Below are positions 1 through 64,000 of a DNA stretch of 64,000 bases, one piece after another. The DNA is from Perna viridis (taxonomy: Eukaryota), in NCBI GenBank assembly GCA_037379345.1, contig CM074517.1, positions 20,274,001 to 20,338,000 on the forward strand, read 5' to 3'. The notes under the pieces were generated by a model. It saw nothing but the letters and a program-made list of their open reading frames with translations. It ran no database searches and was not told where the DNA came from. The translations under genes and the position numbers were made by a program. Each line of letters starts with the position of its first letter. Within the stretch, counting starts at the first letter, position 1.

Positions 1-469
1 AACAGTAAGTAGTTTTTCTATTTTTTTCCGTTAATATATTAAATATATTAAATGACCATTTTTGTTCTTGGAGACTTCAGTGAATAAACATTGCCAGTGA
101 TAGCATTCGACGTAAAGTGTATGTCGATTTCAATGTTCGATGTAGCTGGGATTACTGATAATCATACTCTTTTAATTAAAGTTGTTGTGATATACGATGC
201 AAAATTATAATACTATCAAACGCCTTTAATCAGCTCTATACCATGTCGAAGCGATATAAGCCATGTAACATATAATTTGCACTGTTCATTTGATTAATAA
301 TCAATCATAAGCAATGGAGTTAAGAACGAATAATTGTCGTTTAAATTCAGAGATAATAATGTAGGTATACTTATGAACAATCAATAGATATTTAAACTAT
401 AAATCTGGAACATGGATCAGCATTTAAAAAAAATGACCCAGAAGAACCAGAATTCGAGCGAATATATTC

Positions 470-660
470 GGACGCCTACCCTACCGGTGCACCTGGTTCA
501 TGCTCCCAGTTTTTAGTGGAGTCCGAGTTGCTCATATGCTTTTGTTACTTTGTATGTATGATTTTAGTTACTGTATGTTCTTTGTTGTGTATGTATGTTT
601 TCCATGTCGGGTCTTTGTCCCTGGATTACATTCATTTGATTACTGCTATAACCTTGGTTC
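470..660 (+). mobile_element. 3' tail fragment of the Penelope-like element family
   Basis: Near-identical to the tail at 29746-29937 (GGACGC..CCCTACCGGTGCACCTGG..GGAGTCCGAGTTGCTCAT..ATAACCTTGGTTC). Confidence 0.85.
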
Positions 661-1319
661 AAACAAGCGTACCTGTGTGCACTTTATTCTATTTTGAATA
701 TATATACTAACCTAAGCACTAACCTGTCTGCAAAAGTAAGATAAAGACCCTAGCATACACTGTGAGTATTATAAAGTCAATAATTTTAATTTTGTTTGCG
801 GTTTTACCAACAAGAGTTGAAAAAAACAGTGTTTGCGTAGTTTAATCGCCTTAATATATTTGTATTAAAGATTAGAAAAAAAGATCCTTACAGCGTTTTA
901 TCCTGCAATGAGGTTATTTGTTAAACGAATAAAGGTATACGGTTATTGTTTTTGCTGTGTCCGTACATTAACAGATTATCGACTTTCTGGCTCCTCCCAC
1001 TCACGTGATCGGCGGAACTACTTTTTTCTGGTATGCGTAAATTAATCATGGCCGCCACCATAGATACGATATAAACAAATTGCGATTGCGTATTCGGTTA
1101 ATCTTTTTTTTTTGCTTTTTTTTTCGTTTTCACCTGAATGAAATAAAATATTTTATGTAAACCAAATAATGATTTTGTTTGTATTTTTTTCACTGTCTTA
1201 TATATGGCAAATCCCAAATCTCGTTCAGATTTGATTCATTATCAGTTTGTAGACGACTTCCCCTGTCATTTCAGTCATGTCGGACTCAGAGCAAGAGTGT
1301 GCGTCACAATTTAACATAA

Positions 1320-1459
1320 NNNNNNNNNNNNNNNNNNNNNNNNNNNNNNNNNNNNNNNNNNNNNNNNNNNNNNNNNNNNNNNNNNNNNNNNNNNNNNNNN
1401 NNNNNNNNNNNNNNNNNNNNNNNNNNNNNNNNNNNNNNNNNNNNNNNNNNNNNNNNNNN
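1320..1459. other. Assembly gap (140 N)
   Basis: Run of N. Confidence 1.
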
Positions 1460-2614
1460 ATACACAACACGATTGATAAAGCCTGTGAGACATACAGAGT
1501 TGTTAAATTTAACTAAGAAACATACACAATTTGTACAAATCATTGATCAACATGAATCCTTGGTGAAAATCTGTATCATGTCCGATAAAGATCAATTTTA
1601 AGCTAATCTAATTTGTTTTAAATTTTTTTTGTCCATTGCTTACAAAATACCTTATTTGCGTTAAAACACTGCTTCTTTCGGATCTCCCTTATATCATCAA
1701 CAAGCTTCATTACAATTAAATTTGCTCAGAACACTGATATGTAACTATAACTTAGGTTTTGTAGAACTATAACAAACAAGATTACGTATGTTATCAAAAA
1801 TGCCAACGTATCCAAATCGTGTTCAATAAATTGATATTATTAGCATATCGATTGCTTGTTACTAACCAGCTGGTCACTGTATTAATTTGGGTACACACAA
1901 AACATGTGAAAAGTCGTGAATGACTAGGAACACACAAATATTCTTGAACTTTTTTCACTTGTTAAAATACTTTTAGTCGTTAATTTTGAAGATGCTAGTT
2001 AAAAAACCTTTCAATTGTATTTCTTTTATCAATATATATGCACGTGTTGTATAAAATTGATAAGAAATTGCTTATATCTTTCACACAAAACAAGCTCCTA
2101 GAAAAACAGCTGAATGTTTGACAAATAAAAACTCTAAAACGTTACTAATTTGAAATGCTTATCTAATACCAAGTACAATTTCACATACATATGCCATTTT
2201 ACAAAGTAATATAACTCACATTATAATCTTGGAAAAATTGGTTAATGTCAAAAGACGCAGTTTTAATGTCGTGAAATAAATTACTGTAACTTCGTATACA
2301 TAAGAATACAGAATATAAATTAAAGACAAAAGCAAAACTTACGTCACATTTCAATACTTCATTAGTATGAATGCCTTAAATAGAGATAATCCACAAATGT
2401 GCACTTGGCAATTCAGAACATAACTAAATAAAAAAGTGTGACTTTGTAGATTAAAATCCCCAAAAGTACAAATACTAAATTCATAATAATGCAATACTAA
2501 ATGTATCAAATGTAATGTTATAAAAATAACTGAATAACTCATAATAACGAATACTTGTTTACGAAACTAATTGTGATAATACAAATCAGTATATTTAAAG
2601 AATTCTGCAGTGTA

Positions 2615-3617
2615 CTAGTACTGTTTCGGCGCAAGTGGAAACACATAATGATTGAAAAATACTTCTGTTGTTTTCAAGTGACCTATATACATGGCTGTTT
2701 CAGGGGTGAACCCTGCTTGTATAGCTGCATTTGCTGCTGTTGGACTGAAACATTTTGTTTCATAGCAGTGTCCGCCTAAACCTAATATTTCTATAGATTC
2801 AAGTAAACTCTTAAACACATCATGTTTGATGCCATTATACGGTTTGACAGTCTCCAAAATAGAGGCCCATCATTAGGAGTTTTATGAGATTTTGAGTTGG
2901 TGGAGTGCGCATCTCAAATTCTAACCTGAAGGCTTTATTCTTTATCCAAAAGAACGTAATGAATAATGAGACCTGATCGTGAAATATCATATTGTCTCGT
3001 GTAAGACAAGTGTACCGATGTTTTTGCCTCTCAATTATAAATTTCGCCTCTTGAACAATGTGACCCTTGCCATGTGTGTAGATTTTTATAGAATACTCTG
3101 GTTTTAGACTCTTCATACCAGATATTTTTGCTGCTGTATGAAGACTTTCAAGGCTGTCTGGCGTCAACCGTGTAGTATTACGTTCGCGGTACTTACATAA
3201 CGATGCAGTGCCCTTATCGAGTTGTACTTTTACCAGTAAACTTGTGTATTCTGATTGCAAAAAGTTCATGTGTGCCATCAACAAATTGTAATCAATTGCT
3301 AAGTCATCTATTGTAGAGGACTCTGTGATTGTCGCAAGTTACTTGAGGTATGCCACTGTATATTTTTCTAATTTATTGATGATGGTTAAATGCTGCTGCT
3401 CATCACGTTTGATACCAGTTTTATTGTCAAATAATTTGACTTCATACGGTAACTTCACCTTTGCGAGAGAGTCTTTCAAACGCAAATACTCCCTTTGAAC
3501 ATCACTGCTTCTGTGAACTTTTGATCGCTGGTTTTGATTTACTGCTCTTTGAAGAGTTTCAATTGCTTGCATAAACTGCTTTGCGTCCAGTTTATCTTCA
3601 GAAAAGTCTTCTGTCAT
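2615..3617 (-). mobile_element. Degenerate, internally deleted tyrosine-recombinase (DIRS-like) retrotransposon relic: gag-like ORF followed by YR fragments
   Basis: ORFs 3339-3617 and 2835-3284 are one frame split by a stop and resemble the gag-like ORF of invertebrate YR retroelements as I recall it. 2615-2790 encodes KCFSPTAANAAIQAG..MYIGHLKTTEVFFNHY, a decayed YR C-terminal S-F-R-x-T..G-x-W..F..HY motif. No RT/RNase H is visible. Confidence 0.6.
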
Positions 3618-5380
3618 GCTAGTGAAATTGCATAATTAACAGCAAAAGATGCAGGTTTACGACTGTTATGTTGGAAAACAAAGATTGTAATCTAGTAAAC
3701 GTGTGACTTCAGTGTTTCTTCTATATGTAATAAGTCTAGTTTTAGATTTTTGCAGTAACAAAATAAACTTCATATTGTGTCCGCCTGTACAGATTTTTGT
3801 AATTACAAAAAGGACTTTCACCAACCCAAAGCCACCGCCCATTGAAGCATGTCCTTTATTGTAAACAGGTGTACACATTATATTTAAAAAAATGTCTTAA
3901 TTTAAGAATGAGGCCTTATTATGTTTTGAAACTTTTCCTTTCGTTATTTGACGACTTTTTGAATTTTTCAATGACGCCCAATAAATGGAAAAGTAAAGCG
4001 ATGTATTTCTTTCCTGATAGGTTATAAAGTATATATATGTGTGTATATTTCTCGGAAAACAAAATGTAAGCACCCTCGATGATAGTTGGTGTAGAGGTTG
4101 ATCGCTTAGGGGTATGTACTTAGTCCAATATGAACCTCTACCTGTATTACACCAATATTTGATAAACTCTGTATAGAATGTATACGAATACCTAAAATGC
4201 GCATCACTTATTTAGTGATCATTTTGACATAATTTTGTACACTTTGATACCCTTCATTTAGATCAACATGTATGAAAACTAAAAATGATCATCACAACCT
4301 GCCGGTAAAATTAAGGAAGGGTGCGGCCCGGTTTCATAAAAAAATAAAAGATTGAAGGTAAGATATAACATTTCGGTGAAGAAAGAAGAGTGATTAAATG
4401 TTAAAAGCGATGGTTGACAGGAAATCTTGTATCACTGGAACTATTTAAAGTTCCAAAAACAAAATACAGACTCTTTCTTCAAATAAGGCAATCTATTCTA
4501 TCCCTGGTGTCAACTTTTTGTCCAAGTATAGGTTTGGATTTATTGACAAAATTAGAGAGAAACATAGTTTTGATTTTATGATTTAAAGTAATCATACTTT
4601 ATATTATTTGATAAAATTTAACACATTTTGGAAACAATCCTGGTTTTGGGAACTTTAATATACATTCTGGTTATTTACAATGGATTATGGTTCTTTGGAG
4701 AAAGGTAATGCTCGGTTTATATCACGTTTTAAAAATAAACTTTCTCAAATCAGTATTAATAATACATGATATTTATTAAAATGTGTCCTTAATTTGCTAA
4801 CAAAACCTCATTTGCATTGCAACATAGACAATTCAGTGCAAAATTGAGCCAAAATTTGTAAATCCTGCCAAATTAAGAAATAAAAATCAATTTCATTACG
4901 TTTTTCATTGCAGGAGATATCTATCACAAGCTTCAGTATCTTTTAATATTCCAACAAAAAAAAACATTGTTTCATGACAAATAATGACAAAAATGAAGTT
5001 TGCGGAACCATATGACTGATATATTTGGATAAAACATCCTCATGCAAACATTTAAATTAGTAAAAAAATAATCAAAGTCTCAAAGGATACCTTTGATACG
5101 TTACAGTTGTAACAGCCAATTAGTCTAGTGTGTTTGGATTAAGTCATCTTTTAAACTTTCAATAAATATAGTTTAAATGTTCAATAAAGAAAGGGAAAAA
5201 AACGAATATTCACGTATCAAATCATATTGTTTAACATGTACTATCTTTAAAAAAAGATAGCCGACGCACTAATGTTTTTCTTTTTACATTATGAGTTTCT
5301 ACATTTCAAGAAAATAAAACGTTCCACGCAATTATAATTTTCGATACAGTTTTTTTTCGAACGCCACTTAGTTATCAGCA

Positions 5381-5581
5381 TTTGGCCAATCGGAAACAGA
5401 ATTGCAATCAGTCAGGTGACTTGCGTTTCCATAGAAGAGCGTCCTTAAGGTCAAACGGTGAAAAGCGAAAATATACCGACTGCGTCGGAAAAGAAAAGTA
5501 CAACAGACAACATTTATTACCGAAAACTAACTCTATAGATTGATGATATAAGTTAATATAACTTATTGTAGATTGGTGAGG
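5381..5581 (+). promoter_or_regulatory. Candidate promoter and non-coding first exon of the mucin gene
   Basis: CCAAT box at 5386, E-box-like GTCAGGTGAC at 5411, and donor-like TTG|GTGAGG at 5576. The start-codon exon has an acceptor at 6921, so an upstream UTR exon is expected. Confidence 0.3.
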
Positions 5582-5881
5582 AGTGAAATGTCTAAAAAAA
5601 AAACTGAGAAATTAAATTCGCTATAACTATTTTTACACTGTTGTGTCTTCTGTTAAAGCAGTGAAAATAAGTACATTGTGAAAAACAAAACATCGCCATT
5701 TGATTTATTTCTGACAATTTCTAAACAATTTAATTGGGTCATTTTTTGTTTTTATATATACAGCTATATATTTCGTTAGTATTTCACACTTGAAACTCGC
5801 GTTAATATGACGCAAAATAATTTATATAAATTATACAAACATTTACAATGTTTATTCTGGTAGTTAGTTTGAGGGTCTGTA

Positions 5882-6890
5882 AGAGTAATCAAGGGAACCG
5901 AGATCCTAGCGAAAATCAAAAGAATGTAATCCTGGGAGAAAAACCAGATATGGAAAATTGACACACACATCAAACAACAAAAAATAACCAAAATAATACA
6001 TACAAAGTAATAAAGGTAAATAAGCAACTCGCCTCCAAAAGAACTGTGGGCATGGACAAGGTGCACCGGTAGCGTAAGCGTCCTCTGCTTTTCTACAAAC
6101 ACCCGCCGAGTTGCTCATAAGAATTTAAAAATTGGGTACACGAATGAGAAAAAGAAAACTATGACATTTTGAACAAATAAGTTTTCGTGATGGAGATAGA
6201 TACATCGTAACGACCAGGAGTTTATGATGACTATAAAACTTCTGTTGCGATGACTTCAATCTTGTAGCAATATTACACTGTTCCAGAAGTCTAATTGTAA
6301 GAAGTATTGTACGATACAAAAAAAAGTCTGAAAAGTTACGGCAATGGAATCTCTAGCGGAAGGTATAAGTTGTGATATGAAAACACCATACGCAGGTGTT
6401 GAAGGGATATTGCCACAGATGAAAGGAAAGTTTACAATACGGAATGAAATGTCATTGCGTTTTTCATATAGTTTGGTCACTTGTTCTCCTTTACCATTTA
6501 TCTCTACGTTTAGGTCAAGATATGAGGCTCACTTCACAGTGTCTGAAGTATCCTTTGTATCAATTGCTTTGACGTAGAACTTGGTTTGTTTAACGATAAT
6601 TCGACATCTGTATAGCCGAAACTGAGATTCTTCTTTTGAATATAAAGCCAGCCTCATAGAGTGAAGGAATAGGCCAGAAAGTAGACTGGTACAATTTTGT
6701 CCAATTGGAATGCCAACCGTTGGTTGAAAAAGGCGTCCACCACACAAATGTGTTGTCGATCAAAAATTCCTGCATTTTGAAATATTTCCCCGGTATGTAT
6801 GATAGATGATTTGGAATTAATTTTCACAGAGTTTGACGAATGTCTACCAATAATTATATATTTGTATCTATTTGTACCGTCCTTTTTAAA
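5882..6890 (-). mobile_element. Degenerate Penelope-like element: RT C-terminal half plus 3' tail
   Basis: Frameshifted pieces GRLFQPTVGIPIG, TKDTSDTVK and KLYEKRNDISFRIVNFPFICGNIP are homologous to ORF 29017-29667. It ends in the family tail. Confidence 0.9.
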
Positions 6891-6957
6891 GGCAGACTTA
6901 AACATGTTTTTTTTATTTCAGGCACTTCTTGATGGATTACCCTAGGCCAACAAAAAG

Positions 6958-7030
6958 ATGAAGATACATAACGCTGCATATATGTTGCTTTTCCTGTTAA
7001 ATTTAGAAATGACCAACACTCAAAATACAG
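6958..7030 (+). CDS. Giant transmembrane mucin, signal-peptide exon (MKIHNAAYMLLFLLNLEMTNTQNT)
   Basis: Strong acceptor TTTTTTTTATTTCAG at 6921 and ATG at 6958. Basic N-terminus followed by a hydrophobic core. Donor ACAG|GTTAGT is phase 1, matching the phase-1 acceptor at 8174. Confidence 0.7.
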
Positions 7031-8174
7031 GTTAGTCTCATACAGAAAAAAAGTTAAACACATGTAAGCTAATGTTCGATATTTCTACAACTGTAAACAG
7101 TGTTTTGAACAATGAGCATTGGATAGAATGATATACATACGATGAACATAGGATAATATGATAAACTACATTATCGGTTATTAGTACAAAGTTTCTTTCA
7201 TATGTATTTTCTGACTATGTTTGGATCGGGTAATTCGTACTTGCAACCATTACAGAAATAGTAAATGAATATAAATGAAATTCGCTACATGTAAAGCAAT
7301 ATCTTAACCATTTATCCTGAAGTAAATCAACACTGCACTTTGCTAATCCACGAGTACGAATTGCTTCAGTCTTGTAAACATGTACATGTAAACCGTCTGC
7401 TCACGTGCTGAAGAACAAAAGTGGGAAAACCATGATGCTGACACGAATTATGCGGCCGGTGTTAATATTTTCTTGTAAACTAATTACTATTAAGTGCTAT
7501 TATACGGTAAAACAAATACATGGATAGTGACCAGATAACCGACAATATTTATCTTCCTTTGTACTTTTTTACTTTTACATTACAGGGGAATCGAGTGACT
7601 TTATATTCAAGAGAACAAGCAAATTATGTCAGATATAGCAATTCACAAAAACAAATAATTAATTCTTTTAATTCTAATCATGAAGCAAAAAACTGTCAAA
7701 AAAATATCTTGTGATACGTCAACCTTCTTTTGTAACGCTTCTTCAACTGATGCATGTGCAAAATTTTGACTGGAACGTATCATAAATCATGATGATCAGT
7801 GGTCTTACGATAACCTAGTCTCCATCTATTTAATTTTTATGGGTAATATTTTTAACCTTCTTGAAATAAATAGCACCATTCCCTTTTAAAATTGGCAAAA
7901 AACTGTTCAAAGGAATATATGACAATTTTGTTTTCTATAGTAACTTAATCACAGAGAGCCTTTTATTCCTATATCATACATACAAACCAGTAAATTGTGT
8001 AGTGAAACAATATATCCAGCACTATATATTGAAACAATATTTTAAATATTAGACAGCGACACAATCAATTTTGGATTTTATTAAATCGACGCTTTATAAA
8101 AATGGCAAAATGGTCGATAAAAAGTTTATCAAGGATATGACTCGAAAATGACAAATACCATTTTATGTTCATAG

Positions 8175-11100
8175 ATTTGGTAACCCTATCAGTTCTACCT
8201 TTGTGGTCTAATTTTCGCACTGAGTCTTCGGGAATTGCGGCTACAAAGACGACAAACACAAAAGAAACAACCTCAACTGGAGCTTTTATTCTTGTATCGC
8301 AAATGATACCAACATCAGTTCTAGCTACACGGTCAATGATTGTAGAAAGCGCTACATTGATTAAAGGAGAAAAGAAATCAATAGCAACTGAGCCATCATT
8401 TGTTGAAGCTTCACTATCTTCTAAAATACAAACCGTGACAATACTAACTGACGCTACCATACGTAATACAGATCAGGACACTTTCCCAAGACAACAGTTT
8501 GTGACATCGTCAATGAACAACAGTGCACTTACTGATAAATTGTTACCGATAGGTGAAACAATGTCAATGACAAATGTTCTACCATCTACTATTTCTATGA
8601 AGGAAATTGCTTCAAGAACCTCAATGGAGACCATGTCAGTAACTACAGAAAAACTGATTCAGCAAATCACAAAATCAATTGTTGTTAAAGAAATAGAGAC
8701 GTCAAAATATGTGACAGGAACAACACATAGTACACATTTATTGACGTCTCCTGTGTCGAAACTATTATCGATTGAAGCTGCAATGGCAAACGATACAGAT
8801 AGAGGTTTATCATATACTACAATAAAGGAATTCAATAATTATTCCGATAGCACATATATCAAAGTTTATGACGTAACTTCTTTATTAACACCATCGACGG
8901 GTCAAGCAATAAATGAAGCTACAATATCATCTGCAATAAGAACTAATCCAGAAATGACTAAAAATGAACACATCATTTCATTGACTTCTGTCCCGCTACC
9001 AAAATCCACCAAAGATTTTGCACATATTCCTCAAGTAGACTCAACATCATATGAAGACAGTGTGACAAATTCATTGATTGAGTCATCTTCCGTAGAGTAT
9101 ATTCAAGTTTCTACAATGGCATTTGACGCAACGGTTAATCAGATCATAAAGGCAATTCCAATTAGTCAATTAACATCAAATCCTCTTGAAGCATCGACAT
9201 CATTTGTCGACAGAAATATGTCATCATTGAAAGGAGAAGGAATATCAACTCAAATTTCGATACCACAAACTTCTCACACACCACCGTTAGTTTATGGAAC
9301 TGAAACCACATCAAGAGAAACAAAACACGTGTCAACTGACGCTCATAACTCTCTTATGGAACCCATGCCAGCATCAAGTGACACAAAATCTAACACACTT
9401 GCTTTCATCAAGTCAGTATTTGAAGTAGATGGAACATCAAATGAAGTAATAATGACAACACCTGGTTTTCAATCAATATCATGGTTAGTAACAGATACCA
9501 CATCTCAAACGACCTCAGGATTAGTATTCGAGCAAAGTGGTATTGAAACTACAAAATCAGATTTTGTAGCAGAACCGACATCAAGTGATATAAAGGTGCA
9601 ACCAGATATGGGAACCCTTTCGGTTCTACCTATGTGGTCTAATTCTCTAATTGCAGCTACAAAGACGGCAAACACAATAGAGACAACTTCAACTGGAGCT
9701 TTTATTCACGTATCGCAAATGAAACCAACAGCAGTTCAAACTACACGGTCAATGATTATAGAAAGTGCTACATTGATTGAAAGAGGAATGGAAACAAATG
9801 TAAATAATCCAACATTTGTTGAAGCTTCGCTTTCTTCTAAAATACAAACTGAGACATTACCAATTGACGCTACCATAAGAAATACAGATAAAGACACTTC
9901 CTCAAGACAACAGTTAGTGACAATGTCAATGCAAAACCATGAATTTAGTGATAACTTGTTAACATCTAGTGAAGTAATGACAATGTCAAACGAACTACTA
10001 ACAACTAATTCTAAAAGTGGAGACGTTTTAGGAAGCCCTGTAGTGACGATTTCGGAAACTGACGAAAAACCAATTAAAACATTCAAACCATCAATTGTTG
10101 TAAAATCAACGCCATCCCTTAAAATGGAGACGTCAATAAATGTGATAGGATCAACACATAGTGAACACGAAAAAACCACGCCAGTGTCGAGACAATTATC
10201 GATTGAAGCTGCAATGACAACCGATACCGAAAAAAGTACATCAAGTATTCCAATAATGAAAATCAATGATTATTCTGATAGGACATATATCAAAGTTTAT
10301 GAGGCAACTTCTTTACTAACACCTTCAACAGGTCAAGCAACAAAAGAAGCTACAATATCATCCGCTGTTAAAACTAATCCGGAAGTGACTACAAAAGAAG
10401 ACATCATTACATTGACTTCTGTCCCGCTACCAAAATCCACCAAAGATTTTGCACATATTCCTCAAGTAGACCCAACATCATATGAAGACAGTGTGACAAA
10501 TTCATTGATTGAGTCATCTTCCGTAGAGTATATTCAAGTTTCTACAATGGCATTTGACGCAACGGTTAATCAGATCATAAAGGCAATTCCAATTAGTCAA
10601 TTAACATCAAATCCTCTTGAAGCATCGACATCATTTGACGACAGAAATATGTCATCATTGAAAGGAGAAGGAATATCAACTCAAATTTCGATACCACAAA
10701 CTTCTCACACACCACCATTAGTTTATGGAACGGAAACCACATCAAGAGAAACAAAACACGTGTCAACTGACGCTCATAACTCTCTTATGGAACCCATGCC
10801 AGCATCAAGTGACACAAAATCTAACACACTTGCTTTCATCAAGTCAGTATTTGAAGTAGATGGAACATCAAATGAAGTAATAATGACAACACCTGGTTTT
10901 CAATCAATATCATGGTTAGTAACAGATACCACATCTCAAACGACCTCACGATTAGTATTCGAGCAGAGTGGTATTGAAAATACAAAATCAGATTTTGTAG
11001 CAGAACCGACATCAAGTGATATAAAGGTGCAACCAGATATGGGAACCCTTTCGGTTCTACCTATGTGGTCTAATTCTCTAATTGCAGCTACAAAGACGGC

Positions 11101-14100
11101 AAACACAATAGAGACAACTTCAACTGGAGCTTTTATTCACGTATCGCAAATGAAACCAACAGCAGTTCAAACTACACGGTCAATGATTATAGAAAGTGCT
11201 ACATTGATTGAAAAAGGAATGGAAACAAATGTAAATAATCCAACATTTGTTGAAGCTTCGCTTTCTTCTAAAATACAAACCGAGACATTACCAATTGACG
11301 CTACCATAAGAAATACAGATAAAGACACTTCCTCAAGACAACAGTTAGTGACAATTTCAATGCAAAACCATGAATTTAGTGATAAATTGTTAACATCTAG
11401 TGAAGTAATGACAATGTCAAACGAACTACTAACAACTAATTCTAAAAGTGGAGACGTTTTGGGAAGCCCTGTAGTGACGATTTCGGAAACTGACGAAAAA
11501 CCAATTAAAACATTCAAACCATCAATTGTTGTAAAATCAACGCCATCCCTTAAAATGGAGACGTCAATAAATGTGATAGGATCAACACATAGTGAACACG
11601 AAAAAACCACGCCAGTGTCGAGACAATTATCGATTGAAGCTGCAATGGCAACCGATACCGAAAAAAGTACATCAAGTATTCCAATAATGAAAATCAATGA
11701 TTATTCTGATAGGACATATATCAAAGTTTATGAGGCAACTTCTTTACTAACACCTTCAACAGGTCAAGCAACAAAAGAAGTTACAATATCATCTGCTGTT
11801 AAAACTAATCCGGAAGTGACTACAAAAGAAGACATCATTACATTGACTTCTGTCCCGCTACCAAAATCCACCAAAGATTTTGCACATATTCCTCAAGTAG
11901 ACTCAACATCATATGAAGACAGTGTGACAAATTCATTGATTGAGTCATCTTCCGTAGAGTATATTCAAGTTTCTACAATGGCATTTGACGCAACGGTTAA
12001 TCAGATCATAAAGGCAATTCCAATTAGTCAATTAACATCAAATCCTCTTGAAGCATCGACATCATTTGACGACAGAAATATGTCATCATTGAAAGGAGAA
12101 GGAATATCAACTCAAATTTCGATACCACAAACTTCTCACACACCACCATTAGTTTATGGAACTGAAACCACATCAAGAGAAACAAAACACGTGTCAACTG
12201 ACGCTCATAACTCTCTTATGGAACCCATGCCAGCATCAAGTGACACAAAATCTAACACACTTGCTTTCATCAAGTCAGTATTTGAAGTAGATAGAACATC
12301 AAATGAAGTAATAATGACAACACCTGGTTTTCAATCAATATCATGGTTAGTAACAGATACCACATCTCAAACGACCTCAGGATTAGTATTCGAGCAGAGT
12401 GGTATTGAAAATACAAAATCAGATTTTGTAGCAGAACCGACATCAAGTGATATAAAGGTGCAACCAGATATGGGAACCCTTTCGGTTCTACCTATGTGGT
12501 CTAATTCTCTAATTGCAGCTACAAAGACGGCAAACACAATAGAGACAACTTCAACTGGAGCTTTTATTCACGTATCGCAAATGAAACCAACAGCAGTTCA
12601 AACTACACGGTCAATGATTATAGAAAGTGCTACATTGATTGAAAAAGGAATGGAAACAAATGTAAATAATCCAACATTTGTTGAAGCTTCGCTTTCTTCT
12701 AAAATACAAACCGAGACATTACCAATTGACGCTACCATAAGAAATACAGATAAAGACACTTCCTCAAGACAACAGTTAGTGACAATTTCAATGCAAAACC
12801 ATGAATTTAGTGATAAATTGTTAACATCTAGTGAAGTAATGACAATGTCAAACCAACTACTAACAACTAATTCTAAAAGTGGAGACGTTTTGGGAAGCCC
12901 TGTAGTGACGATTTCGGAAACTGACGAAAAACCAATTAAAACATTCAAACCATCAATTGTTGTAAAATCAACGCCATCCCTTAAAATGGAGACGTCAATA
13001 AATGTGATAGGATCAACACATAGTGAACACGAAAAAACCACGCCAGTGTCGAGACAATTATCGATTGAAGCTGCAATGGCAACCGATACCGAAAAAAGTA
13101 CATCAAGTATTCCAATAATGAAAATCAATGATTATTCTGATAGGACATATATCAAAGTTTATGAGGCAACTTCTTTACTAACACCTTCAACAGGTCAAGC
13201 AACAAAAGAAGCTACAATATCATCTGCTGTTAAAACTAATCCGGAAGTGACTACAAAAGAAGACATCATTACATTGACTTCTGTCCCGCTACCAAAATCC
13301 ACCAAAGATTTTGCACATATTCCTCAAGTAGACTCAACATCATATGAAGACAGTGTGACAAATTCATTGATTGAGTCATCTTCCGTAGAGTATATTCAAG
13401 TTTCTACAATGGCATTTGACGCAACGGTTAATCAGATCATAAAGGCAATTCCAATTAGTCAATTAACATCAAATCCTCTTGAAGCATCGACATCATTTGA
13501 CGACAGAAATATGTCATCATTGAAAGGAGAAGGAATATCAACTCAAATTTCGATACCACAAACTTCTCACACACCACCATTAGTTTATGGAACTGAAACC
13601 ACATCAAGAGAAACAAAACACGTGTCAACTGACGCTCATAACTCTCTTATGGAACCCATGCCAGCATCAAGTGACACAAAATCTAACACACTTGCTTTCA
13701 TCAAGTCAGTATTTGAAGTAGATAGAACATCAAATGAAGTAATAATGACAACACCTGGTTTTCAATCAATATCATGGTTAGTAACAGATACCACATCTCA
13801 AACGACCTCACGATTAGTATTCGAGCAAAGTGGTATTGAAACTACAAAATCAGATTTTGTAGCAGAACCGACATCAAGTGATATAAAGGTGCAACCAGAT
13901 ATGGGAACCCTTTCGGTTCTACCTATGTGGTCTAATTCTCTAATTGCAGCTACAAAGACGGCAAACACAATAGAGACAGCTTCAATTGAAGATTTTATTC
14001 ACGTATCGCAAATGAAACCAATAGCAGTTCAAACTACACGGTCAATGATTATAGAAAGTGCTACATTGATTGAAAGAGGAATGGAAACAAATGTAAATAA

Positions 14101-17100
14101 TCCAACATTTGTTGAAGCTTCGCTTTCTTCTAAAATAGAAACTGAGACATTACCAATTGACGCTACCATAAGAAATACAGATAAAGACACTTCCTCAAGA
14201 CAACAGTTAGTGACAATTTCAATGCAAAACCATGAATTTAGTGATAAATTGTTAACATCTAGTGAAGTAATGACAATGTCAAACGAACTACTAACAACTA
14301 ATTCTAAAAGTGGAGACGTTTTGGGAAGCCCTGTAGTGACGATTTCGGAAACTGACGAAAAACCAATTAAAACATTCAAACCATCAATTGTTGTAAAATC
14401 AACGCCATCCCTTAAAATGGAGACGTCAATAAATGTGATAGGATCAACACATAGTGAACACGAAAAAACCACGCCAGTGTCGAGACAATTATCGATTGAA
14501 GCTGCAATGGCAACCGATACCGAAAAAAGTACATCAAGTATTCCAATAATGAAAATCAATGATTATTCTGATAGGACATATATCAAAGTTTATGAGGCAA
14601 CTTCTTTACTAACACCTTCAACAGGTCAAGCAACAAAAGAAGCTACAATATCATCTGCTGTTAAAACTAATCCGGAAGTGACTACAAAAGAAGACATCAT
14701 TACATTGACTTCTGTCCCGCTACCAAAATCCACCAAAGATTTTGCACATATTCCTCAAGTAGACTCAACATCATATGAAGACAGTGTGACAAATTCATTG
14801 ATTGAGTCATCTTCCGTAGAGTATATTCAAGTTTCTACAATGGCATTTGACGCAACGGTTAATCAGATCATAAAGGCAATTCCAATTAGTCAATTAACAT
14901 CAAATCCTCTTGAAGCATCGACATCATTTGACGACAGAAATATGTCATCATTGAAAGGAGAAGGAATATCAACTCAAATTTCGATACCACAAACTTCTCA
15001 CACACCACCATTAGTTTATGGAACTGAAACCACATCAAGAGAAACAAAACACGTGTCAACTGACGCTCATAACTCTCTTATGGAACCCATGCCAGCATCA
15101 AGTGACACAAAATCTAACACACTTGCTTTCATCAAGTCAGTATTTGAAGTAGATGGAACATCAAATGAAGTAATAATGACAACACCTGGTTTTCAATCAA
15201 TATCATGGTTAGTAACAGATACCACATCTCAAACGACCTCACGATTAGTATTCGAGCAAAGTGGTATTGAAACTACAAAATCAGATTTTGTAGCAGAACC
15301 GACATCAAGTGATATAAAGGTGCAACCAGATATGGGAACCCTTTCGGTTCTACCTATGTGGTCTAATTCTCTAATTGCAGCTACAAAGACGGCAAACACA
15401 ATAGAGACAGCTTCAATTGAAGATTTTATTCACGTATCGCAAATGAAACCAACAGCAGTTCAAACTACACGGTCAATGATTATAGAAAGTGCTACATTGA
15501 TTGAAAGAGGAATGGAAACAAATGTAAATAATCCAACATTTGTTGAAGCTTCGCTTTCTTCTAAAATAGAAACGGAGACATTACCAATTGACGCTACCAT
15601 AAGAAATACAGATAAAGACACTTCCTCAAGACAACAGTTAGTGACAATGTCAATGCAAAACCATGAATTTAGTGATAAATTGTTAACATCTAGTGAAGTA
15701 ATGACAATGTCAAACGAACTACTAACAACTAATTCTAAAAGTGGAGACGTTTTGGGAAGCCCTGTAGTGACGATTTCGGAAACTGACGAAAAACCAATTA
15801 AAACATTCAAACCATCAATTGTTGTAAAATCAACGCCATCCCTTAAAATGGAGACGTCAATAAATGTGATAGGATCAACACATAGTGAACACGAAATAAC
15901 CACGCCAGTGTCGAGACAATTATCGATTGAAGCTGCAATGGCAACCGATACCGAAAAAAGTACATCAAGTATTCCAATAATGAAAATCAATGATTATTCT
16001 GATAGGACATATCTCAAAGTTTATGAGGCAACTTCTTTACTAACACCTTCAACAGGTCAAGCAACAAAAGAAGCTACAATATTATCTGCTGTTAAAACTA
16101 ATCCGGAAGTGACTACAAAAGAAGACATCATTACATTGACTTCTGTCCCGCTACCAAAATCCACCAAAGATTTTGCACATATTCCTCAAGTAGACTCAAC
16201 ATCATATGAAGACAGTGTGACAAATTCATTGATTGAGTCATCATCCGTAGAGTATATTCAAGTTTCTACAATGGCATTTGACGCAACGGTTAATCAGATC
16301 ATAAAGGCAATTCCAATTAGTCAATTAACATCAAATCCTCTTGAAGCATCGACATCATTTGACGACAGAAATATGTCATCATTGAAAGGAGAAGGAATAT
16401 CAACTCAAATTTCGATACCACAAACTTCTCACACACCACCATTAGTTTATGGAACTGAAACCACATCAAGAGAAACAAAACACGTGTCAACTGACGCTCA
16501 TAACTCTCTTATGGAACCCATGCCAGCATCAAGTGACACAAAATCTAACACACTTGCTTTCATCAAGTCAGTATTTGAAGTAGATGTAACATCAAATGAA
16601 GTAATAATGACAACACCTGGTTTTCAATCAATATCATGGTTAGTAACAGATACCACATCTCAAACGACCTCAGGATTAGTATTCGAGCAAAGTGGCATTG
16701 AAACTACAAAATCAGATTTTGTAGCAGAATCGACATCAAGTGATATAAAGGTGCAACCAGATATGGGAACCCTTTCGGTTCTACCTATGTGGTCTAATTC
16801 TCTAATTGCAGCTACAAAGACGGCAAACACAATAGAGACAACTTCAATTGAAGATTTTATTCACGTATCGCAAATGAAACCAACAGCAGTTCAAACTACA
16901 CGGTCAATGATTATAGAAAGTGCTACATTGATTGAAAGAGGAATGGAAACAAATGTAAATAATCCAACATTTGTTGAAGCTTCGCATTCTTCTAAAATAC
17001 AAAGTGAGACATTACCAGTTGACGCTACCATAAGAAATACAGATAAAGACACTTTCTCAAGACAACAGTTAGTGACAATGTCAATGCAAAACCATGAATT

Positions 17101-18979
17101 TAGTGATAAATTGTTAACATCTAGTGAAGTAATGACAATGTCAAACGAACTACTAACAACTATTTCTAAAAGTGGAGACGTTTTAGGAAGCCCTGTAGTG
17201 ACGATTTCGGAAACTGACGAAAAACCAATTAAAACATTCAAACCATCATTTGTTGTTAAATCAACGCCATCCCTTAAAATGGAGACGTCAATAAATGTGA
17301 TAGGATCAACACATAGTGAACATGAAATAACCACTCCAGTGTCGAGACAATTATCGATTGAAGCTGTAATGGCAACCGATACCGAAAAAAGTACATCAAG
17401 TATTCCAATAATGAAAATCAATGATTATTCTGATAGGACATATACCAAAGTTTATGAGGCAACTTCTTTACTAACACCTTCAACAGGTCAAGCAACAAAA
17501 GAAGCTACAATATCATCTGCTGTTAAAACTAACCCGGAAGTGACTACAAAAGAAGACATCATTACATTGACTTCTGTCCCGCTACCAAAATCCACCAAAG
17601 ATTTTGCACATATTCTTCAAGTAGACCCAACATCATATGAAGACAGTGTGACAAATTCATTGATTGAGTCATCATCCGTAGAGTATATTCAAGTTTCTAC
17701 AATGGCATTTGACGCAACGGTTAATCAGATCATAAAGGCAATTCCAATTAGTCAATTAACATCAAATCCTCTTGAAGCATCGACATCATTTGACGACAGA
17801 AATATGTCATCATTGAAAGGAGAAGGAATATCAACTCAAATTTCGATACCACAAACTTCTCACACACCACCATTAGTTTATGGAACTGAAACCACATCAA
17901 GAGAAACAAAACACGTGTCAACTGACGCTCATAACTCTCTTATGGAACCCATGCCAGCATCAAGTGACACAAAATCTAACACACTTGCTTTCATCAAGTC
18001 AGTATTTGAAGTAGATGTAACATCAAATGAAGTAATAATGACAACACCTGGTTTTCAATCAATATCATGGTTAGTAACAGATACCACATCTCAAACGACC
18101 TCAGGATTAGTATTAGTATTCGAGCAAAGTGGTATTGAAGCTACAAAATCAGATTTTGTAGCAGAATCGACATCAAGTGATATAAAGGTGCAACCAGATA
18201 TGGGAACCCTTTCGGTTCTACCTATGTGGTCTAATTCTCTAATTGCAGCTACAAAGACGGCAAACACAATAGAAACAACTTCAACTGGAGCTTTTATTCA
18301 CGTATCGCAAATGAAACCAACAGCAGTTCAAACTACACGGTCAATGATTATAGAAAGTGCTACATTGATTGAAAGAGGAATGGAAACAAATGTAAATAAT
18401 CCAACATTTGTTGAAGCTTCGCTTTCTTCTAAAATACAAACTGAGACATTACCAATTGACGCTACCATAAGAAATACAGATAAAGACACTTTCTCAAGAC
18501 AACAGTTAGTGACAATGTCAATGCAAAACCATGAATTTAGTGATAAATTGTTAACATCTAGTGAAGTAATGTCAATGTCAAATGTACTGCTAACAAGTAT
18601 TTCTAAAATGGGAGACGTTTCAAGAAGTTCCTTTGTGAGTCAACCTATTTCACCAATAACACAAAGTAATACTGCTCTATCTACAACTTTAGTACCTTTT
18701 TCAAGAACTACAGCAGCACGGTCCTTGTCATCAACTACGTTATTAGATAACTTGGACCAATCCTCATCGTTTAGTACAACAACACCAACAACAATATTTT
18801 CGACATCTGTTCCGATACATACTGGCACGCAATTTTATTCACTCACTACCGTGCCTTCAACGACACAATGTGCAAAAATAATCTCAATAAAAATGACCAT
18901 CGCTTATAAGATCATTTTTCCTCTGAGAGATCATAGTAGTCTTATATACAAGGAGTTGTTCAACTACACAAATGTTGCC
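8175..18979 (+). CDS. Giant mucin, PTS exon 1 (10,805 nt; 477-aa repeats) plus start of SEA-like domain
   Basis: Uninterrupted S/T-rich ORF. Acceptor TTTTATGTTCATAG| (phase 1) and donor GCC|GTAAGT (phase 0). It ends in IISIKMTIAYKIIFPLRDHSSLIYKELF, resembling the SEA N-terminal L-x-D-x-x-S-x-x-Y/F-x-x-L pattern. Confidence 0.92.
8183..18590 (+). repeat. Coding tandem repeat, 1431-bp unit, about 7.3 copies
   Basis: Identical landmarks recur every 1431 nt (antisense ORFs at 9736, 11167, 12598, 14029, 15460, 16891). The first ~800 bp are diverged. The last unit has a 6-bp duplication near 18110. Confidence 0.98.
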
Positions 18980-19440
18980 GTAAGTATAAAATACTCATAC
19001 ATACTTTTTATTTAACCGACTGAAATACTTATAAAAGATCAAGGAATAGTTATAATGTTTTCTTACTTTAATTCAAAACTTTACATAAGTGTACATAAAT
19101 AAATCATTTTTTTATTCGCCTTTCAACTGACATTGAAAACATTCTTGAGTTCGGCTATATAATGACATTGGATACCTGTACACGTATAGTGGATGACCCG
19201 GAATGACTTCAATGAGATACCAGAATATATCATTATGGCATGTTCACTAAAAGTTGTTCTCGCGTGTTTTAATATAATTTACAGGTACATTTTCAATTGA
19301 TATCTCTACCTCGCTACATTCTTTGTTGTCTTCTTTTTGACATCTAATATAACACGTATTGCATATAGCAATATTTCCACAAACCGATTGACCGTCAGTT
19401 CATTATTTGGTTAATAAGAAGTCTTCGCCACCGTCGAAAA

Positions 19441-20303
19441 TGTATCAATCTGTACCATGACAACTGAACTGTTCAACGTGTCAAAGTTTTCCTTTCCTCT
19501 TTTGTCTGCCTCATACTTGACTTTTCATGAGCAACTATGTGGATTTTTCTAGAAAAACAGAGGACGCTTATTATGCTCTTAGTTTTAACTGGAGTCCGAG
19601 TTGCTTGTTAATTATTCGTACTTTGTATGTATTATTTTATTATTATATGTTCGTTGTTGTGCTTGTCTGCTTTCCATGTCTGTGATCATGGAATCAACAG
19701 AATATCATATAAACCCAATACATATTTGCAATACAGTTGAATCTGAACTAAAACATAACCGTAAACTGAAAAATAATAAACACATGAGCAACTGTCAATA
19801 CAATTGTATTAGTGAATGATGGTAGTTGAAGCGGTTGGTCATTTGAAAACATGTGACGAGAGTTTCTAATTTGGTCTAAGAGGCGTGACATTATTAAGTT
19901 GATCAGAATTCTCATGGTCTCGGCCTGTTTAATTAAAGATTGCATGTTACGTACACTGAAACATCCGTATAATTATCGGATGTCCTAATACTTTGAGCGG
20001 AGAAAATGGTTCAAAAATGACACTTGTTTAAAGATATACTACATGACTGTATTTGGTATCACTTCGGATGTATTTTAAATCCCCTTCGAGCTAGGCTTAT
20101 TGCAAATGTTTCCTGTGGTGTAGTTTTCGAATATTCAAGGTCAAAGTTAAACACCAAAGACTCTAAAGGGTTAACAATCTTTGCATTTTTTGGCAATCTT
20201 TTAAACCATGCTCTTTGTTGTATATGTCTGTTTTCCATGTCTGGTCTTTGTCCTTGAATTGCATTCTTGAGATTACCGCTATAATCTTGGTTCCCTTGAT
20301 TAC
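19441..20303 (+). mobile_element. Two fragments of the Penelope-like 3' end (19441-19682 and 20210-20303)
   Basis: Similar to 29625-29948 and separated by ~530 bp of unrelated sequence. Confidence 0.75.
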
Positions 20304-20728
20304 TTTTTGACTCACCTTAACAAAAGTTTCACGTGCTTTAGTGAAGGTATTTTTGTGGATACTTTATATAGGAGGAATGTTATGTCTTGATGCGATATAG
20401 TCGACATTTTGTTTAATTTTATGTATTGAATACATGGTATATCAAGATATGCTATCGAAGGTTCCAACAAAATACTACGAAGAGCAAAGCGACAGATGGG
20501 ATTTAAAAGCTTGCCATCTGCTTACATGTTTATCTACAAACACAATTTTACGACGATTCTTAAATTTGAAGTATTTAGTTCAACTATATTCTAGCTGATA
20601 AGTTTGGTAGACAATGGAAATTCCAAGCCGCCCTTAATCAGTTTCCAATTTATATGTATCTAATGACTACTACGTCTCAAATGATTCGAATAATAATGAC
20701 TATATGGAATATTTTCCCTCCATTTTAG

Positions 20729-20799
20729 CTTTGGAATTTTTATAACGGATCTGAAGGAATTGGTAGCGCACTGAAAAATTTAACTCTCATAGAAATAAG
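20729..20799 (+). CDS. Giant mucin, SEA-like exon (LWNFYNGSEGIGSALKNLTLIEI)
   Basis: Acceptor CCCTCCATTTTAG| phase 0, donor AG|GTTCGT phase 2, open frame. Confidence 0.8.
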
Positions 20800-20997
20800 G
20801 TTCGTTCATTCTTTCAATCAACAAAATGAGCTAAATAACATGTAATTGCAGACATGCAAGAATATATTATTAATTTGAAAAATAATACAAAACACAATTA
20901 AAGCAATTTTATGCTCTTTCAAACGACATTTCACTTTACAATGAAAATATGATATGTTGTTATGTGTCATTACTTATTTTACGTTGATTACTTTTAG

Positions 20998-21045
20998 GCG
21001 ATCTGACTCAGTAAAACTCAGGAGGAAAAGATCTGAGAACTTAAG
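20998..21045 (+). CDS. Giant mucin, 48-nt phase 2-2 exon with furin site (RRSDSVKLRRKRSENL)
   Basis: Acceptor TTACTTTTAG| and donor AAG|GTCGGT, in frame with both neighbours. RRKR matches R-X-K/R-R. Confidence 0.75.
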
Positions 21046-24000
21046 GTCGGTAAAGGAACTATTAAGGCTAAGCTCTCGGGCAAACGATCTGTATGGATGT
21101 TTACTGATAATCAAAACAACTAAATCGTATCATTTTCTTTTATTTAGTCTTTATTTAACTTGACCTGACGATAATCTCAGAAGAAAAGATCGTTTAAAAT
21201 ATGAACGAAATTACTGACAAAATAATTTGCCGAGCGATTGTATCAAATAAATCAGGTAATCCTTTTTTCAGTTTGGCACGTAACATGATACTATTGATAT
21301 TTTATTTGTCAAAAATATTGATAAAGTAGCAGTTTATTCATCTTTTATACCAGGTTATGAGTTTACATCAACAATAAGGCTGCAATTCAGAGAAAGCACA
21401 TGGATGCCCGATGCATGGCACATGCCCAATGATATTCGCAAACTATTTTTTTATCCGTTGGAGCTCACAAACTCATTTTTTATAACAGATGTTAATCTTT
21501 AATTTGTTGAAATGATAAGAATGAATTATTTTACATAGATTGCACTTACAAAAACTATAAAATAAAGGGTAACAGTTTTTTTTCTGCTAACAAGACCTTT
21601 TGTGGATAAGGATAATTGCGTTGTTGTTATTCAGAACTTGAAAGATAAAGGCTGGCTGTTCAGAAACTAAAAAGGCTTATCAAAATGACTGTTCTACAAA
21701 ACTTTTAAAAAATAGGCCAAAAGTGTTCACTGTCTGTTTTTCCAATACAATTTTAACTGCAACTTGTTTAAACTAACATCAATATAGAATTTAACTCTGA
21801 AGTTATCTGACTTTGTGTTATATTAATTATTCTCGACTAAACAAATGATAATAACTTTAAGCAAACAGCAATCTTATAATTCAACTCAACATGATGCAAT
21901 ATAGCAACATATAGTAGTGTAGCAGGGGACGATTTTCGTTGATTTGCTTCAATAGTATTAAACACGGCCACATAATATATTGTTGGAAAGAGCGAATGAT
22001 GATTATCCGGATATCGATATTGTGGCTGTCTATCGTGGACACCGGCGGTAAAAATCTGGTCGAAGATTAATCATTCATATGTGAATCAATTGTTTTTGAC
22101 TTTTCAAATGTGTATAACGTATTTCGTTTTGTAGACAATCAAGCCTTAATACATCAAATAATAGCTTAGCATGTATGGTTCATATTCAAAAGTATTTGAT
22201 TTCTGTCTGTTATATAAGGACATCATTAAGTAGAAATTACAAATTTTGACGTTTCATACATGTTAAATGTGAAGATGATTTTTTGATTTTAATTTTATTC
22301 CCTTTCTTCTGAAATCGTGAAGACTATATTTAAAAGATGCTGTTGAATTCATAACATTTTGTTATCCAATTTAATTACAATTAGCACTATAGATTCCATT
22401 CAATCAGTGTATGTAGGATCAAACAGCGGATATTAAAATCAATTGGTAGTCCTTTATAGTTTTATAGTAAATCAAATTGCATTTCCCCTTTAAATGAAGA
22501 TATTATAAGTTTCTCCTGAGCACTATTCAATACACAATATATAAAAGTTAACCGATCATAGTTATTACATGATTCAAACCCTTTTTTTTTTCGATTTAAA
22601 ACAGGTGCTTTTAAACGAATCCGTTCCTGCCTTTATAACTCACCCAACCAAAATTGCGATAATAAAAAGGAATGTCTACGTGACATATATCAATATTAAA
22701 CAAATGCACAAATAAAACAGAGAATCATACTTAATTTTACAGACAGTTAGTGACTAGTTTTAATCCATTTAAAAAAAAACACATGTTGCAATGTTTAGAC
22801 AGTGTGAACCACAAATCAAGTACATGTGGTAACCCGTGAAGACATGGGTTTCAAATGTAATAGGACATATCGCTTGAACGGTTAAAATGTTAATTTTAAT
22901 CTAATCATTGTTCAATATCATTATTCAGAGATAACTTTTATATATATTTCCCTTATATTATTAAAAAAACGATAAACTGTTGGTATATTTTTGTCTCAAT
23001 ATAAAAAATTCAAACTACTAATGGAATATCGAAATTACTTAGTTCTATTTGGTGTGAACATGGAGTATGAGTTTGAAAAAAACATAATGTAGGCTTACAA
23101 AATAAAAGACCTTTTGTTTTGTTAAAATTGTATTTAAAATTCACTGTCATAATATTACAATGGGGGTACCTTAACTTTCAAGAAAAGTGACCATGGTAGA
23201 TAACGACAACATGAATAAATTAAAACTGCATGTTTTCTTTCGACTGAGACTTAAAGCAGCCGTCATACTAACCCAAGATAAAAAAAAAAACTAAAAGTAT
23301 TTTAAATGTTCACTTCCATTATAATATCAATGAACTACGTGACTAAATAAACGGTTCTAATTACATAGTCAACTTCATCAAAACGATTAATATTCGGGTA
23401 AATAACCGAAATATATTCCGTACATCGCACAGGTTAACGAGTTAAGGAACTTGTTAACGAGTCAAATAGTCAATCGTTCTCGGCACGAGTAATTGTATTT
23501 TGTTTATAAACCAATGCATTATCATTCCAGTATTTATTGTATAAAATTATTCCTAAATTCATTTCAAGATAAATTGTTTATTTTTGATCGGTGTATTGAT
23601 TTTAGCACGAGAATGTCCGAGAGTGAAATTACCAAATTGATTTTAATGTGTGAAATGTTTTTTTACACAAGGTACATTTAATACATCATTGCTTCCTATT
23701 TAACAAATCTGTATATTTTTTGTTCTAAAATAGGATATTTTCTTTAACTACACAGACACAAGAAAATCTTAAGGACCAAAAACATATTGTATACCCTCAA
23801 AATATGTTATTAAGCAATTTACAAAATGAAAATAATCAACATTCTTTTAACAATAAATCGTAAAACGCCACGTGTTTTAAAAAAAGTGGTATATGTAGCC
23901 GCTTATTTTACTCGCCAAGAAAAATAAGACGGTTCTACTTTCTATAATTTCGCGTTGGTATTCATTATAAAAACAAATAACAATTACCGGATGAAAATCG

Positions 24001-25438
24001 GATTCAATCAAATATCTTATAGTTACAAGTATCTTGCTATAAATGAAAACAATAAAATAACTTATTAAATTAACTTTACATAATAGCATCATTCTATCGT
24101 ACAAACAAAATATGTAAATTTGACTTTGAATATCAGTTGCCATGGTAACATGTGACCTCAAATGGTCGTTGCTAAGGACAATATTTTGATTTTGACCAGT
24201 TTTCCATTAAAAAAATTGCATAAGATCTCCAGAAGTTTTCATAGACAAATTAGTTCATCATCTTTTTTCTAAATAAATGTTGAGATCTCTAAATATGACA
24301 AGAGTTTAAAAGATCTTGATAAACTACAAATATGAATATGGGCCATTGTGTTTTTGAAATAACAGTTTTACGTTTTTGGCAATTTTCCTAAATTGATCAC
24401 TTTAAAGCCATAGGAAATCATGATAATTTTATCCTTGGGAATGTGCTGTCGATCAAAAAATTACCCCCATCGAAGGAAGATAATTCATTATTATAAAAAA
24501 TAATTGACATCATACACTGCATAAATACTTATTCCACTGAAAAAAAATCATTTTCAATTGTGCAAACAAGGAAATTAAGTGTTTTTTTTATAAGTAATGA
24601 CATATGATAATAAATGAGATTTAACTATTTTTTTTCTAACCATTCACTTTTGGAAGGTCTATCCACTTTATTGTTAAGATTGTTTTTACCAGAAATCCCC
24701 TTCTTTTAATTTAATTTCATGTTCTAATCATGATAGATAATGTACCTTATTGTTACCTCTGAGATTGATATAATATCCAAAAAGTTTCAATTTATTAGGA
24801 CGCTGCCACAAAATGTGGCGATCGACTATTTTAAACACTCTGTCCGTGCGGCCGTAATTAAACCTTGTCACGGTTTTAACATTTTTGCCTTAAGAGATGG
24901 GCTTTTGATATTTGATATGCATATAGGTCACCCTAAGACAAAGTATTTAATATCATGATTGATGAACTTTGACCTCGAATTTTGACCTAGAGGTTAGTTT
25001 ATTGATTTTTACATAGCGTTTTCTTGTCCAGGCTGTATGTTTTTGTCTTATAAGATTGGCTTTTTTATATTTGGTATGTGAATATATTACCTCAAGACGA
25101 TGTGTTGTGAATTCATGGATGAATACCTTCGACTTTGAACTTTGACTTTGAAGTTGAATTATTTGCATTTTTTTCTCCAGGCTCTAATATTTGTGTCTAA
25201 TAAGAATGGTATTGGTATGTCAATATATCCCGACAAAACAACGTGTCCCGCAGCATGGACGATGACCTTTGACTTTGAACTTTACCCTGGGGTTAATCAA
25301 TTGATTTTACATGACCCCTTCTTGTCAGAGCTGGAACTTTGTCTTATGAGATCTGCTATTGATAAGGTCATCTCTTGGTGATGTGTTGCGTATCATGGGT
25401 GATGACCTTCGGCCTTGAACTTTGACATTAAGGTCTAT

Positions 25439-26070
25439 TATTGTACCCCACTTGAAAAGTGGGGTGTATTAAGTGGTAGAGGTGTTTGTCCGTCCTCCCG
25501 TGACACAAGGGTTGCCAATCTCTTATTCATTACTCTTTCTACACCACTTTATGGAATTGAATGAAACTTTTGCTGAATCTTTATAACATATTTCCATTTT
25601 TTTTTTAATTTTGATCCCAATTTTCGTGTTTTACATATCAAAGCAGGTACTTTGTCAATTGTGAAGAAGGGTAAATTGAACGATCCATCTCTTATCCGGC
25701 ACTCCTCCTATCTCCTACATATCTAAAATGAATTGAATGAAACTTTCCTAGAATCATTACCGATATTACTTTTTTTCACATTGTTACCTTCTATTTTAGA
25801 ATATGATCCAAAGCAATTCAGGGGTTTCACATATCAAAAGATGGACTTTGCTATTTGTAAATTAGGGACATTGGGACCCATTTCTTATCCATTACTCCTT
25901 CTTCACCACTAAATGGAATTGAATGAAACTTTCACAGAATCATTACTGTATGTTCCCATCGTGTACCTCTTATTTTAGATTTTGATTCAAATAAAAATGT
26001 TGGTTAGAAAGGTCATGTTACTTTCTATTAAATGGGGAATTGGGTATCAAGTATTGAGCATTGATCACAT
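25439..26070 (+). mobile_element. Non-autonomous Helentron-type (HINE/DINE-like) element with ~180-bp internal tandem repeats
   Basis: 5' inverted repeat ACCCCACTT-GA-AAGTGGGGT followed by GTCCGTC. Three units contain GAATTGAATGAAACTTT (~25555, 25730, 25916). The 3' end has GGGTATC plus a short hairpin. Confidence 0.65.
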
Positions 26071-27496
26071 TTTAAACAAGAATGGCTGTTAAGTGGACCG
26101 GAAACTGATCATAGACTCCTTTAAGGTCCTTATTAGACACAGAACATTTGATTAAGACTTTAAGTAATTTGTGTTATATGATGTTTTCATTAATTTTGTG
26201 CTGGGTTGTTTTTCCCAATATGTGCAATTAATTCAAGTGGAATTTATTTTTGGATAGCAAAGAACTCAGATATGGAAAAAGTTTTTTTTATTTCAGTCTA
26301 ATTGAAAAACAATCGTACAATGTATTATACATGTATATGTATTTTTACGTTCTATTATTTCATTTATAAGATCACTGTTGCCAGAATGTTTTATGGTAGA
26401 AGAATAAGGGCCGGAATTTTTCAAGTTACATCACTCTTGTAACTTTCCTTTGAGGATTGCAATAGAAAGGGGAAGGATGGAAAAAGTTACTAATACAACT
26501 TTAAATCGAAAATTGAGTCGACCAGATGCCATCCCATTGACTGTTATGATGCGAAAATTTTATTTTATTTAGAAGTGTAGAAGTTTTGTATATGACAATA
26601 CTGGATATTTTACAGTAATCTAATATCTAATATTTGATCAATTAAATTGAGTTAGGCTAACATTTTATAAGGTTCAAATACAGAGTAAACATGTCAGTAT
26701 GGTTAAAAAGCACGGGAATTCCCCAAAGTGTCAACAATTATGCCCGGTCTTCATTTTCTTTTTAACCATTTGACTAGCATATCTTATTTATATATGTTAT
26801 AGTAAATAAACAATATTTAACCCCCATCCCCCCCCTCCAAAAAAAAAGCACAAATCAAAAATCACCAAAATCATGAATCCCTTGCGCTAAGTCATGGTGC
26901 ACGTTCATGTATAAATACATTTCCCATAATAAAGGGAAAGAACTCTTACTCATAAATGGACGTGCAATTTGTCTTTGAGTTTTCGTCAGTACGTCTCCAT
27001 TTTCTCATTAAGATTCCCGTACTAAGGAAGTAATAGATCGTCTTTTCGTTAGATCACTCTAGCGGAAGTTCAATATCACTGAGCCGCACCAGTTCTGTAT
27101 CTTAAATCATTGAAAGAAATTGCTTTCTGCTAATGGTATTCCTGTCACTATCAGCACATTAGACGGGAAGATATCTTTAAATTATAAATTATAACTCTTT
27201 TGGAACCAGTAATTATAAATTGCAAGAGGAAATTTAAATGATGAAGGCTTGGATGACTATATTAGGTTCTCCGTTTCTTGTATTTTCTTCTCCATATCAA
27301 TAAAAATTATATAATCAAAAAAGGATAATTCCAGCCGCATGTTTGAAATTGAACCTTTACTACATGTACCTTTTAATTCGTCTCAAAAGATCATTGCTAT
27401 ATCAACAATTACCGAAGCAGTCCGCATTTCATTATCATGAAAGTAGTAATCGAAAGTAAAATTGAGTTTCTCACACACATTAATTTACAATATTCT

Positions 27497-27707
27497 TACT
27501 GTAAACCGTCACATTTGCACGGCTGTTTCAATTTAGCTATTGTCGAGGTAAGACCTGTAGCACGAAAATGAAACTGTCGTGAATATTTTTTTATAAGAAA
27601 TTCTTATGTGATTCGGGGAACGATTACAACTTTAAAGGTATTTAATAACAGTTTGATCGCATAAATCGCGAAAAAAAGACGGCGCGAAAATTGTCTGGTA
27701 TAGAGTA
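27497..27707. mobile_element. TA-flanked MITE (TACTGTA...TAGAGTA)
   Basis: Imperfect terminal inverted repeats with CGCGAAAA-type subterminal motifs, the same style as 56469-56675. Confidence 0.5.
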
Positions 27708-27745
27708 ATCATATGCATTGCAAATATCTTTCGATACTTTTACAG

Positions 27746-27930
27746 TGCCTCTTCTTTGGTAGCAAACCACACTCTTAATTTTGACACCACAAATTTAGAC
27801 GATACGGCGTTCAATGTGATGTTATTACGTACTCTTATGAGATCAACATCAAATTGCAGCATATGTTTAAATGGAACTTGTGTGAAAGCAGATAGTGCCG
27901 AAACCAAAGATGTACCCGTTTTTCAAAAAA
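27746..27930 (+). CDS. Giant mucin, C-terminal SEA-like exon (SASSLVANHTLNF...PVFQK)
   Basis: Acceptor CTTTTACAG| phase 2, donor AAA|GTATGG phase 1. SSLVANHTLNF aligns with the GSVVV-x-x-x-L-x-F strand of SEA domains. Confidence 0.8.
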
Positions 27931-28250
27931 GTATGGGTTTAAATCTACACAGTTATAAAAAAATGATCTCAGATTTATCAGATTTACACGATACAATTTA
28001 CATAAGCTACCACATTGTATATGAACATGCATTAATTGGCTAAATCGCTTATTTTATGTGAAGATGTATTGACAATATTTTAACATAAACGTTCAAGATA
28101 CAAGCCTTATATACATATCATTTTCTCTAAACCTTTGCTTATATGAAATAAAATAGGATTTATCGTTTTTTTCCTGTTTAAGAATGATTCAAATATTTCT
28201 TTTTAATCAAAACCAACAATTTTTACAGTTTGTATGATTGATTTTTTTAG

Positions 28251-28332
28251 TCACTCCAGAAACTGATCTGTGCAAACTTTGTGTAAATGAAACAACTTGT
28301 CAAAAAGACAACGAAGGAAAAGAATTGTGTCG
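28251..28332 (+). CDS. Giant mucin, 4-Cys truncated EGF-like exon (ITPETDLCKLCVNETTCQKDNEGKELC)
   Basis: Acceptor TTTTTTTAG| phase 1 and donor CG|GTAATT phase 2. It links 27930 to 30385 in frame. Confidence 0.8.
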
Positions 28333-28461
28333 GTAATTAGAATAAAGCTTCGTAGTTTCCAAGTAATGTAATTAAAAACAGATACGAAGGAAATTCAATG
28401 GCATTCTTTATATGATTATTTAAAACAAATGTCACTTGTTTTCTATTTTGACCTATTCATA

Positions 28462-29950
28462 CCTATACTGCTACCACTCTCTCCAAAGAAGAGATTGTGG
28501 AAAACCATAAATCTGTGCTAACCTCTTTTGCACTCTCTACCAAGGACAATGAAGGTGGTTTACCGTCTATGTTCTGGATTCCTAAACTCCACAAGAATCC
28601 ATACAAACAATGTTTCATAGCTAGATCTGCAAAATGTACCACCAAACCTCTTTCAAAACTTTTAACTTCTATACTCACAACTGTCAAAGAGGGTCTGCAG
28701 TGCTACCACAACACTTGTTACTCCCGTAGTGGTATTCATTCAATGTGGATCCTGAAAAATTCGAAAGATCTTTTGGAGACAATCAGTTCAAGACTATTAT
28801 CTGAATATAATAGCATTAAAACCTATGATTTTTCAACAATGTATACTCCCCATACTCAGTTAAAGTCCCGACTTAAAAACAGTATACATCGTTGTTTTTT
28901 CCAAAAAAGATGGTACACCTAGATACAAATATATAGTTCTTGGTAAAGATTCTTCATACTTTGTAAGAAATAATTCCAAATCATCTTCCAGATATACAGA
29001 GGAAGATGTTTACAAAATGCTGGAATTTTTAATCGACAACATATTTGTCCAGTGTGATGGACGTGTTTTTCAACAAACGGTCGGCATTCCAATGGGAACA
29101 AATTGTGCTCCTTTACTTGCTGACCTATTTCTTCACTCTTATGAGGCTGACTTTATAGCTGATCTGATCAGAAAGAAAGAATATCATTTAGCTAGATCCT
29201 TTTATCTCAGTTTCCGCTATATAGATGACGTATTATCTTTAAACAATCCTAATTTCAGGGATTTGATACATCGCATCTACTCAAAAGAACTTGAGATAAA
29301 GGATACTACAGACACTGTGAAGTCAGCCTCATATCTTGACCTACACTTACAAATCGATGGTAAAGGAAAACTCTTGACCAAACTTTACGACAAACGTGAT
29401 GACTTTTTATTCAGAATTGTCAACTTTCCTTTCATCTGTGGAAACATCCTATTCATATCACAACTCATACGTTATACCAGAGTTTTCCGAAACTACGCAG
29501 ACTTTTTGTATCGCGCTAGAACTCTAACAAATAGGCTTCTGGAACAGGGTTATGTTGCAACAAGATTGAAGTCATCACTACAGAAGTTTTATGGTCGTCA
29601 ACATGAACTCGTGGATCGTTATGGTGTATCCATCAGCACTATGAAAACTGATTTATTCAACGGTTAAAAGTTTTCTTTTCCTCGTTTGGCTACTCCGGAC
29701 TTGACTTTTTATGAGCAACTCGGCGGGTGTTTCTAGAAAAGCAGAGGACGCTTACCCTACCGGTGCACCTGGTCAATGCTCCTAGTTTTTAGTGGAGTCC
29801 GAGTTGCTCATTTACTTTTGTTACTTTGTATGTATGATTTTAGTTACTTTATGTTCTTTGTTGTGTATGTCTGTTTTCCATGTCTGGTCTTTGTCCCTGG
29901 AATACATTCTTTTGATTACTGCTATAACCTTGGTTCCCTTGATTACTCTT
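28462..29950 (+). mobile_element. 5'-truncated Penelope-like retroelement (RT plus 3' tail), possibly Naiad-type; best-preserved copy, frameshifted
   Basis: Motifs WIPKLHKNP, TYDFSTMYT, QTVGIPMGTNCAPLLADLFL, FRYIDD and SYLDL. The ORF stops after the thumb region with no C-terminal GIY-YIG domain. One frameshift near 28900. Confidence 0.9.
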
Positions 29951-30384
29951 TCAATTTAATTCTTATAATGAATTTTATGTTATATCTGCTTAAGCATAAC
30001 ATTTTAAATTATATTAAATAATGCCAACCGACATTTATTGAAAATACTGATTAACAAACAAAAGTTCTTTGTAATCTGCCCATGTGAATTTTTGACGTAC
30101 ACAATAATCAAGATTCAAACTGTAAAGAGTGGGTGTCAACTTAGAGACGACAGCAAAATATTGTACTTTACTTCTACCAAAATGCCTGTTAAAGTGCGCA
30201 ATATTACAAAACAATTAATTATATAAATAATTATACAACAGAATGATCCGGTTTAATCAAATACGACTGAATTATGTATTTTTTCTTTCTTTTGTTTGTC
30301 AGCAAATATAAAACAAACGTCTTTTTTTTCGTCTTCGATATAAGCTCCGATATAAGCTCTTAACTCTCATTTTGGTTTCAACAG

Positions 30385-33300
30385 TGATTATATTGTGAAT
30401 GTAACTGAAACGACAACTGATTACACTAATAAGGTATCAACAGTGATATCAATGGATACAGCAAAATCAGCGACATCAAAGTCTTTGAAATCAGCCTATA
30501 CAGTGTCAAAATCCAATGAGTCTTTGACTTCAACCGAGGCAGAATCAACTACCACTGAGTCTATGACATCAGCTTATACAGTATCAACTTCCAATGAGTA
30601 TTTGACATCAACCGAAGCAGAATCAACTACCACTGAGTCTTTCACTTCAACCGATGAAGAATCAACTACCAATGAGTCTTTGTCATCAACCGATACAGAA
30701 TTTACTACCAATGAGTCTTTGACATCAACCAATACAAAACCAACCACCAATGAGTCTTTGACTTCAATCGATACAGAATCATTAATGACTGAGTCTATGA
30801 CATCAGCTTATACAGTATCAACTTCCAATGAGTATTTTACTTCAACCGAGGCAGAATCAACTACCACTGAGTCCTTGACATCAATCGATACAGAATTTAC
30901 TACCAATGAGTCTTGGACATCAACCGAAGAAGAATCAACTACCACTGAGTATTTGACATCAACCAATACAGAATCAACTACCAATGAGTCTTCGTCATCA
31001 ACCGATACAGAATTTACTACCACTGAGTCTTTGACATCAACCAATACAGAATCAACTACCAATGAGTCTTCGTCATCAACCGATACAGAATTTACTACCA
31101 ATGAGTCTTTTGCATCAACCGATACAGAATTTACTACCACTGAGTCTTTGACATCAACCGATACAGAATTTACCACCAATGAGTCTTTGACTTCAATCAA
31201 TACAGAATCAACGATCACTGAGTCTTTGACTTCAACCGAGGCAGAATCAACTACCACTGAGTCTTTGATATCAACCGATACAGAATTTACTACCAATGAG
31301 TCTTTGACTTCAATCGATACAGGATCAACGATCACTGAGTCTCTGACATCAGCTTATACAGTATCAATTTCCCATGAGTCTTTGACTTCAACCGAAGCAG
31401 AATCAACTACCACTGAGTTTTTGACATCAACCGATACAGAATTTACTACCAATGAGTCTTTGACATCAACCGAAGCAGAATCAACTACCACTGAGTATTT
31501 GACATCAACCAATACAGAATCAACTACCAATGAGTCTTTGACTTCAACCGAGACAGAATCAACTACCACTGAGTCTTTGACTTCAACCGAGACAGAATCA
31601 ACTACCACTGAGTCTTTGACATCAACCGATACAGAATTTACTACCAATGAGTCTTTGACATCAACCGAAGCAGAATCAACTACCACTGAGTCTTTGACAT
31701 CAACCGATACAGAATTTACTACCACTGAGTCTCTGACATCAACCGATACAGAATTTACTACCAATGAGTCTTTGACATCAACCAATACAGAATCAACTAC
31801 CAATGAGTCTTTGTCATCAACCGATACAGAATTTACTACCAATGAGTCTTTTGCATCAACCGATACAGAATTTACTACCACTGAGTCTTTGACATCAACC
31901 GATACAGAATTTACCACCAATGAGTCTTTGACTTCAATCAATACAGAATCAACGATCACTGAGTCTTTGACTTCAACCGAGGCAGAATCAACTACCACTG
32001 AGTCTTTGACATCAACCGATACAGAATTTACTACCAATGAGTCTTTGACTTCAATCGATACAGGATCAACGATCACTGAGTCTCTGACATCAGCTTATAC
32101 AGTATCAATTTCCCATGAGTCTTTGACTTCAACCGAAGCAGAATCAACTACCACTGAGTATTTGACATCAACCAATACAGAATCAACTACCAATGAGTCT
32201 TTGACTTCAACCGAGACAGAATCAACTACCACTGAGTCTTTGACTTCAACCGAGACAGAATCAACTACCACTGAGTCTTTGACATCAACCGATACAGAAT
32301 TTACTACCAATGAGTCTTTGACATCAACCGAAGCAGAATCAACTACCACTGAGTCTTTGACATCAACCGATACAGAATTTACTACCAATGAGTCTTTGAC
32401 ATCAACCGAAGCAGAATCAACTACCACTGAGTATTTGACATCAACCAATACAGAATCAACTACCAATGAGTCTTTGACTTCAACCGAGACAGAATCAACT
32501 ACCAATGAGTCTTCGTCATCAACCGATACAGAATTTACTACCAATGAGTCTTTGACATCAACCGATACAGAATTTACTACCAATGAGTCTTTGACTTCAA
32601 TCAATACAGAATCAACGATCACTGAGTCTTTGACTTCAATCAATACAGAATCAACGATCACTGAGTCTTTGACTTCAACCGAGGCAGAATCAACTACCAC
32701 TGAGTCTTTGACATCAACAGATACAAAACCAACCATCAATGAGTCTTGGACTTCAATCGATACAGAATCAACGATCACTGAGTCTATGACATCAGCTTAT
32801 ACAGTATCAACCTCCAATGAGTATTTGACATCAACCGAAGCAGAATCAACTACCACTGAATCTTTCACTTCAACCGATGAAGAATCAACTACCAATGAGT
32901 CTTTGTCATCAACCGAGGCAGAATTTACTACCAATGAGTCTTTGACATCAACCAATACAAAACCAACCACCAATGAGTCTTTGACTTCAATCGATACAGA
33001 ATCAACGATCACTGAGTCTATGACATCAGCTTATACAGTATCAACTTCCAATGAGTATTTGACTTCAACCGAGGCAGAATCAACTACCACTGAGTCTTTG
33101 ACATCAACCGATACAGAATTTACTACCAGTGAGTCTTTGACATCAACCGAAGCAGAATCAACTACCACTGAGTATTTGACATCAACCGATACAGAATTTA
33201 CTACCAATGAGTCTTTGACTTCAATCGATACAGGATCAACGATCACTGAGTCTATGACATCAGCTTATACAGTGTCAATTTCCCATGAGTCTTTGACTTC

Positions 33301-35702
33301 AACCGAGACAGAATCAACTACCACTGAGCCTTTGACATCAACCGATACAAAATTTACTACCACTGAGTCTTTGACATCAACCGATACAAAATTTCCTACC
33401 AATGAGTCCTTGACTTCAATCGATACAGGATCAACGATCACTGAGTCTATGACATCAGCTTATACAGTATCAACTTCCAATGAATCTTTGATTTCAACCG
33501 AGGTAGAATCACCTACCACTGAGTACTTGACATCAACCGATACGGAAGTTACTACCAATGAGTCTTTGACTTCAACCGAGGCAGAATTTACTACCAATGA
33601 GTCTTTGACATCAACCGATACAAAACCAACCATCAATGAGTCTTTGACTTCAATCGATACAGAATCAACGATCACTGAGTCTATGACATCAGCTTATACA
33701 GTATCAACTTCCAATGAGTATTTGACATCAACCGAAGCAGAATCAACTACCACTGAGTCTTTCACTTCAACCGATGAAGAATCAACTACCAATGAGTCTT
33801 TGTCATCAACCGATACAGAATTTACTACCAATGAGTCTTTGACATCAACCAATACAAAACCAACCACCAATGAGTCTTTGACTTCAATCGATACAGAATC
33901 ATTAATGACTGAGTCTATGACATCAGCTTATACAGTATCAACTTCCAATGAGTATTTGACTTCAACCGAGGCAGAATCAACTACCACTGAGTCCTTGACA
34001 TCAATCGATACAGAATTTACTACCAATGAGTCTTGGACATCAACCGAAGAAGAATCAACTACCACTGAGTATTTGACATCAACCAATACAGAATCAACTA
34101 CCAATGAGTCTTCGTCATCAACCGATACAGAATTTACTACCAATGAGTCTTTGACATCAACCGATACAGAATTTACTACCAATGAGTCTTTGATTTCAAT
34201 CAATACAGAATCAACGATCACTGAGTCTTTGACTTCAACCGAGGCAGAATCAACTACCACTGAGTCTTTGACATCAACCGATACAGAATTTACTACCAAT
34301 GAGTCTTTGACTTCAACCGATACAGGATCAACGATCACTGAGTCTATGACATCAGCTTATACAGTATCAATTTCCCATGAGTCTTTGACTTCAACCGAGA
34401 CAGAATCAACTACCACTGAGTCTCTGACATCAACCGATACAGAATTTACTACCAATGAGTCTTTGACATCAACCAATACAGAATCAACTACCAATGAGTC
34501 TTCGTCATCAACCGATACAGAATTTACAACCAATGAGTCTTTTGCATCAACCGATACAGAATTTACTACCACTGAGTCTTTGACATCAACCGATACAGAA
34601 TTTACCACCAATGAGTCTTTGACTTCAATCAATACAGAATCAACGATCACTGAGTCTTTGACTTCAACCGAGGCAGAATCAACTACCACTGAGTCTTTGA
34701 CATCAACCGATACAGAATTTACTACCAATGAGTCTTTGACTTCAATCGATACAGGATCAACGATCACTGAGTCTCTGACATCAGCTTATACAGTATCAAT
34801 TTCCCATGAGTCTTTGACTTCAACCGAGACAGAATCAACTACCACTGAGTCTTTGACATCAACCGATACAGAATTTACTACCAATGAGTCTTTGACATCA
34901 ACCGAAGCAGAATCAACTACCACTGAGTATTTGACATCAACCAATACAGAATCAACTACCAATGACTCTTTGACTTCAACCGAGACAGAATCAACTACCA
35001 CTGAGTCTTTGACTTCAACCGAGACAGAATCAACTACCACTGAGTCTTTGACATCAACCGATACAGAATTTACTACCAATGAGTCTTTGACTTCAACCGA
35101 GACAGAATCAACTACCACTGAGTCTTTGACATCAACCGATACAGAATTTACTACCAATGAGTCTTTGACATCAACCGAAGCAGAATCAACTACCACTGAG
35201 TATTTGACATCAACCAATACAGAATCAACTACCAATGAGTCTTTGACTTCAACCGAGACAGAATCAACTACCACTGAGTCTTTGACTTCAACCGAGACAG
35301 AATCAACTACCACTGAGTCTTTGACATCAACCGATACAGAATTTACTACCAATGAGTCTTTGACATCAACCGAAGCAGAATCAACTACCACTGAGTATTT
35401 GACATCAACCAATACAGAATCAACTACCAATGAGTCTTTGACTTCAACCGAGACAGAATCAACTACCACTGAGTCTTTGACTTCAACCGAGACAGAATCA
35501 ACTACCACTGAGTCTTTGACATCAACCGATACAGAATCAACTACCAATGAGTCTTTGACTTCAACCGAGACAGAATCAACTACCACTGAGTCTTTGACTT
35601 CAACCGAGACAGAATCAACTACCACTGAGTCTTTGACATCAACCGATACAGAATCAACTACCAATGAGTCTTTGACATCAACCGACAACCGTAGTTTATT
35701 AG
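30385..35702 (+). CDS. Giant mucin, PTS exon 2 (5,318 nt; acidic 13-aa repeats)
   Basis: Acceptor TTTGGTTTCAACAG| phase 2 and donor TAG|GTAATA phase 1. Uninterrupted T/S/E-rich ORF. Confidence 0.92.
30480..35686 (+). repeat. Coding minisatellite, 39-bp unit (ESLTSTDTEFTTN-like), about 133 copies with higher-order blocks
   Basis: GAGTCTTTGACATCAACCGATACAGAATTTACTACCAAT and variants repeat in register throughout. Confidence 0.98.
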
Positions 35703-36183
35703 GTAATAAAATCAGTTTGATATTCTTTTCAAATATTTTGAATTGAAAGTTATTTACATGAACACCGACCAAACGTGTATATTCATTCAACTTTAATATT
35801 CTGTTATTTATTTTAAGTGCTACAAATCACTATCGTTTTTACAATTAAGGTTTGCTTTTAAAAATAGTTAGAACTTATATCTTTTAACTTGTATACTGTT
35901 TCTTATTATTCCTGTTTAGTGGATAACAATATCGCTCTAATGAATAGTATAAATAGTACACGAACAATTATCGAAAGTTCAGATGTAAAGTTATGCAATT
36001 ATTGTAAGAACTAAATAATGCATGTGGACTCTTCTTTCGATCTTTTAAAAAAATCCTGTTATAGTATTTATATTTTGCCACAAAATATTAAATGATATTT
36101 TATCTATTAATGACATTATCAATTTTTGACAATTAAATTATGGAGTGATGCAGGCTATATAAAAATCTTAAAATTAATTTCAG

Positions 36184-36319
36184 AGACTTCAAATCTGGGG
36201 TTTTATGTTGGAGTTCCTTTAGTAAGTGTTGTACTGTTTATTATCGGATTGATAATCGTTACCAAAATTAACAGACAAAGACGAAATATGAGACATCGAC
36301 ATAACATACGTTTTCGCAG
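36184..36319 (+). CDS. Giant mucin, transmembrane exon
   Basis: Acceptor TTAATTTCAG| phase 1 and donor CAG|GTATCG phase 2. Hydrophobic LGFYVGVPLVSVVLFIIGLIIVT is followed by basic KINRQRRNMRHRH. Confidence 0.9.
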
Positions 36320-36609
36320 GTATCGTATATTACATGTATTATGTATAAGTTTCTACAATTAATGTGGATTTAATAAATAATCAATAATTAATAAATGGAT
36401 TGTTTTTGTATCTTCAATGTCGTAAGAATAGGATTCAAATTCTTTTAAATTTGTTTTCTTTAAATTGTTTCTTGAAACTGTTTTGTTTTGTTTTGTTTTC
36501 GTTTCATCAACATCCAAAAATATTCTTACTGTCTTAGTGCGGTAGTAGACTACCAGAATTTTATTGCAGTCCTATAATGTTACAGTGGTGTTTATGACAA
36601 GTTGGCAAA

Positions 36610-37855
36610 AATCAATATTTTGTAATATTAAAAAATATGTTTTTGATATAAAAAAATCATTATTTTAATATTCGAAAAAAAATATTTGATATTAGAAATT
36701 CATTTTGTAATATTACAATCTGAATTTGTAATGTTAGAAAATGAATTTGTAATATTAGAAAAAAAAATCACTTTGCAATATTGCAAAATCAGTCACATTT
36801 TAAAAATTATAAAATGATTTTCTAATATTGAAAAATCATAATGGAATACAACAAATCCATTTTTTTCTTATATTATACATTCTATTTCTAATATTAAGAA
36901 ATCAATTTCTAATAATAAAATATCGTTTTTGAATATTAATAAGGGGTTTTGTGATCTTTGGAAATCTAATTTGTAATATTTAAAAATGAATGTGTAATAT
37001 TTAAAAATGAATTTGTAATATTTTTAAAGAGTAATCAAGGGAACCTAGGTTATAGCGGTAATCAAAAGAATGTAATCCAGGGACGAAGACCAGACATGGA
37101 AAACAGACATTCACAACAAAGAACATAAAGTAACTTATACATATAAAGTAACAAAAGCAAATGAGCAACTCGGACTCCACTAAATACTGGGAGCATGGAC
37201 CAGGTGCACCGTTAGGGTAAGCGTCCTCTGCTTTTCTAGAAACATACACGAGTTCCTCATAAAAAGTCAAGTCAATGGGTAGACAAACGAGGAAAGGAAA
37301 ACTATAACCCGTTGAATAAATCAGCTTTCATGGTGCAGGTGGATACACCATAACGATCCACGAGTTCATGAAGACGACCATAAAACTTTTGTAGTGATGA
37401 CTTTAGTCTTGTAGCAACAAAACCCTGTTCCAGAAGCCTATTTGTTAGAGTTCTAGTGCGATACAAAAAGTCTGTGTATTTTCTAATATACAAAAAGATC
37501 CTTTTTTATATTAGCAAATACCTATATTTTGTAATATATGGGAGACATATATATTTTTTAATAATAAAAAAAAATGATTTTGTAATATTAGAAAGATATT
37601 TTTGAATATTAGAATTAGAAATCCATTGTTTAATATTAATAGTTAATTTTCCAATATTACTAATTTTTTATTTAGTAACAGTAGCAAATGAATTCCTAAT
37701 ATTAAAACAAATACCTTACAATATTGCAAAATCAGTCACATTTTCAATGTTGCAAAATGATTTTCTAATATTAAAAAATCGTATTTCAATATCCCAAATC
37801 AACTTTTTGATATAAGAAAATCATTATTTTTTTAAATTAAAAAATCGTATTTTAA
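36610..37855. repeat. Degenerate AT-rich ~21-bp tandem array (TTTGTAATATTAGAAAATGAA-like), split by a Penelope-like insertion
   Basis: TAATATTA-centred units recur on both sides of 37027-37478. CAATATTGCAAAATCAGTCACATTTT occurs at 36776 and 37719. Confidence 0.65.
37027..37478 (-). mobile_element. Penelope-like 3' fragment
   Basis: Encodes LTNRLLEQGFVATRLKSSLQKFYGRLHELVDRYG plus the full family tail. Confidence 0.9.
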
Positions 37856-38437
37856 TTTACATGCATTGAAGCAATTGAATATGTGTGGCTATTGCGTAAA
37901 CCTGTGGTAATAGGTGTCATAACAAAATATTTTGGAAATTAAAGAAGAAAAAAACGGTAATTGAAGATAAGAAATTGCATTTTAATAGAAACACTTCAAT
38001 CCGAAATATCAAGCAAAAACATGCACCGACGTCGTCAGGCTTTAACTTAAAACGTTTCCTCTAAAGTATAATTGCTTTGTATAACAGCAAAGTAAGTTAT
38101 GAAAACCACACTGCAAACTTAGTGTTATACGCTACGCAATGTTTACTGATCAGATATGAGTTTATTTTTTAACTAAAAATTTATATTTTTATCAACTCAC
38201 CAAACCTTTTTTGTGCTGTAGCTAATGACTGAAAGTGTGCTTCCATGAAAATATTCTACAGAAAGTTTTATATTTAGTACAAACATGACAAAAACACATT
38301 TCAAAGGATTGATTTTTACTTATATCTATACTTTTGTCATTCAGTTCTTCATTAGTTTGGAACTTTTTGTAAAATGAGGATTTTTTTTCTAGAGAAAATA
38401 TTGAACAATTTATTTTTAATTTCTTATCTGGTTTCAG

Positions 38438-38485
38438 ATTCAGGGGTAAATCGCTTTTGGTCCCTTCGACAAATGACCGTATACC
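38438..38485 (+). CDS. Giant mucin, cytoplasmic exon (RFRGKSLLVPSTNDRI)
   Basis: Acceptor GGTTTCAG|, donor CC|GTAAGA, phase 2-2, open frame. Confidence 0.7.
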
Positions 38486-38593
38486 GTAAGACAGACTTCA
38501 GTGTCCTTGATATGGATTCATTTTTCTAAATGTGTACTTATTGTTTTATACTAAACTTAGTAAGAAACAAATAATGCTTTTTGTTTTGTTAAG

Positions 38594-38733
38594 CGATCAA
38601 CAAAATCATGGTTTCTCTCATGGAAGGATTGTGACTCGATTTAATACGTGGAACAGACTAGGCAACGTATACGGAAGATGGGATGAAGATGACGAAGAAT
38701 CATACATTGAACAACCTATTTGTAATCTCTCTG
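38594..38733 (+). CDS. Giant mucin, cytoplasmic exon (DQQNHG...WDEDDEESYIEQPICNLS)
   Basis: Acceptor TTTTGTTAAG| phase 2 and donor CTG|GTTTGT phase 1. An alternative phase-1 donor lies at 38746. Confidence 0.65.
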
Positions 38734-39683
38734 GTTTGTATAAAAGTAAATTTACGGAACTGTTTTCTACTTGATATAAATACAGCGTTTTACGATAATA
38801 TAGGTTTAAGAATAAACTGTATTGTAGCGCAACATATAGTTAGAAATATTCACCTTTTTTTTAAATAGTGAGAAATATTCATCTTCTTTTTAAGTAGTGA
38901 CATTTTTGTTTCTTTTGTTTAACGGTAGTTTTTGTTTTGTTTTGTTTTGTTTTGGTTTTGGTTTTTTTTTCATGTATTGTTTTGTTTGTGCTTGTATTTG
39001 TGTAAGTGTTTTGTTTTTGTTTTTGTTTTTGTTTTTGTTTTTTTTTTGGAGGGTTTAGGGAGGAAGTTTATGGTGGCATATAGTTTTAAATTATGACAAT
39101 TTTGATAGTGTAACCGTTAATCGACACGCTTATCAGAAACTTTATTTTGTATGCTTTGATATTCTTTAATTATCTACAACAGCAATGCATCCTATCATAA
39201 TCAACAATTGATGAGAGGCATTATCAAGCACATTCTGAAGGTGAACATTTCAGATGATTTAACCCTGATACGACAATCATAATCCCCTAACAATGAGCAA
39301 TTCAAAGAAGAATAACAGGAAAATATTTCTTCATGGTTTTGTAGGGAATTTCTTTGTAATTTCCGGTTAAAAGTGAATGTTCACATATATAAGGAAAAAA
39401 TCAGATCAATTGTTATTATTATTTTATTTATTTATTCATTTATTCATTTATTTTTACTTTTTTTCGCATTTTTTGCATTTTGTTTGAAATAATTACATTG
39501 TGATATCTTTTTAATACATTTTAAAATTCAACAAAATAGCAGCATATCTTGCCTATCCTAGTTACCGCTGAGAGAGAAAGACAGAGATAAAACAGCTGAT
39601 CCCCTGAGATTGCTGCAGATGTATGTAAGCGGTTATATATCAATTCATGTCTTAAGTTTTATATGTCATTTTTGCTTTTTCAG

Positions 39684-39748
39684 GAAGTTCAAGGAAATAT
39701 AATTCCACGTGGGAGTATATATATGAAACTCTTGGAGGAAAAGAAAAG
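39684..39748 (+). CDS. Giant mucin, cytoplasmic exon (GSSRKYNSTWEYIYETLGGKEK)
   Basis: Acceptor TTTTGCTTTTTCAG| phase 1 and donor AAG|GTAAAC phase 0. Confidence 0.7.
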
Positions 39749-39983
39749 GTAAACGGTTATTAATACAATTGAAATGTATTCGTTTAGTTGATATGCGAAC
39801 GACGTCTTTACTCATATATTTTAAAGGGTTAAGGTAAATTCAGCTTCCATGGTGATTTCCTGTCGTTCCACGTAAAATTAAAAAAGTTATTAATTGTATA
39901 TTGAAATTTCAAAATGCAGGTGTATGACACACTAACCTTAATTTCATCTTAAAATCTAGCTATCTACTTGTAATTAATTTCAG

Positions 39984-40034
39984 TTTTCCATAGAACGTCC
40001 TAAAGCCAGTCTCGAATTTAACAGAGTATACATG
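39984..40034 (+). CDS. Giant mucin, cytoplasmic exon (FSIERPKASLEFNRVYM); read-through would stop at 40067
   Basis: Acceptor AATTTCAG| phase 0 and donor ATG|GTAGGT. The F-x-I-x-R-P motif resembles tails of SEA-type membrane mucins. Confidence 0.7.
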
Positions 40035-40260
40035 GTAGGTGAATGTTTTCGCAAGTTATTAAAATGAGTAAAAACTAATTACTCATTACACCTTCAGCAC
40101 TTGCACTAGGAACTAAAAAATGGTTTCATATTAAGTGCTTTGAACGGGTAAGCTATGTATGTCTTGCTCCACCTGCAAACACTTGTAACATTGCAAGTGT
40201 AAGTGAGTAAAATCCGGTAAGCGTTAAATTCCGTACCTTGTTCATCCGGTCTGATTTAGA

Positions 40261-40424
40261 AAGAGTAATCAAGGGAACCAAGATTCTAGTGAAAATTAAA
40301 GGAATGTAATCCAGAAATAAAGCCAGACATAGAAAAGAGACAAACGTAATAAATAGCATAAAGTGACTAAAATATTAAATAAAACGTATCAAAAGTAAAT
40401 GAGCAACTCGGACTCCACTAAAAC
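40261..40424 (-). mobile_element. Penelope-like 3' tail fragment
   Basis: AAGAGTAATCAAGGGAACCAAG...ATGAGCAACTCGGACTCCACTAAAA. Confidence 0.85.
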
Positions 40425-40606
40425 ATTAAGTTCGAATAATTTTGTTACCTTATGAAACAGAGAATAAAGGTGACCTCTCGCAAATATATACATCCTGCAG
40501 CTAACGCAACTCACAATTCAAAAAAATTAACATATCAATCAATTACATGTTTATGCTTTGGTTTTAAAAAAAACATGCATAACACTTTCAATATTTATGC
40601 TTTCAG

Positions 40607-40627
40607 GGGAATGATTCATACACCTGA
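40607..40627 (+). CDS. Possible last coding exon of the mucin (GNDSYT-stop)
   Basis: Acceptor TTATGCTTTCAG| phase 0, TGA at 40625, AATAAA at 40758 and 40982. Confidence 0.4.
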   Translation, partial: GNDSYT

Positions 40628-42090
40628 TCTATATATATGCTTGTATGACGGCTGAATTGTGAACCAAAGTTTTAGTCCCCACTTACTTTCGCATATGTTC
40701 ACTTTAACTTGTGCATTATATGTAAGAATATTTAGATATGAATGTTTTGGTGTATATAATAAAGAATATAATTTATACTTCATAATTACTTTTGTGCAAA
40801 ATCTGTATTCAGATGCCTATAACTCATTTCTGCCATGCATTGTGTCTTCAATATCAAAGGTATATGTAATAGTATCAAAATATTAGTGCATCAAAATCAC
40901 ATATTTTGTCTGGTAAAACTGCATTGTAAAATACTCATGTGCTGTGCTTTACTGTTATGAAAATATCATGTTTTTTCTAAGAATAAATTGTAACATTGAT
41001 TAATCATCTGTCTGTTTAATGATTTAACCCTTTTATCTACTGTCATAGCTTTTGTCCCGTTAATGATGCAATTGAAACAACACACTTCTACATATTTATA
41101 CAAAACATAACAATAATTAAAAAATTGCATATTTATGTATGCTGTAAACGTTTTTCGATAAGTAACATCATATCAGCACCATGAAAATCATTAAACATAT
41201 AAATATAGTTCAAGATCTAAGAATTAATACAGACCAATATGTTCGAGCTATGAAACCAAATCTAGGTCCCATGTTCTGCAAAAAATGTCAAGGAAGCTAT
41301 ATTTATATGACACAAGGAATTAAGCCTCAGTGATTTTGTGTTTCTGACATATGTTAACAAATATCATGTAAAATGAGTCTTTTAATTTGAATTAGATTGA
41401 TTTATCAGATGTCCAGTACATTATATTCTGGGTTTCATACAAGGCTGAATACAGGAACATGTTTACGATTATGGTTGGCCCACATGAATCTAGAAGAAAT
41501 AGGACAGCTACAGAAAGATCGGAAACGTTATGACATTAGTTTTTCCTGCGACGGACAGCATTACGGAGAATACGTCTCCATCATTGTATATTATTTGAAA
41601 TGTTTTTTTCTGCAATTCATCATTCTGCTCTGTGTCTTTAGTGGGTAATTTATTACCCGACCCTACAAAACACACACTACTTAAAAGAAAAGGTACGCGG
41701 CATTATGATATTCAAATTGTACGATTTAAAATGAAAGAATGGTTTGGAGTACCTAAAGTTAGTTTTGTTTACTAGATAAAAACAAACAAAAATGTTGTAT
41801 CTCTATGAGTAAATGATAATTTGACTGAAACCAATTCAAACATAATGTCATCTATATGTACATGCAAGTTAAAGGTTATGATTAATTATTCAATTCTACA
41901 AACGTTACTTTTTAGGTATATTGTCATGGTCAGAAGAACGTCGATAAGTCTGACAATGGTGAGGTCAGTTGATAAGATAAAATTAAATTATTCATCAATT
42001 CTTGTACACTTCATGGCCACATTTTTAAAGTCTTGAAACAGAAAGTGAATATTACATTCCGTTTTAGGACAAAAAAATCATGACAAAATC

Positions 42091-42823
42091 AGTAATCAAG
42101 GGAACAAAGATTCTAGCGGAAAGATCAAATAAAGAAAACACACACAACAAAGCACATGAAATAACCAAAATGACACGCACAAAGAAACAAAAATTCGGAC
42201 TCTACTTAAAACTGAGAGGATGAGAATGGATTAGATGCACTGATAGGGTAAGCGTCCTGTGCTTTTCTAGAAACACCCGCTGAGTTACTAATAACAAATC
42301 AAGTCCGTGGTAGACTAAAGATGAAAGGACACTTTGACTAAATGAATGAATGGATTCTCATGGTATAGATGAATACACCTAAACTATCCAAGACTCATGA
42401 TGACGACCATGAAAGTTCTATAGTGATGACTTCAATCTTTTTGCAACATAACCTTTTTCAAGAAGCCTAATTGTAAGACGTCTAGCGCGCTACAAAAAGC
42501 ATGCGAAGTTACGATTATTTATTTATAACATATCGTAGGCGTTGTGATTTGAAAATTACTTACTCACGTGCTTAAGAGATGTTGCCACATATGAAAGGAA
42601 TGTTGACAATACGGAATAAATAGTCATCGCATTTGTCGTATAGTTTGGTCAATAGTTTTCCATTTCCATCGATCTCTAAGTGTAGGTCAAGATAGGTGGC
42701 TGACTTTACAGTATCTGTAATATTCTTTATCTCAATTCCTTTTGAGGTAGATGCGAAGTAGAAAATCCCCGAAACTAAGATTGTTCATCGTTGATTCGTC
42801 ATCTTTATAGCGGAAACTGAGAT
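42091..42823 (-). mobile_element. Old, degenerate Penelope-like fragment (from the FRY motif to the tail)
   Basis: The reverse complement aligns with 29205-29947. Confidence 0.85.
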
Positions 42824-43326
42824 CAACTACTGCGATAGTGTTCGCATTTTTTATTGTTACTTATCAACAATTTTCAGTCTAAATAATTTCCAGATAGTCG
42901 GACGCATATTATGTATTTGTCAAGCATTTATGTTATACTTTTGTATATCTTCTTTCAAACTTTTTTTAGAATACTGTTTGTGTTGAAAATCCAATTTATT
43001 TTAGAAGTATTTACATGCAAATATGTCAAAGGGTTGTGAGGTGTTCTATGTTTACAACAAGTCTAATTCACGTAAGCGTTAGTGTATTTCGTGTTAAGCA
43101 TTTTTTTACCTCTTTCTTATATATTCGTGATCATCATTTTCTTAAGTATGTACCCCAAAAAAAAAATCACTGAGACATAAATTAATTTTATGAAATCATG
43201 ATCGTTTAGACTTTTAAAATTAAGCTGTGGTACTTTTTATTGTTCATGTTGGGCGGACTTGAGTCAAATGTCTTAACTCTAAATGAAAATTATGACATGC
43301 TTACTTAAAATGAAAATATTTATTAA

Positions 43327-43520
43327 GGAGGTTGACCTAAGGTAAGGGGCACGGTTCTTGAAAATCATTGGAACGTTTGTATGCAGCATTTTACGTCAAT
43401 CTCATGTATTATCAAAGTAACTTGGATTGATTTCATTCTGTTTCAAATTGTTGAGATTGAATATGATACGAACATATCACTGATTCCAGGACTTATGTCC
43501 CTTAATTCATGCCTACCTCC
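43327..43520. mobile_element. TTAA-flanked MITE (Kolobok-like ends)
   Basis: TTAA-GGAGGT...ACCTCC-TTAA. Confidence 0.5.
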
Positions 43521-46500
43521 TTAACTTGTACAGACATAGTATTCACAAAATATCAATGGACTGAACTATGTTGTCACGATTCTGATGTGGTTTGTGTATA
43601 TCTTACCTCCAGATTTATTGAACCATGACTTGAAAACAGATACTTCAGCAACAAAACTTCCAAGCAAGGCTTTTGTTTGAAAGAAATGTCAAAGTTATCG
43701 TTCTCATTTATACAAGTTCCGATTTGAGCAAAATGTGGACACAGTACTAGATTGACGGATCCAAACAAAATGAGTAATCGTTGTAAATGATCCACGATCA
43801 TCTACAATACATCAGTGGTGTACAGTTTTGTTCAAATTGCTATAGTGGTTTAACCAATAACCTGTCAAGGAGACTGGGTTTTCTTTTTGATTCAGAATTG
43901 TTTTGGTTTTTTTCTTTTTGCGTGCAAAAATATGTACTTTTCTAACGCATGTAAGCTACAATTATACCTCATATCACAAATATATTCGACCTTGTATGGT
44001 TAAGGAGGAATTGCGGCTCAAAGAAATTGGTCTCTTCTTTCAGTAGTATAGATGATGTAAATATTTGGACAATCTACACTTCCTTTGTTCCGGTGGTAAT
44101 TAATACAGAAAATGATATAATACATGATCCGTAACTTACACTGCTCAGAAAAGCACAGTCTACATTTTTTTTTAAATTTCTAATGACAACTTTTAAGTTA
44201 ACGTAAATATGCATAAAAAAATTGTAAACACCGCTTTATTTAGAAGTCAATACAAATATCGTACTATTCAATCTTTGTTGGAGATATTTTTTTCGTTACA
44301 GGTTAAAGGTTGACAATTCGATAAAGTAAAAGAAGTATACAGAACCAGGGATAATTCGCTGAGGGAGATCCAGTTTCTGATAAATGACGCTGTGCAGTTT
44401 ACAGAGAACATATTTGACAGACAGCTTCCTCCCATACATCTTCTTAAAACTACGTTATCACCCAGCCATCTAAAATTACAAGGATGACTTAAATCTGCAT
44501 GCCCTTTAAAGTTTAGATAATACTTTTAAAGCGTGATTTGTTTGTTGCTATCTACATGTCCATACTAAACCCATAATGGATTCTTCTCCTAACCATAAAT
44601 TGTGAATCTTCATATGTTATAAGCAGCAACTGTCTCATATAAGAAAAACTTATGATGTATCAAATATCTGCCTTGTAAAGTGGTTCTGTGTGTTCTGTGC
44701 AGATCGGAAATGGACATAACAGCACTGTATCATGTTATATCCTTTTTAATTTTATGATGCGGGATATTCCCAAATGAAATGAATATTTTTATTATCAGGA
44801 AGGTACATTGAGTGTGGCTCTTGTGAAATAGAAAAAAAGGAATCGGAATTTAATTTGGAAACCAAATTGATTATTAAAAGTGTTTAAGCTTAAAGATGAC
44901 GAACCAAATTCTAGTAGACTTAGGCCGTCTGTTCTGTTGGTCGATTTTGTTATATGTTCAGAAATTAGCATTCAATTTTTTTCTTTCTCCTTCGAAATTA
45001 CTTGGTCATTTTGTCTGAAATCAAGAAATCCCAGCAAGTTCCGCTGGATATAACTCCCTCTTAATTTGAAATCGGACTAAAAATGCTTCTTTGTTTTATC
45101 TAAAAGTAACGTTCATTACCGTTATGATGACTTCGTCCTCTATTGTATAAAGACAGTCACAATTGAACCAGTAAAATTATTAGTTAACAGAGAAGGGCCA
45201 ATTGTGTATGTAAAATTGTAATTGAATTGGAATAAGGAGTGGGAAATAAGACATCTAGGATTACCCAGCAGAAACACTTACATTTTATAATTATTCCTAC
45301 GTAACAGCTTTAATTCATAACAAACCATCTTGTAATTGCCGTATGTCTTGTTTTATTTGGTTTACATATGTTAGATGTAAGTTTGTGTTTCAATCAGCAT
45401 TCAAAATTACATTGGAGTCATTTTGAACTTTTAACCATGTATAATGAGAAGGAATATGGTGAATATGTCTACGAGAGACACCCCCACCGATTCAAAACAA
45501 AAGTCACCTAGGCGCCACCCATGAGTCTTCAAGAAGGACAGGGAAGCCCCAAAACAACATTATACTCAGGGACAAGGAAATATTTACCCTCCTTCCCTAT
45601 ATACTCCAGCAACATAAAAGCATTAAGTAAAAACGAAACAATAATGTATAAATAAAGGGAGAAAACTCGCTTGATATCAGATTTTAAGCACAGGATAATC
45701 AATCGGTCATGGCGTTAGTTTATACATATAGACACCCATGTGACATATAACAAAATGTGTCACAACACATCACTAGTTTAAACAATATTTTCAGTGTATT
45801 ATGTAATATATTTCACTTCTTTCGCTACATTGTGTATGTTGATCATCTTTGTTTCATCTCTTCACCTTATGGCCATATTTTTGGATTTTGACGTATTTGG
45901 ATTATCCTATTGTTGACGCTTTTTTACTTGTTTGCCTATATTACATGCATGAAGACGAATATTTTTTTTCATTCCAATTATGTATATATAACCTTTAAGT
46001 AATATCTTCTGCGTTTTTATTGCACAAAAGCGAATTGTGTTACTAATGAATAGACTACAAAAGGCTGAAATAATTTGTATTCAATAAAAAATGTTTAATT
46101 GTTCTTAATCTTTTCAATTCATTGTAATATTGTATCGTTTTCTTGAAAATAAAAAAAATTGGATGATGTTGAAGATAGTGATAAATGTATTCCCATTGTT
46201 CTTTACTTTTACATTCAAATTGAAAATAGATATCTGATTGTGTTTTTCCTAAAATTAAAGCAATGGCACGTTTGTTAGTTATTGGGTGATATCACACATG
46301 TTTAATGGCCTTGTATTACCATGCATACAATTTAGAAGCTAGATTTATTCTATTATGTATAGGGTACATCAATTCAACTCGCGTACTAATTGTTTTACAT
46401 CTGATCAGCATATCCAGTCAAATAGCTAGCATTCGATACCCTTATGGAAATTGTTTTGTGATAAGAATCGTTCCCATTTTTGATACCAGTGCAAATTGCA

Positions 46501-49500
46501 TCATTAACAAAATATGTTTTTTTGTTGCATTCCATATTGCAGTGCTCATGTAATTTAATCGGATTGATGACTTCTATGTCTGGATATCTATCATTTTATT
46601 AAAATTGATAATCACCCAATTTTAATAGGGATTGGCATGTACTGCTAATGAGAAATTCTTTTCATTAAAGCGAAAAAAACATACATATCAAAATTTTATT
46701 AACATCAGCCAGTTGTCGTCTGTACTCTTATCGCCGTTCGGGTCAGTGAGAAGTACTCGATTAATAATTTTACAAACACATACTCTTCTCTAATAATTGT
46801 CTTGACCTTCATCTCCAAATTGGCTTGAAAGAAAAGCAGTCAACCAAATTCAATGACACACACACACACAGATTTTCATCGTTATTTTTTTTATTTCATA
46901 TGGGTGTTTCAGAATACAAACTTGTAGTCTCTATATTCATTTGCTTAGTAAGCAGCAGATATCATAACACCACATACGCAAGTGCTATAAAGATGGGTTT
47001 CCCATAGACTGAAACAAAGTTCTACGCTGGTAATCATGACATGATTGACCGATATGGAGTATCCTTTTTCGGTTTAAAAAATTTCTTCCGTCATCATAGA
47101 TAACTGGACATGGAAACTGTCCACACTTCCTGAACGTTCGAGTCCAAACGCGAAGAAAACGATGAAAAGGATAATGATGCTGGTGGTTATAATTGAATGA
47201 GTCCGCCAGCTTTCGTGGTCGGCGACTTAATTATGAACGCAATTATTATTCTTTTTATTTTCTTTTACATTGACATTATAGTAGGATAGCAGATATTTAA
47301 AAAGCCTTCAAATAACGAAGTTTAATGCACCAAAATATAGTAAGGCTAAATTTGGTATCATTTTTTAGGAAAATCTTTCTACTTTCAAATTAGAATTGTC
47401 GTACAAAAGTATTGTGGTCCCAATTTGTATAATTTTGCGTTTTGTGAGGGCTCCGTGTTACCCTGCACAAATACAGACTGCAAAAAAGTCAATTATAATT
47501 ATGAAAACATGAAACAAAATGTTAATGATCTAAGTGTGTTCCAAAGTAATAATTAAGGATTACATGAGGCTGTAATTTTAACTAAAATATATTGTCATGG
47601 AGAAAATATTGACGTAGTTTTCGTAGACCGTATTTTTGTGCTAATTTTAAGCCCTTTTTCATTAATTGTATGAAACTCGTACGTGTTTATCGACCACAGT
47701 GGGTTTAGATGTATAGATTTTGTAACCGGGTACCTTCTGAATTAACTCTCAATTTTGAGTAATGATAAGAAGTTAACAAAAAAAGTCAATATCGGTGGTA
47801 CAAGCTACCTTATAAATGCGGAATTTCACGTATTCCGTGTACAATCAATAATGTGGCCAGTCAATAACTACTACGCTTAGTTGAAATAGCACTCTTTCAT
47901 TTGTTTTACCCCGTGAAGAACAGGGACTCCAAGGAATCAAATTAGGGTTAAAGTGATATAATGTACTGCAAATTTTTATTCGCAATTATAACTGTATAAT
48001 ATACCGTAATTCCGAATCTATTCTCATTATAAAGTCTATAAACAAAGAAACAAGCAGTGTTGGCAATTCAAAAATTATCTGTCGCTTATACATACAGTAA
48101 CCACAGGGACTTACTCCTCCTTTCAAACATGCAGCCCCACTAGTATATATAGGTTAAAGGAGTAAGCCTCTGTACAGTTACCGATCGTGAAATACCTCAG
48201 CGAATGAACGCTTTACAAGCAATCAAGAACCATACTAATGATTTTCAGACCTTAGGTCAAGCTTACATCATAATTTTGTTGTTTCACTTGATACTACATG
48301 TAGCAAACGGCTTTTTGCTTTACTATTAGACTCAAAGAGAACATAAACTGAACACACAGAGCCAAACTAACAAAGTCCTCTATTTAGTTTTGGTTCATTT
48401 GAAACGAAAAACTATTATAATATGAAATATGGCAGGTTGTTAAACAAAGGGATAGAGAAAACCGCTATTTCGTCAATGCTATCCTTCAAGAGGCCGGTAC
48501 AAAGAAATCTAAATATCCTCTCTTTTCCGCCAAGATATTCTTATAACCTGCCAGGCTTCAATTTAAAAGATATCCCAGTATCCAGTCACAAACTGTATAT
48601 TCATAGCAGGTCTGTGTGAAGGATACGGGTTTACCTGCCGGAAGGATCAATACTTTAAATTTACGACAGCTTAACCCTGCTAAGAACCTATTCTTTCGAC
48701 AAATGGGTACTATTACAAAGTGTTCCAATTAATGGCTAATGAGCTTTTCAAACCGAAAACAATTATAGACAGGTTAAGTTGTGTTCTTTCGAGTCAATGA
48801 AAAATTCAACGTTTACAGCAAATTTTGTCTGAAACTCAGATGGTAAAATACAAATTGCGCCTATTAGACAGTTTGTTTGGAACTTCTTTTTGAACTAAAG
48901 AGAATAACACTTTCAAAGCTGCTTTTTAAATAGAAAAGAAAATTTAATATTTACTGCAAATGTTAGATATTACAAAATAATTTCAGAATGTGTTTTTTAA
49001 ATATTTAATTTCCTGTTTTTACATTACGATAACTCAAAGGTCAAGGTCGGCCTTTCATTTCGGACCGCTAAAATTGAAAGTTTTTGGAATGTTTACCAAA
49101 AGCTGCTGCGGACAGCACTATTTGCTAGTTGTTCTTAAATATAGCTGTTGATTCTTGTAGGGGATGAATTTGAGCTGCTCTGATGTAAAATCGCTCCAGC
49201 AAAGGGGTTTGCCATACAAAAATGATACATTTTTTTCTCAAAAATCATTATTGACCTTTAACGATATTTTGTTAGAGACATGACCACAATCGATGTGTAT
49301 GACATCGCTATTTCGATAGAGCCTGACATAAGCTTTCCATCGATATATAATTTAGCCATATTACTTTCTGGTGCATTAAATCCTCAAAAATCGATAGCCT
49401 GCTATCCTTCTATTAGCTTTTCTATCCTTTGGAATGCATGTAATATTTGTTTACTTTTAAAATACTTTTGATTGATGCAATATAAATTATTAAAATAATA

Positions 49501-49608
49501 GTCTAAATTTTACTTTTGTAAATCAGACGTAGAATTAGAACAACGTTTTTTTTAATATACCGTGTAGATAAAATGTACATCTCGTCTTCATTGTGATGTA
49601 TGTTGTAC

Positions 49609-50871
49609 AATCATACATACAAAGTGACAAAACCAAATGAGCAACTCGGACTCCACTAACAACTGGGAGCATGGACCAGGTGCACCGGTGGGTGAAGCGT
49701 CCTGTGCTTTTTCAGAAATACCCATCGAGTTGATAGTTGTTTAACGGAACATAAATAGAATAAAAATACAATTAATACACTCGGAAAATATAGTTTGGAT
49801 AATAAAAAAATGACCTTTGAACTATTTCACATTTTCATGCAACACCATAACCATTCCAAAATATACGAAAGAAATCTGATGGTCGTCAAATAATAGTTCA
49901 GATCGTAGCATTATGAATAAGATTTCTTTTTTCTAAAAGATATATTTGCTTCATTTGTCCTGTTTTTATTTTATTTTTATTGTTTATTTTGTTTGATTAA
50001 CTTCGTCTGTTTTATATCTATGTTATAACATATACATTGATTACACAGGACTTTTAAAATCGTACTGCATTGTCAAAGGTGATGATTTAAACTTTCCAAT
50101 TGTCAATCCCCCCTTTAATAATGAAAATAAAGATACTTTTAAAGGTTATGAAAGAGTAATCATGGGAACCAAGATTCTAGAGGAAATCAAAGAATGTAAT
50201 CCAGGGACAAAGACCAGACATGGAAAACAGACAAACACAACAAAGGACATTAAGTAACTAAAATGATACATACAAAGTGAAAAAAGTAAATGAGCTATTC
50301 GGAATCAACTAAAATCTGGAACCATGGTACACCGGTAGGGGAAGCGTCCTGTAGTTTTCTAGAAACGAAAAGATTCCCAGTAATTATCACGTATATGATT
50401 TATATATTGAATCCTGTTAAATAAACTTCAGGGTGTGTTCATTGTTACGTTTAATGTATAACACTATTTATTTCTGTTGTTATCAACATGATTGATTTTT
50501 CAATATAAAGTTCTTTACAAAGACAGGATGTCAATTAGAATGGTTAATAAGGAGATGAATGTTTTGCTAAATTCAAATAAAAAATCAATATACATTTTTA
50601 TCGGAAAAGATATTTTTAAACCCAATTTCTAAATTGAATTTAATATTTATACAAGGTTTATCACTTCAAAATGTAACATGAGCATTCTATTTACTTAAAC
50701 ATTGCTTCGTCAGACCATCACAGCATTAATTAACAAATGATAAACACATAAAGCATGTTTTGAAACTTTTCAGCTATTCAGCTGGAAATAAAATCCTCTG
50801 TTGTCTGGTCTTTGTCCCTGCATTACATTCTTTTGATTACCGCTATAACCTTGGTTCCCTTGATTACTCTT
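49609..50871. mobile_element. Cluster of three Penelope-like tail fragments (49609-49732 minus, 50152-50366 minus, 50802-50871 plus)
   Basis: Each matches part of 29711-29950. Confidence 0.85.
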
Positions 50872-52104
50872 GCATAGTTAAACTTTATATTTCTTTTAAT
50901 TATGGCTTTCAAGTATCTTGACTGATACTGTTGAAGAGGAATGTCCGAGTGGTATGCTCTCTTCATAAACATGTATATAAATGGAATCCTTTAGAAAACT
51001 ATGATTTAATTAACAGATAATAATTAATTGCAATTGTATAAAAATGTCACAATACTGGAATAATGTAATGTACGACTAAAATCCGTGAAAGTCGGAATAA
51101 TTACAAGCACAGACCGATGCTTTGAATCACTGTAGCTCTATATTCCACAAACAACTTCAGTACAGCTCAATATAATGCTTCATACTTATAGACCTCCCTT
51201 TCAAAATCTATTACTAACGTCAAGTCTCATAAACGGCATAGATTCTCAAAATGCAGGAAACCTTGTATCGTCATTTGGAATAAAATTCACAACATGGACT
51301 ATCTTGTACCTTCTGCAACTAGTCGGTCAAATTCAACAATGAAAGTAGATACATTGTTTTAAGACTTGATCAAATGTAAATTTAGAAAAAGCAGCTGTAT
51401 GAGCACATACATGGACTCTGGTGTTTTTCCTCATTATCTCACATATTAGGTCATGTTCACTTAGGTATTAAAATTTCACAATGAAAAATTAATGCTAGAA
51501 TATTATACTAAACTGCTAAAATGGGATACAATATAATTTATTGGATTAACATCAGACACGATGGACTTAATACAGCTTCGATTTGCATAAACATTCAGGC
51601 GTGAATATCTTTAAAGCAAGTGATTTTGCACTTGAAATTGAAACTAACTTGTATTTATAAAATTACAAGGACTTTGAATAACATATACACTTTTTGTGTA
51701 TTATGTCCCTATAAAGGTGTTAATTTTATTTTGGTTTTATTTGTTTCTTTTTCAAATTAATTATATTTAAGATACACATTATGGTTCTAAGTAGTCCTTA
51801 AAATAAAATATTATAACTATTTAATTTTTTTAAATGAACTTGTTGATAAAATGGGTTTATTAGCGTAAATCGGAACATTAGTTATATCGACTGACATTTT
51901 ATTCAATTACTACGTATTGTTATGTATATTCTGTAGTATATTGTTCGATTATTATATGTTTAATAGGAAGATACCGGTTTTATACACAAATACAACAAAT
52001 AAAAGTAAGGGAGTATTGCCGAATAACCTATTTTCCATGATGTACGACAATGAAACATTTGGTTATGTCTGTATCCCTGAATATATATTACTAATTTCCT
52101 ATAC

Positions 52105-52242
52105 NNNNNNNNNNNNNNNNNNNNNNNNNNNNNNNNNNNNNNNNNNNNNNNNNNNNNNNNNNNNNNNNNNNNNNNNNNNNNNNNNNNNNNNNNNNNNNNN
52201 NNNNNNNNNNNNNNNNNNNNNNNNNNNNNNNNNNNNNNNNNN
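52105..52242. other. Assembly gap (138 N)
   Basis: Run of N. Confidence 1.
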
Positions 52243-53789
52243 AATAATGGAGAAATATTTCTATATAATTTTATACATTGCTCTTGATAAAAATAAAATA
52301 TTTATTAGTATACGTGGTAAATGACGACATTTCTTTTGTGTTTTATAGTAGAAAAAGCACGTTCGAAAATATCAGGTCAAGGTGTGCTGATTTCTGTAAA
52401 TTATTATCCTTTTATATTAACACAGATAACCTCTGACATTGAATGTCATTGTCAGTAAAGGAGTGATAAATTTTATGTTGTAACTTGTTCATGCTGATAG
52501 CTTTGAAAGTTTTTCGCCAGATTACAAGGTAAAATATGTTTAAGTATATATATTTATATATATATACACCAAATAATATATTGGTGTTTTGTATTCCGTT
52601 CTTGTTCAATTATTAAAGAATTAAGCATTTTTAGATGGTTAACTTCTGTATATTTACCTTAATTAAAAAAAAACATTTTTTAAGCAAAATATTTATATTT
52701 ATATGAATGCAGTGATTTTTCTGCAATTAAAAGTGAACGAAAAATGCGTTACTTAAATAAAGTATTTTGTATTTCATGTTTATAAACATTAATTTATTTT
52801 TATATGCTGCAAGCATAGGTAGCCTTAAAGTTGCCATTTTTCTACCATAAGTGTTTTCAGCCTAATTCATATGCTAGTTTGCAGTAAATTTAATTCATGT
52901 TTAGGGTTGATTTGTTTCTAGTTGATTAAATGTAACACATATAATTAAAAGCCATAGTAATGAAACAGGAACTGCATTCTTACTGAACATTTGAGTTCAC
53001 CCTGGGTTTTTTTGGTGGAGTTTGCGCAGTCTGTCTATGTTTGAACTTTTATAATTTCTTTGTCTTTCTAGATCTCTGTCCTTATTAGGTCTATGTTCTC
53101 TTGAACTTGATTGCCTTTTCTTTAAAGTTACAATATGTTTATGATTGTAGTGGTTTTCAACAAAGAATTTTTTTTTCAATCATGATGCTATGAAATTAAG
53201 ATTTACATACCCGATTTTAAACTGTTTGATGATTATGAAAACAAAAAAGAGAGTTACCTTTAAAATTATCTCTAGAAATTCATAATACCTGATTTTCTTA
53301 TCAAATTAATTTATTTGTGTGTTAGCTAGTTGAGAACCACATGTAAATGATAAAAGCAGAGAAATATCTTTGTTATGATAAAGAGAATGATGAGACATAT
53401 TTTACTTTATTCAACTACAACTGATAGATCAAAAGTACTGTTTAGAGGAAAGTGTATTTCAAATACAATGTTGAAATTTCAGCTTGTTTTCTAAAGATTT
53501 ATGCATGTCCTCGATTATAACAATTAGGATGTGGATTGCTATTTATTTATTCATTTAAATCCTTCTCAAGATATACATTTACAGTGTTACAGCGGGTTAA
53601 GGAACTTTCCAAATATCTTGTTTTACAAATATAGAATTGGCTGAGTTCTACTATTGTAAGTGTAATGGTTGTGGGTGACTAAGTATGACACTCTCAGTAA
53701 AATTGAATGCAGGAAATATGGTTTACCTAGTCTGATACTTTTTTAAAGGAATAATAAATATAAGTAAACAATAGCCACCTTCAAAAGAT

Positions 53790-54302
53790 TGATTGATTAA
53801 TTGATTGTTGGGGTTTAGCACCCGAGCAGCAATATTTCTGCCATATTCAGGCGATGAACATGAAGTGGAAGATAAAATGAACATGAAATGATGATGTAAT
53901 GAAAAAATGGGGTGGGACACAAGGATGATGAGTCCACAAATTTTGATTGCCACTGGAAATAGGGAGAAGTGGGTAGGGTCGGGCAATTTAGTATTCTGTG
54001 GCGGAGCGCAAAAGTTCCTATCCTATCGAGTACCACAGCAGGGTTCTTTAACGTCCAGGGAACGTGGCATCTTTCCCAACACTGTGTACCACTATGGTTT
54101 GCGGTCATGTTTTCCGCATTATAGCCTGACAACCCCAGCATGTAACACACCAGGGGTACCCCATTCCACCACCTGGGGCACCCAACCCAGTTGCTTCGTG
54201 GGCAGAGCGCCAAGCCGCCGGCTAGGTTCCTGAGAACTATTTAGTCGCCTTTTACGACAAGCTTAGCGCTGCTGCAGGCCTATTCTTTTGACTGCACGGG
54301 GC
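53790..54302 (-). mobile_element. SINE-like retroposon with (AATC)n tail and 12-bp TSD
   Basis: TSD CCTTCAAAAGAT at 53778-53789 and 54303-54314. GC-rich body with head motif GCTTGTCGTAAAAGGCGACTAAA and a microsatellite tail. Confidence 0.85.
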
Positions 54303-54518
54303 CCTTCAAAAGATAAAATGGAACTAAATACAAATAGAATAACAATAAAAAACACATATAAAAACAAAAAAAATGAGGCCCATTTTTTTTCTTTGTCGAC
54401 CTTCGTCACGGGTAAACAGTATAAAAAAGACAACTGACAGAATACACTGAGAATCCGTGCTGTGGAGATGAAAATGATCTAGCTAATCATTGTGGAAAAG
54501 CGTCAAGTTCAAGAAGAA

Positions 54519-54777
54519 AAGAGTAATCAAGAAAACCAAGGCTATAGCGGTAATCAAAAGAATGTAATTCAGGGACAAGATCAGACATGGAAAACAGACA
54601 TACACAACAAAGAACATAAAGTAACTAAAATCATACATACAAAGTGACAAAAGCAAATGCGCTACTCGGGCTCCACTAAAAACTGGATGCATGGACCAGG
54701 TGCAACGGTAGGGTAAGCGTCCTCTTCTTTTCTAGAAACACCTGCCGAGTTGCTCATAAAAAGTCTAGTCCGGGGTA
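54519..54777 (-). mobile_element. Penelope-like 3' tail
   Basis: Near-complete match to 29690-29950. Confidence 0.9.
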
Positions 54778-56468
54778 AAAAAAATGAAATTGCAAGTGTA
54801 GATTCTTTCTTTTTATTTTGGGGGAGTTCCTTAAACAACGTTGGAAGTTAATAGTTTTGTTTAGTTTTGTTTCTTTTAATATCGCCACTGAAATGTTTTG
54901 GTGGATTTTTGTTTCGTTTATCATTTTTTTTAAATCGGTATTCCCATTTATGCATATACGCCACATTGACACAGTGAATTCCTGGAAACACTAGATAAAT
55001 CAAATCGTTATTTGTTATAGAATTAGGCAAATGGTTTTATCTGTTTTATCTGAATTTTAAATCATTTCAAGATGGCCATCATATCACAGGAAAAAATTAC
55101 TGCTTAAAATAAAAACATTCATTTAGATACTTTGAGGCGTGTCGGTCCAAATTCCATTATTTTTTTCCATAATGCCATGTTATTATAATCATCAAACCAC
55201 GTTGAAACGTACCTTTAATATATTTGGTGTTTACGATGTTAAAGTTATTTTGATCGTTCTGCACGGGATGTGACTTGCCAGTTCTGAGCAACATGATTTG
55301 TACGCAATCACATATTAATTTGTGTATGTTTTTTTTTAACTTTCAGAACTCGTTTTTGTTCTGTAATTTTTTTTCTCCTTTTTCTTCTTTTATTTTATAT
55401 ATTATAAAACTGATCCCTCTGGTGTCGGTTGCCATATTTGTTTTCAAAATTGACTGTTTTGTTTTGTTTTGTTTTGTTTTTTTTTGCTTTTGGTGAAAGT
55501 TAGTGAGGTAGCTTCATATGGTGAATTTGGATTTATTTATGATAAGCATGCTTTAAGCATGCAAGGACCGAATTTTGTTATTTGCACCTCTTTGCGTCTA
55601 TCGTAATTTTGTTTAACTTGTTCTTTAAGGTTCTTTTTCTTTTAAAAAGTTGATTGTAATTTACCTAATTTGATGTCTCCAAGTCTCCAATGTCTTCATA
55701 TTTGTCCATAATTTGATTTTATGCTGGTTATTCTCATGATGTTCGTTATCCTGGTTTTGATTTTTAGCCTTACTTTTTTATACATAGTATTTGAACCTGG
55801 TTGCATAGTCATGCATGTGCTGCTTTCAATTCGTAACGAGCGCAAGGGCATCAAACTTCCTATGAATGGTCTATTTTATTTCAATTTTAATTTCTACCTT
55901 TGTCTCACGATGGAGTCGAAGGCAATAAGGAAGCAAGTTTGTAGGATGTGACAACAAACTTATGTTGTTGTGCATTCACAAACTACACTGCTCTGACATC
56001 CACTGTATTAAAAAAAAATAACCGTTACTAATAGCACAAAGATGTCGAAAGAATATGTTCTTAATAGAGTTAAGCTGTCGTAAATTAAAAGCGAGTAAAA
56101 CTAATGAGTAATCAGGCAGGTAAACCCGTACCCTTCACACATACCCGTTATGAATATACAGTTTGTAACTGGATACTGGAATGGCTTTTGATTTGATGCT
56201 TATCAGGTTAAGAGAAAATCTTGGCTGAAAAGAGAGAATATTTTAACTTCATTGCACTGACCTCTTGGAGGGATAATATTTACGTAAGCGATTTGTTATA
56301 CCATTTCGTAAACCAACCTGACATATTTCATATTGGAATAGCTTTATGTAATTTTGCAGGTTGATTTTTAGTTTTCTGTTTCAAATCAACAACAAAAAGG
56401 TAAAGGACTTTGGAGATTTGGGGAAACTGGGTTTTAATGCAAACATCCAATTTTAAGTAATGTAGACG

Positions 56469-56675
56469 ACTGTAAACCTATTAATTTTCGCGGTGGGTAA
56501 TTTTAGCGAATTTTGTTAAGTGAGCATTTTCGTGGGTATCATTTTTCGCGGATTAAAAAATGATAAGTGTTATTTAATGTTAAAAATTAATTTTGCTTGT
56601 ACTATTATTCCGTTTTTCTGCCGACCGCCAAAATAGCGAAATTTAGTACACTACAAAGATTAGTTGTTTTACAGT
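56469..56675. mobile_element. MITE with ACTGTAAA...TTTACAGT termini
   Basis: Terminal inverted repeat and TTTTCGCG / GCGAAATT subterminal motifs. Absent from the other arm of the inverted duplication. Confidence 0.65.
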
Positions 56676-57480
56676 AATATGAATACTTGCTGCTAGGATG
56701 TAAGTTAGTGACATAGAATTTTCAATTACCAGGACTCCTTGTTTTACACATTATATATCTTGCTCTGGAGGGACGCGACGAGCAACTCGTTTTTGTATAT
56801 ATAATTTAATATATTTGGAGTCCTTGTTCATCACAAGATACAAAAATATATTGTACCGAAAAGTGGTTCTACAGAGAAACGGATAAACATAGAATTATAA
56901 TTATAACATCATTTCCTTATTAGACCACCAACAAAGTACCATATTATGTCAGATATTTCGAATTGATTGGATCTCCGCATAAGATTTGACACAATATTTA
57001 TTTATACACAAAATGTACTACATGTATCTCCAAAACCGTTAGCCTAAGCCAAATTCTTTCAATTGCCAAAATGATCCTTATCATGAGGCCTATGAAAGTC
57101 TGCAATAGATCAAAGTTGGCAGACGATTCCTGGTTTGTGTTTTTGCCTTTGAAAGGTGAAAAATGTCGTTTTTGCACAGTTTCATCCAATATCTTTAAAA
57201 TTATGATAGATAGAAAACAACTTTCTTTTGCTGAAATAATCCCTATTACCATGTCTATAAAAGCCTACATAGATTAAATGTTTTGGACAACTCCTTGTTA
57301 GAGTTATTGTCCTAGAAAGGCAAAAACGTACATGATACAACATAATAAACATGCAATGGATAACAATTGGCTTAGAAATAGCACAAAAATATGGTCGGCA
57401 AACTACGTCAATATTTTTTGCATGACAATATTAAATTTATAATTACAACTTCATTTAATATCAAATGCTTACTTTTTAGT

Positions 57481-57641
57481 TTTTATTGGAGTCCGAGTTG
57501 CTCTTTTGCTGTTGTTACTTTGTATGTATGATTTTAGTTACTTCATGTTCTTTGTTGTGTATGTCTGTTTTCCATGTCTGGTCTTTGTCCCTGGATTACA
57601 TTATTTTGATTACCGCTATAACCTTGGTTCCCTTGATTACT
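57481..57641 (+). mobile_element. Penelope-like 3' tail fragment
   Basis: GGAGTCCGAGTTGCTC...CCTTGGTTCCCTTGATTACT. Confidence 0.9.
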
Positions 57642-60212
57642 GTTGCCCAAACGACAAATTAAAAACCCGTCAAAAAATCATCCATACAGCAAATTTGTTC
57701 GTTTAGAATACGATTCGACATATACTGCTATAAAACAAAATGCTGTAAGTATACAAACAACGCTCTGACAGGGCAGAAAGATGGGTCAGACAAATTAGCT
57801 GCCAGAGATATTGAGACAGGGTGATGTGACTTAATGTTCTTAAAATGGCGCAGCGTCAATGTGGCTGTTTTTGGGAGAGGGGAAGACATATCTTTCTCAA
57901 AATCGGAAAATTGAACATCAGCTGTTTGTATTATTCTAGTTTAGTCCTCCTTTGACAAAACCTTGCTTTTTTTTTTTTTTTTTTTGTATTTGTTTTGTTT
58001 TTTGTTTTTGTTTTTATTTGTTTTCTGTTTTTCGTAATACGTCGCCAAAAAGTGTTGACTGGTTTTGATTATTTTGTTTTCGTCAGAGCCATTGTATTTT
58101 ATTTCAAAATTTTTGTTATTTCCTTTTTTGCGCCATGAACAACTTTAAATAATCTCAGATGCGTAAATAAAAAATAATTATTATAGGTGGCAAAAGAGCC
58201 ACAGCATGTCATCATGGAAATCGTAATATTTGAATGTAATATTATATAGCTATATATAGTTACATATTGTTGATAACTGTAGCAAAATGAATACAAAAAA
58301 TGTTTGAACATATGTAATATGCCACGACAATTGCATGAGACCTTGGCATATTGCAATCACACTTACTAATGTATGTTGAATACCATATCGCAGATTGTGA
58401 AATATTCGGCAACCGCAAGATGGCTTGAATGGGGCAACCAATGAAACATTTATAAGAGATTAAATATCAACATATATTGGGAATATTAATCATTGTTCGC
58501 AAACATTATGTTTACAGCAGAATTTGAAACCACCACAGATAATGACCAAAACCCTTTAGACTACTTATGCAAAAAAATCATTAGATGCAGTAAAATATGC
58601 AAATGGGCAGTGCTAACAAGTCATGATTGCAATGTAAACCGCAAATGACAGTATTTGACTAAATGAAAAAGATTCACACTAGTGTAATTATGATGTATGT
58701 AATTTAATTTGCATCTAAAATATATTTATCTTTATACATTGCAACATAAACATATAATCACATCAAATTGGATATAAATCATTCAATCATTTTTCCTGGC
58801 GAACTGAAGGAAAAAGTTTATTCATGTACTAGGATCATCAATAAACTTATTTAGACACCATGTAAAGTGTTCAGAAATATACTTTTTCAAGTATCGGAAA
58901 GATGTGCTCATTTTCTCACTATCTCCCCATTTTTAACAAATAGCTTATTATGATTATCAACAGTATGACGGGACTTATTATTGGCTGAATAATTCTTTGA
59001 GTTACGCAAATTCAACCACGGAAGCCTTTGGGCACCGGAATATTAGAGTTCATTATAGTATTCATCAAACCTGTCACTTTTTCAGAGGAACATCCCTTCC
59101 ATACATTAGCTCCTATGTGTATCACCAGCATTTTGATGGTTTCATATTTCGACACATTCTTTTGATTTGGTTACATAATTGAACACTTCCCGTCTGCCAT
59201 CAAAACTTAGTAATTTGACGCATCTCAACGTTTCCATGATTCAAGTACAAACTTAATTTGCGAATAGCCCACAATCGAAAACCGATCACAGGGTCCTAAC
59301 AAATAGCCAAATGTGTATATATTAACCACCCTAATTTATATTAACTTCTGATATAGGGCTTTTACGCATACAATTTTAACCAAAAGCATAGTAAATGCCT
59401 GTAATCGACAAATTGGACGCACACACCGTTCTAGAAGATGTGGAATGAAACCTATAGCCTTTAAATGTTTTAGGTACAGAAAATGATAACGGACTAATGA
59501 CTTGCCAAGAAAAAGAATAAACAAATAAAATGCTAATGACGGGCAAAGAGCCAGATATTGCCTGATCAAATCATTCGGCAGATTACTGCATTCGACAGCT
59601 ATATACTTTATAGTAGCAATTCAAACGTCTTTTCAAACATTCTTTCAATAGGGTGATTGTTTAACCTTAGTTGTATATGACAGTGAAAGAAAAATCCGTA
59701 AAGACCTTAAACAAATATTTTGAAGTTAAAAACGTGCAACCACATCAAACCATCAATCAAATATATTTAGTCAACATCAATTATAATTATAATTTAAAAC
59801 TATCTATATGCGATACACATTATTATCATATACATGTATATATTTTTAAGTAAATCTTTAAAAGTACATTGGTTGCTTGGGTAAATCCATGAAACTGTTG
59901 TTTTAGCCGTTTAAACCATTTATCATTTGTATGGTTATCAATTAATCAATCGATTTAGACATTGCTTCACTAGTTATTTCTGTGTATATAATTTTGAATC
60001 GCTGAAATTAAATTCATTTAGAATGGACGCGTTAAGTTGCAAAAAAATAAATCTCCTGAGATCAATCTTTCAATAAGATTAATTTTGGATGTTAGCAAGA
60101 AACTAAGAACCGCATGTCAGTGACAAAGAGAGACAGATAAATTTATAAAGGACGAAGAGACATATTTTACTCGTTTGTTTATTCAATTGTTGAAAAGAAA
60201 ATTGCATTTTAA

Positions 60213-60657
60213 GGTAGATCATATTTATTATACAGACCATTCTTTTTTTGTCATCTTGCAAAATCGTAAAGAAGTTTGTTCTCTCAAATTAGAAAATATT
60301 GTTTGAAAACATGCAAAATAATTGTCTTTAAATTATTAATTAATTTGTTTGTACATTTATTTTAAAAACCTTCTTTAAAGTGGGGATATTTGATGGGAAA
60401 ATGTTCAAAAGAAATGTAATAGGTTTATTAGATTTTTTTTAGATATTACAAGAAGTAATAATTTTAATAGTAAGCGGAAATGTGTAAATTCCCCACAGAA
60501 TTAGTTCAAAAGATACAGATAGACTCGATTATCTCGATATAAGTTTGGTCACCTATGTTTAATTTTAATATTAAAATTTACAGTTTGTTTCTCTAAGTTC
60601 GTTTTCGAAAAGAAATCAGGGAAATATATCTACTTTAAGTTTTTGGTATGATCTACC
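60213..60657. mobile_element. Non-autonomous TTAA-specific DNA transposon (Kolobok-like)
   Basis: Perfect 11-bp TIR GGTAGATCATA/TATGATCTACC with TTAA on both sides. Confidence 0.75.
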
Positions 60658-61444
60658 TTAATACAATGGTTAAGCGAAAGACTGCGTACATGTCTGTTAT
60701 CATAAATAATATGAATTAAAATGTATTATATTTATTCAAACTCCTGTTTAGATAGAAATTCTCATTGGTATCATTAAAACGACAAAGACATAAAGCGGGT
60801 ATGGACACTTGCCTAATATCCAGGTAGCACAAAGGAAAAGCTTTATATATATCAAATTCGGCCCTGCAAAAAATCAAATCAGTGTTGATTTTGCACAATA
60901 TTTAGTACAATGAGTGCTAAGATGGTCAGCAAAACCGTTTTTGCAATTCATCCATGCATAACAGTGCTGTCGATTCGTAAATACGGAAAATTCCCAAAGT
61001 GAAAAATTATCGTAGCTGTTGGGACAAGAGACAAATGAGCTAAAAAAATTAACAAAATATCCCAGCCCCAAGAAAAAAATATTTCCGAACTTTATCTGAA
61101 TTGTAAGGAAAAACTGCAAAACGAAATCAAACAAACGGAAGTTCAAACTAAAATAAAACTGTTTGGAATGGTCGTTCTAATCGAAATAAAAGTAAGGCTC
61201 TCTGGAACTTTTTGGGAAGTCCTACAGAACAAAAAAGATTCTTCATATAAACGACTCTAATAATAAATCAGAGCGTAGTATCATAAATAGCTGCTTAGGT
61301 AGACACTTTGGTTTATTAGGATCAGACTCAGCCATTGATTCCATTTTTAAGGAATACGTCTCTGAGTTTGTAAAATAAAATGGTAATATTTATTCACTCT
61401 CTGTTACATTCACAAAGGAGTCTCTTTTGAAAACACGTAAAATT

Positions 61445-62380
61445 TCAAAATTGGGCAAAGCCCCGGGAATCGACGAGAAACCAAAATAACTTCAGACTCT
61501 CCTCCAAATATCGCAAAAGTTTTCCAAAAATCTGAAATGTAAAGTTTGAGCCAAAAAAATGTACCACGTCAATACCTTTTTGAAAGAGAAGGATTGTGGG
61601 CAGATAAACTACATGACCCGTGTTTTAGAAAAGCACGGTGACGTTAATCGAATAAACTTTGGAGATGCCCAATGGAATTATTTCATCAGACCCTCGATTA
61701 CTCACACGTGCGCGGTCTGGAAGCCACTATCGCAGGTAAGCAGTGATTTGCTGGATAGTTGGCAATATAAAGCCGCTCTAGTTATTTGCCACACGAATCT
61801 TAACATACCTATCATGCCTATATCTGCTATATAGTTGCTGGAATAAAGATGGGAAACTCTATCTTCCTTCGTAGATAAAGAAGAACTCTACTTTTAACCG
61901 TTTATCTAAATTTCCACAAAATCGACTATGTGGGCAAGTCTGGAAGGAAATGACCAACTCGAATCATCATTTTTGGAGACACAACAGCTGTATTTTAAAC
62001 ACCATACGTGATGTCAATCCGAATGGTTTCTCTTCGGATGATTTAAGTCATGCCTCTATAAATTCTTTGTTCGGAACAAGCACCAAAACTTAATTACTTC
62101 TTGAAGTGCATACGAGGTGTAGTTTAGATTTTCATACAGTTATGGAAGAATAGGAAGACAATCATATTCGAATGATAATGACTTCCGAGCCTATAAACTT
62201 AAGTTTTTTTGCAAGAACGAAAAAAAAACAAAGCAAAAAAACAAAAAAACATTTCCACTGAAAATGGAATAATACACAATAAAAACATCCGAAAACGATT
62301 TATGAGATCTTTGTAACGCTGGAGTGTGCGAGCCCTTGAACATTACTTTTTTGATTGCCCAACGTATGATGATATATGCC
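61445..62380 (+). mobile_element. Heavily decayed CR1/L2-like LINE ORF2 relic with the RT core deleted
   Basis: KLGKAPGIDE at ~61450, IRPSITHTCAVW..LLDSWQYKAALVI at 61680-61790, WETL at ~61850, and an HYFF/DCPTY zinc-knuckle remnant at ~62340. Confidence 0.6.
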
Positions 62381-63224
62381 TGAAATTTGCATCTTTTTCT
62401 CAAGCGAATGTTGATAGCAATTCAAACCCATTTTTGTAGATCTGTTGCCTGAAGCTAAGATGCATTTTCAGATTGGTGATATCAGCTACCTTTTTCAGTA
62501 GTAATGTCGGCCATTTCTACGATTGTATAGAAAATATGTTCATACAGAATTGTTTCAATCTCAGGTTTGAGTTTTTAAAATGATGATTTTAATATATGTT
62601 TCCATTCGATTCATTTCTATTTGCATTGAACTGCTTTATGATTGATAATCAGTCATTGTATTTCAAAATATTTTTTCTATAAGCAAGGTGTATTTAAAAT
62701 GTTTACATATTTGTAGAGATGCCCCTACTCATTGTAATTGTTTTATGGTATTTCTAAATGATATATACTGCGCCATCGGGTCCCATTGATAAACGGAAAA
62801 AAAACGTAAGCATAGAAGGGTCTGAAAATTCTCAAAGATGTCAGAAATGTGGAGACTGTTGAAGCATGTGACCACCACTTCTGAATGAAATAAAAAAAAA
62901 TCTTTCCCCATTTTGTAATATTTTATCAAAGGAACGACGTCATTTTAACGTCATTTTAACAGGTAAATGATGTAACAGCTTTTAAATGTCAATCGATTAT
63001 GTACTTAAATATCTTAGTAAGCTGTTTTAAAATACTCGGCACTGGCATCGCATCAAACATGATTGACCAATACGTTATATGCTATTTAAAATAATAAAAT
63101 TGCGTTTGAATTTTGTATCTATTTTTGAGTTCCCAACAAAAAACTCTGAAAGGCATTGATTTTGTACTTTTCTTTTCAAATCCTTACCGATTATGTTGAA
63201 ATAAAGTTTTTTGTTTATTTTTTA

Positions 63225-63587
63225 ATGGTCGTCATCATGAACTCGTGGATCGTTACGGTGTATCCATCTGCGCCATGAAAACTGATTTGTGCAACGTGTC
63301 ATAGTTTTCCTTTCCTCTTTCGTCTACCCCGGACTTGACTTTTTTTATGAGCAACTCGGCGTTTTTTTTTCTATAAAAACAGAGGACGCTTACCCTACTG
63401 GTGAACCTGTTCCATGCTTCCAGTTTTAAATGGAATCCGAGTTGCTCATTTGCTTTTGTTACTTTGTATGTATGATTTTAGTCATATTATATTCTTTGTA
63501 GCATATGTCTGTTTTCCTTGTCGGTCTTTGTCCCTGTAATACATTCTTTTGATTACCACTATAACCTTGGTGCCCATGATTACTCTT
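63225..63587 (+). mobile_element. Penelope-like 3' fragment
   Basis: Encodes GRHHELVDRYGVSICAMKTDL plus the full tail. Confidence 0.9.
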
Positions 63588-64000
63588 ATCTTATTTTTTT
63601 AAATGTTAATTCTTATGTATTAAAATCAACCAAATTGATAGAAGGAGTTGCAAGAAATCATTGTGAGGTCAAAATGGAACTTTTTGCTCTTGTTCTGTAT
63701 AACGGTTTTGATATTTTCAAAATGGCTTAATTATTGTCTGATTCTACTTAAAATTGATATTTAGGATAGACATATGACTGCAGAATGTAATGTATCAAAC
63801 GTGAATGTGGAAAGTTTCATTCTTTGTATTCGGTTACTTATTATTATAATACAAATATCTTGAGATTCGTTGTTTCGAATCTTTTTCTCTCCTTTTTCCG
63901 TTCTTTTCCATCATACAATCCGCTGAGCGTGCGTTTAAACGAAATTAAAACGATGTGTAAACGCACGATAAACGATTTTGGGGTTTCACATAGCAAAACA

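Follow-up and report, generated by a model that had tools for sequence, protein, structure and literature searches.

Why should a protein built around two giant mucin-like stalks keep a furin-type cleavage motif between them, alone on a 48-nt exon? The question is raised by a 64,000-nt stretch of Perna viridis DNA (assembly GCA_037379345.1, contig CM074517.1, positions 20,274,001 to 20,338,000; hereafter the window), an AT-rich piece of animal DNA whose + strand bears two very long open frames, at 8141-19015 and 30356-35746. An initial annotation had read the 48-nt exon as a skippable microexon placed at the cleavage loop of a SEA domain, and had supposed that convertase cleavage has replaced autoproteolysis there and that splicing may switch a large outer domain between a shed and a tethered form. 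The reading that we favour, and hold on balance to be the probable one, keeps the cut and does without the switch: two mucin stalks would be joined by a SEA-like hinge that furin cuts in a mostly constitutive manner and whose halves stay together.

Gene model

Seven exons can be chained on the + strand (Table 1), in the order first stalk, small folded domain, 4-Cys module, second stalk and, joined by phase, a predicted transmembrane (TM) exon. Through the TM exon the model runs to about 5,548 residues with 0 stops, which places the furin-type motif RRKR near residue 3,634 and the TM helix near 5,509. This phase-chained model holds both Ser/Thr-rich repeat domains and a predicted TM helix in the same frame; the gene product is probably a giant single-pass membrane mucin. 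The model starts at a sequence-predicted acceptor, downstream of a presumed exon for the signal peptide. Beyond the chained exons, candidate small exons were noticed from their sequence at 35818-35985 (before the TM exon) and at 38439-40040 (for a cytoplasmic tail), one of which encodes an acidic stretch preceding a Tyr.

Table 1. Features of the mucin-like gene model in the window. X1 and X5 are the two RNA runs that express the gene; RNA coverage was examined over 18500-30500.
Feature	Coordinates	Strand	Phase	Content	Support
Giant exon (first stalk)	8175..18979	+	1-0	~3,600 aa; mucin-like outer stalk built of a 477-aa unit, 30% Ser+Thr	ORF; 3' end spliced in X1 and X5
Last ~40 codons of the giant exon	within 8175..18979	+		Putative strand 1 and helix 1 of the SEA-like domain; holds the single Cys that precedes the cut	
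71-nt exon	20729..20799	+	0-2	Putative helix 2 and strand 2 of the SEA-like domain	Splice signals present; inclusion from record arithmetic and bin depth
48-nt exon	20998..21045	+	2-2, symmetric	Furin-type motif RRKR	Acceptor ttttag, donor gtcggt (AG/GT); RNA records (see text)
185-nt exon	27746..27930	+	2-1	Putative strand 3, helix 3 and Cys-bearing hairpin; 3 Cys	Within X5 record 9
82-nt exon	28251..28332	+	1-2	4-Cys fragment, presumably EGF-like from its Cys spacing	Agrees with the length left over in X5 record 9; no Pfam match
Second mucin-like stalk exon	30385..35702	+	2-1	~1,770 aa, 56% Ser+Thr	5' end covered in X5 at record 9 depth; 3' donor picked by phase alone
Predicted TM exon	36184..36319	+	1-2	Predicted TM helix, then a basic stop-transfer stretch	Translation continues the frame of the upstream model, 0 stops; joined by phase only; weak TM-family Pfam matches, below cut-off

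The two stalks differ in their repeats. The exon of the first is 10.8 kb long and made of a 1,431-nt unit that is unusually long for a mucin repeat, its marker motif starting at residues 15, 492, 969, 1446, 1923, 2400, 2877 and 3356; the first 500 aa of this exon gave no match in Pfam. The second stalk holds 66.7 copies of a 78-nt repeat and 59 N-glycosylation sequons. The intron that follows the 4-Cys exon contains, at 28452-29954, a decayed reverse-transcriptase element (RVT_1, E 0.0047, below cut-off), which is very high-copy in all four of the RNA runs examined and the 3' part of which also matches 19302-19702 and 20104-20504.

The 48-nt exon and its motif

The 48-nt exon is the sole symmetric one among the seven of the model. 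The RRKR that it encodes has Lys at P6 and Ser at P1', and no other RXXR occurs in the six segments of the ~5,500-aa predicted ectodomain. When the exon is omitted, the frame stays open across these exons and every RXXR is lost. The GS[VI][VI] motif of self-cleaving SEA domains occurs in none of the 7 segments, and no Gly stands at the junction with or without the exon. The initial annotation was thus right on the existence and phase of the exon, on its furin consensus, on the frame-neutral character of its omission and on the missing autoproteolysis Gly. The word microexon should be dropped, as 48 nt exceeds the <30-nt definition found in the available text of PMC8711739.

No splice-signal feature marks the exon as a weak cassette exon. 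Its donor has the best U1 pairing of the 7 donors of the gene (-8.1 kcal), and its acceptor, with 12 pyrimidines out of 17, resembles those of neighbouring exons; the upstream intron measures 198 nt. Weak splice sites were accordingly rejected, the sites being as strong as those of the neighbours, as were an upstream TGC element (on the splice-signal check) and the idea that the exon is a local duplicate of the one before it (best local score 14). The interior of the exon offers three in-frame AG positions (21021-21030), the first of which would still rebuild RRKR; it comes with neither a pyrimidine tract nor RNA support.

Could such an exon arise by chance? Under simple splice rules, one of the five open phase-2-2 pseudo-exon candidates within 20800-27745 carries RX[KR]R, and a candidate bearing this motif was found in 4 of 300 simulated introns. 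A chance pseudo-exon was rejected on these counts and on the RNA records described below.

Inclusion of the exon in transcripts

Of 24 listed runs, four were examined over 18500-30500. Two of them, X1 and X5, consist of contigs from two studies and express the gene; the other two (X14 and X15) are raw reads, about 19% and 24% of which were read, and are uninformative on splicing because their depth on the exons is zero. Contigs drop minor splice forms. Inclusion of the exon is read from the coordinates of the records, because the joints at these exons are not among the 15 that were displayed, another 253 lying behind repeat matches. In record 9 of X5, positions 18500-18979 fall on letters 63-542 and positions 27744-27930 on letters 660-846. 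The two exon ends are thus 119 letters apart, or 71 + 48, where the skip form would leave 71. Record 1 of X1 extends 147 letters past 18979, or 119 + 28, so that it ends at 27773; if 31-letter words are assumed, a competing unspliced intron predicts an end at 27773 and the skip form one at 27771. The break of this contig at the next acceptor was therefore rejected as a mark of the skip form, its end fitting the unspliced intron.

The depth of X5 agrees with these coordinates. Observed and expected values are 2.22 and 2.21 (exon alone) for the bin that contains the 48-nt exon, 3.19 and 3.28 for that of the upstream exon, and 5.83 and 5.77 for the one in which the second stalk begins. In X1, two bins lie above the exon-only expectation (6.2 against 3.70 and 6.09 against 5.47), an excess that low-depth intronic contigs lying across the intron would explain. 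Taken together, the exon is included in 2/2 expressing runs, and the skip path from 20799 to 27746 appears in 0/2, both being contig sets from which minor forms are dropped, so that a minor or tissue-restricted skip form may exist.

It was tempting to see in this exon a regulated switch, by which skipping in some tissues, stages or stresses would give a loop that cannot be cleaved and a mucin that always stays in one piece. The exon, alone symmetric among the seven of the model, does sit ahead of a long intron (6,700 nt), and its removal would take away exactly the sole convertase motif while keeping the frame open. Splicing controls shedding sites elsewhere, as with exon 6 of KIT ligand and an APRIL isoform. 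The zebrafish Gpr126 SEA loop moreover folds without a furin site, as stated in the accessible text of PMC6954182. Against these points stand the expressing runs, neither of which shows the skip path, the upstream exon of X5, which carries no excess depth, and the splice sites, which match their neighbours in strength; symmetry alone is common, and even in a protein that has the exon, cleavage would probably fail to shed the domain. We therefore regard as unlikely that one 48-nt cassette exon decides the furin cleavability of a SEA hinge between stalks of 3,600 and 1,770 aa, and the skippable character that the initial annotation gave to the exon is not borne out by these contigs. If it were true, splicing would determine in each tissue if the outer layer of the glycocalyx can be released (by shear or by reduction of a cross-cut disulfide) or is permanent, which would amount to a simple splice control over the releasable share of the mucus coat.

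Two further observations were made on the RNA. Within 27780-27812, five positions of the assembly disagree at full depth with both X1 and X5, and four of the five differences change a residue in the C-terminal half of the putative SEA domain; allelic divergence, a haplotype difference or an assembly error could account for them. The share of RNA words also differs between samples within a study (0.06 vs 0.01 in P3, 0.06 vs 0.00 in P4), and this, with the raw-read runs devoid of the exons, hints at tissue-restricted expression, to be taken only as a lead.

Identity of the small domain

The constitutive hinge that we favour supposes that the small domain is a SEA domain, which we consider quite probable from its position and from its residue pattern. 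Hydrophobic strand and helix patterns flank RRKR on both sides, and the hydrophobic spacing and the pattern of helix 1 appear to fit those of SEA domains. The domain adjoins, and is spliced to, stalks with 30% and 56% Ser+Thr, both presumably glycosylated. RRKR agrees with the R-X-K/R-R consensus of furin-cut SEA domains and likely sits in the predicted beta2-beta3 loop.

Searches by sequence and by fold returned little. Pfam gave no SEA or EGF match on 9 pieces, searched as separate exon pieces (23-70 aa for those of the domain), and sequence searches of the PDB gave nothing better than E 0.75. A single-sequence model of 27747-27929 shows a strand-helix-hairpin at low confidence (pLDDT 52), and Foldseek run with this fragment model found 0 matches at E <= 0.001; the single-sequence model of the 40-aa N-terminal piece shows one helix, the expected strand being absent. 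Among candidate homologues, none was confirmed for the exon at 27747-27929 (0 of 15, proteins of 108-2000 aa), for residues 3545-3613 of the first ORF (0 of 19, proteins of 1993-6342 aa) or for a cytoplasmic exon (0 of 2). A phmmer search of 1.84 billion representatives gave two matches, both to low-complexity repeat proteins and both rejected, and 0 of 543 pattern matches in metagenome contigs were confirmed.

Whatever the family of the domain, the protein falls outside the MUC1-type autoproteolytic class, because the GS-hydrophobic motif is absent and because the domain lies far from the membrane, at ~1,870 aa in the model. The domain is indeed followed, within the X5 record, by the 4-Cys module and the ~1,770-aa stalk, and only then, by phase, by the TM exon. 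As for the replacement of autoproteolysis by a convertase, the part that stands is that a canonical furin motif is transcribed and that no autoproteolysis motif occurs in its place; the SEA frame in which the initial annotation had set it is a fit of position and residue pattern.

Discussion

How would the hinge work? We propose that the 48-nt exon is normally included and would encode an exposed loop of the SEA-like domain, and that a furin-type convertase would cut after RRKR in the Golgi, during secretion, in place of self-cleavage. Because the second stalk follows the domain, the cut would separate an outer part of ~3,640 aa (plus any further upstream exons) from an inner mucin of ~1,870 aa, which would be anchored in the membrane through 36184-36319. 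The two halves would be held by a shared beta-sheet and perhaps also by a disulfide from the single upstream Cys. The latter is proposed because the Cys count is odd on each side of the cut: one residue on the N-terminal side, shortly before the putative first strand, and 3 + 4 on the C-terminal side. This suggests that the upstream Cys may pair across the cut, if the 4-Cys module is self-contained. Shear, unfolding or reduction would then be needed to release the outer stalk, the inner one staying in place, and the hinge would act as a break-point between the outer and inner layers of the glycocalyx. The opposition of shed and tethered forms in the initial annotation appears too simple in this light, given that the halves of cut GPR126 stay bound, that a cross-cut disulfide is possible and that a second stalk of ~1,770 aa stands before the membrane.

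Should the domain not be a true SEA, or should its halves fail to hold, furin would constitutively free the ~3,640-aa stalk as a secreted mucin and leave a ~1,870-aa membrane mucin behind. The motif is canonical, SEA membership is unconfirmed by the Pfam, PDB and fragment-fold searches, and invertebrate membrane collagens are shed in a furin-dependent manner, according to the text available for PMC4678570. We nevertheless find this outcome improbable, as hydrophobic strand and helix patterns stand on both sides of the site, the odd Cys count of each side suggests a cross-link, and the SEA precedents described in the accessible part of PMC6954182 stay associated. It is doubtful as well that RRKR is a masked or unused basic loop insertion in a protein that remains one chain: such a reading may draw on the failure to find an orthologue in the searches above and on the persistence of GPR126 at the surface after loss of its site (PMC6954182, same part), but it has to face a full consensus lying exactly where SEA domains are cut, in an otherwise RXXR-free ectodomain of 5,500 aa, and a motif found in just 4/300 simulated introns.

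If the constitutive hinge is correct, what is new in it? Furin cleavage in a SEA loop is already known chemistry, so that the core idea is not new. MUC1 cleaves itself, and in Notch2 and human GPR126 the cut in that beta2-beta3 loop is made by furin. Zebrafish Gpr126 lacks the furin site; cut GPR126 resists separation, its halves being non-covalently joined (PMC6954182, accessible text). The same rule, either autoproteolysis or furin, is stated in the available text of 10.1101/2025.08.18.670743, which adds KIAA1549. It is the layout that looks undescribed: two giant stalks on either side of an internal SEA-like hinge in an invertebrate membrane mucin, the motif standing alone on a symmetric exon. 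Among the papers searched (mostly open-access, main texts), none was found on this gene, on a furin site with its own exon within a SEA loop or on SEA cleavage gated by splicing, and nothing for the combination of SEA domain, mucin and Mytilus. Such a layout suggests a route by which SEA domains could pass from one state to another, whether self-cleaving, furin-cut or uncut: a single small exon would be gained or lost.

Comparison with known systems

Membrane mucins are defined by PTS plus SEA in the available text of PMC1552070. With the MUC1, MUC3, MUC12, MUC13 and MUC17 type, as presented in the accessible parts of PMC1552070 and 10.1101/2025.08.18.670743, the present model has in common a Ser/Thr-rich stalk on a single exon, then a small folded domain and a Cys module, and after these a predicted TM helix with its tail. 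It departs from MUC1-type SEA mucins by the missing GS-hydrophobic motif and by the position of the domain, ~1,870 aa from the membrane and above a second stalk, and no sequence-level relationship was detected.

KIAA1549 is likewise a heavily glycosylated single-pass protein with a convertase-cut RXXR in a SEA-like domain devoid of the autoproteolysis motif (10.1101/2025.08.18.670743, available text). Its motif differs in being reported between helix 2 and strand 2 and in being conserved from human to placozoa, the protein has three SEA-like domains, and no dedicated exon for the motif is described in that part of the source. The LAR-type receptor phosphatases also have a furin-cut ectodomain whose parts remain associated by non-covalent binding, and regulated mini-exons in this ectodomain (PMC8711739, accessible sections); in those sections their mini-exons carry no furin site, and they belong to another domain family.

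A further parallel is offered by GPR126/ADGRG6 and Notch2, in both of which a furin consensus replaces the autoproteolysis motif in the beta2-beta3 loop, the loop position being predicted in the present protein. In GPR126 the furin site varies between species, some of which lack it (PMC6954182, same text), and the alternatively spliced exon lies ahead of the SEA domain and does not contain the furin site. Both are signalling receptors, whereas here the site lies between two mucin stalks and on its own symmetric exon. By analogy, we propose that the Perna protein may work as the SEA cut of GPR126 and Notch does.
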